From Clostridiales bacterium UBA5448 (GTDB lineage: Bacteria > Bacillota > Clostridia > Oscillospirales > SIG627), in contig DIRA01000027.1 in NCBI GenBank assembly GCA_002427425.1, positions 6,790 to 70,789 of the forward strand: 64,000 nt of DNA. The letters are read 5' to 3'. A program made the translations under genes and the position numbers. Positions 1-64,000 of this stretch are shown in pieces. Below the pieces are notes generated by a model that saw only the letters and a list, made by a program, of their open reading frames with translations, searched no databases and was not told the origin of the DNA. How positions within the stretch are numbered: position 1 is the stretch's first letter; the number at the start of each line of letters is the position of its first letter.

Positions 1-804
1 AGCATGGTCAGTTGCGGCGCATCCAAAGCCATTCAAGTGATTGACGTCCGTTTGACCGATGAATCCTATGCTTTTGCTGTGGCGGAAGGCAATGCACAGC
101 TCCAGGCCAGCTTAAATGCATACCTGAAAACGATCAAAGAAAACGGCACTTTGGATGCCATTATGAAGAAATATTTTGATAACGTAGGCACCAAAGTGGG
201 TGTTACCGCCGGCGAAGCGGATGCATCCAAAGACCAATTTGTCGTTGCCACCAACGTACCTTTTTCTCCCTTTGAATATCTGGGTGATGACAATTTGTTT
301 TACGGTATCGACATTGAAATTGCCAAAGGCTACGCCGAAAGCATCGGCAAGGAACTTGTCATAAAAAACATCATCAACTTTGATGATATCTTCACCGAAA
401 TTACCACCGGAAAAGCGGATGTGGGTATGGCTGGCATCACGTACAGCGCAGACCGTGATAAGACGTTGGATTTCACCGACACTTATTTCAATGCTTCTCA
501 GAAGCTGATTGTGTTGGAAAGCGATACCACCTTTGATAACTGCAAAACGCTGGAAGACGTGGAAAATATCCTGAAAAGCTGGAACAAAGATAAGTCCGTG
601 GGATACCAGAACGGGACCACCGGCAATCTCTATGTGGAAGGCGATACGGATTGGGGATTTGCAGGATTCCCCGTCACTTGCAAAGGCTATGACACCGCTG
701 TCATGGCTGCTCAGGATTTGATCAACGGCAACTTGGCTGCCGTGGTTGTAGACGAAGCACCTGCCGTTTATATCGTTTCCGCCATTAACGGCGTGAACAA
801 ATAA
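1..804 (+). CDS. Amino-acid ABC transporter substrate-binding protein, 5' end cut by the window edge; appears to contain the tail of one family-3 SBP domain followed by a second complete one
   Basis: The frame is open to position 1. The first ~55 aa (ESYAFAVAEGNAQLQASLNAYLKTIKENGTLDAIMKKYF) look like the C-terminal end of a periplasmic-binding domain. A new domain then starts (FVVATNVPFSPFEY...GIDIEIAKGYAESIGKEL...GKADVGMAGITYSADRDKTLDFTDTYF). It lies directly upstream of permease and ATPase genes. Confidence 0.75.
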   Translation, partial: SMVSCGASKAIQVIDVRLTDESYAFAVAEGNAQLQASLNAYLKTIKENGTLDAIMKKYFDNVGTKVGVTAGEADASKDQFVVATNVPFSPFEYLGDDNLFYGIDIEIAKGYAESIGKELVIKNIINFDDIFTEITTGKADVGMAGITYSADRDKTLDFTDTYFNASQKLIVLESDTTFDNCKTLEDVENILKSWNKDKSVGYQNGTTGNLYVEGDTDWGFAGFPVTCKGYDTAVMAAQDLINGNLAAVVVDEAPAVYIVSAINGVNK

Positions 805-894
805 GCAAATAAGGACGAAATTCAATATATACAGTATCGATACCTTGCACCCACGCGTGCAAGGTATACGATACTCAAAAAAGGATTGTAACGC

Positions 895-1656
895 ATGGGA
901 TGGGATTTAAAATGGCAGGTATTTGAGAAATCAATTTTGACAAGCAATGTACAACAACAGATTCTGACGGGTCTTTTGAATACGGTGAAAATCGCCGTAG
1001 TCGGCCTGTTAATGGGTATTGTCGTTGGTACCATCATTGCCACAGTCAATGTGATTCCCAAAAAGAAAGTCATTCCTCGCAGATTTGATTGGAAAAAAGA
1101 CTGGTATATGGTCATCGGAAGAGCCGTTCCGCGGATACTCAAATTCTTCTGCGATATATATGTGGCTTTTTTTCGCGGTGCTCCTATTGTGGTACAATTG
1201 TTGCTGGGTTACTATGTGGTGCTGCCGATGATGGGGATTCATTTGAACAGTGTGTATGTGTGTATGCTCATTTTCGGATTGAACAGCGGCGCGTATGTGG
1301 CGGAAATCATGCGTTCCGGCATCCAGGCAGTGGATCCGGGGCAGTTGGAAGCCGGTCGTGCCATGGGATTGAGTTATCCGGTTTCCATGATCAAAATCGT
1401 CATTCCTCAGGCCATAAAAAACATTCTGCCCACCTTGGGTAATGAATTTATCAGTCTGATCAAAGAGACCTCTGTGGTCAGTTTTGTAGGGGCACTGGAT
1501 TTGTATACCGCTTTTAAATTAATAGGCAGCAAGAACTATGAGCCTATGATTCCCTACATTGCCATGGCGGTGGTATATATAGGGCTGGTATTGGTCATCA
1601 CCCTGCTTGTGAAATACATGGAAAGGATGTTGAAGAAAAGTGATCGACGTAGTTAA
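895..1656 (+). CDS. Amino-acid ABC transporter permease (HisM/GlnP-type)
   Basis: Polytopic membrane protein with an EAA-loop-like segment, [30 protein letters not shown]. It is flanked by SBP and ATPase genes. Confidence 0.85.
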
Positions 1657-2383
1657 CCTCACAAAACAGTTCGGTCATTTGACTGTTCTTCATGACATAT
1701 CCTTAACCATCCACGAAGGGGAAAAAGTGGTCATTGTGGGGCCTTCCGGTAGCGGAAAATCCACATTTTTGCGATGCTTAAACTGTATGGAAGACGCCAC
1801 CGAAGGGTCTATTTTCTTTGAAGGTGAAGATATTACCAGCTATCAAGTAGACATCAACCGTCACAGACGACATATGGGTATGGTGTTTCAACAATTCAAT
1901 TTGTTTAACAACATGAAAGTCATTGATAATATCATGTTGGCACCTCTTCGCTGTGCCCCACGAAACGGACGGACCAAAAAGCAGATGAGAGCCCAGGTGC
2001 GGGAACAGGCCATGGCGTTGCTGCGGCGGGTCAATTTGGAGGAAAAAGCCGAAGCCTATCCTTCCACGTTGTCCGGTGGACAAAAACAACGTATTGCGAT
2101 TGCCAGAGCGTTGGCCATGAGTCCCAAGGTCATGCTCTTTGATGAACCTACCTCTGCCTTGGATCCCGAAATGGTGGGCGAAGTATTGCAGGTGATGAAA
2201 GATTTGGCCGATGCCAATATGACCATGGTGGTGGTCACCCATGAAATGGGATTTGCCCGGGAAGTGGGTTCCCGTATTCTGTTTATGGATCAGGGTAAAG
2301 TGACGGAAGACAAGCCGCCGAAAGAATTTTTTAACAATCCCGAAAACGAACGCCTCAAAGTCTTTCTCAGCAAAGTATTATAA
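1640..2383 (+). CDS. Amino-acid ABC transporter ATP-binding protein (GlnQ-like)
   Basis: Walker [10 protein letters not shown], signature [15 protein letters not shown], Walker [15 protein letters not shown] start overlaps the permease gene end by 17 nt. Confidence 0.9.
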
Positions 2384-2389
2384 AACATA

Positions 2390-2454
2390 CAGACCGGAAC
2401 ATTGTTTCCGGTCTGTTTTTTCAACATGTTAGGGGCTGTTGTCAAACAGCCCCT
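2390..2454. terminator. Two adjacent hairpins between convergent genes (bidirectional terminator region)
   Basis: Stem cagaccggaa/ttccggtctg (2390-2415) followed by TTTTTT. Second stem aggggctgtt/aacagcccct (2431-2454). Confidence 0.7.
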
Positions 2455-2462
2455 TGGTTTCA

Positions 2463-4565
2463 TTATTTTGCTCTTAACGTGATGTTGATATCCAAATATT
2501 TGCCTTTCCGATAAATTTTTAACGCAATTTTGTCGTCTTCTCGGTGATCAAACACAGCGTTGCGGACTTGAAGAATACTTTTCGCTTCTTTCCCTTCGAT
2601 TTTCACGATGATATCATCTTTTTTTACACCGTCTTGTTCCGCATTGCTGCCGGCATCCACCGACTGTACTTTGATACCGTATGCCAATCCATTTTCAGCC
2701 AGCTCGGTTTTTGTCATGGCGCCAACCGTGATCCCCAAGGGAACATTGATTTTGGCAAAACAGTTTTCGGGGTACTTGGAGATATACCCATGTTTCATCA
2801 GGATATTGACGATATCCATCACGCCGTTGATGGGCAAGGAGAAACCGAGGCCTTCAAAATAAAGCTCAGCATATTTCATGGTGTTGATGCCAATGACTTG
2901 CCCCTTCATATTCAGCAAGGGACCGCCGGAGTTGCCGAAGTTCACAGCCGTATCAGTTTGAATCACCCACATGGTGCGAGTACCTTCACCCGACAGGGAG
3001 GAGGTGGTCAGTCTGCGGTTATGAGCGGAAACAATACCGCTGGTGGCGGTTCCGGCATATTCCGATCCGCCGGGTGAACCGATGGCGATGACGCTGTCGC
3101 CTGCCCGAACGGTGTCCGAATTGCCCAAGGCAATGGGAATCAGCCTGGTATCGCCGGGTTCAACTTTCAACACTGCCAAATCCGTCAATTTGTCACCGCC
3201 TACATAGGAGGCATCTAAAATGGTGTCATCATGAAGAATGACGGTGAAATCGGTGCCGCCATCCACAATGTGATAATTGGTCACAACATATCCGGTATCG
3301 GTCAGAATGAATCCTGTACCTTCTCCCGTATCCGCTTGTACGCAAACCACGGAAGGAAGGGCTGCAGCCACCACTTCCGCAGCTGTCAGTGTGTCGATAC
3401 GAACTACATCATCCGGCGCGGGGACGTTGATGTGATCTCCTTTGTATAAAGGTCTTTCGGAAGTGTCGGGAAAATTATTTTCGGTATCTTTTTCGCCGTT
3501 TTGATCGCCATTTTGGGAATCGTTATGCGAGTCGTCATGGATATACCCTTTTTCTATGCGCAGGGCGATGAAGAAATAGGCGGCAAAGGCGGTGGATACG
3601 ATGAAAGCAATGGAAACGATGATGGTGTAAATGGATAAAATCAGTTTGCCAGGGGATGCGTTTCTTTTCTTTTCCATGGCAGGGAGAGAAGCGTCGGATT
3701 GTTGCGGGGGAGGGGGCATGAGGGTAGAAAGCAGCTCGGTGGGATAAGGGAGTGCGGCACCCTTTGCGTTGACATAGTCAACCAATTTACTCGCACGGGT
3801 AAGAGATACATCCAAATCAATATCAGATATCAGGTGATAGACCAAACAAGCCAAAAAACTTTCAACGGCATGGAGAGTATTCTGGTCTTGCAAAACAGAG
3901 AGGGAAAAGGGGGTAGATACTGCCCGGGCGCAATCGTATACCAAAGACTCCCCTTGTTTCGAAAGAACCAGGATGTATTTCAAACCGGGATATTTTTCAC
4001 AAAGGGAAGTGCAGAGTTGTGCACCGGTTCCTTCCAATCCAAAGGGATTGCTTTCGTCGGCGGGGATGTGCAAAATGGTGGTTTTTTGTAAGACGGATTC
4101 GAATGTTTCCATATCCGTCATATGCTGGTACGTTTGTATGTCAAAAAACACCTCTTTATATTGCCCTTTTTCCAGCAATTGGGATAAGGTGGAAGCAGAA
4201 ATTGCTCCTCTTTGAACCAGGGGGGAACAATATAAAAGATCGGCTTGGGGTATGGCGGAAGGAAGGGGAATTTCTTCGTATGCCAAGCCTTCGGGATAAA
4301 AGAAGGCAGGCTTCCCCTCTTCCCGGGTAATCATGGCATAACCTGTGGAAGCTTCCATGGTGGCAACGTGGGTGGTATTGATTTTTAATTTGCGCATGAC
4401 ATCGATTGCCTGTTTTCCCGATAAATCATGTCCCACAGCGGATATGATTTGGGTTTCCGCCCCTAATTTTGATGCATGTGAAGCGAAATAAAAAGGAGCG
4501 CCGCCGAGTTTTTTGTCATCTTCCCAGATGTCCCATAGGATTTCTCCAAACACAAGTATTTTCAT
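2463..4565 (-). CDS. Fusion protein: N-terminal PfkB/fructokinase-like domain (degenerate active site), one TM helix, C-terminal HtrA/DegP-type trypsin-like serine protease with PDZ domain
   Basis: N-terminus is MKILVFGEILWDI...LGGAPFYFASHASKLG (PfkB signature 1). The expected DTTGAGD motif reads DQNTLHAVE. TM helix: LILSIYTIIVSIAFIVSTAFAAYFFIAL. Protease motifs: VVTNYHIV (His), DLAVLKV (Asp), GNSGGPLLN (Ser). The C-terminal part is PDZ-like. Confidence 0.8.
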   Translation of the reverse strand: MKILVFGEILWDIWEDDKKLGGAPFYFASHASKLGAETQIISAVGHDLSGKQAIDVMRKLKINTTHVATMEASTGYAMITREEGKPAFFYPEGLAYEEIPLPSAIPQADLLYCSPLVQRGAISASTLSQLLEKGQYKEVFFDIQTYQHMTDMETFESVLQKTTILHIPADESNPFGLEGTGAQLCTSLCEKYPGLKYILVLSKQGESLVYDCARAVSTPFSLSVLQDQNTLHAVESFLACLVYHLISDIDLDVSLTRASKLVDYVNAKGAALPYPTELLSTLMPPPPQQSDASLPAMEKKRNASPGKLILSIYTIIVSIAFIVSTAFAAYFFIALRIEKGYIHDDSHNDSQNGDQNGEKDTENNFPDTSERPLYKGDHINVPAPDDVVRIDTLTAAEVVAAALPSVVCVQADTGEGTGFILTDTGYVVTNYHIVDGGTDFTVILHDDTILDASYVGGDKLTDLAVLKVEPGDTRLIPIALGNSDTVRAGDSVIAIGSPGGSEYAGTATSGIVSAHNRRLTTSSLSGEGTRTMWVIQTDTAVNFGNSGGPLLNMKGQVIGINTMKYAELYFEGLGFSLPINGVMDIVNILMKHGYISKYPENCFAKINVPLGITVGAMTKTELAENGLAYGIKVQSVDAGSNAEQDGVKKDDIIVKIEGKEAKSILQVRNAVFDHREDDKIALKIYRKGKYLDINITLRAK

Positions 4566-4629
4566 AAATTTATTCCTTTATCATGGGATTTGCACACAAG
4601 TGCAAGCGTTGAAGAAGAGTAAGCAGTAT

Positions 4630-6066
4630 TCAGGATGGAGCAAAGCGCAGCGTAAAAACGAACTCACAGAACTTTCCCGGTTCGGATAGAATGGTCAGGG
4701 TTTCTTCGTGTCGGTCTAAAATGGTTTTGACAATATACAATCCCAGCCCCAATCCGGATTTATCCAATCCCCGGGAACGGTCGGATTTGAACAAGCGCTC
4801 AAAAATTTGGGGTTTGTCTTCTTCGGAAATTCCTTCCCCGGTGTTGTACAGGGAGATCAGAGCGTGGTCCTTGGCGGATTTGATGGTTAATGACAGTGTT
4901 CCTTTCGGATGGGAAAACTTCACCGCGTTGTCGCACAAATTGTATATGACCTGATAGATATTGTCTTTGTTTGCCAATACCATCATTTTTTCTTTTTCAC
5001 AGTCAAATGATACATGCAATTCTTTTTCATTGATTTTATTTTCAAAGGAAAGGAGGATAATCCGAGCCATTTCGCAGACATCAAAGGAAGATTTTTGCGG
5101 CTTTCTGTCAGCGGCCTGCATTCGTGTAATCTCCAACAATGAATGGACCAGACGGGTCAAACGACGGGTTTCTTCGGCGACGACGGATAAATAATACGTG
5201 TATTTTTCCGGGGAGATGGATCCGTTCAACATCCCATCGATAAAGCCCGAGATGGAGGTCAGGGGAGTGCGAAGATCATGAGAGATATCCGAAATAAATC
5301 CGGCGGTCTTATTTTCGTTGTTTTGCAAGGCTTCTGCCATAGAGTTGAATGCAGTCGCCAATTCCACGATTTCCGACGAACCCGAAATGGGAACACGAAC
5401 GGAAAAATCTCCGCGTGCCAAGGCATTGGCTGCGGATTGCATGGAACGAAGCGGCGCGGTGAGTTTATCACTGATGAGATATACCGCCGCCAGAGAGGCC
5501 GCCAGCATCCATAAAACCGCAATGAGGATAGAACCGTACATATGGGTCATGATACCTTCCGCATAGCTGCGGGGAGAGGTGAGCACGATAAAGAATGTGT
5601 TGGCTCCCAATTCCATGCTTTTAACATAATTTAATCGAATATCGGAAAAAGCACCGCCTAAGCTATCATAGGTACAGCCGTTTTTATACGCATACAGGGT
5701 GGACAGTGAAAAATTGCCGGAAACCGAAAAATCATCCCAACCCTGGGTACCGATGAGGAGCTTTCCTTCCGGAGAAACGATCAGAACCGCGGCGGAAGAG
5801 GTACGGGCGTATTCATTTAAAATTTTGGTGGTCAAAAGCAGGGTCTCATTTTCACCGGCATCTCGATCCGATGGCATGGCACCGGTGAGTTCATACATAT
5901 ATCGGAGGGTTTTTTCCGAAAAATCAGCCGCATTCATCAAAGCCTGTTCCTGTTGGGAAGCAGCGTAATGAGAGACACGGGCAGCCATCATCATCGACAA
6001 TAGAGCCAGTGTGATGGACATGATGATTAGAAACGTGGTCATATAACGGAAAAAGATGGTTTTCAA
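4630..6066 (-). CDS. Sensor histidine kinase (two TM helices, extracytoplasmic loop, HAMP, HisKA, HATPase); CssS-like topology
   Basis: H-box SHDLRTPLTS, N-box YNLCDNAVKF, G-box GLGLGLYIVK. TTG start preceded by GGAGG. Confidence 0.85.
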   Translation of the reverse strand: MKTIFFRYMTTFLIIMSITLALLSMMMAARVSHYAASQQEQALMNAADFSEKTLRYMYELTGAMPSDRDAGENETLLLTTKILNEYARTSSAAVLIVSPEGKLLIGTQGWDDFSVSGNFSLSTLYAYKNGCTYDSLGGAFSDIRLNYVKSMELGANTFFIVLTSPRSYAEGIMTHMYGSILIAVLWMLAASLAAVYLISDKLTAPLRSMQSAANALARGDFSVRVPISGSSEIVELATAFNSMAEALQNNENKTAGFISDISHDLRTPLTSISGFIDGMLNGSISPEKYTYYLSVVAEETRRLTRLVHSLLEITRMQAADRKPQKSSFDVCEMARIILLSFENKINEKELHVSFDCEKEKMMVLANKDNIYQVIYNLCDNAVKFSHPKGTLSLTIKSAKDHALISLYNTGEGISEEDKPQIFERLFKSDRSRGLDKSGLGLGLYIVKTILDRHEETLTILSEPGKFCEFVFTLRFAPS

Positions 6067-6088
6067 GGGTTACCTCCGACCGATACCG

Positions 6089-6775
6089 TTACTCCAATAA
6101 TTCGAATTTATATCCAACGCCCCAGACGGTTTTCAGCGTCCAGTTATCGCTGATGCCTTCCAGTTTTTCTCGTAAGCGTTTGATGTGCACATCCACGGTT
6201 CTGGTATCGCCGGCATAATCAAAACTCCAGACTTTGTCCAGCAGTTGATCGCGGGTAAATACATGATTGTAATGGGAAGCCAGAAAATATAAAAGCTCCA
6301 ATTCCTTATGGGGAATATCCACGGATTTACCTTTCAGCTTCAGCTCGTGTTTCAACAGGCTGATTTCAATTTGATCAAAATGAATCAAATCGCTGTCTTC
6401 TTGGTTGTTCTGGTGGAAGGTGCGGCGGAGTACCGCTTTGATTCTTGCTAATACTTCTTTCATATCAAAGGGTTTCACAATAAAGTCGTCGGCACCCAAT
6501 TCAAGACCTAATACCTTATCAAATACATCGCTTTTGGCTGTAATCATGATGACGGGGATATTGGAGGATTCGCGGATTTCCCTGCAAACCTGCCAACCGT
6601 CTTTTTTGGGCAGCATGATATCCAATAGAATGATGTCCGGCTCATATATACGGCATGCCGTTAAGCCCACAGAACCTTCGTGAGCGATTTTCACTTCAAA
6701 CTTTTCGTTTTCAAGATAGATTTTCAGTGCTTCACAAATGTTTTGATCGTCATCGATGATAAGTATTTTCTGCAT
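6089..6775 (-). CDS. OmpR-family response regulator (CssR-like)
   Basis: MQKILIIDDD..., receiver Asp in ILLDIMLP, winged-helix C-terminus (TVWGVGYKF). The start is moved to the ATG at 6775, which has an upstream GAAAGGAA, rather than the ORF-track start at 6829. Confidence 0.85.
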   Translation of the reverse strand: MQKILIIDDDQNICEALKIYLENEKFEVKIAHEGSVGLTACRIYEPDIILLDIMLPKKDGWQVCREIRESSNIPVIMITAKSDVFDKVLGLELGADDFIVKPFDMKEVLARIKAVLRRTFHQNNQEDSDLIHFDQIEISLLKHELKLKGKSVDIPHKELELLYFLASHYNHVFTRDQLLDKVWSFDYAGDTRTVDVHIKRLREKLEGISDNWTLKTVWGVGYKFELLE

Positions 6776-7026
6776 ATTGCGGTTCCTTTCTCGAGAGGAT
6801 GAATTATATTCATAGTATATTATGAACAAAATTTTAATTTAGATTACAATTTTCATTAAAAACAGTATTATTTCTGTGAAAATCGGAATATATAGAAAAA
6901 AAGAATATACTTCTTTCATTCTTTGTTACCATTTTATTCACACAATTATAACATATATCATACAATTCGTCAAGGAAGTTAGGTGAATTTTGAGTGACGA
7001 TTGGTGACATATTTGCTCACAAACTC

Positions 7027-7055
7027 TTGACCGTAAGAGGGATGCCGGGTATAAT
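7027..7055 (+). promoter_or_regulatory. Sigma-A type promoter candidate for ychF
   Basis: TTGACC (7027-7032), 17-nt spacer, TATAAT (7050-7055), about 30 nt upstream of the ychF start. Confidence 0.55.
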
Positions 7056-7086
7056 ACATACAATGAACTTTTTTGGAGGAACCTAC

Positions 7087-8184
7087 ATGAAGCTTGGTAT
7101 TGTGGGCTTGCCCAATGTGGGCAAAAGCACACTGTTTAATGCAATTACGGGCGCGGGAGCCCAGGCCGCCAACTATCCGTTCTGTACCATTGAACCCAAC
7201 GTAGGCGTGGTGACGGTACCGGACAAACGAATCGATGCTCTACATGATTTATATCATCCTGTGAAAACCACCCGGGCGGTGGTTGAATTTGTGGATATCG
7301 CCGGATTGGTGAAAGGGGCATCCCAGGGAGAAGGACTGGGCAATCAATTTTTGTCCCACATCCGGGAAGTGGATGCCATTATTCATGTTGTACGGTGTTT
7401 TGGCGGCAGCGATGTGGTTCATGTCCACGATGCCGTGGATCCTGTACAGGATGTCGATATCATCAACATGGAATTGATTCTATCCGATATGGAACTGGTG
7501 GATCGCCGGATTGACCGCGTCACCAAACAAATGAAAGGGGATAAGGCTCTGGCAGGAGAACTTGCCATGCTGCAAAGAATAAAAACCGCCCTGGACAACG
7601 GACAACCTGCCCGTTCTGTTCAATTGCCCGAGGATCATTCTTTGTCTGATTTGCCGCTTCTTTCAGCAAAACCCGTGATTTACGCCGCCAATATCCATGA
7701 AAATGATCTTGCTTACCATGATGAGTTGGCTTCACAAAACCCGTATTTTGCTGCTCTTTGTACCCTTGCCGCGGAGGAGGGTGCAGGGATTCTTCCCATT
7801 TGTGCCAAAGTGGAAGCGGAAATTGCAGAACTGGCTCCCGAAGAACGAAGTTTGTTTTTAGACGAAATGGGTTTACCCTGTTCCGGTCTTGACAGACTGA
7901 TTCAGGAAAGCTATTCTCTGTTGGGTTTAATCAGCTTTTTGACCGCAGGTCAACCGGAAGTCCGTGCCTGGACCATCAAGAAAGGCACCAAAGCACCCCA
8001 GGCCGCGGGCAAGATCCATTCGGATTTTGAGCGGGGGTTTATTCGCGCGGAAGTGGTTTCTTTTGATGAGCTGATGCGAACAGGTTCTTTGGCTGCTGCC
8101 AGAGAGGAAGGTTTGGTGCGCAGCGAAGGGAAAGAATATGTGATGCAGGACGGCGACGTGGTCTTGTTCCGCTTCAACGTATAA
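7087..8184 (+). CDS. ychF: Ribosome-binding ATPase YchF
   Basis: MKLGIVGLPNVGKSTLFNAIT... Obg-like G domain plus C-terminal TGS-like region (YVMQDGDVVLFRFNV). GGAGGA lies 6 nt before the ATG at 7087. Confidence 0.92.
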   Translation: MKLGIVGLPNVGKSTLFNAITGAGAQAANYPFCTIEPNVGVVTVPDKRIDALHDLYHPVKTTRAVVEFVDIAGLVKGASQGEGLGNQFLSHIREVDAIIHVVRCFGGSDVVHVHDAVDPVQDVDIINMELILSDMELVDRRIDRVTKQMKGDKALAGELAMLQRIKTALDNGQPARSVQLPEDHSLSDLPLLSAKPVIYAANIHENDLAYHDELASQNPYFAALCTLAAEEGAGILPICAKVEAEIAELAPEERSLFLDEMGLPCSGLDRLIQESYSLLGLISFLTAGQPEVRAWTIKKGTKAPQAAGKIHSDFERGFIRAEVVSFDELMRTGSLAAAREEGLVRSEGKEYVMQDGDVVLFRFNV

Positions 8185-8195
8185 TATCGGTTATT

Positions 8196-8232
8196 CATCC
8201 CTCATATTCAAAGGTATGAGGGATGTTTTTTC
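8196..8232 (+). terminator. Rho-independent terminator after ychF
   Basis: Stem catccctcata/tatgagggatg followed by a T-run. Confidence 0.75.
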
Positions 8233-8391
8233 TCACGGGGTGGAATGAAATGTAAACATTGGAATAGGATTGAAAAGAGTGCATTTGTATCGGTGCATTT
8301 TTAATAGAAAAAAATCGAATGTAAGAATCTATTGTCATTATGAGTGTTATATGATATGATAGAACTATAAACGATGAGGGGGTGAAACGTA

Positions 8392-8829
8392 TTGACCTAT
8401 ACTTGGTTAGCTCTTGCGTTGCTTTTTATTTTTGTTGAATTTGTGACGCCCCAACTGGTTTCTATTTGGGTTTCCCTTGGCAGCTTCGCGGCATTGGTAA
8501 TATCCTTGCTTGGCGGTCCTGTTTGGCTGCAAGTGGGGTTATTCCTGGTGGTGTCGGTCATCGCCATATTAACCACCCGTTCCTTGTATCGAAAATATGT
8601 AAAACAGAAAGCAGTGCCCACCAATGCAGATGCGCTGATTGAAAAAACGGCCGTGGTACTGATTGAAATCAACAATTTAGAGGCAGTCGGGCAAGTGAAA
8701 GTCAACGGGCAAATCTGGAGCGCAAAGAGTATGACGGATCATATTATACCGGAAGGTTCTTTGGTTATTGTCAAAGAAATCGTGGGTGTGAAAATGATCG
8801 TGGAAGAAATCAAACAATCAAATATATAG
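8392..8829 (+). CDS. NfeD-family membrane protein
   Basis: Two or three N-terminal TM helices plus a C-terminal OB-like soluble domain (GQVKVNGQIWSAKS...LVIVKEIVGVKMIVEE). It lies immediately upstream of an SPFH gene, which is the classic pairing. TTG start with GAGGGGG as RBS. Confidence 0.75.
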   Translation: MTYTWLALALLFIFVEFVTPQLVSIWVSLGSFAALVISLLGGPVWLQVGLFLVVSVIAILTTRSLYRKYVKQKAVPTNADALIEKTAVVLIEINNLEAVGQVKVNGQIWSAKSMTDHIIPEGSLVIVKEIVGVKMIVEEIKQSNI

Positions 8830-8847
8830 GGAAGAGGGGTATTTTAC

Positions 8848-9774
8848 ATGGAGTTAATTTTTCTGATTTTGGGCGGTCTGCTGCTGATTTTGTTTATCAG
8901 TTGCGTGAAAATCATTCCCCAGGCTTACGCATCCATCATTGAACGGTTGGGAACGTATCATATGACCTGGCAAACGGGTATGCATGTAAAGGTTCCGTTT
9001 GTTGATAGAGTAGTCAATTTCATTTCTTTAAAAGAACAGGTGGTGGATTTTCCTCCCCAGCCCGTCATCACCAAAGACAACGTCACCATGCAGATTGATA
9101 CCGTTGTGTACTATCAGGTGACCGATCCGAAACTGTATACATACGGTGTGGAACGTCCGATTCAGGCCATTGAGGTGCTGGCGGCTACGACGTTGAGAAA
9201 TATTGTCGGCGAATTGGAATTGGATCAGACATTGACTTCTCGTGATTTGATCAACAGCCGGTTGCGTGTGATTTTGGATGATGCCACCGACCCCTGGGGC
9301 ATTAAAGTCAATCGTGTGGAATTGAAAAACATTCTACCTCCCAGCAGTATCCAGGAAGCCATGGAAAAACAGATGAAGGCGGAACGGGAACGCAGAGAGC
9401 AGATTTTGCGGGCGGAAGGGGAAAAGACATCTGCCATTCTGGTGGCGGAAGGTCAAAAAGAATCTTTGATTTTGACTGCGGAAGCGGAAAAACGTTCCTT
9501 GATCTTGCGGTCGGAAGCGGAAAAGGAAGCTGCCATTCGGAGAGCCGAAGGAGAAGCGGAATCCATTTTGAAGGTACAGGAAGCCACAGCCCAAGGGTTG
9601 ATGAAATTGAATGCAAGCAATCCTACATCCGCCGTGTTGATTTTGAAAAGCTATGAAGCCTTGAAAGAAGTGGCGGACGGGAAAGCTACCAAACTCATTA
9701 TTCCCTCCGATATGCAATCCATCGCCGGAATGGCCGCCTCGTTGAAAGAAATCATCACAACCAAAGACGCATAA
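8848..9774 (+). CDS. SPFH/band-7 (stomatin/QmcA-like) protein
   Basis: N-terminal TM helix, an SPFH core (IIERLGTYH...TKDNVTMQIDTVVYYQVTDP) and a Glu/Ala-rich coiled-coil tail. Confidence 0.85.
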   Translation: MELIFLILGGLLLILFISCVKIIPQAYASIIERLGTYHMTWQTGMHVKVPFVDRVVNFISLKEQVVDFPPQPVITKDNVTMQIDTVVYYQVTDPKLYTYGVERPIQAIEVLAATTLRNIVGELELDQTLTSRDLINSRLRVILDDATDPWGIKVNRVELKNILPPSSIQEAMEKQMKAERERREQILRAEGEKTSAILVAEGQKESLILTAEAEKRSLILRSEAEKEAAIRRAEGEAESILKVQEATAQGLMKLNASNPTSAVLILKSYEALKEVADGKATKLIIPSDMQSIAGMAASLKEIITTKDA

Positions 9775-9780
9775 TATAAG

Positions 9781-9810
9781 AAGACCTGCCGTGCGGCAGG
9801 TCTTCTTTCC
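9781..9810. terminator. Hairpin between convergent genes
   Basis: aagacctgcc-gtg-cggcaggtctt followed by CTTTCC. Confidence 0.65.
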
Positions 9811-9821
9811 GCATCTATAGG

Positions 9822-11681
9822 TTAGTTTTTGGTTCCCGCGTAATAAATGCGTTTGTAGGAAGTATAGGCAAAGGGGGGATATGGTAATCTTTTTTCCGCC
9901 AGATCATCCAAAGATTCCAATTCGCCGTTGAGATAGGCGTTGATACGGTAAGTGGCCGATTCGCATCGGTTGACCAATCCGCCGTACCGTATATCCATTT
10001 CTACCCAACCGAACACTTTTTTGTGGGCGTACCACAAAGCGCGGTCAAGCTTTCTGATGTTCTCGGCTTTTTCGGCAATGGCGGGAAAGTATTCGTTGGC
10101 GGCTTGATACAGGAAATCTCTGTCGTTGTTGGCATAGGCAATGGTCAGACGTTCCGCCACAAAGCACTTTAATGACATCAGATCCATGAGAACCGAAGCC
10201 AATTCGCACTGTTTGGCATAGGGGTTGTCGGGGGTGACCCTCAGAGCCAATTTGTCCGCATATTTTCTGTAATGCTCCGACATGGGACGATGCTGCAAAT
10301 CATAGTCAAACTGCCCTTCCATCACATCGCTCCACAAGCATTTTCTGGCGATAACGCGAGCGGGGAACCCAGTATACCGGGTATCTTCTTCAAACATATT
10401 GATGTATTGACCCATATCCATGAAATCCTGGGCATTGCCGCCGGTACAGACTTCAAACCGTTCTGCCACATGCGCAAAAGATGGCTCGGTATTGTACAGC
10501 CATTCGGCGGTATGCTGCATGGCCAGTAAAGAGGAGTAGGGATCCATTTCCGCACCGCTGTTTCCCCAGAGGGTCGTCATGAATTCATACACCTTATGTT
10601 CTCGGCAGGCTTTGATGCCCGCTTCGGTGGAAAGGATGGAGAAACGAATTTCGGGAAAGTGACCGAACCAACAGGAAATACCGCCGGCATAAATGATATG
10701 ACGGTTCAATTCTTTGTGCATGTTTAACATATAATTGTCGCATCCTGGGCGGGTACCGTAATGCCAGAACACCAAATCCACATCGGTGGGAATGGCTTCT
10801 TTTACGTGAGCGGGGATCACGGAATCCTTGGCATAGTAATCATCATATGCGTTGCCCAGGCGGAAGAACATATCGCTCCAGATCATGGGTTGAAGGCCCA
10901 TTTGGCGGGTGATTTCCATGACGCGGTTCAAATGCCCCGTGAAAATATCGAACCGATTTACAAATCCGTTCTTTCTCATGTATGCGCCTGTACCCATATC
11001 CATGGTTTCGTCCATGCCGATATGAATCCGTTTGGAGCGGAAGGGGGCGGAAGCAGCCCGCAGGCACTGTTCAATGAATGCATAGGTTTTTTCTTCTCCC
11101 GCCAAAAGAACGCTGGAAGTATCCTTGATGGGATTGGCTTCATTCCACTGAAAATAGACCTCTAAGTGACCATATACCTGAATGCAGGGGGTCATTTCAA
11201 TGCCTAGCATATCGGCGTAGTCATCGCAGGCTTTCAGTTCGTCATAGGTATAACGACCGCGCAGATAGCCAAAATAGGGTTTTTCGGGAACGGTATACGT
11301 ATCTTCCGTGTACATCATGGCAAAGTTATATCCCATGAGCGCCAGAATTCTCAAATAATGCCGGATGGTTTTGACTGTCCACACCGCATTGCGGGAAGCG
11401 TCGATCATGACACCTACCATGGTAAATGGCGTATCTTCGTGTACAGAAAACGAGCTTTCTTTTTTAGCGTGTTGGACAAACAAGCTTAAAGCACGGAAGA
11501 AAAGATGTTTTCTGCCGCAGACGATTTTACCTTTTCCTTGTTCCAGGGATACGGTGATTCCTTCGCCCCAAGCAAATTCCACAGGAATGCCCCGGACGGA
11601 CTCTTCGATCTTCAAAAGGGGGGCAACTTCGTTTAATCCCGGTCGAAATGCATCGGGTAAATCTACAAAATGCAGCTTCAT
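9822..11681 (-). CDS. Glycoside hydrolase family 20-like beta-N-acetylhexosaminidase (paralog 1)
   Basis: MKLHFVDLPDAF..., MIDASRNAV, catalytic-pair context RIHIGMDET. Start set at 11681 (AAAAGGAGAAAAAC upstream). Clearly paralogous to the next gene. Confidence 0.75.
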   Translation of the reverse strand: MKLHFVDLPDAFRPGLNEVAPLLKIEESVRGIPVEFAWGEGITVSLEQGKGKIVCGRKHLFFRALSLFVQHAKKESSFSVHEDTPFTMVGVMIDASRNAVWTVKTIRHYLRILALMGYNFAMMYTEDTYTVPEKPYFGYLRGRYTYDELKACDDYADMLGIEMTPCIQVYGHLEVYFQWNEANPIKDTSSVLLAGEEKTYAFIEQCLRAASAPFRSKRIHIGMDETMDMGTGAYMRKNGFVNRFDIFTGHLNRVMEITRQMGLQPMIWSDMFFRLGNAYDDYYAKDSVIPAHVKEAIPTDVDLVFWHYGTRPGCDNYMLNMHKELNRHIIYAGGISCWFGHFPEIRFSILSTEAGIKACREHKVYEFMTTLWGNSGAEMDPYSSLLAMQHTAEWLYNTEPSFAHVAERFEVCTGGNAQDFMDMGQYINMFEEDTRYTGFPARVIARKCLWSDVMEGQFDYDLQHRPMSEHYRKYADKLALRVTPDNPYAKQCELASVLMDLMSLKCFVAERLTIAYANNDRDFLYQAANEYFPAIAEKAENIRKLDRALWYAHKKVFGWVEMDIRYGGLVNRCESATYRINAYLNGELESLDDLAEKRLPYPPFAYTSYKRIYYAGTKN

Positions 11682-11700
11682 GTTTTTCTCCTTTTGTTTA

Positions 11701-13554
11701 TTATACAATGCCGGCTCGGGCATATTGGGCATATACAGCGAAACCGGAACAGGGGAAGTTCAGACGAGGTTCTTCCAGTTCTTCCAGGTTGTCAAGTTCC
11801 CCGTTTAGATAAGAATGCAGTCGTTCGGCGGCGGTGATACAGCGGGAACGCATGCCGCCATAGCGCACATCTTGGGTGCACCAACCAAAGATTTTTCGGT
11901 TGGATTGCCACATTTTCTTGTCTATTTCCTGCATTTGAGCAAGCATGTTTTCCAAGCGCGGAAAATGAACGTCGGCCGCTTCCCGCAGGAATTCTTTATT
12001 GCCGTTGACATATGCGGGAACCAGACGCTCGGCGAGGAAGGTCTTTAATGCCAGCAAGGAGAACATCTGATAGGCCTGTTGGTACAGGTTTTGCCATCTG
12101 TCACCGGAATGTATATACGCTTTGAGCCGTTTGGCATATTGTTCGTAATGATCGGAAAGGGGATTGTCAAATAAACGTTTGTCCAGAAGTCCTTCCATGG
12201 GATCGTTCCAGAGAACTTTTTTCCCCATGAATCGCTCGCCGAAGGTTTTGTATTCCACCCCTTCCTGGAATCGGTTTTGGTACTGGGTCATATCCCAGAA
12301 GGCCTCAAAAGAGGCGCCGGTGCAGGCTTCAAAACGGGCTTTGACCTCTTCGTCGGAATACCCGTCCCGATAGCACATTTCCGCGGTGTATTGGAGTCCT
12401 AACAGGGGGGCGAAGGGATCGCATTCATGGCCGTCGTTGCCCCAGATGGTCATCATGAATTCTTTCACGCCCTTTGCCTTGCAGGCTTTAACGGCAAGTT
12501 CAGTGTTTTCCACCGCATAGTGAAGCTCGGGATAGTGTCCTTGCCAGGTCCATAAACCGCCGGCAAAAATGATGGGTCTGTTCATTTCCTTACACTTATC
12601 CAGCATATAGTCGTCACAGCCCTTGGATTCACCGTAATGCCAGTAAACCAGTTCCACATGGGCAGGAATCTTTTCTTTGACTTCATCGGAAATCACAATG
12701 TTTGGATCATAAAATGCAAGTCCGGAGGAGGAACACACCCGGAAGAACATGTCACACCACATCATGGCACGCAGACCTAATTTGTCCACAATGTTCATGA
12801 CACGGTTCAAATGGTCGATGAAAATTTTAAAGGTAGGGGTGAACCCGTTTTTCTTCAAATACTGACCCAAGCCTAAATCCCAAGCTTCATCCATACCGAT
12901 GTGAATGCGCTTGGAGCGGAAGGGGGCACTGGCGGCTTTCATCATTTGTTCAATGAATTCATATGTTTTTTCACTGCCGGCTAATAATACCTGGGGAGTA
13001 TCTTTCACCGAGCCGGCTTCACCCCAGCGGAGGTACTGCGCCATATGTCCCATGGCCTGGACACAGGGGATCATTTCAATGCCCAGCATATCGGCATAGT
13101 CGTCACAGGCTTTCAATTCCTCATAGGTATAACGGCCCCGCATGTATCCAAAATACGGGCGGCCGGGAATTTCATAGGTTTCTTCGGTATACATCATGAT
13201 CATGTTGTATCCCATGAGAGCAAGAAAACCGGTGAAATCTTGGATGGCTTCCACTGTCATCACCGCGTTTCGGGAAGCGTCGATCATCACGCTGACGGTT
13301 TCAAACGCAGGCGTTTCCCGGATGGAAAAATCTTTACCGCCATGCTGTACCAAAAGACTCAACGCGCGGAAAAAGAGATGTTTCTTTTCAAATACCAAGT
13401 TAGCTTTTCCGTTTTCTTGAGAAACAGAAATGCCGCTACCATAGTTGGCTTCCACAGGTAAACCATCTGCGGACAGTTCAATTTTTAACTTTGGGGCGAT
13501 TGCTGTAAGGCCTTCACGCAATTCTTCCGGAAGGGATGTAAAATGTAGTTTCAT
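11701..13554 (-). CDS. Glycoside hydrolase family 20-like beta-N-acetylhexosaminidase (paralog 2)
   Basis: MKLHFTSLPEEL..., MIDASRNAV, RIHIGMDEA. Collinear similarity to 9822..11681 along the whole length. Only 19 nt separate the two genes. Confidence 0.75.
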   Translation of the reverse strand: MKLHFTSLPEELREGLTAIAPKLKIELSADGLPVEANYGSGISVSQENGKANLVFEKKHLFFRALSLLVQHGGKDFSIRETPAFETVSVMIDASRNAVMTVEAIQDFTGFLALMGYNMIMMYTEETYEIPGRPYFGYMRGRYTYEELKACDDYADMLGIEMIPCVQAMGHMAQYLRWGEAGSVKDTPQVLLAGSEKTYEFIEQMMKAASAPFRSKRIHIGMDEAWDLGLGQYLKKNGFTPTFKIFIDHLNRVMNIVDKLGLRAMMWCDMFFRVCSSSGLAFYDPNIVISDEVKEKIPAHVELVYWHYGESKGCDDYMLDKCKEMNRPIIFAGGLWTWQGHYPELHYAVENTELAVKACKAKGVKEFMMTIWGNDGHECDPFAPLLGLQYTAEMCYRDGYSDEEVKARFEACTGASFEAFWDMTQYQNRFQEGVEYKTFGERFMGKKVLWNDPMEGLLDKRLFDNPLSDHYEQYAKRLKAYIHSGDRWQNLYQQAYQMFSLLALKTFLAERLVPAYVNGNKEFLREAADVHFPRLENMLAQMQEIDKKMWQSNRKIFGWCTQDVRYGGMRSRCITAAERLHSYLNGELDNLEELEEPRLNFPCSGFAVYAQYARAGIV

Positions 13555-13739
13555 CGTGTACCTCCAAAATGTATGAATCTACAAAACATGGTATCATCTC
13601 CCATGAAAAAAAGCAAGCGTATTGGGATAAATTTACGGTATTTTAGATATGAATCACATATGTTTTTGTAAAAAAGAAAAAACTCCTTTGTTTTATAAAG
13701 AGATCGGACTATTTTGACGTGATTTTTTCCAGAAAGGAG

Positions 13740-13753
13740 CTGAATAAATTCAG
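13740..13753. promoter_or_regulatory. Perfect 14-bp palindrome CTGAAT-AA-ATTCAG in a divergent promoter region (candidate operator)
   Basis: Read directly from the sequence between the GH20 operon (minus strand) and the aldolase gene (plus strand). Confidence 0.25.
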
Positions 13754-13839
13754 TTGTTAAAAATGTACAAAAATTTTATTTGACATTTGGTTAAAAAGAT
13801 GATATCCTGGAATTGAAAAATGTATTGGAGGACACTGGT

Positions 13840-14523
13840 ATGCTTTATATGATCGATACTGCCAACACGGATTCCATTCGTCGCTGTGTGGATACATTCC
13901 CGATTGACGGGGTGACCACCAACCCCACCCTTGTTGCAAAAGAGAAAACGTCTTTTTTGTCGTTAACGCAGACCATTCGGCAGATTATCGGAGACGAAAG
14001 AATGCTGCATATTCAGGTCACCGCCAACGAGTTTGAAAAGATCGTCCAAGAGGCAAAAGAACTTCAAAACTTTCTGGGTGGGAATTTATATATCAAAATT
14101 CCAATATCCAAAGAGGGACTACAAGCCGCCATGGCATTAAAACGCATGGGCATGAAGGTGACCATGACCGCCATTTTTACCCAGCAGCAGGCGTTGATGG
14201 CCGCCAAAGCTGGCGCGGATTTTGTGGCACCCTATGTAAACCGCTTAGATAACATTGTGTCTGACGGGGTCAACGTGGTGTCTGAAATCGTGGAGTTGTT
14301 CAACTATTATCAAATATCATCCAAAGTTCTTGCCGCCAGTTTTAAAAATGTAGAGCAGGTTCATAAAACTTCCATGGCCGGCGCCCATGCGGTGACCGTC
14401 AACCCCGAAATTCTGGAATCCCTGATTTATCACCCATTAACTTTCTGCGCCATAGACGATTTTACGGCAGACTGGAAAACCGCGTACGGCAACCAAACGA
14501 TTCTAAATATGTTTCGGCAATAA
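13840..14523 (+). CDS. Transaldolase-family protein, fructose-6-phosphate aldolase/TalC type
   Basis: IDGVTTNPTLV, Schiff-base lysine context LYIKIPIS, length about 227 aa. GGAGGA lies before the ATG at 13840. Confidence 0.85.
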   Translation: MLYMIDTANTDSIRRCVDTFPIDGVTTNPTLVAKEKTSFLSLTQTIRQIIGDERMLHIQVTANEFEKIVQEAKELQNFLGGNLYIKIPISKEGLQAAMALKRMGMKVTMTAIFTQQQALMAAKAGADFVAPYVNRLDNIVSDGVNVVSEIVELFNYYQISSKVLAASFKNVEQVHKTSMAGAHAVTVNPEILESLIYHPLTFCAIDDFTADWKTAYGNQTILNMFRQ

Positions 14524-14557
14524 AGATCATGACCGCCTTTTGGCGGTCATGATCTTT
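14522..14557. terminator. Bidirectional terminator (16-bp perfect stem)
   Basis: aaagatcatgaccgcc-tttt-ggcggtcatgatcttt. It overlaps the stop codon of the minus-strand gene. Confidence 0.8.
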
Positions 14558-17500
14558 ATGCTTCGGAAGATATCATTTCAACAACGGGGGAGGCCAGAAT
14601 GCCGGTTGGACGCACCTGATATTCATAGCTCCAGTTTTCTCCGGTGGTATACCACATGGCGGGAGAACAGTAGGTGATGGCAGGGTTGGCGTTGTGCAGG
14701 GCGCCAAAGGTGTTATAGCGGTTTCCGAAATACTTGATCTCCAGAATGTGTTTTCCTGCTTTGACCCCCTTGATGGAGAGGCGGTAGGGAGAGTAGACGA
14801 TATGGCCTTGTTCCTTGCCGTCCAAATAGACTTTCAGTAAGGCACCCCGATAGTGATTGGCACGGACCGCCAGATCACAATCAGGCACTTCTATGGGCAT
14901 GGTATAAGTTAGATTCCCACCGTAGAAGGGCATGCCTTGGGATGTGATGGACGAAAAACCAAGGGTACGGGTGGGAGGCAGAACAGTTTTTTCACAACCT
15001 CGAAGCGATACGTCAAAATCACCCAGCAAATAGCAATATTCCGTGGAAATGCGTTCGGTGAGGGGAAAGATGAGCTCCAACAGGTTTTCCCCTTTTTTCA
15101 AGGGGGGCAAGGAGAGGGTTTTGTTATCCATGTCGACAAAATATCCCTCATATATAACGGGGAATGGTTCGCCGTTGAGCGTACCCGAAAGGAGTTCTTC
15201 ACATGCCAAACGGGGGGAAGCCACTTCGCATTGAGAGGGGATGACAAAACGAACTGTCACCGTATTTCGCACCGGATTATCGGGGATGACCCAAGGCTGT
15301 GCGCCGTCTCCGTCCGCCCCGGGAAAACCGAGGATTTTTCTGCAAGCCAAATCGATGCGGAGCAGTTCTTCTTCCGGCTGCCAATCCCCGTCATTTAATT
15401 TCCACTGTCCCAAGTCCAGAATATATACGTTGTCTTCTTCCCGTGTGTAGGAAACAGGTTGCTTCCATTCTATCCGGCCAATCACGGGACGGGGGGTGGC
15501 GGGGGCGGCAAATACCTTGTCTGTTTTGCCCGGATTCAACCGGAAGAGGATGCTGTCATGGCCATGGATGAGATAGGGAATCACCGTATTGCCGTTTTGA
15601 TAAAGGCAGGGAAATTCCGCGATGTTTCCGGTCAGGGTATCATAAAGAACGGGTGTATGTTCTCCTTGGATGGTGATCTGTATGTGGCGGGGGGGGATGA
15701 CTTCCTTATGAGGAGGTTTTTTTCCGTTGGCAATAAAAACCCAGTGATGATTCCCGTCCCGGCGTAGCTGGTAAAGGTATTGGTTTGCGGGCATACCGTT
15801 GGTCTGCCGGATGGAAATGACTTTTTCCGGTTCTACTTCTTGCATGATGGATGTGTGAGTAAAGGGAATGGTTATGCAGCGGGAAGCCAGTTTTTTGGCT
15901 CTATCGGAGGGAAGGGCATTTTCAAGAAAGGGAATTTCCCCGGCGAATATGATTTTTCCGCCCCGGGAAGCAAAGGATTCCAAGGCGTCCAATGTGGTGG
16001 AACGGATGGTTTTCATGGGGGGAAGAAGAATGATCTCGTAAGACATTTCACCCACCGTAAAGCCTTTGCCTTCTTTGTATAAGGAGGGTAAAATGGATTC
16101 GCTAATAAAATCAAAATCATTTTGACTGTATAGCAGCCATTCGGTGATCTTTTCAAAGTTGTGTTCCATTTCATCTTTCAGTTCCCCGCTGGATTGGGTA
16201 TCCCCGTGAGCCAGCCAGAAAGATTCGATGGGGTGAATCACCCCTAGCTTCACCACCGGTTTACCCCGGGTCATGACGGTGTTGATTCGGGCAAAATGGT
16301 CTTCCACATACGCATATTCTTTATACCAGGGAGATTGGTAGCCGATGCAGGCGGGATAGTCTCGTTTGGCGGATCCTTTCATGGAAGCCCAGGTTAAATG
16401 GTGGACACGAATGGAAACGCCCAGTGCCGCCTGCCAGTCGCCCTGAAATTTATGTCCCCGAAAATCATAATCCCAGTCGGTGACACCGTACAGTTCCGAC
16501 AGCATGCCCTCTCTGCCGTATTGATGGACAGCGGACTGACACTGTTTGGCGGTGGTAAGCTCCATGCGTTCGCAGAGAATATCAATTCCCGGCAGCTGAA
16601 AACCCCGGTATGCACGCATGGTTTCCCCAATAGAACGAGTCTGGCTGCCTAAACTGAATTCATCCATCATGTGTCCTGTCAAAGGCAGGTTGTTATTTTC
16701 ACACCACTGATAGCAGTTATCCATAAATGCCAGGTTAAAGCGTTCGCATACATGATCGTGGAACAAATACCGGGGACGGGAGAATGGGGTGCCGGGTATA
16801 TTGTAATACAGTTGTGGGAGAATGTCCTTCAATGTATAGCCAGTGGCTGCTTTATAAGTTTCGGGCAGGTCCGTAGTCCAGGGTGCATAAGCCGTTTGAG
16901 AGGAAAAAGGTGTGGGCAAACACACAAAAGGACGGAACAGGGGTTCGTCGGTGAAAATGGCGGGATGGGTGGTCCCGAATTTGTTCCCAACATGCTTTTT
17001 ATAGGTTTCATAGGTAATGTCAATGAATGCATCCATCGCCTCTTTGGATAAGGTATCCACATGGGTTTGAAAATTATAACGGGGTGAAGGCTGGGTTGCC
17101 ATGATGTAGGCATAGCGTTTTTTGCCCATGGCAACATCGTTTTCATCGATAATTTTACAGGAGATCATTTCCCCTTTGTCATTGAGAACAATGTCATAAC
17201 AAGCAAACAGATACGTCTTGCCCTTTTGGATGGCTTCTTCTTTGGGAAGAGCTTCCATTTTTTGTTCGGTAAACACCAAGGATTTTTGACGGTACACGGG
17301 GTTTTTGGTCACCAGTCCCCCGGCAAATCCGGAAGGCCAGCGGTCTTCGTCATACAGCCATGCCAACATGCCTTCTTTTTCAGCTATTTCTTGGCATACA
17401 CGGATCAACGCCATGAATTCATCGGATAAATAGGGCGTATACAGGCCGGAACGGGGATGCATGTGGAATCCCCCCAGACCCATGGCCTTCATATCCTTAA

Positions 17501-17630
17501 TTTCTTTTTCCAAAAGTTCTTTAGTCAAAACACAGTTCCATGCCCAGAATGGCGCACCTCTGTATTCGCAAGTGGGATTTTGAAAAAGCAAGGGAGATAT
17601 TTGTTTTTCTTGATTTTTTGGGTACAACAT
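14556..17630 (-). CDS. Large cytoplasmic glycoside hydrolase, family uncertain (N-terminal pattern resembles GH106-like / GH2-like enzymes)
   Basis: 1024 aa with no signal peptide. The N-terminal RGAPFWAWN...MGLGGFHMHPRSGL is a pattern I associate with large glycosidases. The C-terminal part looks like beta-sandwich modules. The gene sits in a glycan-catabolic neighbourhood. Confidence 0.5.
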   Translation of the reverse strand: MLYPKNQEKQISPLLFQNPTCEYRGAPFWAWNCVLTKELLEKEIKDMKAMGLGGFHMHPRSGLYTPYLSDEFMALIRVCQEIAEKEGMLAWLYDEDRWPSGFAGGLVTKNPVYRQKSLVFTEQKMEALPKEEAIQKGKTYLFACYDIVLNDKGEMISCKIIDENDVAMGKKRYAYIMATQPSPRYNFQTHVDTLSKEAMDAFIDITYETYKKHVGNKFGTTHPAIFTDEPLFRPFVCLPTPFSSQTAYAPWTTDLPETYKAATGYTLKDILPQLYYNIPGTPFSRPRYLFHDHVCERFNLAFMDNCYQWCENNNLPLTGHMMDEFSLGSQTRSIGETMRAYRGFQLPGIDILCERMELTTAKQCQSAVHQYGREGMLSELYGVTDWDYDFRGHKFQGDWQAALGVSIRVHHLTWASMKGSAKRDYPACIGYQSPWYKEYAYVEDHFARINTVMTRGKPVVKLGVIHPIESFWLAHGDTQSSGELKDEMEHNFEKITEWLLYSQNDFDFISESILPSLYKEGKGFTVGEMSYEIILLPPMKTIRSTTLDALESFASRGGKIIFAGEIPFLENALPSDRAKKLASRCITIPFTHTSIMQEVEPEKVISIRQTNGMPANQYLYQLRRDGNHHWVFIANGKKPPHKEVIPPRHIQITIQGEHTPVLYDTLTGNIAEFPCLYQNGNTVIPYLIHGHDSILFRLNPGKTDKVFAAPATPRPVIGRIEWKQPVSYTREEDNVYILDLGQWKLNDGDWQPEEELLRIDLACRKILGFPGADGDGAQPWVIPDNPVRNTVTVRFVIPSQCEVASPRLACEELLSGTLNGEPFPVIYEGYFVDMDNKTLSLPPLKKGENLLELIFPLTERISTEYCYLLGDFDVSLRGCEKTVLPPTRTLGFSSITSQGMPFYGGNLTYTMPIEVPDCDLAVRANHYRGALLKVYLDGKEQGHIVYSPYRLSIKGVKAGKHILEIKYFGNRYNTFGALHNANPAITYCSPAMWYTTGENWSYEYQVRPTGILASPVVEMISSEA

Positions 17631-17711
17631 GCGATCGCCTCCTTGCTTTTCATTATATCTCCATGGTATGATAAATCAACGGTGTGTTTTTATGATTTGG
17701 GGGTATATTTT

Positions 17712-18578
17712 ATGAAAATTTTAGAAGGGCATATTAAAAAAGAAGAAAACATCGGCATCCAAATTTGTAATTCACCCCGATCCCCATCCCACGGCCATGC
17801 TTTTCTGGAAATGGTTTATATCATGGAAAAATCCGGGGAAAGCTGGGTGGATGGGAACAAAACCATTGTCCATCCGGGGGATTATTTTTTGGTGGACTAC
17901 GGTTCCACCCATGCCTACGCCGCGCTGGAGGGAAATACCTTTCCCATCTATAATTGTTTATTTGAACCGGAATTCATCGACCGTTCTTTGGCGGGCTGCA
18001 AACATTTACAGCAGTTGTTAAATCATTATCTCATTCGATTTCGGGACGAAATGCTCCACGGCAATCCAGCCAGGCACGTTTTTCATGATGAAGACGGGCA
18101 AATTGGGCGAATACTCAACAAAATGAAAAATGAGTTTGACAAGAAAAAACCGGGATATCTGGAAATTCTTCGTGCCAATCTCATAGAAATTCTGATTCTT
18201 ACCATGCGCCAAATCAGTTTGATGGATGCAAACAGGCAGTACGAGCGGTATGCCGCCTATGTGCAAAAATATGTACGGGAACAGTATATGCATAAAATCA
18301 CGTTGGGGGATGCCGCCAAAGAGCTACATGTTTCCTTACCCTATTTAAGCATGGTTTTTTCTCGGGAAACGGGGTGTTCCTTTTCCTCTTATGTGCAAAA
18401 AATCCGTATTGAGCAAAGCTGCCGGCTTCTTGCCAATACCCGGGATAAGATCATTGATATTGCTTTGGCTGTGGGTTATTCGGATGTGAAGTTTTTTTAT
18501 ACGGTGTTTAAAAGACAAGTAAAAATGTCCCCCCTGCAGTTTAGAAAAACCATCCGAAGGGAGAACATATTACCGTAA
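17712..18578 (+). CDS. AraC-family transcriptional regulator (cupin N-terminal domain plus HTH)
   Basis: Cupin-like GDYFLVDYGSTHAY. C-terminal AraC HTH (ITLGDAAKELHVSLPYLSMVFSRETG...IALAVGYSDVKFFYTVFKR). Start set at ATG 17712; the longer ORF-track start would overlap the divergent gene. Confidence 0.85.
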   Translation: MKILEGHIKKEENIGIQICNSPRSPSHGHAFLEMVYIMEKSGESWVDGNKTIVHPGDYFLVDYGSTHAYAALEGNTFPIYNCLFEPEFIDRSLAGCKHLQQLLNHYLIRFRDEMLHGNPARHVFHDEDGQIGRILNKMKNEFDKKKPGYLEILRANLIEILILTMRQISLMDANRQYERYAAYVQKYVREQYMHKITLGDAAKELHVSLPYLSMVFSRETGCSFSSYVQKIRIEQSCRLLANTRDKIIDIALAVGYSDVKFFYTVFKRQVKMSPLQFRKTIRRENILP

Positions 18579-18596
18579 GTGTATCATAGTACCGAC

Positions 18597-20585
18597 TTAT
18601 GAAATTATAGAAGCAATTCGGTATACAACGAAAGCGGTGATCCATGCCACCATGCATTGGAAAACGACCATCCCAAAGGTTTTCATGCCAGAATGCAGTT
18701 CTTTTTTCATGGTTGCCACGGCGGCGACACAGGGGGTATACAACAACGTGAAGGTGAGGAAGGACAAAGCGGTTAGGGGGGTAAACAAAGAAGGGAGGGA
18801 GAGGTTTCCCAGTAATACGTTCAGGGTGCTGACCACCGCTTCTTTGGCAGTAAAACCGCTGATAAGGGCGGTGGCAATTCGCCAGTCTCCGAATCCCAGG
18901 GGGACAAAGAGGGGAGAGATCCATTTCCCCAGTACTGCTAGAATGCTGTTTGCGCTGTCATGGACCAGATTCAGCCGAATGTCAAAGGATTGCAAAAACC
19001 AAATGATGACAGTGGCAAGAAAAATCACCGTAAAGGCTTTTTGCAAAAAACTCCTAGCTTTTTCCCACATTAATATCAACGTGGATTTCAAAGAGGGCAG
19101 ACGGTAAGGGGGCAGTTCCATGACAAAGGGAATGGGTTTGCCCTGAAACAGGGTTTTCTTAGTGAGCAGCGCCACCAATACCGCCACCACCATGCCGCCG
19201 AAATACAATCCCGTCATGACCAAAGCGGCGTAACGGGGAAAAAAAGAGGCGCAGAATAGGGTATAAATGGGAATTTTAGCGGTGCAACTCATATAGGGAA
19301 TTAACAGAATGGTTAGCTTTTTGTCCCGTTCCGAGGAGAGGGTGCGGGTCGCCATGATGGCAGGGACCGAACAGCCGAACCCCAAGAGCATGGGGACGAA
19401 GCTTTTGCCCGACAGCCCGATTTTCCGTAATAGTTTATCCATGAAAAACGCCACTCGCGCCATGTATCCCGTATCTTCCAGCAGAGAGAGAAAGAAGAAC
19501 AGCACCACGACGAGGGGGAGGAAACTGAGTACACTGCCCACGCCCGTAAAGATACCATCGATCACCAGTCCTTGCATCACGGGGTTAATATGAAAATCGG
19601 TCAATACGGCGTCCACCCAACCCGTCAAAGCATCGATACCCAATGAAAGCCAGCTCGAGAGGGTGTTGCCGATCCATCCGAAAGTGAGAAAGAATACGGT
19701 AAACATGATGAGAATGAACAGGGGGATGGCGAGAAATCGGTGGGTTAACACGTGATCCATGCGGTCGCTGCGTAGTTTTTCTTTGCTGATTTTGGGCTTT
19801 TTCACCGTATCTTTACAGATTTTTTCTATAAAGGCATAGCGCATGTCGGCGATGGCTTCATTCCGATCAAATCCCGTTTCCCGTTCCATTTCGATAACCG
19901 CATGCTCGATGAGTTCGATTTTGTTGGCATTGATACCCAGTCGGGATGCCATTTCATCTTCCCCTTCGATGAGGTGAATGGCGGCAAAACGGCGGGATAT
20001 CCCTGCTTTGCGGGCGTGATGCTCCACAATATGGGTAACGGCGTGGATACAGCGATGGACAGGTCCGTCATCGCAGATATCCCATTTTGAGGGGAATATT
20101 TTTTCCGATCCCACAAAGACGGCACGGTCCATCAGTTCGCTGATACCTTCGTTGTTGATGGCGGAAATGGGGACGATGGGGATTCCCAAAGCCCGGGACA
20201 ACTCCCGGATATTCACCGTTCCCCCGTTGTTGCGCACTTCGTCCATCATATTCAGTGCTAACACCATGGGAATGCCCAGTTCCATCAATTGCAGTGTCAA
20301 ATATAAATTGCGTTCCAAATTGGTGGCGTCGGCAATGTTGATGATGGCATCGGGTTTATGGTTGAGAATAAAATCACGGGTCACGATTTCTTCACCGGAA
20401 AAGGGGCGTAAGGAATATATCCCCGGTAAATCCACGATTTTTATTTTTCTATCGTTCTTTAAGAAACCTGTTTTGCTTTCCACTGTCACGCCGGGAAAGT
20501 TGCCAACATGCTGATTGGATCCGGTTAGTGCGTTGAACAAGGTGGTTTTTCCGGAGTTTTGATTGCCTACCAAAGCAAGTATCAT
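18597..20585 (-). CDS. feoB: Ferrous iron transporter FeoB
   Basis: N-terminal G domain ALVGNQNSGKTTLFNALTG...DLPGIYSL, followed by a polytopic membrane domain. Confidence 0.93.
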   Translation of the reverse strand: MILALVGNQNSGKTTLFNALTGSNQHVGNFPGVTVESKTGFLKNDRKIKIVDLPGIYSLRPFSGEEIVTRDFILNHKPDAIINIADATNLERNLYLTLQLMELGIPMVLALNMMDEVRNNGGTVNIRELSRALGIPIVPISAINNEGISELMDRAVFVGSEKIFPSKWDICDDGPVHRCIHAVTHIVEHHARKAGISRRFAAIHLIEGEDEMASRLGINANKIELIEHAVIEMERETGFDRNEAIADMRYAFIEKICKDTVKKPKISKEKLRSDRMDHVLTHRFLAIPLFILIMFTVFFLTFGWIGNTLSSWLSLGIDALTGWVDAVLTDFHINPVMQGLVIDGIFTGVGSVLSFLPLVVVLFFFLSLLEDTGYMARVAFFMDKLLRKIGLSGKSFVPMLLGFGCSVPAIMATRTLSSERDKKLTILLIPYMSCTAKIPIYTLFCASFFPRYAALVMTGLYFGGMVVAVLVALLTKKTLFQGKPIPFVMELPPYRLPSLKSTLILMWEKARSFLQKAFTVIFLATVIIWFLQSFDIRLNLVHDSANSILAVLGKWISPLFVPLGFGDWRIATALISGFTAKEAVVSTLNVLLGNLSLPSLFTPLTALSFLTFTLLYTPCVAAVATMKKELHSGMKTFGMVVFQCMVAWITAFVVYRIASIIS

Positions 20586-20806
20586 TGTTTGATCACCTCG
20601 ATTTGCATGGCATCTTCTTCCCGTATTGTCAGGGTATACCCTCGTAACGTCAACACAATGGGATCGCCCAAAGGGGCTCTTTTCACCATGGTAAAAGCCG
20701 TTTTGGAAATCAGTCCCATATCCAAAAGCCGCAAACGCAGAGGTCCCTGCCCCCCCACACGTATAATCAATCCCCGTTCGCCCGGAGACAGTTCATTGAG
20801 CGTCAT
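20582..20806 (-). CDS. feoA: FeoA-family protein
   Basis: 74 aa with an SH3-like FeoA pattern (LNELSPGERGLIIRV...LLDMGL...GDPIVL). ATGA overlap with feoB. Confidence 0.88.
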   Translation of the reverse strand: MTLNELSPGERGLIIRVGGQGPLRLRLLDMGLISKTAFTMVKRAPLGDPIVLTLRGYTLTIREEDAMQIEVIKQ

Positions 20807-20845
20807 ATTTTATCTCCCGCCTGTGTAGTGTTATGAACACAAACA

Positions 20846-20863
20846 TGTTAGCATTGACTAACA
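20846..20863. promoter_or_regulatory. Inverted repeat TGTTAG-N6-CTAACA upstream of feoAB (candidate metalloregulator operator)
   Basis: Read directly from the sequence, about 40 nt upstream of the feoA start. It does not match the classic Fur box. Confidence 0.25.
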
Positions 20864-20978
20864 ACTTTGTCAAGTAGTCTCTTTGCATCATTGTATGCTG
20901 CCTTATGGCATCAAATGAAGGTGATTTGAGTCTGTTATCCTTGTTATGTAAAAAAACAAATTTCGATGATCTTTTTAG

Positions 20979-21006
20979 TTGATTTTTCCAGTAAATGCGG
21001 TATAAT
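20979..21006 (+). promoter_or_regulatory. Sigma-A type promoter candidate
   Basis: TTGATT, 16 nt, TATAAT (21001-21006). The ATG at 21005 lies inside the -10 box, which argues for a downstream start. Confidence 0.45.
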
Positions 21007-21031
21007 GATAAATAAGAGGAAGGTGATTGAG

Positions 21032-21901
21032 TTGGAAAAGAAGTTTGCCAATCTGCATGTTCATTCCACCCATTCCGACGGTGCTTTTTCGCCCAAGGAA
21101 CTGGTACGTCTCGCTAAGGAAGAAGGGTACGGCGCTGTGGCGATGACCGATCATGATACCGCCACGGGATGCGATGAATTGAAAGAAGAAGCTGCCGCTG
21201 CGGGGCTGATGTCTGTCATGGGAGTGGAATTTTCCTGCACTGCGCCCGAATTGAACGCCAATTTCCATATGGTGGGGTTTGATTTTGATCCCAATGAACC
21301 GACGATGAAAGATTTCTTGCGTTATTTGAGCGAGAAAGAAACATATATCACCAAACTGCAATTTGATTCCGCCATGGAGCGGGGAACGCTGACCCATATA
21401 ACCTGGGATGAAGTGGTGGAAGCCAATCCGGGCCTGACCTGGTTCTGCAATGAACCCGTGTTCAGAACCCTCATCGCCAAGGGATTGAAAACCATGCTGG
21501 ACTATCCGGAATTTTTCAAGGATTTCCGCCGTCCTTTCCCCACGCCATATCAAACCCCTACGGCAAAAGAAACCATTGCAAACATCCGCCGTGCCGGCGG
21601 CGTACCCATTTTAGCCCATGGGCAGCATGTATTGGATCGTGTTCCTGCTTTGATGTCCTATGGCTTGATGGGTCTGGAAGTGTCCCATCACATGCTATCC
21701 GAAAGCAATGAAACCGAATCTGCCAACGAGATTGCCGCGCAGTACGGGCTGTATCGCTCCGGCGGCTCTGATCACCACGGCATCATGGGCGGTCAGCAGC
21801 TTCGTTACCCCAAAGGGCAAAATCCCTTTGAAACCAAATTCTTGGAATACGGTGTATCCGAAACATATTTTATGGAGATTTATCATCGCACGCGAGGATA
21901 G
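21032..21901 (+). CDS. PHP-domain metal-dependent phosphoesterase
   Basis: LHVHSTHSDG near the N-terminus, then MTDHDT and GGSDHHG. Start proposed at TTG 21032 after AGAGGAAGG. The ORF-track alternatives 20966 and 21005 overlap the promoter. Confidence 0.7.
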   Translation: MEKKFANLHVHSTHSDGAFSPKELVRLAKEEGYGAVAMTDHDTATGCDELKEEAAAAGLMSVMGVEFSCTAPELNANFHMVGFDFDPNEPTMKDFLRYLSEKETYITKLQFDSAMERGTLTHITWDEVVEANPGLTWFCNEPVFRTLIAKGLKTMLDYPEFFKDFRRPFPTPYQTPTAKETIANIRRAGGVPILAHGQHVLDRVPALMSYGLMGLEVSHHMLSESNETESANEIAAQYGLYRSGGSDHHGIMGGQQLRYPKGQNPFETKFLEYGVSETYFMEIYHRTRG

Positions 21902-22066
21902 TATGAGGGGTATCACAGTGCTCTCCTTTGCTTACCATTAAAGCGGGTGGCCAACAGCATTACTCCCACTACCGGCTGTATCCAGTGGACATGTTACCGG
22001 AAAACAAAGTTACGAAAATCAAAAAAGCCATTCTTCCGAATGTTTTTTACAGTTCAAGGGAAAAAT

Positions 22067-22918
22067 ATGATTGCCAATTACCATACTCACACATACCGCT
22101 GCGGTCACGGGATCGGAACGGAAAAAGAATATATCGAAGCCGCCATTCAAGCGGGGATCCGGATTCTGGGTTTCAGCGAACATGCCCCCTATTGGTTTGG
22201 GGATACGGGGCATTATTCCCGCTTTCGCATGCCGGTCCACGACGGGGAAAACTATGTGAACACGCTCCTTTCCCTGCGAAAAGAGTATGCAAACGACATT
22301 GAAATTTTCATTGGGTTTGAGGCGGAGTATTACCCCTTGTTTTTTCAGGGGTTTTTAGAAAAAATTTGTCCTCTTGCGTATGATTATTTGATTTTAGGTC
22401 AGCATTTTACCGGCAACGAAATCGGTGAAATCTATACGGGAACACCATCGCCAGGCGGAAAAGAGCGGCTTCAAACCTACGTCAATCAATGTCTGGAAGG
22501 AATGAAAACAGGCAAGTTTTCCTATCTTGCTCATCCAGATCTGATTCAGACCAATGTAAAAAGCTCGGTTTTGCGGGGGGAGCTGGTGCGTTTGTGTCAG
22601 GGTGTCAAAGAGTTGGGTTATCCCGTGGAAATTAACTTTTTGGGAATGCGGGATCATCGAGCCTACCCCACTGTAGAATTGTATCAAGCCGCCGCCGAAA
22701 CCGGATGTGATGTGATTTTCGGTGTGGATGCCCATTCTCCGGATGTGTTTTTGGATCAAAACACCTTGAAAAGAGCGCGTAAAATTGTGAATGCCTATGG
22801 ATTACACCTGGTGAAAACCTTACAAATTCGCAATGCGGAAGAAGAAATGCCGAAGCAATGTCATAGAATGAATAACCATGACAATGCGCCATACAATGCA
22901 AGTGCTTGCAATGAATAA
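22067..22918 (+). CDS. HisJ-family (PHP) histidinol-phosphatase-like protein
   Basis: MIANYHTHTYRCGHG..., FSEHAPY, LAHPD, GVDAHSP. Start at ATG 22067. Confidence 0.75.
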   Translation: MIANYHTHTYRCGHGIGTEKEYIEAAIQAGIRILGFSEHAPYWFGDTGHYSRFRMPVHDGENYVNTLLSLRKEYANDIEIFIGFEAEYYPLFFQGFLEKICPLAYDYLILGQHFTGNEIGEIYTGTPSPGGKERLQTYVNQCLEGMKTGKFSYLAHPDLIQTNVKSSVLRGELVRLCQGVKELGYPVEINFLGMRDHRAYPTVELYQAAAETGCDVIFGVDAHSPDVFLDQNTLKRARKIVNAYGLHLVKTLQIRNAEEEMPKQCHRMNNHDNAPYNASACNE

Positions 22919-22948
22919 AATCCCGTTTTGCGGGATTTTTTTATATGC
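22917..22948 (+). terminator. Rho-independent terminator
   Basis: aaaatcccg-ttttg-cgggatttt followed by a T-run. Its 3' half is duplicated 23 nt downstream (see the noticed_but_rejected entry at 22929-22971). Confidence 0.7.
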
Positions 22949-22980
22949 AGATGCGGGATTTTTTTATATGCTGACATCGG

Positions 22981-23010
22981 TTGACAAAGCCTGCGGATAT
23001 TCGGTATAAT
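22981..23010 (+). promoter_or_regulatory. Sigma-A type promoter candidate for the HAD gene
   Basis: TTGACA (22981-22986), 18-nt spacer, TATAAT (23005-23010). The ORF-track ATG at 23009 lies inside the -10 box. Confidence 0.55.
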
Positions 23011-23032
23011 GGATGAGAATTGGAGTGATTGT

Positions 23033-23680
23033 GTGCAAAAATATATTTTTTTTGATTTAGACGGAACCTTGTTGAATACAAGGGAGGGGATTACCACCGG
23101 CATTTCCATGGCGCTGAAGAAGGGATTTGGCATAGAAGAAAAGCCGGAGAATCTTTGTCATTTCATAGGACCGCCGTTGAAAAGGCAGTTTATGGAAAGT
23201 TATGGATTCACAGAAGAACAGGCACTCTATGCCCTGAAAGTGTATCGGCAGTATTATTCGACCACCGGTTTATATCTCAACGTGCCTTATGACGGAATTT
23301 TTAAGACAGCCGAACGGCTGAAAAACAGCGGGTATATTTTGGCGGTCGCCACGTCTAAACCGACGGTGTATTCGTTGCAGATGCTGGAAAAACACGGCGT
23401 ATTGTCTTTGTTTCAGGTGGTTTCCGGCTGTAATCTGGACGGGACCCGTGAAACCAAAATCGAGGTCATCCGGCATGCCATGGAAAAACTGGATATTTGT
23501 GACCCGAAACAGGTTGTGATGGTGGGGGACCGAAAGTTTGATATATGGGGCGGTAAAGAAGCGGGTATGACCACCGTCGGGGTGACATACGGATTTGGTT
23601 CCAGAGAAGAACTGGAAAAAGCCGGCGCGGATTTCATTTGCTCTGATGCCACGGAATTGAGCGGGTACTTTATTAAATAA
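23033..23680 (+). CDS. HAD-superfamily phosphatase (phosphoglycolate phosphatase-like)
   Basis: YIFFDLDGTLLNT (motif I), ATSKP (motif II) and MVGDRKFDI (motif IV). GTG start at 23033, 7 nt after GGAG. Confidence 0.8.
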   Translation: MQKYIFFDLDGTLLNTREGITTGISMALKKGFGIEEKPENLCHFIGPPLKRQFMESYGFTEEQALYALKVYRQYYSTTGLYLNVPYDGIFKTAERLKNSGYILAVATSKPTVYSLQMLEKHGVLSLFQVVSGCNLDGTRETKIEVIRHAMEKLDICDPKQVVMVGDRKFDIWGGKEAGMTTVGVTYGFGSREELEKAGADFICSDATELSGYFIK

Positions 23681-23688
23681 GGTGTAAT

Positions 23689-24507
23689 ATGGATTGGTTG
23701 AAGTTGTATCAGGTCATTCATATGCGCTATATGGATCCCAGACCCAAGCCGTTGCGAAACCATTCTTATTATCAGATGGTGTATGTTTTAGATGGTGAAG
23801 GGGGCATTTTGTTTCAAGACAGAAACGAAGTGCTAAAAAAAGGGGATTTTTTTCTGATTTTGATGGATGAATATCATCTGGTATACGGCTGCGACATGAT
23901 GACCTTTGAAATCAAGTTCTATGTGGGCGATGAAAAACTCATTTCCATGTTGAACGGCGCGGGAAGGCTTGTCAAGGACAAGGGAAAAAAACTGCGTAGA
24001 ATAACGGAACGGATCGAATGCGAAATCCAGCGCAAAGAAATGTTTTTCAATGAAATGACTTTATTGGAAGTCTGCAAAATGATCTATACCTTTCTTCAAT
24101 ATTGCTATGGAGATGGGGATGTCCCCAAACAGGAAGAAACCCAAGGGAAAGAAGAAAACAATTTGTTTGGAGGTGTGATCGAATATATCCAGGCGCATTT
24201 CCATGAAACTATTGTTATGGACGAGTTGGTGGCGCTTTCCTGCGAAAGCAAATCGGGATTTTACCATAAATTCCGCGCCAGCTACGGCGTATCCCCTTTG
24301 CAGTATATCAACGGGGTCAGGCTCAAAAAAGCAAGAGAGCTTTTGGCTCAAAGCGACATGACCATCGGAGAGATTGCCTTGGCTTGCGGGTTCGGGTCTA
24401 ATCATTATTTTTCCCGCTACTTTACCAAAACCGAAGGGATCACCCCCCGGGAATACAGACTGATTAAAGGGGGCGTGTATTGTTACAATTTGGAAGATAT
24501 ACCGTAA
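23689..24507 (+). CDS. AraC-family transcriptional regulator
   Basis: Cupin-like N-terminus (YYQMVYVLDGEGG...GDFFLI). C-terminal double HTH (MDELVALSCESKSGFYHKFRASYG...IALACGFGSNHYFSRYFTK). Confidence 0.85.
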   Translation: MDWLKLYQVIHMRYMDPRPKPLRNHSYYQMVYVLDGEGGILFQDRNEVLKKGDFFLILMDEYHLVYGCDMMTFEIKFYVGDEKLISMLNGAGRLVKDKGKKLRRITERIECEIQRKEMFFNEMTLLEVCKMIYTFLQYCYGDGDVPKQEETQGKEENNLFGGVIEYIQAHFHETIVMDELVALSCESKSGFYHKFRASYGVSPLQYINGVRLKKARELLAQSDMTIGEIALACGFGSNHYFSRYFTKTEGITPREYRLIKGGVYCYNLEDIP

Positions 24508-24538
24508 AAGCCGCGTTCGGGATGAACGCGGTTTTTTT
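24508..24538 (+). terminator. Rho-independent terminator
   Basis: ccgcgttc-gggat-gaacgcgg followed by TTTTTTT. Confidence 0.75.
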
Positions 24539-24894
24539 AAAAAAGTGATAGTAGGGGTTCAACTGATTCAATCTGCCGGGGCGGTTTCCGGTTTGGTGGA
24601 GGGGGTATCTTCCGGTGGGAATTTTCTTAACTTCCACCATTTCCTTCTATATACTCTTATTTCTCTTGTCAAACGAAAAATCGCTATATTCCCCTTTCGT
24701 GTTTGAATGGAACGCCAAATCACCCGATTCAAACCATGGTTATGACAACCGCGTTTGTTACAAAATCGGTTATTTTTTGCCGTTCGATTGTAGAAATGTG
24801 CAAATAATTTGGAAGACAAGACAAACAAGCACTTGCATTATGTAATTATTTCATATATTATGGGTCTGAAGGTTTTGAATTTGGAGGTAAAAAA

Positions 24895-26208
24895 ATGAAA
24901 AAACCAACCACTGCCATCATCGTCGGCGCCGGTCACAGAGGATTGTGCTATGCAAAACTTGCTTTATCCATGCCTGAAAAACTCAAAATCGTGGGCGTTG
25001 CCGAACCGGATCCCGTGCGTCGTGCCAATGCGGTCAAACTGTTTTCCATTCCCGAAGAAGGCGTGTTTGAACGGTCAGAAGAATTGTATGATCGTCCTCC
25101 CTTGGCAGACATGATCATCAACGGTACCATGGATTCCTTACATGTGAAAACCACCATTCCCCTATTGAAAGCAGGCTATCATGTGCTGCTGGAAAAACCC
25201 TTCGCCATCAACGAAGCGGAAATGTGGGAATTATATAAAGCCAATCAGAGGTATCAACGTCATGTGAACATCTGCCATGTGCTTCGCTATGCGCCGTTTT
25301 ATGCTGCCATCAAAAAGAAAGTGATGGAGGGTGAAATCGGCGACATCATCAACATCCAGTTGACGGAACATGTATCCTACCATCATTTGATGGCAGCCTT
25401 CGTCCGTGGAAAGTGGGGCAATCAGTATGTGTGCGGCGCGCCCATGCTCCTTGCCAAGTGCTGCCATGATATGGATTTGATGATGTGGCTGATGGATCAA
25501 GACGAGCCCGTTCAGGTGGCAAGCTTTGGATCGGATTTCCAATTTGCCCCCGAAAAGACCCCTCCCCGGGCAGGCACACGGTGTACGGTGGATTGTCCCA
25601 TCGAAGCCGAATGCCCCCAATCGGCGAAAAAATATTTCCTGGACTATCCCGAACGCTGGAAAGCGTATGCCTGGGAATGTCTCGAATACCTGGGCGAGCC
25701 TACCCTGGAAGACAAAATCAAATCCATTGCTACCGACAACCCCTATGGTCTGTGCGCCTGGAAATGTAACCATGATAACGTAGATCATCAGTCCGTATTG
25801 GTCAATTTTGCCAGCGGTGCGACCTGCTCCCTGAATATGATTGGCGGTTCTCCCGCAGGCGAACGAAAAATCCATATCATCGGCACCAAAGGTGATATCT
25901 ACGGTACCTTTGATACCTCAAAATTTGTTATCCGAAAGATTGTGCAGACCTATCCCCAAAACTTCTCTTCCGAAACGGTGGATGTGAAAGAAACCGGGGA
26001 TATGACTGGTCTGACCGGCGGTCACGGCGGCGGTGATTTGCGTCTTGCCTTGGATTATGTCAACTTGCTGCAGGGTGAAAAACCCTCCTATTCCTGCACC
26101 TCTTTAGAAGATTCCATCAAGAGCCATTTGGCGGTATTCTGCGCCGAAGAAGCCAGAAAAGAAAGCAAAGTCGTTTCCCTGAGGGAGCGGTTCCATATGA
26201 ATCAATAG
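24895..26208 (+). CDS. Gfo/Idh/MocA-family NAD(P)-dependent oxidoreductase (large, ~437-aa subtype)
   Basis: Rossmann start TAIIVGAGHRG and an EKP motif (LLEKPFA). A Cys-rich insert (TRCTVDCPIEAECPQS) is present. I did not compare it to the GH109 enzymes, which share this fold. Confidence 0.75.
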   Translation: MKKPTTAIIVGAGHRGLCYAKLALSMPEKLKIVGVAEPDPVRRANAVKLFSIPEEGVFERSEELYDRPPLADMIINGTMDSLHVKTTIPLLKAGYHVLLEKPFAINEAEMWELYKANQRYQRHVNICHVLRYAPFYAAIKKKVMEGEIGDIINIQLTEHVSYHHLMAAFVRGKWGNQYVCGAPMLLAKCCHDMDLMMWLMDQDEPVQVASFGSDFQFAPEKTPPRAGTRCTVDCPIEAECPQSAKKYFLDYPERWKAYAWECLEYLGEPTLEDKIKSIATDNPYGLCAWKCNHDNVDHQSVLVNFASGATCSLNMIGGSPAGERKIHIIGTKGDIYGTFDTSKFVIRKIVQTYPQNFSSETVDVKETGDMTGLTGGHGGGDLRLALDYVNLLQGEKPSYSCTSLEDSIKSHLAVFCAEEARKESKVVSLRERFHMNQ

Positions 26209-26217
26209 GAGTCGGAT

Positions 26218-27504
26218 ATGTATATACGTTCTGCCTCTTCCCGATATGAGCGGGAACCCTTGCTGGCACCCTTTGGCTTCAAAGGGGGATATATCAGTGA
26301 ACTTTGGCAGATCATCTCCCGACTGAAAACAGATCAGGTATCTGCCATGGGTCTGGGGCTGCAAAGTGTGTTATGGTCGGATGCGGAAATATTTGCTTCC
26401 TATACCCAGGACGAAGGCAATGAAAAAATGTATGCCATCACAACATATGCCTTGTCTGCTTTGGAAGGCAATTGTTTTCAAACCCCTTGGGAAGCGCTGG
26501 GTGCCATCAAGGAAGCCTGCGTGGACTACGGAAAGCATATCACCGGCAGACCCAACATGCGTACCACCTTTACCCTCAACGGGCTGGTGAGTGTGGACAA
26601 TGCCCTATGGCAGGCATACGGACGGGAAAAGAACACCGAGGATTTTTTGTCCCTGGTGCCAGATGAAGTGCGGCCTGCTTTATCTTACAAACATGAAAAA
26701 CTGGGGAATATCCCTCTGATTACCTATGGTTTGTCGGAAAGAGAGATCCGCAAACTGCTGGATGACGGCGCGTTTTTCTTAAAAATTAAAATTGGCTGTG
26801 ATCCGGATAAAGACGGGGACAGAGAAAAAATGCTTTCGTGGGATCGGCAGCGCATGACCCAAATTCATGCCATTGCATCGGAGTATACCACTCCATATAC
26901 CGAATCGGGGAACATTGCCTATTATCTGGATGCCAACGGCAGATATGATTCCAAAGAACGGCTGTATCAATTCATCGAACATATGGAGAAAATCGGTGCT
27001 GCCAAAGAAACGGTGATTTTGGAAGAGCCGTTTGAAGAAACCAATCTTACAGACGTTTCGGATATTCCTATGCGCCTGGCTACCGATGAATCCGCCCATG
27101 GCGTGAAAGACGCCATGGAACGGATTGATTTGGGATATAAAGCCATCGCTCTCAAACCGATTGCCAAAACCATGTCGGAATCCTTATGGATCCTCCTCGC
27201 GGCAAGCAAGCGGAACATCCCCTGTTTTTGTGCGGATTTGACGGTGAATCCTTTGATGGTGGAATGGAATAAAAATGTGGCTGCTCGAATTGCTCCGCTG
27301 CCGGGTATTAAAATCGGCGTGCTCGAATCCAACGGAAAACAAAATTATGTTCATTGGGATCGTTTGAAAACTTTTCATCCCCTGGCAGACAAATTATTTG
27401 CAAAGGAAATCAAAGGTATTTATACGTTGAACGAAGAGTTTTATCACACTTCAGGTGGAATTTTCCGCATTGTGGATGCGTATGAAAGTGAGGCACAGAT
27501 ATGA
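26218..27504 (+). CDS. Enolase-superfamily protein (MLE / dipeptide-epimerase-like subgroup)
   Basis: KxK (FLKIKIG), metal ligands in YLDANG, LEEPF and ATDES, and a second catalytic Lys context (IALKPIAKT). Confidence 0.65.
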   Translation: MYIRSASSRYEREPLLAPFGFKGGYISELWQIISRLKTDQVSAMGLGLQSVLWSDAEIFASYTQDEGNEKMYAITTYALSALEGNCFQTPWEALGAIKEACVDYGKHITGRPNMRTTFTLNGLVSVDNALWQAYGREKNTEDFLSLVPDEVRPALSYKHEKLGNIPLITYGLSEREIRKLLDDGAFFLKIKIGCDPDKDGDREKMLSWDRQRMTQIHAIASEYTTPYTESGNIAYYLDANGRYDSKERLYQFIEHMEKIGAAKETVILEEPFEETNLTDVSDIPMRLATDESAHGVKDAMERIDLGYKAIALKPIAKTMSESLWILLAASKRNIPCFCADLTVNPLMVEWNKNVAARIAPLPGIKIGVLESNGKQNYVHWDRLKTFHPLADKLFAKEIKGIYTLNEEFYHTSGGIFRIVDAYESEAQI

Positions 27505-29447
27505 CTTGTTACGCCATTTTGGAAGAAAGTGTTTTAAAAGTCGGCAACACCTTACTTGAACGGCAATATGATTTGTCGGAGGGTGAACCCCGGCATAAAG
27601 CATTGATCAACAAACAAACGGGGTATCGGTGGGAAGGCTCTCAGCCTGTGGTGATGCAGGTATGCGGGTTCTCTGGCAAAGGCCTGACACCGAGGCTTTC
27701 CACGCTCATTTCCGATTCCAACGGCTGTTCTTTGCCTCATTTGGAAGCTATGCTGGAGTATGACAACGGCCTGTTGGAAGTGCGGCTGGTATTGACGGTG
27801 TATGAAGATTCCCCCTTCATTTCTTCTCAGATTTTTATTCGGAAAAAAGAAGGGGTGGAATCCTATTCCTTTGATCCCACCCAAGCGGATGTCGTGGAGG
27901 TCGTGGGACTGTATGAGCCTCATATGCGGCTTGACAGAGTGACCTTTGTGGACAAAAGCGACTATAACGACACATTGGTGACAAGGGATCACGAGATTCT
28001 CTATGCCAGAATGCATACCGATCGGGAAGGACAGATGTTTTTGCTGTCTCCCGTTTTGCACGAGGAAAAACTTCTTTTGGTGAAAGAAGCTCCTTGTAAA
28101 GCAGGTTGTTTTAACCGCATCCGTCCCGAGTTTGGGTGCGCGCCCAAAAAGCAAGCGGCCTTATACGGCAGCGGAGTCACCGCCCATGATTTGTCCTCCG
28201 CGTATTTTGTACCCTGTTACGGCGCTACCGTAGGAGTAGGATTTAATACGGATCTGTTCCGTGCCTACCGCGCCCATTACGGGAAGGTCTATGCTGGGGA
28301 TATTCGGCGGAATTTGTTTACCATGTCCAATACCTGGGGCGATCGCAGCGCAGACAAAGCCTTGTGCGAAGCCTTCATGATCAAAGAAGGACAATGCGCC
28401 CTGGAAATGGGTGTAGAGCTCATACAGTTGGATGACGGTTGGCAAACCGGCCTTTCCAGCGGATCTGCCTTCAAAAAAGGCGTGAAAGTATGGAATTCCG
28501 GTTTTTATCGGGAATATGAGGATTTCTGGAAAATCCATGAAAAGAAGTTCCCCAACGGTTTTGACCCCTTCCGCAGCGACGCGTATGATTTGGGTATTTG
28601 GTTCAGTTTAGACGGCGATAACGATTATGCACAATGGGAAATCGATGCCGAAAAAATGCTGGAACTTCATAAACAATACAATGTTACCCATTTTAAAATC
28701 GACGGCATCACGTTGTTAAACAAACGGGCGGAATGGCGTTTTCTGCAATTTTTTCAGAGATTGATCAAAGAAAGTCATGGAAAAGTATCCTTCAATATGG
28801 ATATCACCAACGGAGTACGTTTGGGATATTTGTATGAAAAGCAGTTGGGTACCTTGTTCGTTGAAAACCGCTATACCGATACGGGAGCCTATTATCCTCA
28901 TGCAACCCTGCGGAATCTTTGGATGCTGTCTACATATATCCCTACCCGCAAAATGCAGTTTGAAGTGCTCAATCCCCGTCGGAACCGTAAGTTGTATGGA
29001 AATGATCCCATTGCCCCTGTAAAATACGATGCGGATTATCTCTTTGCATCGGTGATGGTTTCCAACCCTTTGATCTGGATGGAAATGCAGCATCTAAACC
29101 GCAAAGACAAAGAAGCCATCGGGAACATTGTTCAAATCTGGAAGAAAGAGCGCAAAGCCATTTTCCAGGGTGAAGTCATACCCATAGGGGAGGAACCTTC
29201 CGGGGTATCCAAAACCGGTTTTCAGGTAAAAACTGGGGAAAACAGCGGCTATTTTCTTGTTTTCCGGGAGTATTGCCCCCAATCTTCTTTTTCAATCCCT
29301 GTGGAAGCGGATCAAGGAGAGTACGAATTGGTGTTGTTATCCACCAACGCGGGAGCTGCCCGCGGAAAACTGCAAAATGGTCAGTTAAAGGTGCATATCA
29401 GTAAGAAGCTTGGTTACATATTTTTTAAATATGATAAAAAACAATAG
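27501..29447 (+). CDS. GH36-like alpha-galactosidase-family protein (distant)
   Basis: LIQLDDGWQ motif, then FPNGF and THFKIDG (the KWD-type nucleophile region). No signal peptide. ATGA overlap with the upstream gene. Confidence 0.55.
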   Translation: MTCYAILEESVLKVGNTLLERQYDLSEGEPRHKALINKQTGYRWEGSQPVVMQVCGFSGKGLTPRLSTLISDSNGCSLPHLEAMLEYDNGLLEVRLVLTVYEDSPFISSQIFIRKKEGVESYSFDPTQADVVEVVGLYEPHMRLDRVTFVDKSDYNDTLVTRDHEILYARMHTDREGQMFLLSPVLHEEKLLLVKEAPCKAGCFNRIRPEFGCAPKKQAALYGSGVTAHDLSSAYFVPCYGATVGVGFNTDLFRAYRAHYGKVYAGDIRRNLFTMSNTWGDRSADKALCEAFMIKEGQCALEMGVELIQLDDGWQTGLSSGSAFKKGVKVWNSGFYREYEDFWKIHEKKFPNGFDPFRSDAYDLGIWFSLDGDNDYAQWEIDAEKMLELHKQYNVTHFKIDGITLLNKRAEWRFLQFFQRLIKESHGKVSFNMDITNGVRLGYLYEKQLGTLFVENRYTDTGAYYPHATLRNLWMLSTYIPTRKMQFEVLNPRRNRKLYGNDPIAPVKYDADYLFASVMVSNPLIWMEMQHLNRKDKEAIGNIVQIWKKERKAIFQGEVIPIGEEPSGVSKTGFQVKTGENSGYFLVFREYCPQSSFSIPVEADQGEYELVLLSTNAGAARGKLQNGQLKVHISKKLGYIFFKYDKKQ

Positions 29448-29496
29448 GGGAACAATGGATGGGTGTAAAATCTTTGCGTGAAAGGATGAAAAAAAT

Positions 29497-30486
29497 ATGA
29501 AAATAGCCATATTGGCCAAAACTGCCCAAAGAACCAACGTATTTGATGATACATACTTTGACAGGATGAGAAAACACGGTGAATTATCCATTTTTAATCA
29601 AGATGATTTCAATGACAGAGCCTACCTTTTGGATGTTTGCCGGGGTGCCAATGTGATCATTACCACTTGGGGTACGCCCAAATTGGAAAAAGATATTTTG
29701 GAGGTATGCCCCGATTTACAATGTGTGATTCATGCCGCCGGCACGCCCAAGCCTGTGATTACCCCCGAATTGATTGATAAGAAAGTGCGCCTTACAGCGT
29801 CCAACATTGCCATCGGTGAAGGGGTTGCCGAAACGGCATTGGCGTTGATGATCGGTGCTTGCAAGAAATTCTTTTGGCTGTGCCAAGATACCGCCAATGG
29901 CATGTGGGCGGAAAATAAACCCAAAGTCAAAGATTTTTATGACATCAAAGTCGGCATTGTTTCCGGCGGTATGGTGGGTAGGCACATGGTCAAACTGTTA
30001 AAAAATTTCCATGTGGATATTTTGATGTACGATCCCACGTTAACAAAAGAAGAAATCGCCGAAATCGGGGCGGAAAAAGTGGGACTGGATGAAATGATGT
30101 CTGTTTGCGATGTGGTCAGCATTCATGCACCTTCCATTCCCGCCACCGACAACATGATCAATCAAGAAAATCTGAAATGGATGAAAGACGGTGCCGTGCT
30201 GGTTAACACAGCCCGGGGTTCCATCATCCACGAAGCGGATTTGATCGAAGAACTGAAAAAGGGCAGAATCTACGCTTGTCTAGACGTTACCCTGCCCGAA
30301 CCGCCTGCCAAAGATAATCCTTTGCGTACCCTTCCCAACGTGGTGCTGACACCTCACATTGCAGGGACCGTTACCAATGGTTTGAAGAGAATCGCCCTTC
30401 ATGCGTGTGAGGAATTGGATCGGTTTTGTGCCGGAGAACGGATGAAGACCGAAGTGAATTTCGACGAATTGTCCCAAATGGCATAG
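29497..30486 (+). CDS. D-isomer-specific 2-hydroxyacid dehydrogenase family protein
   Basis: NAD-binding site GIVSGGMVGRHMVKLL, then NTARGSII and LTPHIAGT. Confidence 0.85.
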   Translation: MKIAILAKTAQRTNVFDDTYFDRMRKHGELSIFNQDDFNDRAYLLDVCRGANVIITTWGTPKLEKDILEVCPDLQCVIHAAGTPKPVITPELIDKKVRLTASNIAIGEGVAETALALMIGACKKFFWLCQDTANGMWAENKPKVKDFYDIKVGIVSGGMVGRHMVKLLKNFHVDILMYDPTLTKEEIAEIGAEKVGLDEMMSVCDVVSIHAPSIPATDNMINQENLKWMKDGAVLVNTARGSIIHEADLIEELKKGRIYACLDVTLPEPPAKDNPLRTLPNVVLTPHIAGTVTNGLKRIALHACEELDRFCAGERMKTEVNFDELSQMA

Positions 30487-30499
30487 GAGGATGTTTGAT

Positions 30500-30976
30500 A
30501 TGGATGAAATGACCATCATATTTCCCACAGAAGAAGAAAAAGTGTTGGCGGCACAGTTATCATTGCGCGCCTGGGAGCCCATTTATGAAGGTTACCGTCA
30601 GCAACTGGGTGATGAACTGTTCTCCTTCTATTTTGGTGATTGGAAAGAGAAAAAATATCACGCGGTCTTGTCTGCCATGCAGAAAGGTGCCGTGGCAAAG
30701 ATGAACGGGCGGATTGTGGGCTTTGTCACTTGGAGCGGCAATGCCGTCAACGGCGAAGGTGTGATGGGTCAAAATGCGGTGGAACCTGGGATGCAGGGGA
30801 AAGGTATCGGCGGAAAACTTCATCGATTTGCTCTGGAGCAACTCAAGGAAGAAGGTATGACCCATGTGAAGGTCATGACCGGGGGAGATGATGCCCATGC
30901 CTCTGCCCGTCGTGCCTATGAAAAAGCCGGTTTTAAAAAACGGCTTGTCAGCGTTCAGTATTATATGGAACTATAA
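30500..30976 (+). CDS. GNAT-family N-acetyltransferase
   Basis: RIVGFVTW...MQGKGIGGKLHRFALEQL...ARRAYEKAGF. Start chosen at ATG 30500, 10 nt after GGAGG; the in-frame ATG at 30491 directly abuts the SD. Confidence 0.8.
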   Translation: MDEMTIIFPTEEEKVLAAQLSLRAWEPIYEGYRQQLGDELFSFYFGDWKEKKYHAVLSAMQKGAVAKMNGRIVGFVTWSGNAVNGEGVMGQNAVEPGMQGKGIGGKLHRFALEQLKEEGMTHVKVMTGGDDAHASARRAYEKAGFKKRLVSVQYYMEL

Positions 30977-30983
30977 AACATTC

Positions 30984-33934
<2,951 letters not shown>

Positions 33935-34016
33935 TTAACTCTATATTATCATACATATATAGTGCTTGCAATCATAAGATATTGATATATATATAAGGAT
34001 TTTGACGGAGGATGCT

Positions 34017-34814
34017 ATGAAAGAAACAGGATACCTGCCCTTGGTTACGGATTTTGCCAAAACACTGCCTTTTTATGTGGCAACCATCGGAACCTCAACC
34101 GAAAAAACCATCTGGCGTCCGAAGGGAATCGGCGATCATCAATTGTTGTTTACCGTGGAAGGCAGCGGGCATGGCATAGTAGAGGGGAAAGAATGCATGT
34201 TTAAAAAGGGGGACATCTTTTATTTACCGCCAAACCATCCCCATGATTATTCTCCCGCGCTTCCTGCCTGGAAAACCGCCTGGATGACCTTTTCCGGCAC
34301 GGCTGTCAAAGATGTGGTACCCAACAAAGGGGGTGTATACCGGGGCGGGGAAAAGATGAAAGAATGGTTTGATGCATTGTGCGTTCTCCCGAAAAATGAA
34401 ACATGGCAGGAAATTAGTTCGGTGCTGTTGTACCGTTTCCTACTGCGACTCAGAGTATCTTCCTTTTCAGAAGGAGGTACATCGGTCAATGAGGCAGCTA
34501 AAAAACTGTCAGGGGCGGTGGCTTTTATGGAGGAAAACAGCAGCCGGCCTTTGACCTTGGGGGAAATTGCCAAGGCGGCCTTAGTCAGCGAGGGGCAGCT
34601 ATGTCGCTTGTTCCGCTTGGCATACAGCATGCGACCCATGGAATTTCTGCATATGCTGCGTATCCGCCGTGCCAAACAAATGTTGAGTGAAAAGCGGCAT
34701 GTGCCGGTGGGGACGGTGGGAAAGCTTTCAGGATTTGACAGCCCGGCCTATTTCGGCTATCTATTTCGAAAACACGAGGGCATGACCCCGGGAGAATATC
34801 GCCGTTTATATTAA
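34017..34814 (+). CDS. AraC-family transcriptional regulator
   Basis: Cupin-like GDIFYLPPNHPHDY. C-terminal HTH (LTLGEIAKAALVSEGQLCRLFRLAY...VGKLSGFDSPAYFGYLFRKHEG). It is divergent from the GH2 gene. Confidence 0.85.
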   Translation: MKETGYLPLVTDFAKTLPFYVATIGTSTEKTIWRPKGIGDHQLLFTVEGSGHGIVEGKECMFKKGDIFYLPPNHPHDYSPALPAWKTAWMTFSGTAVKDVVPNKGGVYRGGEKMKEWFDALCVLPKNETWQEISSVLLYRFLLRLRVSSFSEGGTSVNEAAKKLSGAVAFMEENSSRPLTLGEIAKAALVSEGQLCRLFRLAYSMRPMEFLHMLRIRRAKQMLSEKRHVPVGTVGKLSGFDSPAYFGYLFRKHEGMTPGEYRRLY

Positions 34815-34870
34815 TCTTTATTTATATATATAAAATAATCGTGTAATGGGTAGAAAAATTCAAAATCCTA

Positions 34871-34955
34871 TGATATAATGAGGTGCTTTATGCGACACGG
34901 TTTTGATCCTATCTTATCTGCTCCCACATCCCAGGTTCGGAACATGTTTTCATGA
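34871..34955 (+). promoter_or_regulatory. Extended -10 promoter (TGaTATAAT, 34871-34879) plus a 21-codon leader uORF (34890-34955, MRHGFDPILSAPTSQVRNMFS) upstream of the MATE pump
   Basis: Both are read directly from the sequence. The uORF has GAGGTG 6 nt upstream of its ATG. About 120 nt of leader remain before the MATE start. Confidence 0.35.
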
Positions 34956-35074
34956 ATCATTGGAAATCAGTTTTTGTTGTATAAGGAAAGCCGCAGATAG
35001 ATACAATCCCGTGAATTGTTAGAAAATACGGTTTGATGGAATCGGACGTTTGAACCGCACAAGGAGAGCACGCT

Positions 35075-36496
35075 ATGACATTACGAAAATACGACATGGA
35101 TTTGACTCAGGGTCCGATCCTGAAAAACATGCTGGCGTATTCTCTGCCCGTGATGTTTGCAGCCTTGCTGCAAGTTTTTTATAATGCTGCTGATACCGCC
35201 GTAGTCGGGAAATTTGCCTATAACGGGGAAGAGGCAATGGCGGCTGTGGGTGCTACCAGTGCCTTAAATAACTTGATCATCAACATCCTGACCGGGCTTT
35301 CGGTGGGAGCCACTGCCATCGTAGCACGCTATTATGGCGCCAAACAAGACAAAGAAGTATCAGATGCGGTTCATACGACCATGGGCGTCGGTTTGTTAGG
35401 CGGCATCTTAATTGGTGTTTTTGGATATTTCACAGTCAGATTTTGGCTGCATTTGATGGGTACACCGGATTCGATCATTTCTTTATCCGTACAGTATTGT
35501 AAAATAATTTTCATTGGATTGCCTTTTTCCATGGTGTTTAACTTCGGCGCATCGATCCTGCGTGCCGTGGGGGATACCAAAAGACCGCTTTACATATTGG
35601 CATTGTCTGGGATTGTCAACGTCGTATTCAACATATTTTTTGTCACTGTATTCAATTGGAGCGTGGAAGGCGTTGCTGTTGCTACGGTAATTTCACAGGC
35701 CTTGTCTGCTTGTTTGGTGGTCTTGTCTTTGACAAAAAATGAAGGTTCTTTAAAGTATTTTGTTTCAAAAACCTACCTTCACAGAAAACAAGTCTTGGAA
35801 ATTTTTCGCATCGGGTTTCCGACTGCAATTCAGGGTTCCATGTTTTCCTTGTCCAATGTGTTGATCCAGTCAACGGTAAATACCTTTGGCGAAGTGGCCA
35901 TGGCAGGGAATACCGTTGCATGCAATTTAGGTGGGTTTGTGTATACGTCCTTCAATGCGTATAACCATGCCTCCCTTGCATTTGCCGGACAAAACTACGG
36001 TGCCAGGGAGTATAACCGGCTATACAAGATTGTGCGCCATGGTATGTTTCTCGCCGGTGTTTCAGGATTTTTGACCGGTATGTTGGTATGGATATTGGGT
36101 AATCCTCTCATGTCATTTTACACCGACAGCACGGAAATTATGAAGTGGGGCAATTTGCGTAACCAGGTTGTTTGCACCACGTATTTTATCTGCGGTATGC
36201 AGGAAGTTTTGATCGGATACCTCAGGGGATTGGGTGAATCCCTCAAACCCGCACTGATTTCGTTGTTCTGTATTTGCGGACTGCGCGTTGCCTGGATATA
36301 CACGGCAGTTCCCATATTTCGAGCCGCTTATTCGGAGCAGGCTTCCTTTTCCTTCTTGTATGTTTGTTATCCCATCACCTGGATAGTCATTTTAGTTGCC
36401 TTGTATTTCCTATATAAGCATAAGAAAAAAGAACTTAAAAAAGAACAAGCAGAGGTTGATCAAAAAAACATTACCGCTCTAAGCAGCGTTGAATGA
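35075..36496 (+). CDS. MATE-family efflux transporter
   Basis: About 12 TM helices. Typical N-terminus: LTQGPILKNMLAYSLPVMFAALLQVFYNAADTAVVG. Confidence 0.88.
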   Translation: MTLRKYDMDLTQGPILKNMLAYSLPVMFAALLQVFYNAADTAVVGKFAYNGEEAMAAVGATSALNNLIINILTGLSVGATAIVARYYGAKQDKEVSDAVHTTMGVGLLGGILIGVFGYFTVRFWLHLMGTPDSIISLSVQYCKIIFIGLPFSMVFNFGASILRAVGDTKRPLYILALSGIVNVVFNIFFVTVFNWSVEGVAVATVISQALSACLVVLSLTKNEGSLKYFVSKTYLHRKQVLEIFRIGFPTAIQGSMFSLSNVLIQSTVNTFGEVAMAGNTVACNLGGFVYTSFNAYNHASLAFAGQNYGAREYNRLYKIVRHGMFLAGVSGFLTGMLVWILGNPLMSFYTDSTEIMKWGNLRNQVVCTTYFICGMQEVLIGYLRGLGESLKPALISLFCICGLRVAWIYTAVPIFRAAYSEQASFSFLYVCYPITWIVILVALYFLYKHKKKELKKEQAEVDQKNITALSSVE

Positions 36497-36513
36497 AAGG
36501 AGATAAACATAGG

Positions 36514-37347
36514 ATGAAAATTGGTATTATGACCGGATTTCATGGGCCTGAAGTGGTAGAAAAATTTCGCAAGATGAAAGAAATGGATATTCATTACTGC
36601 CAGTTTTCCAGCTGGAATCCTTCTTTGTGGACGGATGAAAACGCCAAAATGATTGTGGATTCTTGCCGGGAAAATGATGTGACTGTGGATGTATTCTGGT
36701 GCGGATGGGGTGGACCGAGAATCTGGAACTTTTACGAAGGGCAGGAAACCCTTGGAATCGTGCCTGTGACTTACCGCTGGCAGAGAATGCAGGATTTAAT
36801 GAAAGGTGCTGAATTTGCTTGCAAGTTGGGTGTGACCAAAGTAGCCACACACATGGGGTATATTCCCGAAAATCCCATGTCCGGTGAATACGTTAGCTTT
36901 GTGACCGCTGTAAAAGCATTGGCAGCCCATTATAAAAAATTGGGAAGGGAATTGCTGTTTGAAACCGGGCAGGAAACACCCGTGGCCTTGCTCCGTGTCA
37001 TTGAAGATGTGGGTGGAAGTTCTTTGGGCATCAATTTGGACCCGGCAAATTTGATTATGTACGGAAAAGGCAACCCGGTGGATGCTTTGGATGTGTTCGG
37101 TCCGTATGTGCGTTCTCTCCATGCCAAAGACGGTTTGTATCCCACCGACGGTAAAAGCTTGGGTAAAGAAGTACCCGTAGGACAAGGGAAGGTGAATTTT
37201 CCCAAACTGTTGCAGGGACTAAAGGATTTGGGATTCAATGGCGTGTTATCCATTGAACGGGAAATTTCCGGTGAACAGCAAATCATCGATATTCAAAACA
37301 CAAAGGCCTATTTGGAAAAACTCATTGCAGAATTAGAAAATAACTGA
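36514..37347 (+). CDS. Sugar phosphate isomerase/epimerase (xylose-isomerase-like TIM barrel)
   Basis: About 277 aa. Pattern FETGQE...INLDPANL...LHAKDG...SIEREI is typical of AP-endonuclease-2 / xylose-isomerase-like TIM proteins. Confidence 0.7.
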   Translation: MKIGIMTGFHGPEVVEKFRKMKEMDIHYCQFSSWNPSLWTDENAKMIVDSCRENDVTVDVFWCGWGGPRIWNFYEGQETLGIVPVTYRWQRMQDLMKGAEFACKLGVTKVATHMGYIPENPMSGEYVSFVTAVKALAAHYKKLGRELLFETGQETPVALLRVIEDVGGSSLGINLDPANLIMYGKGNPVDALDVFGPYVRSLHAKDGLYPTDGKSLGKEVPVGQGKVNFPKLLQGLKDLGFNGVLSIEREISGEQQIIDIQNTKAYLEKLIAELENN

Positions 37348-37437
37348 AAAAATCTCATATGGGTGTGTAATCCGGGCATAGCAGATAGCAAGTCTTTTTG
37401 TTTTTTACCATATGGCGGATATTATTAACATCATCAT

Positions 37438-37476
37438 AAAAACCACGGACATGTCATGGCATGTCCGTGGTTTTTT
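37438..37476. terminator. Bidirectional terminator (16-bp stem)
   Basis: aaaaaccacggacatg-tcatgg-catgtccgtggttttt. Confidence 0.8.
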
Positions 37477-37477
37477 A

Positions 37478-38341
37478 CTATTTAATAATACCGGCGATGT
37501 TCTCCGTGATACGCCGTGCCACATAGGGATTGTTCATGGTATACAAGTGGATTCCATCCACCCCTGCTGCCAGCAGTTCCACGATTTGATCGGTTGCGTA
37601 AGCAATGCCGGCATCTCGCAATGCTGCGGGATTATCTTCATATTTTTGCATCATGCGGGTGAGCTTTCGGGGCAATGAGGCACCGCAAAGGGTGACCATT
37701 TTCTGGATCTGTTTGACATTGACAACCGGCATAATGCCTGCTTCAATCGGCAAATGAATACCCACAGCCCGGCATCGTTCCACAAAATCAAAGAAGTGTT
37801 CATTGCTGAAAAACAACTGGGATATCAAATGACTTGCACCCGCATCCACTTTTCTTTTTAAATACTGAATATCCTGTTCCAGAGAGGGGGAAGCAATGTG
37901 TCCTTCCGGATAACAGGCGCCGGTGATATCGAAATTAAAGCGGCCTTTGATGTAAGTGATCAACTCGGAGGCATAGCGGAAATCATCTTTTGCGGCTATA
38001 TGGGGATTTTCATCTCCACGGAGGGCGAAAATGTTTTCAATCCCCGCATCTTGGTATTTGGCCAGACGGTTGTTGATCTCATCTTTGGAGCTGGTGATGC
38101 AGGTGATATGAGGAAGGGGGGTAATATGATATTTTTCCTGGAGTAAACAGGCGATATCAAAGGTGGAGTTGTCTGCAGGATTTCCCCCGGCACCGTATGT
38201 CACGCTGATGTAGGCGGGATTTAAGTCTGCAATGGCTTCCAAAGTCTCATAAATCGTTTTTATCGGTGAGTTGGGCTTGGGTGGAAACAACTCAAACGAA
38301 TATAGGGGCCTGTCTTTTTTAAACATGGATGAAATGCGCAT
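37478..38341 (-). CDS. metF: Methylenetetrahydrofolate reductase
   Basis: SFELFPPK, ISVTYGAGG and the overall MetF length. The start could also be the in-frame ATG 15 nt downstream. Confidence 0.88.
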   Translation of the reverse strand: MRISSMFKKDRPLYSFELFPPKPNSPIKTIYETLEAIADLNPAYISVTYGAGGNPADNSTFDIACLLQEKYHITPLPHITCITSSKDEINNRLAKYQDAGIENIFALRGDENPHIAAKDDFRYASELITYIKGRFNFDITGACYPEGHIASPSLEQDIQYLKRKVDAGASHLISQLFFSNEHFFDFVERCRAVGIHLPIEAGIMPVVNVKQIQKMVTLCGASLPRKLTRMMQKYEDNPAALRDAGIAYATDQIVELLAAGVDGIHLYTMNNPYVARRITENIAGIIK

Positions 38342-38422
38342 GGAATCAACTCGCTTTCTGAAAATTCGTTATTATTCGAGGTCGTTCTACAAAAATAGTG
38401 AGCAATAATAGCGTTTTTACGC

Positions 38423-38451
38423 TTGACAATTACTAAATTTCGTGATACAAT
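38423..38451 (+). promoter_or_regulatory. Near-consensus sigma-A promoter with extended -10
   Basis: TTGACA (38423-38428), 17 nt, TACAAT (38446-38451), with TG at 38443-38444. It lies about 27 nt upstream of an AAGGAGG RBS. Confidence 0.7.
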
Positions 38452-38477
38452 ACAAACATAACAAAGGAGGCGACAAA

Positions 38478-38678
38478 ATGAACGAAAACACAAATGTAAA
38501 ACGACAATTGCTCATATGCCTGAAGTCATTTATGGAGAAACTTGAGGAAGAGGAAGCGTTGCATGAAGATTTGAACTGGATCGTGGAGTCGTTGGAAGAA
38601 GAAGAAGTTGACAGCGGGTGGAGTTCTGCTTTGTATGACAATGAAAACTTTTATTCGGACGGAGTGTATAAAGAATGA
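38478..38678 (+). CDS. Small acidic hypothetical protein (66 aa)
   Basis: AAGGAGG lies 7 nt upstream. Glu/Asp-rich (EKLEEEEALHEDLNWIVESLEEEEVD). ATGA overlap with the next gene. Confidence 0.55.
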   Translation: MNENTNVKRQLLICLKSFMEKLEEEEALHEDLNWIVESLEEEEVDSGWSSALYDNENFYSDGVYKE

Positions 38679-39145
38679 TGGGGCGTAGATATTTAAAGGC
38701 CTATGTAAATGCTTTACGACAATTCGAAACAGATCGCCGACTTTTGGATAATTTAGAAAAGCATACATGCTGGCCCTATGGAAGAAGATTAAAAGGATTG
38801 CCGCAAAATGCCATCCGATCCAAGGAAATCCTCAAAAGAAGAATTCGCAGAACCGATTTGATCATCCGCCGATTTGGTGAAAAGATCGCGAAAGCTTTGG
38901 GACAGATGGAAGACAGGATCGGCTGCCAATACATCGAAATGCGATATTTGCAAGGATTGCCTATGGAGGAAATTGCCTACATTGTAGGGTACAGCGAGCG
39001 GCAACTGTATCGGCTGACCAGAAGCATGGAGCGGGATTTTTTGCGGCATTTGGCTGCAATTCCGGGTACGGTCCGTAGGAACGGAATAGCAAAAAGATAT
39101 ACATATGATAGCACAAAAGGAGAATTGTGTAAAGGAAATCACTGA
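38675..39145 (+). CDS. Sigma-70 region-4-like / phage late-gene-activator-like DNA-binding protein (DUF1492/ArpU/RinA-like class)
   Basis: The C-terminal half, IEMRYLQGLPMEEIAYIVGYSERQLYRLTRSMERDF, looks like a region 4.2 HTH. Size is 156 aa. It is located at the head of a phage-like island. Confidence 0.5.
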   Translation: MMGRRYLKAYVNALRQFETDRRLLDNLEKHTCWPYGRRLKGLPQNAIRSKEILKRRIRRTDLIIRRFGEKIAKALGQMEDRIGCQYIEMRYLQGLPMEEIAYIVGYSERQLYRLTRSMERDFLRHLAAIPGTVRRNGIAKRYTYDSTKGELCKGNH

Positions 39146-39207
39146 AAACCATTGGAAACCATCACTGAAAACCATTGGAAACCATCACTGAAAACCATTG
39201 GAAACCA
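39139..39207 (+). repeat. Three perfect tandem copies of a 23-bp unit, TCACTGAAAACCATTGGAAACCA
   Basis: Copies at 39139-39161, 39162-39184 and 39185-39207. Each unit holds two TGRAAACCAT half-sites, so there are six phased motifs with 10/13-nt spacing. The first copy contains the stop codon of the upstream gene. Confidence 0.95.
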
Positions 39208-39235
39208 TTTTAAAAAGTGGTTTCCTTCTTTTTTG
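39200..39235 (+). terminator. Rho-independent terminator built from the last repeat copy
   Basis: ggaaacca(tt)...(aa)tggtttcc stem followed by TTCTTTTTT. A further GGAAACCA lies at 39239-39246. Confidence 0.7.
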
Positions 39236-39316
39236 TAAGGAAACCACAATACCTCATTCGCCAGCTTCTTCTATCACCTTTCCCTCAAGGGGGGAAGGCT
39301 CCATGAAGGAGAAGGC

Positions 39317-40861
39317 TCATTTCTCAGGGATGGACTGCTTGGGGACGGCGGTTTCGGCTTTCCATTTGTTGTAGTGGTACTTATACCAGTGCCGTATGTT
39401 GATATGCTCGAACCTCACTTTTTGATATGTCTTGCTTTGACCCTGGGCGTGGATATAGTTGTAGGGAAATTCGGGTACAACGATGGTCTTGGCGTTATTC
39501 TCAATCATGGCGTCAATATATGTATCCCGGTCTCTCACCAGTCCGTGAATGTTCAAAAATAATATTTGGATGCCCATGGCAGCAGCCAGGCAGAGAACGC
39601 TCAGTGGTCTGAAAACCTTTTTTGCTTCCACTTGTTTTACATCCAATATATAAGAAAACAAGGCGACGGCTGCCATGACCAGACACAAATAGGACAAAAA
39701 TATGCACCGCTGTCCGATGGGATTGACCAAAAGCAGGGGAGAGGCGAAAAACACCGAGGCAATCAGTGCCACCGAGGTGACGCCTTTCACCTTATTGTCC
39801 GGCAGGTTCAAACAGACAAACAGTGCGGCGATAAAATACAAAAAAGTGATGGCGAAGGTAAACAAGTATTGCAAAAAATATACCTTGGAAAACCAGGGGG
39901 AATCGTTGATACAGAACAGATAGATGCAAAAGGCGGGATAGAAATAGAAAATGCCTTCACAGACGACCAACAGTTTGCGAACCAGGGTGGGGGAAAGGTT
40001 GCCTATCTTTTCCTTTCGGATGGTTTTCATGGAAAACAGCAATACCACGCTTAACACGATAAACACCAGTACACAGCCGGCAAAGAGGGAACTGATTTTG
40101 AATGAATTGTATTCGATGGAGCTGATCATTTCTTTTAGGCTGCCGATATTCATTTTCTGGTAGGTTTCCCACAGCAGGCTGTTCGCCAGATGGTTGGGAA
40201 TTGCGTACATGAAAGCTGAACCTGCCAAAGATGCCAATGTATAAAGAATGGCCGGAATAAGACGGTGGCGGCTGTATATGGCGGCATACACCACCAGAAA
40301 AATCGCCACCATGATGTTTGCCACGGTGTTGACTTCGCTGAATAACTGCTGGGAAAACCCCAAAATCATACATACTAAACAGGCGTAGATACGGTAATAC
40401 CAACGGGAATCGGCGGTGTATTCCACATAGGTGTTGAGAATCCACAACAGGAAAAACACGGGGGGCACATAGTTGCAAAAACCGCTCGTCCAGGTAAAAA
40501 CTTGGGCAAACATGACCGAAGGCATCCCCAATACCAGCAAAAATACACTTCCGTGGACGCCTTTGTCATGGCCGGACAGGTGTTTGGTCAACTTGACCAA
40601 ACAATACACCGCGCCTGCCACAAACAAGGATTTCACGATGGTTCTCAACCACACATGGGGTAAAAGATAAAGCACCAATAAATTGCCAAATAATCGCCCG
40701 TTTCCGTACTGGATGCAGTAGGTCAGCCGCTCCTGAAAAGAAGCGAACGTCAGTGCTGAGAAAATGCAGTCATCGCTGGTATAAGGCGCCCAGTACATGA
40801 CGGGGATCATGACGGCAAAGGTAAAAACAAACAAAAACCAGGGAGCTTTCAGAATTTTCAT
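39317..40861 (-). CDS. Polytopic membrane protein, GT-C-fold glycosyltransferase-like (DUF6056 / GtrC-like class)
   Basis: 514 aa with more than 10 TM helices. N-terminal loop with YTSDDCIF and YGNGRLFGN. Soluble C-terminal tail. The function is not verifiable from sequence alone. Confidence 0.4.
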   Translation of the reverse strand: MKILKAPWFLFVFTFAVMIPVMYWAPYTSDDCIFSALTFASFQERLTYCIQYGNGRLFGNLLVLYLLPHVWLRTIVKSLFVAGAVYCLVKLTKHLSGHDKGVHGSVFLLVLGMPSVMFAQVFTWTSGFCNYVPPVFFLLWILNTYVEYTADSRWYYRIYACLVCMILGFSQQLFSEVNTVANIMVAIFLVVYAAIYSRHRLIPAILYTLASLAGSAFMYAIPNHLANSLLWETYQKMNIGSLKEMISSIEYNSFKISSLFAGCVLVFIVLSVVLLFSMKTIRKEKIGNLSPTLVRKLLVVCEGIFYFYPAFCIYLFCINDSPWFSKVYFLQYLFTFAITFLYFIAALFVCLNLPDNKVKGVTSVALIASVFFASPLLLVNPIGQRCIFLSYLCLVMAAVALFSYILDVKQVEAKKVFRPLSVLCLAAAMGIQILFLNIHGLVRDRDTYIDAMIENNAKTIVVPEFPYNYIHAQGQSKTYQKVRFEHINIRHWYKYHYNKWKAETAVPKQSIPEK

Positions 40862-41064
40862 GTTTTACGTTATCCTTTTGCTTAAAATACGCGCGGGTTC
40901 CTAGATAGTATACCATAGTATGTAATTAATTCAAGATGTCTTTTGCATTTATTTGGTTTTTCGCACAAGTGGATTTTCTGTCATTCAGTGTCAGACCTGA
41001 TGCGGGCTATAATCCTTTTGCCAAGATAAAAAGCCGGCTTTTCTTGGAAAAAAGGAGGGATTGC

Positions 41065-41241
41065 ATGTATATGTGTCTGCTGTTTTTGGCAGGAGGCGGT
41101 TTGGGATTGGTTCTGGGTCTGGGATGGCGTTATGTGTTCAAACGAGTTTCCCCCCGTTGTTCGAAATCGCCTCCTGTTTTTTCTCCTCGGGGTGCGGATC
41201 CCGGCGAGGGCGGATTTGAACAGATTCTCCGTTACCGTTAG
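41065..41241 (+). CDS. Small single-TM protein (58 aa) immediately upstream of the portal gene
   Basis: AAAAGGAGGG lies 5 nt upstream of ATG 41065. TM helix CLLFLAGGGLGLVLGLGW, followed by a basic, Pro-rich tail. Confidence 0.4.
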   Translation: MYMCLLFLAGGGLGLVLGLGWRYVFKRVSPRCSKSPPVFSPRGADPGEGGFEQILRYR

Positions 41242-41252
41242 AAAGGAACACC

Positions 41253-42806
41253 ATGAAAAAACAAGAAAGAAAAATTTGCCGGGACGACTGGCAGCTATTG
41301 GAAGAAGGTAAAAACTATAAACGTCAGATCGGACTCTATGAACTGGTGAAGCGCAACGAACGGTTCTATCGGGGGGATCAATGGCATGGGGTCAAATCCG
41401 GCGGTTTGCCCACCCCGGTGTTCAACGTGTTCAAACGGGTCATCAATCACTTCATTTCTACTCTGATGTCCCAGAAAATCTCTCTCCGTTATACTGCCGA
41501 AAGCTGCGACCTTCTCCACACCCCCGAAAAGCGCCGTCAGCTGGAAGAGGGGTGCGCCCTTTTGAGCCATTACATGAATTACCGCTTTGACCGGGACAGC
41601 ATGGAAAAACTCCTTTCCGACGGATTGCTTGACGCGGCACTTTCCGGCAACTGCTTTGCCTATGTGTACTGGGACCGGGATAAAATCGCTCCCAAAGGAT
41701 ACAGGGGGGATTTTGCCACCACCCTGATTGATGCGGTGAATGTGTTTTTCGGGGATGTGAACACCTCCGACATCGAAAGCCAACCTTATATCCTCATTGC
41801 CGGAAGAGAGCTGACAAACAACCTCATCCGGGAAGCCAAGGATAACGGGATGCATGAGGAAGAATGCCGCCGCATCACCCCCGACAGTGACAGCGCAGAG
41901 CAGGCGGGGGACTTCGGGGCGATTGAATTGCCCGGTACCAAATGCGCTTCCCTCATCAAGCTGTGGAAGGAAGGGGGAACGGTTTGGTATGAAAAATCCA
42001 CCCGATCCTGTGTCATCACACCGCCCACGGACACGGGCTTGAAACGCTATCCCATGACCGGCATGTGCTGGGACAATGTGAAAAACTCCTGTCACGGGGA
42101 AGCGGTCGCCACGGGGCTGTCGGAAAACCAGTTGTATATCAACAAAGCCTTTGCCATGGTCATGAAGCACATGCTGGATGTGTCCTTTTCCAAAGTGGTA
42201 TACAACGACACCATCATCGATGAATGGACCAACGCCATCGGGGAAGCCATTGCGGTTCACGGGGATGTGGAAGGGGCGGTGGAACGGATCGAGCCGGGTA
42301 CCCTTCAGTCGGGTTTTCTGGAACTGATCAACATGACCATGTCGGTGACCAAGGAACTGATGGGTGCCACCGACGCGGCACTGGGAAATGTGCAGCCGAT
42401 CAATACCTCCGCCATCATTGCGCTGCAAAACGCCTCCAATCTGCCTTTGGAAAATCAGAAACGATCCCTGTATCGCTTTATTGCAGATCTGGGAATGATC
42501 TGGCTGGACTATCTTTTTCACTATTACGGTGAAGGGAGAATTCTCTTTTACAAAGATAAAAGCGGAAAAATGGCGGGCTATTCCTTTGAAGGCAAAACGC
42601 TGTATGAGATGACCTTCTCCTGTTATGCCGAGGTAGGTCCTTCTTCGTATTGGAGTGAGATTACATCTGTCAATACCCTGGATTCCCTCTTGAAACGCGG
42701 ATTCATTACCCTGAAGCAATACCTGGAGCGCATCCCCGAAGGATACATTCCCGACAAAGACAAATTGCTGGAAGAAGCTGCTTCCGGAGAAAAGGAAACA
42801 CCATGA
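41253..42806 (+). CDS. Phage portal protein (P22/T7-class podovirus-like)
   Basis: 517 aa. The N-terminal NERFYRGDQW and C-terminal CYAEVGPSSYW resemble, from my memory of the P22 portal, its FFSRVSQW and CYTDVGPSF regions. It lies directly upstream of the scaffold-like and capsid genes. Confidence 0.7.
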   Translation: MKKQERKICRDDWQLLEEGKNYKRQIGLYELVKRNERFYRGDQWHGVKSGGLPTPVFNVFKRVINHFISTLMSQKISLRYTAESCDLLHTPEKRRQLEEGCALLSHYMNYRFDRDSMEKLLSDGLLDAALSGNCFAYVYWDRDKIAPKGYRGDFATTLIDAVNVFFGDVNTSDIESQPYILIAGRELTNNLIREAKDNGMHEEECRRITPDSDSAEQAGDFGAIELPGTKCASLIKLWKEGGTVWYEKSTRSCVITPPTDTGLKRYPMTGMCWDNVKNSCHGEAVATGLSENQLYINKAFAMVMKHMLDVSFSKVVYNDTIIDEWTNAIGEAIAVHGDVEGAVERIEPGTLQSGFLELINMTMSVTKELMGATDAALGNVQPINTSAIIALQNASNLPLENQKRSLYRFIADLGMIWLDYLFHYYGEGRILFYKDKSGKMAGYSFEGKTLYEMTFSCYAEVGPSSYWSEITSVNTLDSLLKRGFITLKQYLERIPEGYIPDKDKLLEEAASGEKETP

Positions 42807-43198
42807 ACGAAGAAAAAAAGGAAATACTGGAAGAAGAAAAAGCAACGCAAATAACGCCTGTACCCGAAGAAACTCCCGATGTGACCAAGGGGGAAATTGC
42901 AAAATTCCGGGCGTTGTTCGGGGATATTTCCCCGGATCACATTCCCGAAGATGTATGGGAAGAGGTGAAAGAGGGACAATCCCTCTGCGCTGTTTATGCC
43001 CTGCATCTGTATGAAAAGGCCGCCGAGGCCAGCAAAATTCGAGACATCAACGATAAAAACAAAAAAACCGCACCGGGCAGAATCACCACCGGCGGCGGAG
43101 AGGAATACTTCTCCCCCGAAGCGGTGAAAGCTATGGACGACAAAGCCGTCCGCAAACATTATGCCAAAATTATACGTTCCATGGAACACTGGAACTGA
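42803..43198 (+). CDS. Scaffolding-protein-like acidic helical protein
   Basis: 131 aa and Glu/Lys-rich. ATGA overlap with the portal gene. Its position between portal and capsid matches T7 gp9 and P22 gp8. Confidence 0.5.
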   Translation: MNEEKKEILEEEKATQITPVPEETPDVTKGEIAKFRALFGDISPDHIPEDVWEEVKEGQSLCAVYALHLYEKAAEASKIRDINDKNKKTAPGRITTGGGEEYFSPEAVKAMDDKAVRKHYAKIIRSMEHWN

Positions 43199-43215
43199 AG
43201 AAAGGAATTTGAACT

Positions 43216-44052
43216 ATGGCGATTACCAATTTTATTTCCAACGTCTGGAGCGAAACCCTCTATCAGGAACTCCACAAAAGCTATGTGGCCGTCAAGCTTT
43301 GCAACCGGGAATTTGAAGGGGAGATCAAAGGGGAGGGGGACCGTGTACACATTTGCGGTATCGGTCCCGTAACGGTGTTTGATTACACCAAAAACGCCAA
43401 TATGCCCACCGCCGAAGCCCTCACCGACAGTCTGCGTACCCTCATCATCAATCAGGCAAAAGGGTTCAACTTCTGCATCGACGATGTGGATCTTGCCCAA
43501 AGCAAAAAATCTCTGATGCAGGCAGCCATGAAAGAAGCCTCCAATGCTTTGGCGGATGTGGCGGATGCGTACATTTACTCCCTGACGGATGAAAAGGTAG
43601 GTTTTGTTACCAATGCCGCCGCGACCTCCGTCAATATCATCCATACCCTGGCACAGGCCAGAACCAAGCTGTTGGAAAACAACGTGCCCAACGCCGCTCG
43701 CATTTCTCTGGAAGTGCCTCCCGCCATCGAGCAGAAGTTGGTGCTTGCCAAAGTCCTCCGTTCCACCGACAACCACGAGGACTTGGGTAGAGGTTATATC
43801 GGTTCGCTTTTGGGCTTTGATGTATATGTGACCAACAATATCACCGCCGATGCAAACGATAGCTATCGCTGTGTTGCCAGAACCGATCGTGCCATCGCCT
43901 TTGCCGAACAAATCAATTCCGTGAAGGCCTATGAGCCCGAACTGCGCCATGGGGATGCGGTGAAAGGTCTCCATCTGTACGGTGCCAAGATCGTATACCC
44001 CAAAGAAATGGTGTATCTGAATCTGACACCCGCAGACGAATCCACGCTTTAA
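43216..44052 (+). CDS. HK97-fold major capsid protein (T7 gp10 / P22-coat-like class)
   Basis: 278 aa. The N-arm pattern NFISNVWSETLYQEL...EGEIKGEGDRVHI and the spine-helix-like LMQAAMKEASNALADVADAYIY parallel the T7 gp10 layout. No protease gene is present, which fits scaffold-dependent assembly. Confidence 0.65.
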   Translation: MAITNFISNVWSETLYQELHKSYVAVKLCNREFEGEIKGEGDRVHICGIGPVTVFDYTKNANMPTAEALTDSLRTLIINQAKGFNFCIDDVDLAQSKKSLMQAAMKEASNALADVADAYIYSLTDEKVGFVTNAAATSVNIIHTLAQARTKLLENNVPNAARISLEVPPAIEQKLVLAKVLRSTDNHEDLGRGYIGSLLGFDVYVTNNITADANDSYRCVARTDRAIAFAEQINSVKAYEPELRHGDAVKGLHLYGAKIVYPKEMVYLNLTPADESTL

Positions 44053-44065
44053 ATCCAATGTTGCC

Positions 44066-44084
44066 GGGGCGGTTTTACCGCCCC
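44066..44084 (+). promoter_or_regulatory. GC-rich intercistronic hairpin just after the capsid gene (no T-run)
   Basis: ggggcggt-ttt-accgcccc. A GGAGGG RBS for the next gene follows. Confidence 0.5.
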
Positions 44085-44097
44085 CAGGAGGGAAAGA

Positions 44098-44502
44098 ATG
44101 TTTGACTTTTATTTTCGGGGCGTGCCGGGGAAAAAGCTCATCGATGCGGATACGGGGCGATATTTGGGGTCTTTTGACGCCAGCGGATATGTTTCCGCCG
44201 CCACGTTGGCCCATTCCTGCGCTACCCCTTTGATCAACCGTGCTTTGAATAGTATGGATGTATATTATCCCGTCCATGTGACGGTGTGGAATTCCAGCAC
44301 CAAACCCATCCCCAATGCATGGATTTCCAAAGACGGGGCCGAAGTGAACAAAACCGATGCCTGTGGCTGCGCCACCCTCATTTTACCCCAGGGTGTATAT
44401 ACCCTGACGGTGGGGGGAGAGGGGTTTGAAGACGAAACCGGGGAAGTGACCGTCAATCAGTCCGCGGTCCACGCTACGTTTACCTTATCGGCGGAAACGT
44501 AA
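44098..44502 (+). CDS. Virion-module protein with C-terminal beta-sandwich (carboxypeptidase-regulatory-like) domain; possible decoration or tail accessory
   Basis: 134 aa. VHVTVWNSSTKPIPNAWISKDGAEVNKTDACGCATLILPQGVYTLTVGGEGF matches the usual CarboxypepD_reg-like pattern. Confidence 0.4.
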   Translation: MFDFYFRGVPGKKLIDADTGRYLGSFDASGYVSAATLAHSCATPLINRALNSMDVYYPVHVTVWNSSTKPIPNAWISKDGAEVNKTDACGCATLILPQGVYTLTVGGEGFEDETGEVTVNQSAVHATFTLSAET

Positions 44503-44505
44503 GCC

Positions 44506-44904
44506 ATGAAGGCACTGGACGTATTCAATCTGGCATTGGCGGTGCTCCAGGAAAGCGGGGAAGATCGTAATTATAACGCTTCCACCTACGCGGAATCGAC
44601 GCCAGCGTTGCTGAATCTGCTTCTGGGGATGCTGGACGAAGCCGACTGCATCATCAAGGGAAAAAACCTGCCCTTTGACGGAGGGCGGATCCCATATATC
44701 AGTGATTTGAATTCCACTCTCACCCTCCATGACTCCCTGTCCCGTGTTTGTCTGCCTTTGGGGCTTGCTTCCATGTTGATCGCCGGTGATCAGCCTGTGC
44801 TTTCCAACACCCTGTGGGTCAAATACCTGCAGGAAAAAGAGGCCGCCGTGGCACGATACCGGAAGGGGAAGCGGCATATCACGCGGGATGTGTATTTTTC
44901 CTAA
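44506..44904 (+). CDS. Hypothetical virion-module protein (positional equivalent of a head-tail adaptor / T7 gp11)
   Basis: 132 aa. It starts 4 nt after the preceding stop codon. The assignment is positional only. Confidence 0.3.
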   Translation: MKALDVFNLALAVLQESGEDRNYNASTYAESTPALLNLLLGMLDEADCIIKGKNLPFDGGRIPYISDLNSTLTLHDSLSRVCLPLGLASMLIAGDQPVLSNTLWVKYLQEKEAAVARYRKGKRHITRDVYFS

Positions 44905-44916
44905 GGAGGATAGGAG

Positions 44917-46674
44917 ATGAACCGTGAAAAAAAGTTTACCTTGACTTTGGATACCTTTCTGGGCCTGCGGGAATCGGGGGATGAAGGGGCGGAATTGAAA
45001 ATCGGGGGAAGCCCCCGGATGGAAAACTTCCTCATCACCGAAGGATACAAGCTAAAAAAAAGGGCAGGGTACAGAATTCTCTGTACCCTGCCGGGAAAGG
45101 TCCATGCCTTATGGAACGGGTATCTGGAAGGAAGGCATTATTTCTTCGCCGCCGCTGGAGAGAACATGTATCTTATCCAAAATCAAACCTATGAATTGGT
45201 GGGGGATATCAATGCCGGGGGAAAAATCACTTTCACACCTTTCGGAGGGAAATTGTACGTTGCAGACGGGGAACGTTTGCAGGTCTATGATACCGATGCG
45301 GGGTGTTTTTTTCCCCCGCAATATTACCGCCCCCTGTTTTCAGTGGCAACGCCTCCCTCCGGCGGCGGTACGTTTCTGGAAAGCCTGAATCTCTTGACCG
45401 GTGCCACCGCCCAACGGTTTTCCCCGGACGGGGTGTCGGACACCTTTGTTCTAGCGGCAAAAAATCTGGAATCGGTAGATTATGTGATGGTGGGGGGCAC
45501 TTCTCTATATCGCCATGAATTTCAAGCCGATATTGTGAGGGGCACGGTAAAGTTGAACACCGTACCAGCGAAGGGGATTGACAGTGTGGATATCGGGTAT
45601 ACCCGCCGCCAAAACATCAGCAACATTGACGGCTGCCGGTTTGTTTTGCCTTTCGGGGGGGACAACGATACCCGGCTTTTTACCTGGGGCAACGAGGCGT
45701 ATCCCTCCCATCTCTGGTGGTCGGGAATTCCAACCCACGGCAACGGGCTGTATTTTCCCGCTGACTGTTTCAATACCATCGGCAACGGAGACCCCATCAC
45801 CTCCTTGACCCGTCATTATGACCGGCTTCTGGTGTTCACCCGCTCTGCCTCCTATTATCTTTACGCTTCCCAAAAAACCGACGACATGGGTATTCAATAC
45901 ACCTCTTTTCCGGTGTTCACTTTATCCCCCGACCGGGGCAGCCTGATGGAAGGACCGGGGATACTCATGGACAACCAACCTTTATCCGTGGGGGAAAGCG
46001 GACTGTACCGCTGGGTATCCACCTATCAGCGGGATGAGCGGAACGCGGTGTTGTTTTCCCGGCGTGCCTGTGAAACCCTGGGGAAAGCCGATTTGTCCAA
46101 TGCCGGATTTTTTGACCGGGAATCCAAAGGAGAATTGTGGTGCGTTCTGGACGACCGGATTCTCATTTACCATTATCGCCTGGATGTGTTTTATCTGTAT
46201 AAAGGATTTTTGCCCACCGCCTTTGCCGAGATGGACAAAACCCTGTATTTTGGTATGGAAAACGGGATGGTTTGTTTGTACGGGGATATGTTTACCGACA
46301 ACAATACCCCCATTATAGCCGTGTGGGAATCCACCTATCTGGATTTCGGATATCCCCATCTGAGGAAAAATGTGGACAGGTGCGATATCCTCCTCCGGGC
46401 GGAAAGCAAGACGAACGCCCATATTACTTGGATCACCGACAAGGATACGGGAGAAGGAGACAATCCCATTGCTTTAAACGGGGGATTGTTCGATTTTGCC
46501 AGAATGGATTTTGCTGCCCTGCGGATGGATACTACCTTGAACAATCTTCGTTTTACCCGTCGGATCGGGGCAAAACGAATCAACGTTTTTAAACTTCGCC
46601 TCCAGAATCAGCATGCGGACAGTTCCTTGCGGCTGCTGTCACTGGTTCTGGGCGGCACATTACTATGTAAATGA
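44917..46674 (+). CDS. Tail nozzle / tail tubular protein B-like protein
   Basis: 585 aa and rich in beta-strand. N-terminal FLGLRESGD...MENFLITEGYKLKKRAGY parallels T7 gp12 (GGISQQPD...NGW...GLQKRP). The gene position also matches gp12. Low-level similarity only. Confidence 0.45.
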   Translation: MNREKKFTLTLDTFLGLRESGDEGAELKIGGSPRMENFLITEGYKLKKRAGYRILCTLPGKVHALWNGYLEGRHYFFAAAGENMYLIQNQTYELVGDINAGGKITFTPFGGKLYVADGERLQVYDTDAGCFFPPQYYRPLFSVATPPSGGGTFLESLNLLTGATAQRFSPDGVSDTFVLAAKNLESVDYVMVGGTSLYRHEFQADIVRGTVKLNTVPAKGIDSVDIGYTRRQNISNIDGCRFVLPFGGDNDTRLFTWGNEAYPSHLWWSGIPTHGNGLYFPADCFNTIGNGDPITSLTRHYDRLLVFTRSASYYLYASQKTDDMGIQYTSFPVFTLSPDRGSLMEGPGILMDNQPLSVGESGLYRWVSTYQRDERNAVLFSRRACETLGKADLSNAGFFDRESKGELWCVLDDRILIYHYRLDVFYLYKGFLPTAFAEMDKTLYFGMENGMVCLYGDMFTDNNTPIIAVWESTYLDFGYPHLRKNVDRCDILLRAESKTNAHITWITDKDTGEGDNPIALNGGLFDFARMDFAALRMDTTLNNLRFTRRIGAKRINVFKLRLQNQHADSSLRLLSLVLGGTLLCK

Positions 46675-46682
46675 GGTGAACC

Positions 46683-47726
46683 ATGGCTGATTTTACCAAA
46701 CTGACACAAAACCTGGCTCATGTGTCGGCACTGCCCGACCGCCCCTCCATTGCCGAGGGATATACGCCCGAACAATTGAAAAATAAGTTTGACCAAAGCG
46801 GTCTGGATATTCAAACGTATCTCAATATGGTACTGATTCCCCAGCTCCAGTCTACCATTCCCGGGGAATCCGCCAGCGAAAAAATCGGTTCCCGTTCCAT
46901 TGCGGGGGTCACGGGGAATACCCTGTATGCCCAGATGTCCCACATTGCCCACATGATCGGGGATGCGGTGGCAGGCACCATTCCAGACAGTACCATTACG
47001 CTACAAAAACTATCTCCCACCCTGAAAGCACGTTTTGAGCAAATGTCTTTGAATACCATGGTATATACTACCCCGGGCAACCATTCTTTTTTGGTTCCTC
47101 GTACCGGATATTATCATGTGACTCTTTGTGGAGGAGGGGCGGCAGGGTCTATGTATGCCCTGGATCAGGATGTGTTTTCTACCACCCACTATGGGTATGG
47201 CGGTGCGTCGGGTGCGTACCTGGAATCTTCTCTCTTTCTGGAAGAAGGGGACAGCGTGTCCCTGACGGTGGGGGCAGGGGGGGCGGTGAAGCTGCCAAGC
47301 GAAATCAACGCTACTTTTTCCGGCAGTGTGATAGTGTCTTATTCTGCACCCGGGGGCAATACCATCTTCGGAAGTCTGATTGCCATGGGAGGATGCAACT
47401 ATGCCCCCGAACGACCGGAAGCGGAGGTGCAGGGAGAAAAATATCTATTTTGCCGCAACGGCAAATCCCAACCGGGGACGGGGAGCGTCCATGACGGCCT
47501 GGACAGCATGCTGGGCAACGGTTCACGTCGAATTGCCGGCACCCAGTCGGGGATTCTTACCTATTCGGCGGGGATCGGAGCAGGGGGATGTGGTTTTGTT
47601 TACACCGACGATACCTCCAACAAAGCTTCCGTACCCTTGGAAAACCGGATGTATTACCTGAACCGGGGTTGCACCGCCGGAGGTAGCGGAATGGTGAAGA
47701 TTCAATACATGAATGTGATAGAATAG
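46683..47726 (+). CDS. Tail fibre / receptor-binding protein with C-terminal glycine-rich domain
   Basis: The N-terminus (LPDRPSIAEGYTPEQLKNKFDQSGLDIQTYLNMVLIPQL...IGSRSIAGVTGNTLYAQM) is typical of Firmicutes phage fibre N-termini. The C-terminus is VTLCGGGAAGS...YGGASGAY...VGAGGA. Confidence 0.55.
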   Translation: MADFTKLTQNLAHVSALPDRPSIAEGYTPEQLKNKFDQSGLDIQTYLNMVLIPQLQSTIPGESASEKIGSRSIAGVTGNTLYAQMSHIAHMIGDAVAGTIPDSTITLQKLSPTLKARFEQMSLNTMVYTTPGNHSFLVPRTGYYHVTLCGGGAAGSMYALDQDVFSTTHYGYGGASGAYLESSLFLEEGDSVSLTVGAGGAVKLPSEINATFSGSVIVSYSAPGGNTIFGSLIAMGGCNYAPERPEAEVQGEKYLFCRNGKSQPGTGSVHDGLDSMLGNGSRRIAGTQSGILTYSAGIGAGGCGFVYTDDTSNKASVPLENRMYYLNRGCTAGGSGMVKIQYMNVIE

Positions 47727-47739
47727 GGGGATACTGAAT

Positions 47740-48510
47740 ATGGCAAAAAGCATTGCGGAAAAACTCAAAGAAGAACTGACCAAAGCCAACGATACCCTCT
47801 ATGCCCGGTATGACAGCATCATAAACGATACCCGGTTAAAAAAAGACGAAAACCTGGTGCGGATCGACGGCAGATATCATGATAATATGAATCAGGCATC
47901 CGCCGACAGCTCCATCCGTGCTGCCAATGTCAAGCGGGCGTTGGAAGAACAGGGACTGGGGAATTCGGGAGAAGCTGCCCAGACTGAAACCTTACATAAT
48001 TTAGGGCTGCAAAACACCATGACCCAACTGGAACGGGGCAAGGAACAGGAAAAACGTCAGGTGGAATCCGACACCGCCGCCGCCATTGCCGAACTGGAAG
48101 CAAAACGGGACAAGGATTACGCTGAGAATCAAATCAAAATTGCCAAGGAAGTGGCATCCCAGCAAAGCACAGACCGCAATTATGCCGCTTCCCAGGCAGC
48201 CAAAGCTTCCAAAGGTTCATCTTCTGCATCCGACGGATACCAACCCTACGCGGGAATTTTGGGTGCATTGAACAAATCCGGCTTCCAGTATCCTTCCATC
48301 AATAAAGGGAAACCTATCACACCCGGTTTGTCGGCCGATGAACTGCTGAACAACATCATCAATCAGCATATTACCAACGACTGGAACGGAGTCAACGTGG
48401 ACAAAGAAGCAGTCGGTACAGCCATCAAAGCGTTTTTAAAAGATACGTCTGTTTCGGAATCCTATCGGGCCGAAATGCGGGTCTTGGCCATCGCGATGGG
48501 GTATTTGTAA
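47740..48510 (+). CDS. Coiled-coil virion-module protein (possible internal/ejection or fibre-assembly protein)
   Basis: 256 aa. N-terminal 150 aa are strongly helical and charged, followed by a Ser/Ala-rich linker and a globular C-terminus. It is the last gene of the block. Confidence 0.35.
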   Translation: MAKSIAEKLKEELTKANDTLYARYDSIINDTRLKKDENLVRIDGRYHDNMNQASADSSIRAANVKRALEEQGLGNSGEAAQTETLHNLGLQNTMTQLERGKEQEKRQVESDTAAAIAELEAKRDKDYAENQIKIAKEVASQQSTDRNYAASQAAKASKGSSSASDGYQPYAGILGALNKSGFQYPSINKGKPITPGLSADELLNNIINQHITNDWNGVNVDKEAVGTAIKAFLKDTSVSESYRAEMRVLAIAMGYL

Positions 48511-48520
48511 TCATTATTAA

Positions 48521-48558
48521 AGCCATGAAAATACCGCAGCTGCGGTGTTTTCATGGCT
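48521..48558 (+). terminator. 19-bp inverted repeat ending the virion block (hairpin; weak T-tract)
   Basis: agccatgaaaataccgcag/ctgcggtgttttcatggct with one G-U pair. It starts 11 nt after the stop codon at 48510. Confidence 0.5.
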
Positions 48559-48851
48559 ATATCATGGTTTCGGTACCTGCCGCCATACATACAAGAGCCT
48601 CCCGTACGGGATTTATATTTTTCAATAGGGGACCATTGGTTCTCGTTTTTTTGGGAATAATAGGAAATGATCATGGTCTGCATATTCATTAAGGCATCTT
48701 CCCGATGTTCTTTCAGCAGCGTCTGTTTTTTCTTCCCGGTTAAAATCACAACGATTTAAATCCATTTGATGTTAGATAAACAACACTGTGTTTTTTATAA
48801 ATTATACATAGAAATAACTGGGTTGTTTAGGGCGGAGGGGGCGCGGGGAAT

Positions 48852-49559
48852 ATGGGTAACAAGTTTATTCAGTTACAAGATGTAAAAAAAGAGTATCAAA
48901 CGGGCGAAGTATGTATCCAGGCATTGAAGGATGTGACCTTCACCATCGATAAAGGGGAAATTTGTGTGATTCTGGGCGCATCGGGGGCGGGGAAAACCAC
49001 GCTCTTGAATCTTCTGGGAGGCATGGATGTATTATCAAGCGGGACGATTCAATTGGAAGAGAAGTTGATTTCCACTATGAGCAAAAAGGAATTGACGTCC
49101 TACCGCCGTCATGATGTCGGATTTGTGTTTCAGTTTTACAATCTAATCCCCACCTTGACTGCCAGAGAAAACGTGGAAATTGCCACCCAAATTTGCCGCA
49201 ATCCCATGAATCCGGATGAAGCGCTGCAGTTGATGGGGCTAGGACACCGTTCCAACCATTTTCCCGCACAACTGTCCGGCGGGGAACAGCAGAGAGTGGC
49301 CATTGCCAGGGCGTTGGCGAAAAACCCCAAACTGCTGTTATGCGATGAGCCCACGGGGGCTTTGGATTACACCACGGGGAAAGCGATTCTCAAACTGTTA
49401 CAGGATATTTCCCGAAAACAGCAGATGACGGTGGTGATTATCACCCATAATCAGGCCATCGCCTCCATGGCGGATCGCATCGTCCATATCAAAAGCGGCA
49501 GTATCGCCTACTGCAAAAAAAATCCAGACGCACTGCCGGTAGACAAAATCGAGTGGTGA
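48852..49559 (+). CDS. ABC transporter ATP-binding protein (MacB/LolD/FtsE-like)
   Basis: [38 protein letters not shown]. Confidence 0.9.
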
Positions 49560-49563
49560 AGCT

Positions 49564-51981
49564 ATGAATCAAGTGACAAAAAAAATGCTTTTACGGAGTA
49601 TCAAATATTCTATTAGCCGCTATCTTGCCATTTTTGCGATCGTGGCATTGGGCGTGGGTTTTTTTTCCGGTCTAAAAATATCCAAAAAAGTTATGGTGGA
49701 TGCGGCGGATACCTATTTCAAAAAGCAGGAAATGTTTGATTTTCTACTCATTTCCACCACGGGATTTACACCCGACGAATCCGCAGAGCTGGATGGATTA
49801 CCGGATATCCGGTGGGCGGAGGAAAGTATCTCTCTGGACGCACTGGGAATCATCAATCAGAAAGCATCCCCCTATATCTGGCTCTCTTTGCCGGAAAAAA
49901 TCAATCTTCCCACGGCGACTCAGGGGAGATTACCCCAAACTGAGGGAGAATGTCTGGTGGATGATGATTTTTTCTCTGCAGAAGACATTGGGAAACCTTT
50001 ATCCGTATCCTCGTTCAACACCCAAGATGTGCTGTCTGGATTTTCCCAAACCGACTATACCATCGTGGGAATCGGCAACTCCCCCTTATATATCAGCGGC
50101 GATCGGGGGAGTACTGCCCTTGGAAACGGTATCCTGCATGGATTTGTGTATATTTTACCGAAGTGTTTTGCTTCCCCAGTGTTTTCCGGCGTATATCTGC
50201 GGCTGAAGGAAACGGATGATTTGTACAGCGAAGCATACGAACAACGGATTGAAAAACAGCGGGACAAGATTGCAGAGGCTGCCCGGACCCTCGTTCTTGC
50301 CCGGTATGAAGCCACCTCCCACGATACCCGAAAAGAGGATCAACCCCAGGTGTATCTTTTCACCCGCAAAGAAAACATCGGCTACGGACGGTATGAAAAC
50401 GATACCGAGATTGTAGCGGGGATTGCCAATGTGTTTCCCGTTTTTTTCTTCCTGGTTGCCATTTTGGTCTGTGTCACCACCATGAGCCGCATGGTGGATG
50501 AAGAACGAACCCAGATGGGTGTTATGCAGGCCATGGGGTATTCGACTTCTTCGATTGCCATGAAATATGTGTTATACGCCGGGAGTGCCGCTTTGCTGGG
50601 CTGGTTTTTCGGATTTTTTGGGGGTATCTGGCTCATTCCCCAGATCATTTGGGTGGCGTACGGCATCACCTACCATTTTTCCGAACTATCTTACGGGGTG
50701 GATTGGCCTCTGGCGCTGCTGACTTTGGCGATTTCCCTCCTCAGTTCGGTGGGGGCGGCAGAATATTCCTGCCACCATGAACTGCAATTGCCCCCCGCAC
50801 GCCTCCTCCGCCCCCGTGTCCCTCAGGAAGGAAAACGGATTTTACCGGAGAAAATAAAATTTATTTGGAAACGGCTGACCTTTTTGCAAAAGGTATCCGT
50901 CCGTAATGTCGCCCGGTATAAAAAGCGGATGTTCATGATGGTTCTGGGCATTTCAGGCTGTACCGCCCTGCTGGTGGCGGGATTTGGGATCCGGGATGCG
51001 GTGGTCCAGCTGGTGGATCACCAGTATGATGATGTGCTGAAATACGATATGGAAGTGGGATTCAATACCCCTATGGATTCCAACGCCGCCGTGAAATTTA
51101 TGGAGAAAAATGGGCTTGAAGACGAGCATTGTCTGTTTGCTTATTCAGGGGGCGTGGAAATCCCGTTGCGAAAACGGTCCCTCAGCGCCACCGTCATTGC
51201 CCCTGCCACCACCGAAATCAAGTCGTTTTTCCATCTCCACCGGGGAGAGGAAGAATTGACTTTCCCTGCCAAAGGGGAGGCGCTGATCAACATCAAGCTG
51301 TCCCAAAAAGCCGGGGTAGGTACCGGGAGTTTTCTGGTGGTGGAAAATAGCAAGGGAACCAGAGTGAAACTGCGGGTTTCCGGGGTGTTTGACAATTACG
51401 TGGATCACTATCTTTTCGTGTCCCCCCAGACGTATTTGGACAGTTTCGGCCATGCCCAGATCAAAACCGCCTATATCCACACCGAAGGAACGGTTACGGC
51501 TTTGATGGAATATCCCAAGGTCAGCTTTGTAACGGTGAAAGCGGATATACGGAATCGAATCGAAAACTCCATGAAAAGCATCAACGCCATTGTGGTTCTC
51601 ATTGTGGTCTGCGCGGCGGCGCTGGCGTTTATTGTACTGTATAATCTGACCAACATCAACATCACCGAGCGGCTGCGAGAAATTGCCACCATCAAGGTTC
51701 TGGGTTTTTATGCCAAGGAAGCCGCTTCCTATGTCCTGCGGGAAAACATTCTCCTCACTATCATCGGGGCTGCTGTGGGGTTGTTTTTAGGCAAAGGCCT
51801 TCATGCTTTGGTGGTAAACATGATCGTGGTGGATTATATGTTTTTTTCCACCAATATTACAATGTGGAGTTTTCTATTGGCGGCGGCATTAACCTTTGTC
51901 TTTACTTTTGTGGTGAATCTGGTGATGCTGTCCAAACTGGACAAGATCCACATGGCGGAATCTCTGAAAACCGTGGAATAA
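49564..51981 (+). CDS. ABC transporter permease with two FtsX-type modules (YbbP-like)
   Basis: 805 aa. Two repeats, each a large extracytoplasmic domain followed by a 3-4-TM FtsX-like bundle. Confidence 0.8.
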   Translation: MNQVTKKMLLRSIKYSISRYLAIFAIVALGVGFFSGLKISKKVMVDAADTYFKKQEMFDFLLISTTGFTPDESAELDGLPDIRWAEESISLDALGIINQKASPYIWLSLPEKINLPTATQGRLPQTEGECLVDDDFFSAEDIGKPLSVSSFNTQDVLSGFSQTDYTIVGIGNSPLYISGDRGSTALGNGILHGFVYILPKCFASPVFSGVYLRLKETDDLYSEAYEQRIEKQRDKIAEAARTLVLARYEATSHDTRKEDQPQVYLFTRKENIGYGRYENDTEIVAGIANVFPVFFFLVAILVCVTTMSRMVDEERTQMGVMQAMGYSTSSIAMKYVLYAGSAALLGWFFGFFGGIWLIPQIIWVAYGITYHFSELSYGVDWPLALLTLAISLLSSVGAAEYSCHHELQLPPARLLRPRVPQEGKRILPEKIKFIWKRLTFLQKVSVRNVARYKKRMFMMVLGISGCTALLVAGFGIRDAVVQLVDHQYDDVLKYDMEVGFNTPMDSNAAVKFMEKNGLEDEHCLFAYSGGVEIPLRKRSLSATVIAPATTEIKSFFHLHRGEEELTFPAKGEALINIKLSQKAGVGTGSFLVVENSKGTRVKLRVSGVFDNYVDHYLFVSPQTYLDSFGHAQIKTAYIHTEGTVTALMEYPKVSFVTVKADIRNRIENSMKSINAIVVLIVVCAAALAFIVLYNLTNINITERLREIATIKVLGFYAKEAASYVLRENILLTIIGAAVGLFLGKGLHALVVNMIVVDYMFFSTNITMWSFLLAAALTFVFTFVVNLVMLSKLDKIHMAESLKTVE

Positions 51982-52016
51982 ATATTCTAACGGTGAATAT
52001 TCACCGTTAGAATATT
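51981..52016. terminator. 36-bp perfect palindrome between convergent genes (bidirectional terminator)
   Basis: aatattctaacggtgaat/attcaccgttagaatatt. Confidence 0.75.
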
Positions 52017-52651
52017 TATAATTTTGTAAAATGAAACATAGAGGCGAAGGCGCTTTCATAATCTCCATGCAGAAAGTCTTCCACCATATCTTCCAGCGTT
52101 TCCCCTTTGGCGAGCCATAGCAAGAGGGTGGCGATGGTCAAAAGTAGTAAAAGCAGTCCTATCAGAATCAAAAAGGCTCTGGCGAAATGGATCCGGTTTT
52201 TGCGTTTGCTCAAACCGCATGCCCAGGCGATGGCAAACAAAATCCCCACCACGGGAATGCACAGCACAAGAAGCGTACCAAACCAGCCGCCGGTCGTTAC
52301 CACCACATCTATGCCGGGAGGGGGCAGTTCATCTTCCGGTTCGGGTATGGGGGGCATGTCCGATCCATCGGGAGGCGTTTCACAGGCGGGAGGGGGCAAG
52401 GAAGAAGAAGGTTCTTCCACAAATGCGGGGAGATCAAATTCTTCGGACGTGTCTTCGTTTGTCGGGGCTTCGGATCCTAATAAGTCATCGTTTTTCTCAG
52501 ATGCGGGGTCGGAGTTGGACTCATTGGCAAACACGGCGGAAAAAACCGCAACAGCATCTTCGTTTTTGGTGATCACGGAATAACGAAAACCGCAGTGATT
52601 ACAAAACGATTCTCCCGTAATGCGCAGTCTGCCGCAACGCGTGCAGTACAT
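52016..52651 (-). CDS. Zinc-ribbon membrane protein with acidic/proline-rich linker
   Basis: MYCTRCG...CNHCG zinc ribbon, a disordered Pro/Glu/Ser-rich segment and two C-terminal TM helices. Confidence 0.65.
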   Translation of the reverse strand: MYCTRCGRLRITGESFCNHCGFRYSVITKNEDAVAVFSAVFANESNSDPASEKNDDLLGSEAPTNEDTSEEFDLPAFVEEPSSSLPPPACETPPDGSDMPPIPEPEDELPPPGIDVVVTTGGWFGTLLVLCIPVVGILFAIAWACGLSKRKNRIHFARAFLILIGLLLLLLTIATLLLWLAKGETLEDMVEDFLHGDYESAFASMFHFTKL

Positions 52652-52845
52652 AAAAGCGCCTCCTTTGCAAAAAAAATCAATTTACCTATAGTATACACCA
52701 TATTTTTGCGAAAACAAACATAAATTGTAAAACGAACAATCCATTTCCAAAAAAAATCATTCCCTTTAACTTGACACGTTGTCTGATGGTATGATAAAAT
52801 GTAACAAAATCATGGAGAGAATTTGCTAAAGGATGGTGAATCGCG

Positions 52846-53733
52846 GTGAAAAGAGGCGCTGCTTTCATATTGATAACCGCAATCCTGTTTTTATGTGTCG
52901 GCGTTTCGACGGTGGCGCAGGATACCGACGGTATATTAACCGCGGGTAATGTCACCCCTAATCCCGGGGATACCTTTTCCATTTCTTTATATCTGGATGC
53001 CAACACTTCCCTCAATGCCTTTCGCCTTCTGGTGACGTATGATCAGAGCATTCTGACCTTTGTGGATGTGGAAGACGGGGCGATTTTGTCCGGTATTGGA
53101 ACCATGGTCAGAGAAGTGGATGGCGAGCCCCTCACAAACGAAGTGGCTTTGGTGTGGAATGAGGCTGATCCCGTAGAAGAAAATGGTCTTTTATGCAAAT
53201 TAAAGTTCACTTTATCCGAATCGCTGCAACCCGGTGCCCAGACCACCGTGGCGGTGGCGGGAGACCCGGAAGAAGGTTGGTGCCTGGACGGTGATTTGGA
53301 ACTGTACGAATTCGTTCCGGTTTCTGTGAAAGTCATGGTCGCCTATCCCTGTGATATTACCTTTGACGGGGAAGGAATTACCACAGACATTGCTTTGAAC
53401 ACCCCGGTGTCCGACGTGGTGTCGGAACTGGAAAGCGGCGGATATACTGACGTTGTAATCCGCGACAAAGACGGCACCGATAAGCTTTGGAGTGCTTTGG
53501 TGGGAACGGGGGATACCATTCTTGCCAGCGGAAACGTGTTTACCGTTTGCATTCCGGGAGACTTGAATAACGACGGCACCGAATCCGTTACCGACTATGT
53601 CATATTGCGTTCTCAACTGTTAAATCCCGGTATTCTGTCCGGGGTGTATGAAAAAGCCGCGGATCTCAACAACGACGGCAGTGTATCGGTGACTGATTAT
53701 GTAACCATGCGGGCGCACCTCTTGGCTCGTTGA
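52846..53733 (+). CDS. Secreted protein carrying a cohesin-like domain and a C-terminal dockerin
   Basis: Signal peptide MKRGAAFILITAILFLCVGVSTVAQ. Cohesin-like GNVTPNPGDTFSISLYLDANTSLNAFRLLVTYDQSILTFVDVEDGAIL. Two dockerin repeats, GDLNNDGTESVTDYVILRSQLL and ADLNNDGSVSVTDYVTMRAHLL. GTG start. Confidence 0.7.
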   Translation: MKRGAAFILITAILFLCVGVSTVAQDTDGILTAGNVTPNPGDTFSISLYLDANTSLNAFRLLVTYDQSILTFVDVEDGAILSGIGTMVREVDGEPLTNEVALVWNEADPVEENGLLCKLKFTLSESLQPGAQTTVAVAGDPEEGWCLDGDLELYEFVPVSVKVMVAYPCDITFDGEGITTDIALNTPVSDVVSELESGGYTDVVIRDKDGTDKLWSALVGTGDTILASGNVFTVCIPGDLNNDGTESVTDYVILRSQLLNPGILSGVYEKAADLNNDGSVSVTDYVTMRAHLLAR

Positions 53734-53746
53734 GGAAGGAAGTTTT

Positions 53747-54754
53747 ATGAGTACCACTTTGACACCTATCGGCTATTCCTCTCCCTTATCCATGTATGAA
53801 ACCCAGACCGCCATCGGTACCCTGAAACGGATCTTTGAAGACAATCTTTCAAAAGCGCTATGTTTGAAGCGGGTATCCGCGCCCTTGTTTGTAGACAATG
53901 GCAGCGGCTTGAACGACGATTTAAACGGGGTGGAACGGGCCGTTTCCTTTGATATCAAAGAAGACGGACAGACCGCTTCCGTGGTTCATTCCTTGGCAAA
54001 ATGGAAGAGAATGGCACTATCCCGTTACGGATTTTCCGCTGGGGAAGGTTTATACACCGATATGAACGCCATTCGCCGGGACGAAGAAATGGATAATCTC
54101 CACTCTATATATGTGGACCAGTGGGACTGGGAAAAAGTGATCAATCGTTCCGACCGGAACAAGGAGTACTTACAGGACACCGTTCGTGCCATTGTGGGCG
54201 CCATTTGCGATACCGAAGACGCCATTGTGGCGTTGTTTCCTTCATTGAAAAAGAAATTAACCCGGGATGTGTATTTTATCACGACCCAGGAACTGGAAGA
54301 CCGCTATCCCAGGTTGACCCCGAAGGAACGGGAAGACCACATTGTAAAAGAATATAAAACCGTGTTTCTCATGCAAATCGGCGGCGCATTGAAAAGTGGT
54401 AATCGCCATGACGGGCGGGCACCTGATTACGACGACTGGAATCTCAATGGTGACATTTTGTTCTATGATGAACTGTTGGATCTGGCGATGGAAATCTCAT
54501 CTATGGGGATACGGGTGTCTCCCGAATCGCTCGATCGACAGCTGACCATAGCCGGTTGTGACAATCGTAGAACCCTTCCTTTCCACGCTGCTTTGTTGGC
54601 AGGGGAATTGCCTTACACCATCGGTGGTGGCATCGGGCAATCCCGTTTATGCATGCTGATGCTGGAAAAAGCCCATATCGGAGAAGTGCAGGTATCCCAT
54701 TGGGATCAGAAAACAAAAAATATTTGCCAGAAAAACGGCATCGTTTTGTTATAA
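53747..54754 (+). CDS. asnA: Aspartate--ammonia ligase
   Basis: YETQTAIGTLKRIFEDNLSKALCLKRVSAPLFV...GLNDDLNGVERAVSF and a class-II aaRS-like core. Length 335 aa. Confidence 0.88.
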   Translation: MSTTLTPIGYSSPLSMYETQTAIGTLKRIFEDNLSKALCLKRVSAPLFVDNGSGLNDDLNGVERAVSFDIKEDGQTASVVHSLAKWKRMALSRYGFSAGEGLYTDMNAIRRDEEMDNLHSIYVDQWDWEKVINRSDRNKEYLQDTVRAIVGAICDTEDAIVALFPSLKKKLTRDVYFITTQELEDRYPRLTPKEREDHIVKEYKTVFLMQIGGALKSGNRHDGRAPDYDDWNLNGDILFYDELLDLAMEISSMGIRVSPESLDRQLTIAGCDNRRTLPFHAALLAGELPYTIGGGIGQSRLCMLMLEKAHIGEVQVSHWDQKTKNICQKNGIVLL

Positions 54755-55260
54755 TGTTTACCATCAATGCGTCCCGTGAAACCACCTGTTGTTTTTCCGG
54801 TCACCGCCAATTGCCGACGGTTTTGCGTGGATTGAAAATCAACTTATTGGATACCATCGAAGGTTTGTATAAGCAAGGCTACCGCCACTTTATTTGTGGC
54901 GGCGCATTGGGGTTTGATACCTTGGCTGCGCGGGCTGTATTGTATTTACGTACAAAAAAGCAGGGGATTTGTTTGCATTTGGTGCTTCCTTGCCGGAATC
55001 AGTGCGACGGGTGGAGCAAAAAGGATACGGAGTTGTATAAGGAGATTTTGTTGTCCGCTCACGAAGTGGTGTATCTGCGGGATCGGTACGAAAAAGGTTG
55101 TATGCATCAGCGCAACCGCACCATGGTGGATGCTTCTTCCGTCTGCGTGGCGTATTTGACCGTTGCTACCGGTGGCACAGCCTATACCGTCGAATATGCC
55201 AGAGAACAGGGTGTGGAAGTGATCAACTTAGGGAAAATCACTGCCCCGTCTTCAGTATGA
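54754..55260 (+). CDS. DUF1273 / YpsA-like SLOG-family protein
   Basis: TCCFSGHRQLP, then FICGGALGFDTLAA and TGGTAYTVEYA. TAATG overlap with the asnA stop codon. Confidence 0.7.
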   Translation: MFTINASRETTCCFSGHRQLPTVLRGLKINLLDTIEGLYKQGYRHFICGGALGFDTLAARAVLYLRTKKQGICLHLVLPCRNQCDGWSKKDTELYKEILLSAHEVVYLRDRYEKGCMHQRNRTMVDASSVCVAYLTVATGGTAYTVEYAREQGVEVINLGKITAPSSV

Positions 55261-55283
55261 TTTTGAAAAAATGTAAAGGTTTA

Positions 55284-55315
55284 TATCCACCCTCAGGGGT
55301 GGATACTTTTATTTC
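55284..55315 (+). terminator. Rho-independent terminator
   Basis: tatccaccc-tcag-gggtggata followed by CTTTTATTT. Confidence 0.7.
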
Positions 55316-55487
55316 CGGGCCTAACGGTAATGAATATGATTTTTGTTTTTCATTATATATCATGTCTTTGTATATTTTTGTTTGTTAGAATTATATATTA
55401 TAATCAAAAGGACAGCCGCGCAACCACTTTTTGGTCATGCGGCTGTTCTTTTTTAGCCGTTATTGCAACAGCCTCTTTTACATGGAT

Positions 55488-57644
55488 TCAGCGCAGAAGA
55501 TCAAATTCCTTGCACGTGACATGGCTCAAGTCGGTCAAATCAAATTTGGCGCGTACATTCTTATTTATACAGTCTTCCAAATACCTTTCCAGATCCGCCA
55601 GCAACTGATAGCACAGGGACATGTTGCGGATATAGGTATACTGGGTGGCTTCCATTCTGGCACACTCGGCAAAGGCAATGAGATCATGACGCTGTTCTTT
55701 CAAACGGCCAATGGAAGTCAATAGCCCCTTTTCCGAAATGGTGCCTGCGTTGAATGCATTGTGTAGCAACAGAAGGGTGGCCAGTTCATCGGCATGAACC
55801 GCATAGTGTTTGGCGGTCAAAGCCCATGCCAGTTTGATGCGGTCGTTGGGTGCCCCTTGTAAATCAAATGCAAAGAAAGCGGCCGCTTCTCCAGCCTCTT
55901 TGGCAACCTTGCGCAGATTGTTCAAGCGGGAACCATTTTCCGTTACAATGAGTTTTTGGAAGAGGGTGGAGGGATAATTTTGAGGATAGGGGAGACCCAC
56001 GCGGCAATAACAGTAGAAATAATAGTTCGTATCGAAAACAGAGCCGCCGCCGGCCATGATAGGATATAAAAGATCCAGTGCCTTGCGGGCTTCTTCCTGC
56101 CGATTCCAGGATAGACGGGCTGCATAGCGACCCAAAAAGCTTTCCATGCTTTCCAATTCATCCGCGTTCCAGGATAGCTCCGCCTGGTAAGCCTGATTTT
56201 GGTCGTAGCAGTATTCAAAAGCAGCGTAGGACTCAATGCCCTCGAATCCTTTTTTCTTGGCGATTTCGGCCATAAGACGAATGTTGACCAAACTTGCCAT
56301 GGGAATCATCCAGTGGTAATATCCGTTCCAGGGTTTCATGATACCGCGGAACTGATTGGTCACCCGGTCAGCCTGACCCCGGAACAAATCGTTTTTATTG
56401 GCTCGGTAAGACCAGTAGTCGATGACCAACACATCATCAATACCGGCTTTTATCAGTTCCTGCTTGAAGTCGTCATGCAAAACATCCAGTTCATTCATGA
56501 GCATATCGTGGTATACATACACATGCTTCATGCCTTTGGATTTCAAATGCTGGGTGAGCCGAATGATATACTGCGTGAACAACTTGCTGTATGTGTGTTC
56601 CTTACAGACATGACAATCGCAGCGGGGGCTTTTGATTTCAAAAGGATGATCCACATCCACGGCATGTTCATCTCTGACTTCGTCCAAACCAATTTGAAAG
56701 CCATCCAGCCCGTTGGGCGTTAAGTATTTGTCGATGATTTCATCGTATATGGAAAACATCAAATCGTAGGTCTTTTCATCCGTGAGGCAAAAGCCGAAAT
56801 TGCGGGGGGACCCGTCTGTGTTTTTGGCGGAAACGTCAGGATGCATGCGGGGAATCAAGGTGTTATGTCCCAGGGAGTTGAACAAAGGTTTTATCTTGAT
56901 GTTTCTGGTTTTCGCGTAGGCGCAGACCTCGCCAAAAAAGTCTTCCACAAACATGGTGGGTAACACATTTTTTCGGTTCACATACCTGCCTTTTTTGGCG
57001 GAATAGTATGTAATGGGAGAGGGTGTTTGCAATTCGGGATGAGTGTGCAGTGGCACATACAGATATTCGGCGATACGGTAATCATACTGGAGATTCCAGC
57101 AGCCGTATATACCGATGGTCAACTGGTTGATTTTCAGATTTGCGCAGTAATCAATGATTTCAAAATAGTCTTTTTTGGTTAAAAACTCACTGCCCCAGCG
57201 GGTTTCAAAAAAATAGCCCCGATCTTCAAATTCCGGCCAGTCTTCAATTTCCACCAACGGCAGATGCCAGTTTTCCCCGTTCATGCAAACGAGAAGCTGC
57301 AGCAGGGTGACAACGCCGTAAAGAGCGCCGCCGGCATCATATCCGATGATTTCGGCTTTTTCCTCGGTGATATTCAGTTTATAGGCGTCTGCGACTTGAG
57401 GTACCATTTCATCGGGACGAATAGACAAGAAAATGGGATAGCCCCCCGCACACTGGGAACGGGAAGACGTTTTTCCGCACAAAGCCGTAGTCAATTTCTC
57501 CCTTGCCGTTTGAAATACGGGATGGGAATGATCGTCCGCAATGATTTCAAACAAGGAGTCGGGATATTTGACAATTCTGACATGTCCGGGCGATTCTTGC
57601 ATTTTTCGGGGTAGGGGAATCAAGGGTTTTACCATTGTACTCAT
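55488..57644 (-). CDS. GH20-like glycoside hydrolase with extended helical C-terminal domain
   Basis: 718 aa. VEIEDWPEFEDRGYFFE and the FQIGLDEV (H/x-G-x-D-E type) context. AGGAGGTA lies 6 nt upstream of the ATG at 57644. Confidence 0.55.
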   Translation of the reverse strand: MSTMVKPLIPLPRKMQESPGHVRIVKYPDSLFEIIADDHSHPVFQTAREKLTTALCGKTSSRSQCAGGYPIFLSIRPDEMVPQVADAYKLNITEEKAEIIGYDAGGALYGVVTLLQLLVCMNGENWHLPLVEIEDWPEFEDRGYFFETRWGSEFLTKKDYFEIIDYCANLKINQLTIGIYGCWNLQYDYRIAEYLYVPLHTHPELQTPSPITYYSAKKGRYVNRKNVLPTMFVEDFFGEVCAYAKTRNIKIKPLFNSLGHNTLIPRMHPDVSAKNTDGSPRNFGFCLTDEKTYDLMFSIYDEIIDKYLTPNGLDGFQIGLDEVRDEHAVDVDHPFEIKSPRCDCHVCKEHTYSKLFTQYIIRLTQHLKSKGMKHVYVYHDMLMNELDVLHDDFKQELIKAGIDDVLVIDYWSYRANKNDLFRGQADRVTNQFRGIMKPWNGYYHWMIPMASLVNIRLMAEIAKKKGFEGIESYAAFEYCYDQNQAYQAELSWNADELESMESFLGRYAARLSWNRQEEARKALDLLYPIMAGGGSVFDTNYYFYCYCRVGLPYPQNYPSTLFQKLIVTENGSRLNNLRKVAKEAGEAAAFFAFDLQGAPNDRIKLAWALTAKHYAVHADELATLLLLHNAFNAGTISEKGLLTSIGRLKEQRHDLIAFAECARMEATQYTYIRNMSLCYQLLADLERYLEDCINKNVRAKFDLTDLSHVTCKEFDLLR

Positions 57645-57716
57645 TGATGTTACCTCCTATTATCTCAAAGCAATAGCTTCTTTTCCGTGCATGTGCTTAC
57701 ATTGTGTCAAGTCAAA

Positions 57717-58202
57717 TCAGGGAACTTCGCCGGTCTTGGCACAGGGATTCAAATGGTTATCCCAGTTCAGCAAGAACGGATATTCCACCGAAAGATTGCG
57801 CAGGTAGGTATATTGGGTGGGCTTTATCTGGTCCATTTCCACCAAAGCCATCAACGCTTTCATTTGTCTTGCCAGCCGATGAATTTCGGTTAACAGTCCT
57901 TGGGAGGAAATTCTTCCACTGTTAAAAGCTTCGTGCAAAAAGAGCAGTGTTCGGAAATGGTCCAAATAAACTGCAAAGTGCTTGGCCACACAGGACCAGG
58001 TGAGAAACAATCGGTTTTGAGGATTTCCTTTCAGTTCCTCTTCAAAGAAAGGCAATGTTTGATTTGCCTTTTGGATGAGTTGCTTCAAAACGGGAAATTT
58101 AGCATATTTCTCTTTTATAATAAGATTTTTGAACAGATCGGAGTGATAATCTTTTCCCGAAGCCGGATAACAATGAAAATGTTGATACAGGGATAAATCC
58201 AT
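57717..58202 (-). pseudogene. Truncated paralog: only the C-terminal ~160 aa of a GH20-like protein related to 55488..57644
   Basis: It aligns by eye with the C-terminus of the neighbour, for example VAKHFAVYLDHFRTLLFLHEAFNSGRISSQGLLTEI versus TAKHYAVHADELATLLLLHNAFNAGTISEKGLLTSI, and PTQYTYLRNLS versus ATQYTYIRNMS. No catalytic domain and no convincing RBS are present. Confidence 0.55.
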
Positions 58203-58280
58203 CAGGTTTTCAGCCTAGTTGGTGTATATAAATAAATGATCCAGCACCTTTTTGCATGTCCATGATATTCACCTCCGAAT

Positions 58281-58940
58281 TTACGGCTGGCGGCAGTACA
58301 TGGGACTGAGTGCGTCACACGATACGCCTTGCCCGTGATGCAACATCGTTTCGCCGAGAAGCGCGATGGAAGCGGCATCTTGCAGAAGAAGATGAGCAGG
58401 GGCAAGGGTATACGTAAAAGAAGGGTCTTGCAGGGAGGAAATGAATTTTTCGCCGCCGTCCCCATTGATCATAACAGGCAAATGGTAGGAGGCAAGTTCA
58501 TCTGCCAATTCTTGAACGCCGATGGCTCTGGGAGGGGTTAATGGAAGGAGTGTTCCGGCTTCGACCTGAAACAGTTGATTGTAATAGGCGTTTCTTCGTG
58601 CATCCATCACGGGACACAATATGCTTTCTTTGGCTAAAATCATGCGATGCGCCAGCCCCATGGTGGTGGGAACCGGAGCACAGGGCAGATTGTTGGAAAA
58701 GGCAAGGCCTTTGGCGGTGGAAATGCCAATCCGCAGTCCGGTAAAGGAACCGGGTCCGCAGGCTACCGCAATGCCGTCTGGCTTTCCATCCACTTCTTGT
58801 AATACGCGGTCAATGAGGGGAAGCAGTTTTTCGCTGTGGGTCAATTGGTTGCAAGAATATGCCGAGGATAGGATTTTGCCGTTTTCACACAAGGCTGCAG
58901 CGGCGGTCAATCCCGAAGAATCGATGCCCAGTATCAGCAT
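58281..58940 (-). CDS. tsaB: tRNA t6A37 biosynthesis protein TsaB
   Basis: MLILGIDSSG..., ASKHA-fold pattern, GPGSFTGLRIG. Confidence 0.85.
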   Translation of the reverse strand: MLILGIDSSGLTAAAALCENGKILSSAYSCNQLTHSEKLLPLIDRVLQEVDGKPDGIAVACGPGSFTGLRIGISTAKGLAFSNNLPCAPVPTTMGLAHRMILAKESILCPVMDARRNAYYNQLFQVEAGTLLPLTPPRAIGVQELADELASYHLPVMINGDGGEKFISSLQDPSFTYTLAPAHLLLQDAASIALLGETMLHHGQGVSCDALSPMYCRQP

Positions 58941-58958
58941 GATAGACTCCTTATTTTA

Positions 58959-59375
58959 TTACTTCATTTCGATTTTACGGTCATCATCTCGACCGGATAC
59001 CCGAGAAATGGTTACCCGCAAAGCGTGCTCCGGAATGGAGGTGGGAATATTCTCACACCATTCGGCAGCGGTGATACCATTTTCGATCAGATCATAATAA
59101 CCGATGGACTCCAAATCGTCTTCAGAGGATAACCGATATAAATCAAAATGATAAAACATTATGTTACCCCGGTAGGTGTTGCATAGAGAGTAGGACGGAC
59201 TGGTTACCGCCGCATGGGGTGCCAGCACTCTCGCCATCCCTCTCACAAAGGCGGTTTTGCCTACACCCAAATCACCATATAGGGCTACAAAATCCCCCTT
59301 TTTGAGAGATTTTGCCAAATCTTCCCCGATTTTTTCTGTTTCTTCCGGGGAGTGGGTGTACAGGATATCAGCCAT
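58959..59375 (-). CDS. tsaE: tRNA t6A37 biosynthesis ATPase TsaE
   Basis: LYGDLGVGKTAFVRG Walker A. 138 aa. HFDLYRL motif. Confidence 0.85.
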   Translation of the reverse strand: MADILYTHSPEETEKIGEDLAKSLKKGDFVALYGDLGVGKTAFVRGMARVLAPHAAVTSPSYSLCNTYRGNIMFYHFDLYRLSSEDDLESIGYYDLIENGITAAEWCENIPTSIPEHALRVTISRVSGRDDDRKIEMK

Positions 59376-61042
59376 CAGTATAACCCCATGATATGACCGT
59401 CATCATCGATATCAATCCCTTCAGCGGCAGGTACTTTGGGAAGCCCCGGCATGGTCATGATTTTGCCTGTGAGAACCACGGCAAAGCCGGCACCGCAGGA
59501 CAGGGTGATATCCCGCACCGTCAAGGTGAAACCCGTTGGACGACCCAAAAGGGCAGGGTTGTCCGAAAGAGAATATTGCGTTTTAGCCATGCACACGGGA
59601 AGATCATTGAATCCAAGAGAATCGATTTCCGACAACGCTTTCTGTGCGGCGGTTTCAAAGATTACATTGCTTGCTCCATAAATGGTTTGCGCCAAAAGAA
59701 GAATTTTTTCTTTGATCGGTAGGGAAAGATCATAAATAGGATGGAAGTCATTGGGTTGATCACAGGCCGCCACCACGGCGTTTGCCAAATCCAGGGCGCC
59801 CGCGCCGCCTTCGGTAAAGGCATTGCATCGTTTTGCCGGCACGCCTAAAGATGCACAAACATCCGAAATGACTTTGATTTCCTCGGGGGTGTCAGTATGA
59901 AAATGGTTGATGGCAACCACGATATTAACGCCAAATTTTTTGAGATTTTCAATATGGGCCACCAAGTTGCAGCTGCCTGCTTTGACCGCTTGTACATGAG
60001 GGGAAGACAAAGCGGCTTTGGTAACGCCGCCACCGGATTTCAAGGCTCTTACAGTGGTAACCAATACCACAGCAGAGGGGGTCAATCCGCCCAAGCGGCA
60101 TTTGATATCCATGAACTTCTCCGCGCCCAAATCAGCACCAAAGCCGGCTTCGGTCACCACATAATCCGCCAATTTCAATGCCAGTTTGGTGGCACGCAGT
60201 GAGTTGCATCCGTGGGCAATGTTGGCAAAAGGACCGCCATGGATCACGCAAGGGGTGTTTTCTAGAGTTTGCACCAGGTTGGGGTTGATGGCGTCTTTTA
60301 ATAAAGCGGCCATGGCGCCTTGGGCTTTCAAATCCCGGCAATATACAGGGGTGCCGTCATACCGATATGCCACCAGAATACGGGAAAGCCTTTCTTTTAA
60401 ATCGGGTAAATCGGAAGAAAGACACAAAATTGCCATGACTTCGCTTGCCACGGTGATCTGATAATGGTCTTCTCTGACCACGCCGTCCACCCGTTCGCCC
60501 ATACCCACTATGACATTGCGAAGAGCGCGGTCGTTCATATCCACGACCCGCTTGATCATGATTCGTTTGGGATCAATTTGGAGGGCGTTGGATTGATAAA
60601 TATGGTTGTCGATCATCGCGCAAAGAAGGTTGTTGGCGGCACCGATGGCATGCATATCCCCTGTGAAATGGAGGTTGATATCATCCATGGGAACCACCTG
60701 GGAATAACCACCGCCGGCCGCGCCGCCTTTGATCCCGAAAACAGGCCCCAGAGAGGGTTCGCGGAGAGCCAGCATACCTTTTTTTCCCATCTTGCTCAAA
60801 GCCTGTGCCAAACCCACCGAAACGGTGGTTTTGCCTTCCCCGGCGGGAGTGGGATTGATGGCGGTAACCAAGATCAGTTTACCGTCCTGTTCGTTTTGCA
60901 CCCGTTGCATACAAGACTCCCTGATTTTGGCTTTATAATGTCCGTACAGTTCCAATTCATCGGGCTGAATACCGGCGGAAAACGCAATTTTGGCTATAGG
61001 CAACATATGAGTACGGGACGCAATTTCAACATCTGACAACAT
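59375..61042 (-). CDS. fhs: Formate--tetrahydrofolate ligase
   Basis: SDVEIA..., [11 protein letters not shown]-loop, 555 aa. TGATG overlap with tsaE. Confidence 0.93.
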
Positions 61043-61244
61043 ATGTGTTCGTCCTTTCCATGTGTTTTTATAAATTATCTTAATTATATCATGATTTTAT
61101 AGTGAAAGCAAGAAAAAATTGACAAATATCAAAATGGTTAATTCCATGTGATGTTACTATAGTTTGCTTTTTTTAGCTTTTTAGTCCCCAGGCACCTTGA
61201 ATAGGAGAGAAAGGTAAAACATACTGACAAATCATTGAATTCTA

Positions 61245-61273
61245 TTGACAAGAGGGGGGGATAAAAGTATACT
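61245..61273 (+). promoter_or_regulatory. Sigma-A type promoter candidate for the aminotransferase gene
   Basis: TTGACA (61245-61250), 17 nt, TATACT (61268-61273). Confidence 0.55.
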
Positions 61274-61318
61274 GAAAGCAGTCAATTCCTCGATAATCTT
61301 ACAAAAGGAGATAGTATC

Positions 61319-62635
61319 ATGACAAAAAAGAAATCATCAGATTTTCGTTACAACACGGGTGAAACCAAGGTTCCTTGGGCGGCTGTCGGAGAAAATTACA
61401 ATGCAAAGGATTTGAAGCAGGTCGTTCGATTTTTGATGCAGGGCGAAGGCGATGCATACCAGGCAGCCATGTCTGCTGTGGACCAAAGCATCGATGCTCT
61501 TGGAAAAATTGCGACTCCCCCCGGAAAACTTTCTCTGGGTTCCCATGTGGAAGCCTGTGAAAGAGAAGTCAATGCATACCTGGGAACAGATTCAGCGTTG
61601 TTTGTGACCAACGCCACCGCCGGCTTTGAAATTGCTTATAAATATGCCAATTTGCAGGTCGGAGATGAGGTCATCGTTCCTGCCATTACCTTTGTCGCCA
61701 CCATGGCGTATCCCGTTTCTATCGGTGCCAAATTGGTGTTTGCCGACCTGGATCCTTTGACCTTAAACATGGATCCCAAAGATGTGGAAAAGAAAATTAC
61801 ATCCAAAACCAAAATGATCGTGCCTGTTCACCTTGGCGGTTATCCCGTGGATATGGATCCCATTATGGAGTTGGCCAAGAAACACGATCTGGTGGTGCTG
61901 GAAGATGCGGCCCACGCGTTCGGCACTTCCTATAAGGGCAGAAAAATCGGTACCATTGCGGATTTCACCGCGTTTTCTCTTCACGAAGTAAAAAACTGCA
62001 CTTCTTTCGGTGAAGGCGGCATTTTAACCACCAACGTGGATGCTTTCAAAGGGGAAATGAGCCGTGCCCGATTCTTAGGTTTGGATTTTTCCGGCAAAAT
62101 CAAAGATTGGTTATATGACATTACAGCCATCCAGGGCAAATACGGTCCGTTTGTGGCCTCTAACAATGCTTCTACCACCGAACTGCAGGCCATCGGATTG
62201 TCTTGCCAGTTAAAACGCTATGACAAGATTTTGGCGGAACGCCGCGGTGCCGCGGAATATTTGAATCGTCGGTTCGCAGGAAACGATGCCATTCTTTCCC
62301 AGCCCCTCGGCGACAAAGAAACACTCCCTTCCTTCCACCTCTATCTGCTTCAGATCGATCCTGCCAAAGCGGGCGGCGATGTGCAAATCTTGAAGAAGAA
62401 ACTGGAAGAAAAAGGCGTTACCAACATTCCTCATTTTGGTCCTTTGTATCGCTTTGACGTTCTCAGACAATTGGGTTACAACGAAGACGAAATTGCCAAG
62501 TCCTGTCCCGTATGTGAAGAAGTGTTCTACAAACGCTTCACCCATTTGCCCGTGTATGGGTTGACGGAAGAACAGTTGGTGTATATGGCCGATGCGGTTC
62601 TGGAATCTGTGAAGGAAATGCAAGCAGGCAAATAA
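61319..62635 (+). CDS. DegT/DnrJ/EryC1/StrS-family PLP-dependent aminotransferase
   Basis: VIVPAITFVAT, EDAAHAFG and FSLHEVKNCTSFGEGG (PLP-lysine context). Confidence 0.8.
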   Translation: MTKKKSSDFRYNTGETKVPWAAVGENYNAKDLKQVVRFLMQGEGDAYQAAMSAVDQSIDALGKIATPPGKLSLGSHVEACEREVNAYLGTDSALFVTNATAGFEIAYKYANLQVGDEVIVPAITFVATMAYPVSIGAKLVFADLDPLTLNMDPKDVEKKITSKTKMIVPVHLGGYPVDMDPIMELAKKHDLVVLEDAAHAFGTSYKGRKIGTIADFTAFSLHEVKNCTSFGEGGILTTNVDAFKGEMSRARFLGLDFSGKIKDWLYDITAIQGKYGPFVASNNASTTELQAIGLSCQLKRYDKILAERRGAAEYLNRRFAGNDAILSQPLGDKETLPSFHLYLLQIDPAKAGGDVQILKKKLEEKGVTNIPHFGPLYRFDVLRQLGYNEDEIAKSCPVCEEVFYKRFTHLPVYGLTEEQLVYMADAVLESVKEMQAGK

Positions 62636-62642
62636 AAACAAT

Positions 62643-62671
62643 AAAAAGAGAGGCGTTCAGCCTCTCTTTTT
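62643..62671. terminator. Bidirectional terminator
   Basis: agagaggc-gttca-gcctctct flanked by A- and T-runs. It overlaps the stop codon of the PAP2 gene. Confidence 0.75.
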
Positions 62672-63568
62672 ACATATTTTATCGCCAAAGCTTCTGTAAA
62701 ATGAGAATGTTTTCGGATAGACGAACCCGCCTATGACAGTGGCTACAAAATAGCGTAGGCAAGCGGCGGAAGGATGATAGTCCAAAAGGGGATAAAATAC
62801 CCACTTACCCAGCTTCAAGACGCCGAACACCAACCCAAGTCCCACCATGAGTTTGATCACCTGCATGAAGAAGGGGGCTGCAATGTCATAATGTAAAAAC
62901 TTTTTGTCCCCGTGCCGGACGGAAAGAAGCCCCGAAGCAACACCCAAAAGCATCCAGATATTATTCACTTCATCACCCTCCTGACCGCTGCCTGTCAGCC
63001 AAAGCAAAATTGCAATAGGAAACAGAAGGGTGAACGCGTCTAAAAAATAATAAGCGGCGGGTTTTTTTTGTGCAAGACGAACGATCCGAAGCACCAATGC
63101 CAATTGCAAAACACCCAATATCATGGCGGTTATGACGTCTAAGGGCGTATGAACACCCAAATACATACGGGAAAAAGCAATCAGCAGAATCATAAGAACG
63201 CAGACGGTTTTTGCGTACTTATTTTTAAAATATACAAACAATCCGCTGTACAACACCGTTGCGTTTTGGGTATGGCCGCTGGGGAAAGAGAACCCCCCGG
63301 CAGTAGCACGGGCTGCTTCCACAATGGTGAAAAATTCATCCTTTACCCAGGGGCGTTCCACCTGAAACCATGCTTTTAACAAAAGATTGAGAGCCATACC
63401 GAAGAGTCCGGCATACAGCATGGTATATCCGTGCTTTTTATCCATACACCAAAGTATGGCTAAAAACAAGCAAATGGTTACGATTTCATGCCCGCAATAA
63501 GTAATGATTAAAAAAAGGGCATTTATGAAAGGCGTTCGCATACCCTCAAAATAATAGAGAACACTCAT
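62657..63568 (-). CDS. PAP2-family membrane phosphatase
   Basis: KxxxxxxRP-like region, SFPSGHT and SRMYLGVHTPLDV, with multiple TM helices. Confidence 0.8.
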   Translation of the reverse strand: MSVLYYFEGMRTPFINALFLIITYCGHEIVTICLFLAILWCMDKKHGYTMLYAGLFGMALNLLLKAWFQVERPWVKDEFFTIVEAARATAGGFSFPSGHTQNATVLYSGLFVYFKNKYAKTVCVLMILLIAFSRMYLGVHTPLDVITAMILGVLQLALVLRIVRLAQKKPAAYYFLDAFTLLFPIAILLWLTGSGQEGDEVNNIWMLLGVASGLLSVRHGDKKFLHYDIAAPFFMQVIKLMVGLGLVFGVLKLGKWVFYPLLDYHPSAACLRYFVATVIGGFVYPKTFSFYRSFGDKICKKRG

Positions 63569-64000
63569 TGAGACAACTCAACAAGGTTGGTTTCTGAAAA
63601 TAAACACAGCACGGCATCGGGGTTAATTTCGTTGATATAGTCTTGCACGGAAAAATTTTCTGGCAAATATCGTAAATCTAAAACGTGGGTTTCAGCCACG
63701 GCAACAGAGAGGAAAGGTGTTACGCCACAAGCAAAGGAATCCCGCAAGATCAGAAGTTTGGTGTCGTTGGTGGCGCGGTTGTTTTTAACGATTTGCTTGG
63801 GAAAATCTCCGCCGGTATAAGCAGCGTAGCATTTTTTTCTATTCATTTCTTCTGACGTGGGATATTCGCCTCTGTACTGTAAATTTTTTTGAACGATGAT
63901 GGAATTTAAAAAATCACCGGTTACATGGGTCGTTTTATCCTTGACGTAATGGGTTTCCACCGAAAGATTGGTAATAAAATTGGGATAAATCAAGGTGATA
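63565..64000 (-). CDS. C-terminal part of a DHHW-family / AlgX-like SGNH-fold protein (N-terminus beyond the window edge)
   Basis: The frame is open to the window end. LLILRDSFACGVTPFL...VLDLRY resembles the C-terminal region of DHHW-family proteins. 4-nt overlap with the PAP2 gene. Confidence 0.35.
   Translation of the reverse strand, partial: ITLIYPNFITNLSVETHYVKDKTTHVTGDFLNSIIVQKNLQYRGEYPTSEEMNRKKCYAAYTGGDFPKQIVKNNRATNDTKLLILRDSFACGVTPFLSVAVAETHVLDLRYLPENFSVQDYINEINPDAVLCLFSETNLVELSQ

Follow-up and report, generated by a model that had tools for sequence, protein, structure and literature searches.

A terminase-less virion operon under a phage-type late promoter in gut Clostridia, best read as part of a domesticated GTA-like system

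Introduction

What is an intact set of podovirus-type virion genes doing in a clostridial genome, when no gene for packaging DNA, integrating, replicating or lysing the cell lies near it? This question is raised by a locus in the window, which is the whole stretch of 64 kb analysed here. The preliminary description left three readings side by side: a recently decayed prophage, a domesticated GTA-like particle system, and a helper-dependent element. Because an intact operon is kept under strong selection in dozens of uncultured gut Clostridia, with a phage-type on-switch and without a packaging enzyme, the domesticated GTA-like system, and not a dying prophage, is the best supported of these.

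Organization of the virion operon

Eight co-oriented, tightly packed virion genes lie on the plus strand at 41253-48510 (ORF listing), and their sizes (517, 131, 278, 134, 132, 585, 347, and 256 aa) were confirmed, as were a single ATGA overlap (42803-42806), gaps of 3-45 nt between the other genes, and a good, purine-rich RBS ahead of each. The count of eight must, however, be raised by a small ninth ORF (41066-41241, +) at the 5' end, which is the first gene of the 7.6-kb operon and encodes a 58-aa membrane protein with a TM helix, an AGGAGG RBS and an ATG start. A family search gave no match for this protein, which has the C-terminal motif GGFEQILRYR; in nine relatives (L010, L023, L029, L037, L038, L041, L047, L048, and L050) an equivalent lies directly 5' of the portal gene, ending for example in GGFWEIIRYR or FWQNIISYDH. 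A terminator-like hairpin (48628-48644, +; terminator scan) marks the 3' end of the operon.

The earlier view of a podovirus-like virion module was upheld by profile and structure searches for the portal (Pfam, PHROG, and Foldseek) and by profile searches for the capsid (Pfam and PHROG), and it also holds for the 585-aa structural protein and the fibre, while we infer the roles of the other products. The portal (517 aa; 41253-42806, +) is of podovirus type (PF16510 P22_portal, 2e-13; phrog_156, 1.6e-29) and 31% identical to the Pagevirus portal, and the best PDB matches of its AF2 model in Foldseek are the podophage portals of Pan3, SU10, P22, N4, and T7. No other large protein is as conserved: the mean column identity of the portal is 65% in 30 homologs, and its dN/dS is 0.05-0.06. 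The acidic 131-aa protein (42803-43198, +), without family annotation from profile searches, is probably a scaffolding protein, judging from its position between portal and capsid and its composition (21% acidic residues); its family was found in 77 of 81 loci of the two clades A and B defined below, and its dN/dS is 0.06-0.13. The major capsid protein (278 aa; 43216-44052, +) belongs to the HK97-fold family (PF25209 Phage_capsid_4, 2.5e-13; phrog_267 major head protein, 1.5e-44), has dN/dS of 0.04, and is 40-42% identical to the capsids of phages D6E, AP45, and phiCP34O; capsid identity is 58-87% (mostly 62-78%) within clade A and 29-35% between clades A and B.

The 134-aa protein (44098-44502, +) is Ig-like (CarboxypepD_reg/Fn3-like), with matches to PF13620 (2.3e-7) and Fn3_arc (5.4e-6) that are both just under their cut-offs; it is lineage-specific, being present in the window and L010 only, and may decorate the capsid or form a head fibre. 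Whichever of the two gene orders is present, the gene for the 132-aa protein (44506-44904, +; dN/dS 0.15) always lies directly 5' of the 585-aa gene, and this position, its composition and a weak hhalign match (59%, E 9e-5) to an SU10_adaptor-family protein of A. chupaoyuni, whose gene precedes the p585 homolog there, point to a probable head-to-tail adaptor. The conserved 585-aa protein (44917-46674, +; dN/dS 0.11-0.12) matches phrog_3287, a virion structural protein family, shares 27-28% identity with the Pagevirus virion structural protein across 95% of its length, gives a full-length hhalign match to a 616-aa protein of A. chupaoyuni, and belongs to a family that is found in both clades (68 loci); it is a candidate nozzle or tail hub, judging from its position and composition and from weak profile matches. 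The Gly-rich tail fibre (347 aa; 46683-47726, +; dN/dS 0.12-0.17) matches tail-fibre PHROGs only (phrog_863 and phrog_14469; 8e-8 and 1e-6) and was found in 20 clade A loci, and its L009 ortholog carries PF21722 Gly_rich_2. The last gene (47740-48510, +; dN/dS 0.08) codes for a 256-aa coiled-coil protein that received no annotation from profile searches; its family, in which a G..SGE motif is invariant, is conserved in both clades (63 loci), and it may be an internal/ejection or needle protein.

Regulator locus and late promoter

The preliminary description had listed no regulator, whereas a late activator gene and its small partner are located 2 kb 5' of the operon. They are preceded by a sigma-A-type promoter (38423-38451, +; TTGACA-17-TACAAT with a TG-extended -10; 11 of 12 matches in the promoter scan), and the sister genome (L229) keeps the sequence CTTGACAATTACTAwATTTCGTGATAyAAT at its orthologous locus. 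The partner (38478-38678, +) is a small acidic protein of 66 aa if it starts with the ATG at 38478, as it is called in L003 (the copy of the window), or of 78 aa if a GTG start at 38442 is used. Profile searches gave no family match for it; orthologs of 63 aa (L229) and 62 aa (L230) each lie directly 5' of the activator ortholog, and the protein, presumably co-transcribed with the activator, is possibly a modulator.

The activator itself, p156 (38675-39145, +), has a sigma-70 region-4-like HTH of the Ltr/RinA-like class, with weak Sigma70_r4/ECF HTH matches and matches to phrog_36 (8.6e-7) and phrog_248 'transcriptional activator' (1.1e-5). An HMM was built from 21 regulators encoded immediately 5' of the promoter described below in IMG/VR phage contigs, and when run against every ORF of the window and of L001-L089 it matched p156 alone (E 1.9e-6; in the window and its copy L003). 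Only four homologs, with 64-71% identity, were found in 5.8 billion proteins. In the closest relative (GCA_045536965.1), the ortholog is 71% identical and the MatE/AP-endonuclease/MTHFR synteny is kept, while ortholog and virion module are on different contigs. Three perfect 23-nt tandem repeats (39138-39225, +; TRF period 23, 3.1 copies, 100% matches; family D1 of the repeat search) overlap the p156 stop codon, and the last unit lies within a terminator-like hairpin (39200-39225; terminator scan). The left-hand host membrane protein gene of the preliminary description is present (39317-40861, minus strand, GT_STM0557_N), but it sits between the activator gene and the operon promoter.

This promoter (40979-41013, +) is presumably of the activator-dependent late type: TGTCA direct repeats flank a weak -35 (TGTCATTCAGTGTCAG), followed after 13 nt by the -10 TATAAT (41008-41013), and the exact TGTCAN5TGTCA occurs once in this part of the window. 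In 39 of the 41 loci of clade A, the same type, with the consensus aTGTCATTGnnTGTCAG-N13-TAnnnT, precedes the first gene by 60-300 nt. At least 120 matches were obtained in IMG/VR phage contigs, where the motif lies just 3' of a gene for a ~140-aa sigma-r4-like regulator and 5' of HNH-TerS-TerL or portal-scaffold-capsid operons, and there it is a late promoter. The pairing of p156 and promoter fits the Ltr late-activator superfamily (PMC3753634). In relatives, other operons have the same promoter: in L009 the products are BppU-like, TM-coiled-coil and holin-like proteins together with Amidase_3, in L014 a TM-coiled-coil and a holin-like protein, and in L231 holin-like, TM-coiled-coil and BppU-like proteins. 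These holin/endolysin/receptor-binding operons form a shared regulon with the virion operon.

Distribution, selection, and missing functions

A relative was found in 336 GTDB species. The IMG/VR matches, 19 in all, were short fragments, and no complete phage was among them. In the portal tree, the terminase-less block is a monophyletic clade A (the window, L010-L050, and three IMG/VR fragments), which has no terminase-carrying member and is present in at least 41 species-level genomes of gut Clostridia/Oscillospiraceae. All 39 loci of the sister clade B carry TerL just 5' of the portal gene (TerS in 33), and therefore the ancestor packaged DNA; portal identity between the clades is ~50%. For all seven core genes of clade A, dN/dS is 0.04-0.17 in those pairs whose dS is not saturated, and it stays below 0.25 for the window against L010. 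Module GC tracks flank GC (r = 0.89, 32 species), and synteny is kept within subgroups, the same flanks recurring in 14 and 11 species.

As already described, no terminase, integrase, replication or lysis gene was found in the 64-kb window. Pfam searches of all other sizeable ORFs found housekeeping genes only, except for a 648-aa ORF within a sugar operon, which had no Pfam match, and tblastn of the window with terminase queries (Page, L002, and clade B) gave zero matches. The window also has no tRNAs, no Rfam matches and, again in agreement with the first account, no convincing flanking direct repeats. No terminase was found within 10 kb of the portal gene in any of the 41 clade A loci, or 3' of any of 37 metagenome promoter matches. 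The terminase of clade A may come from an unlinked host locus, as we assume, from a helper phage, or from nowhere.

Interpretation

We give an about even chance to the following reading: the region of 38.4-48.6 kb comprises the loci for regulation and structure of a GTA-like 'viriform', a particle system of phage origin that is fixed in the chromosome and descends from a Pagevirus-like podovirus, with packaging and lysis functions at unlinked host loci. The sigma-A promoter would drive the small acidic protein and p156, and p156, a retained phage late activator, would act on the TGTCA repeats flanking the -35 and switch on the membrane protein, portal, scaffold, capsid, Ig-like decoration, adaptor, tail hub, fibre and coiled-coil protein, which would assemble into a small short-tailed particle. 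The operon would be one locus of a multi-locus system, because the sister genome has its activator unlinked from the module and the lysis/fibre operons of relatives have the same promoter; clade A has lost TerS-TerL, which clade B has at the 5' end, from this locus. As with gene transfer agents, the particles would package host DNA and lysis would set them free.

Because this promoter type is common to many phages, a phage might equally well activate the operon in trans. The module may thus depend on a helper: a phage, infecting or induced, would switch the operon on through its late activator and fill the small capsids by means of its terminase, with no host terminase involved, yielding transducing particles with host DNA or sabotaging the phage's own packaging. 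We regard this reading as unlikely but worth serious attention. An identifiable cognate activator is present in the window and the sister genome only, none being found by the regulator HMM within 10 kb of the module in 40 of 41 clade A loci; clade A has this phage-typical promoter, absent from clade B, in place of the clade B type; and no terminase is found in clade A loci or under host-context promoter copies. Capsid-level interference or piracy is known among phage satellites (PICI, P4, and PLE). However, in both the window and the sister genome an activator gene is retained at a stable host locus, behind a strong and conserved sigma-A promoter, the lysis and receptor-binding operons in the shared regulon would be needless for a mere decoy, and integrase, replication module and pac-like feature are all absent. 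No candidate helper phage was identified.

If the terminase comes from nowhere, the products could be empty or protein-filled tailed capsids for bacteriocin-like killing, protein delivery or a surface/adhesion structure. The clade-wide loss of TerS-TerL while structural genes stay under purifying selection, the sharp divergence of the capsid from clade B relative to the portal, a hint that the capsid has changed, and the lack of a conserved ATPase motif in all operon proteins are consistent with such DNA-free particles. We nevertheless consider them improbable: no derivative of a tailed phage is known in which a head with a portal is used without packaging, the podovirus tail normally attaches after packaging (as in P22/T7 assembly), the strong conservation of the portal fits a working translocation channel, and cargo-loading or toxin genes are absent from the operon.

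A decaying prophage remnant, that is, a non-functional structural leftover of a prophage recently stripped of its other modules, is scarcely credible and has been rejected: module GC in the window is ~5 points above its own flanks and L026, where only the portal remains, tells us that decay does occur, but the same gene set is intact in ~40 species of a monophyletic terminase-less clade with low dN/dS, conserved promoter, GC ameliorated to each host and kept subgroup synteny, and every gene is still present in the closest relative, whose portal is 79% identical and for which dS is saturated.

Comparison with known systems

The T7-like gene order proposed in the preliminary description is a loose analogy. 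The helper-dependent element proposed there gains some plausibility from the widespread phage late promoter, but the hallmarks of satellites (integrase, replication, and mobility) are absent from the window module. For the GTA-like reading, a precedent is FpGTA of Faecalibacterium, described as a podovirus-like GTA whose two operons are separated by 125 kb; the same gap is reported for Pelethomonas (bioRxiv 10.64898/2026.07.08.737213). The likeness of clade A is to this description of FpGTA. The nearest isolated phages are the Bacillus Pagevirus podophages, in which the terminase precedes the portal, as in clade B.

Virion genes of the module

The module (window 41253-48510, + strand) is a selectively maintained podovirus-derived structural operon with a conserved activator-type promoter shared with phages, and the host keeps a cognate-type activator. 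Relatives have accessory operons at unlinked sites, and a sister clade bears a terminase. Eight co-oriented ORFs had been claimed in the preliminary description, and an ORF listing of the window agrees exactly with this number and with the sizes. The tight packing described there was also recovered, with one ATGA overlap, remaining gaps of 3-45 nt and an RBS before each gene. A ninth small membrane ORF at 41066-41241 opens the operon.

The podovirus-type virion reading has been supported by Pfam, PHROG and Foldseek and by Pagevirus homologs of the portal and the 585-aa protein (p585); the profile and structure searches proposed earlier confirmed the portal and the capsid as virion components. 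The portal matched PF16510 at 2e-13 and phrog_156 at 1.6e-29, and the capsid matched PF25209 at 2.5e-13 and phrog_267 at 1.5e-44. An AF2 model of the portal built from 30 homologs (pLDDT 64.9, pTM 0.62) gave the portals of the podophages Pan3, SU10, P22, N4 and T7 as the best PDB matches in Foldseek, and the best match of the portal among isolated phages was that of Pagevirus (31% identity). p585 matched phrog_3287 and, among isolated phages, only a Pagevirus "virion structural protein" (27-28% identity over 95% of the length); its AF2 model from a single sequence was unusable (pLDDT 31.6). The 347-aa protein matched tail-fibre PHROGs and the 134-aa protein is Ig-like. The annotation searches gave no match for the 131-, 132- and 256-aa proteins, an NCBIfam search gave no name for any module protein, and family profiles of p585, the 132-aa protein and the portal gave nothing usable against PDB sequences. 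As judged from sequence, the P22-type portal, the HK97-fold capsid and the short-tail proteins, with no tape measure or sheath gene among the window ORFs, mark the operon as a podovirus virion module of the P22/SU10/Pagevirus type.

Two antisense ORFs opposite the portal and the capsid (41295-42902, - strand, 535 aa, and 43159-44277, - strand, 372 aa) were rejected as shadow ORFs; they recur in relatives only by shadowing conserved genes, and there is no evidence for their being genes. A packaging ATPase hidden in the operon was likewise rejected: the portal has a single Walker-A-like string, and no such string is present in the other operon proteins. In the relative L032 (16704-17816), the coiled-coil protein of 256 aa has a 370-aa homolog, expanded by about ten tandem acidic units of about 15 aa (ERDDEKYDRFADNRDYxA), suggesting a length-variable, ruler-like or disordered segment.

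Distribution and selective maintenance

Portal homologs number in the thousands, and more than 100 of them, with 51-79% identity and lengths of 514-554 aa, come from chromosomal contigs (up to 465 kb long) of Clostridia/Oscillospiraceae MAGs; the mean column identity of the portal over 30 homologs is 65%. In a scan with one genome per species, relatives of the module were found in 336 GTDB species. The loci of the best 80 of these 336 species hits were fetched and grouped by tblastn and ORF clustering. Among these best 80, a large, previously undescribed terminase-less family including the window (clade A; the window and L010-L050) has been found in at least 41 species. Its carriers include the MAG GCA_017517325.1 and the SIG/RGIG MAGs of L022, L027 and L046. 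Clade A portals and capsids are 54-79% and 58-87% (mostly 62-78%) identical, respectively, to those of the window. The core consists of the portal, scaffold, capsid, 132-aa protein and p585, while the fibre is optional and the 256-aa protein usual, and two gene orders occur. In the sister lineage (clade B, L051-L089), portals are 48-52% and capsids 29-35% identical to those of the window; TerL lies directly upstream of the portal in all 39 loci, and TerS is present in 33. A neighbor-joining portal tree shows clade A to be monophyletic, its 45 leaves, including three IMG/VR fragments, containing no terminase-positive member. IMG/VR yielded no complete phage and just 19 short fragments from the two clades together.

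Among clade A pairs whose dS is unsaturated (0.5-1.0), dN/dS is 0.05-0.06 for the portal, 0.04 for the capsid, 0.06-0.13 for the scaffold, 0.15 for the 132-aa protein, 0.11-0.12 for p585, 0.08 for the 256-aa protein and 0.12-0.17 for the fibre. This estimate, which the preliminary description had called for, is thus 0.04-0.17 and indicates purifying, not relaxed, selection. Between the window and its closest relative, L010, the values are 0.08-0.23 with dS saturated. The GC content of the module tracks that of its flanks over the range of 0.40-0.58 (r = 0.89), the module being higher by a small, constant amount. It had also been asked whether the same block sits at one locus in related genomes: the block is conserved and host flanks recur within subgroups of 14 and 11 species, and the strain-specific presence considered there was not seen. 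One clade member, L026, is a case of actual decay: the portal (8265-9791) is the sole remaining gene, scaffold, capsid and tail genes are absent from the 10 kb downstream, and local GC is low. Decay is therefore possible, though rare.

Identity between clades A and B is 29-35% for the capsid versus about 50% for the portal, and the capsid of the window resembles those of the siphophages D6E and phiCP34O (40-42%) more than those of clade B. Because of this discontinuity, a replacement of the capsid gene, or a burst of change in it, is suggested at the origin of clade A or when the terminase was lost.

Late promoter

In the window and in 39 of the 41 clade A loci, aTGTCATTGnnTG(T/G)CAG stands upstream of the first gene, with TAnnnT 12-13 nt after it. 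TTGnnT between the TGTCA repeats forms the -35 element, with a spacing of 18 nt to the -10, and in the second gene-order subgroup three or four TGTCAG repeats occur with 11-bp periodicity. The copy at 40979-41013 (+ strand) is the only exact match to this TGTCA promoter near the module of the window. A motif scan of IMG/VR gave at least 120 matches, with phage late promoters in abundance. On these phage contigs, a protein of about 140 aa with a sigma-r4-like C-terminus is encoded just upstream, the motif coming after its stop codon, and late operons, e.g., HNH-TerS-TerL or portal-scaffold-capsid, lie downstream. In Gram-positive phages, Ltr late activators are described as having this same arrangement, regulator and then promoter (PMC3753634).

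The TGTCA element was not found in clade B, whose loci carry, about 100-250 nt upstream of TerS, a conserved promoter architecture of their own: two to four directly repeated (A/C)GGGA(T/C) units (GGGAT/GGGAC), CGGGATGAA at -35 and TAnnAT about 17 nt later. This difference implies a different dedicated activator, which would act in clade B.

Other modes of control were considered and rejected. Against Q-like antitermination, the leader hairpin of the window is no better than in shuffled sequence (z = 0.42) and there is no room for a hairpin in most clade A leaders, although the phage promoter copies have hairpins downstream. The motif does not match the consensus sequences of Spo0A, LytTR and alternative sporulation sigma promoters, and its -10 is sigma-A-like. 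A response regulator of the OmpR family is encoded together with a histidine kinase at 4630-6829 (- strand), about 35 kb from the module; OmpR-type sites are typically direct repeats at 11-bp spacing, and nothing ties this pair to the TGTCA promoter. In the metagenome JAEIGA01, seven promoter copies (L239, L241, L245, L247, L249, L252 and L257) have a conserved hairpin-bearing leader downstream (GAGCCGAC...ATCGGCTC AAAGGCTCT), and about 700 nt beyond it comes a conserved 50-aa ORF (MTIKELKKII...DGRxHLIxSxLE), with no virion genes nearby.

Putative retained activator

A two-gene regulator unit (38478-39145) lies upstream of the operon. When an HMM of 21 promoter-adjacent phage regulators was searched against all ORFs of the window and of the loci fetched up to then (L001-L089), the sole match, in the window and its fetched copy L003, was p156 (38675-39145, + strand; E 1.9e-6), and phrog_36 and phrog_248 agree with this HMM. 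The TGTCA motif is 1.8 kb downstream of the p156 gene, and a near-consensus sigma-A promoter (38423-38451) precedes p156 and its 66-aa acidic partner. From its sequence features (about 140 aa, a sigma-r4-like HTH and a position upstream of the promoter), p156 is assigned as a putative Ltr-type late activator; it matched neither the curated RinA/ArpU models nor any protein of isolated phages.

Only four homologs of p156 were found in a database of 5.8 billion proteins. One, with 71% identity, is in GCA_045536965.1, the MAG that also has the closest module (L009/L010), where it has the same MatE/AP-endonuclease/MTHFR context and the same promoter on a contig other than that of the module. In the window, the two loci are adjacent with an opposite-strand glycosyltransferase-family gene between them. 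Since the ortholog keeps its host context on a separate contig, p156 is a stable host-resident gene and the system is multi-locus.

Three perfect 23-nt tandem repeats (ATCACTGAAAACCATTGGAAACC; 39138-39208) overlap the activator stop codon, and the last unit is part of a terminator-like hairpin (39200-39225); they are possibly a protein- or RNA-binding array.

Accessory operons and absent functions

The TGTCA promoter is present a second time in several relatives. In GCA_045536965.1 (L009/L010), the second operon encodes a BppU-like protein (481 aa), a further protein of 234 aa, a TM-coiled-coil protein, a holin-like protein and Amidase_3; that of L014 encodes a TM-coiled-coil protein and a holin-like protein; and the TGTCA operon of L231 encodes a holin-like protein, which by our reading resembles LL-H-family holins, a TM-coiled-coil protein and a BppU-like protein. 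Copies in L032 and L254 are upstream of small wHTH/DnaD-like proteins. None of the proteins of these second operons is encoded in the window.

The other ORFs of the 64 kb are housekeeping genes according to Pfam. As had been reported in the preliminary description, the window has no terminase, integrase or replication genes (Pfam search of ORFs; tblastn with terminases) and no credible flanking direct repeats, and we found no lysis genes, tRNAs or Rfam matches in it. An imperfect 17-nt direct repeat, the sole one bracketing the operon (41174-41190, CTGTTTTTTCTCCTCGG, and 48723-48739, CTGTTTTTTCTTCCCGG; 15 of 17 nt matching, spacing 7549 nt), was judged to be chance and rejected as an att site. 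A terminase was found neither within 10 kb on either side of the portal in the 41 clade A loci nor under the 37 TGTCA copies from a narrower metagenome motif scan, which included one portal operon and one holin/RBP operon; among the copies examined outside phages, none has a terminase behind it.

Interpretation

The module is real and functional-looking and is best classed as a GTA-like viriform, and its defining oddity is a whole clade without a linked terminase. For a multi-locus GTA-like system we judge the chances to be about even. In such a system, p156 would activate the TGTCA promoter, particles would be made and released by lysis, and DNA would be packaged by a terminase encoded elsewhere. 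Two properties of GTAs have been found here: the cluster is phage-derived and chromosomal, with neither replication nor integration genes (Pfam) and neither att repeats nor tRNAs, and it has been inherited vertically over a long time under purifying selection. As to release by a dedicated holin/endolysin, lysis operons of relatives carry the same promoter, and the window has none. On the other side, an own terminase packaging host DNA was not found in the 64-kb window, within +/-10 kb in the 41 loci or under the 37 promoter copies.

A system dependent on helper phages and serving piracy or defence is rather unlikely, and it is kept alive because the promoter is of a generic phage type and no terminase was found in the scopes examined. 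A somewhat broader proposal, which we hold only tentatively, is a complete short-tailed capsid factory without its own terminase, kept by a whole widespread lineage of gut Clostridia, which would fire from a generic late promoter when a phage or the retained activator starts late transcription, the capsids being loaded by a foreign terminase or left without DNA. If loading is foreign, the module would be a chromosomal "capsid pirate" turning infections into host-DNA transfer or aborting phage packaging. That the particles are DNA-free is improbable; foreign-loaded or DNA-free capsids, if true, would represent a new functional class of domesticated virus, and a truly absent or borrowed terminase would mean a novel bacterial use of phage components. 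The recently decayed prophage proposed earlier is rejected as scarcely credible because the monophyletic clade, dN/dS of 0.04-0.17, GC tracking and common synteny attest long residence under selection, with no relaxed selection, pseudogenes or strain-specific presence and with decay in L026 only.

A multi-locus GTA-like system would be of interest since the commonest capsid-mediated DNA mobilisation recently reported in human-gut Ruminococcaceae and Oscillospiraceae is GTA-like packaging of host DNA, and most of these gut taxa have no known gene cluster. GTA-like packaging in Oscillospiraceae taxa in which a cluster was not found is reported in PMC12946183 and in a 2026 preprint (bioRxiv 10.64898/2026.07.08.737213). 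Prophage-style detectors that seek a terminase would miss or discard such a block. The promoter signature, the cognate activator and the accessory lysis and receptor-binding operons provide a specific search model for missing GTA loci, and the family raises the question of how a tailed-phage head persists without its own packaging motor.

Comparison with known systems

Like cf-PICIs, the module is a small element encoding its own capsid and portal and reliant on functions elsewhere. However, cf-PICIs carry genes for integrase, replication and TerS and rely on borrowed tails, while none of these genes was found in the window, the module has its own tail genes, and it shows vertical inheritance instead of mobility. 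Alphaproteobacterial GTAs of the RcGTA type share with it domesticated, vertically inherited head-tail clusters with accessory loci elsewhere and, in appearance, host-level regulation and release by lysis. They differ in being siphovirus-like, in having TerS-TerL in the main cluster and in lacking any sequence relation; their regulation is by host two-component and quorum-sensing systems, in contrast to the retained phage late activator of the module. This comparison draws in part on review text in PMC12946183.

Pagevirus of Bacillus megaterium (Page, Pascal, Pony and others) has the same order of portal, scaffold, capsid, small proteins and tail. These phages, however, are complete (40 kb): they have lysis and replication genes, and TerS-TerL precede the portal. 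Local tblastn gave no Pagevirus match to the module capsid. With the Ltr superfamily (RinA, ArpU, DUF1492 and others; Quiles-Puchalt et al., 2013, PMC3753634), p156 shares small size and a C-terminal sigma-r4-like HTH. The phage counterparts are encoded directly upstream of the late promoter preceding terS/terL/portal genes (PMC3753634), whereas a host gene lies between p156 and its presumed promoter, or the two are on separate contigs, and the presumed target operon of p156 has no terminase.

A rearranged related cluster is present in a cultured species, Acidaminobacterium chupaoyuni (L268, CP176394.1, 1919491-1941200). The order is TerL, scaffold, capsid, host PanK and ECF-transporter genes, an SU10-type adaptor, a p585 homolog matching over its full length (hhalign E 6e-43), fibres, a portal-like protein of 569 aa, holin and Amidase_2. 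The cluster resembles a further domesticated particle system and may serve as a laboratory model, and it hints that the 132-aa protein of the window could be an adaptor.

Clade B is FpGTA-like in layout and undescribed. It shares with the window, in the same order, homologous families for the portal (48-52%), the scaffold and the proteins of 132, 585 and 256 aa and, with clade A, clusters of about 10 kb and the same kind of hosts, and differs in TerS-TerL at the 5' end, another promoter type, a distant capsid and extra small downstream genes. The closest described system, likened by description and layout, appears to be FpGTA of Faecalibacterium prausnitzii, a podovirus-like, two-operon GTA with heads of about 40 nm and cargo of 8.4-8.9 kb (Borodovich et al., Nat Commun 2026, PMC12946183). 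Its portal is RCH50851.1 and its capsid RCH50849.1 (CP030777, 2536737-2546346). An FpGTA-like contig that is not tied to Faecalibacterium (L002) is 29% identical to the window in the portal and 40% in the capsid. The promoter and regulator of FpGTA are not described, whereas clade A has a defined late-promoter/activator pair. Both are chromosomal podovirus-like clusters of gut Clostridia with portal, scaffold, HK97-type capsid and short-tail proteins, with neither replication nor integration genes, and both FpGTA and clade A are near-ubiquitous within their host lineages. Both systems are also multi-locus, FpGTA operon II with its separate fibre/RBP, holin and endolysin genes being mirrored by the fibre-plus-lysis operons of the relatives L009, L014 and L231. 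FpGTA operon I opens with TerS-TerL, of which clade A has neither, and the rest of the layout matches.
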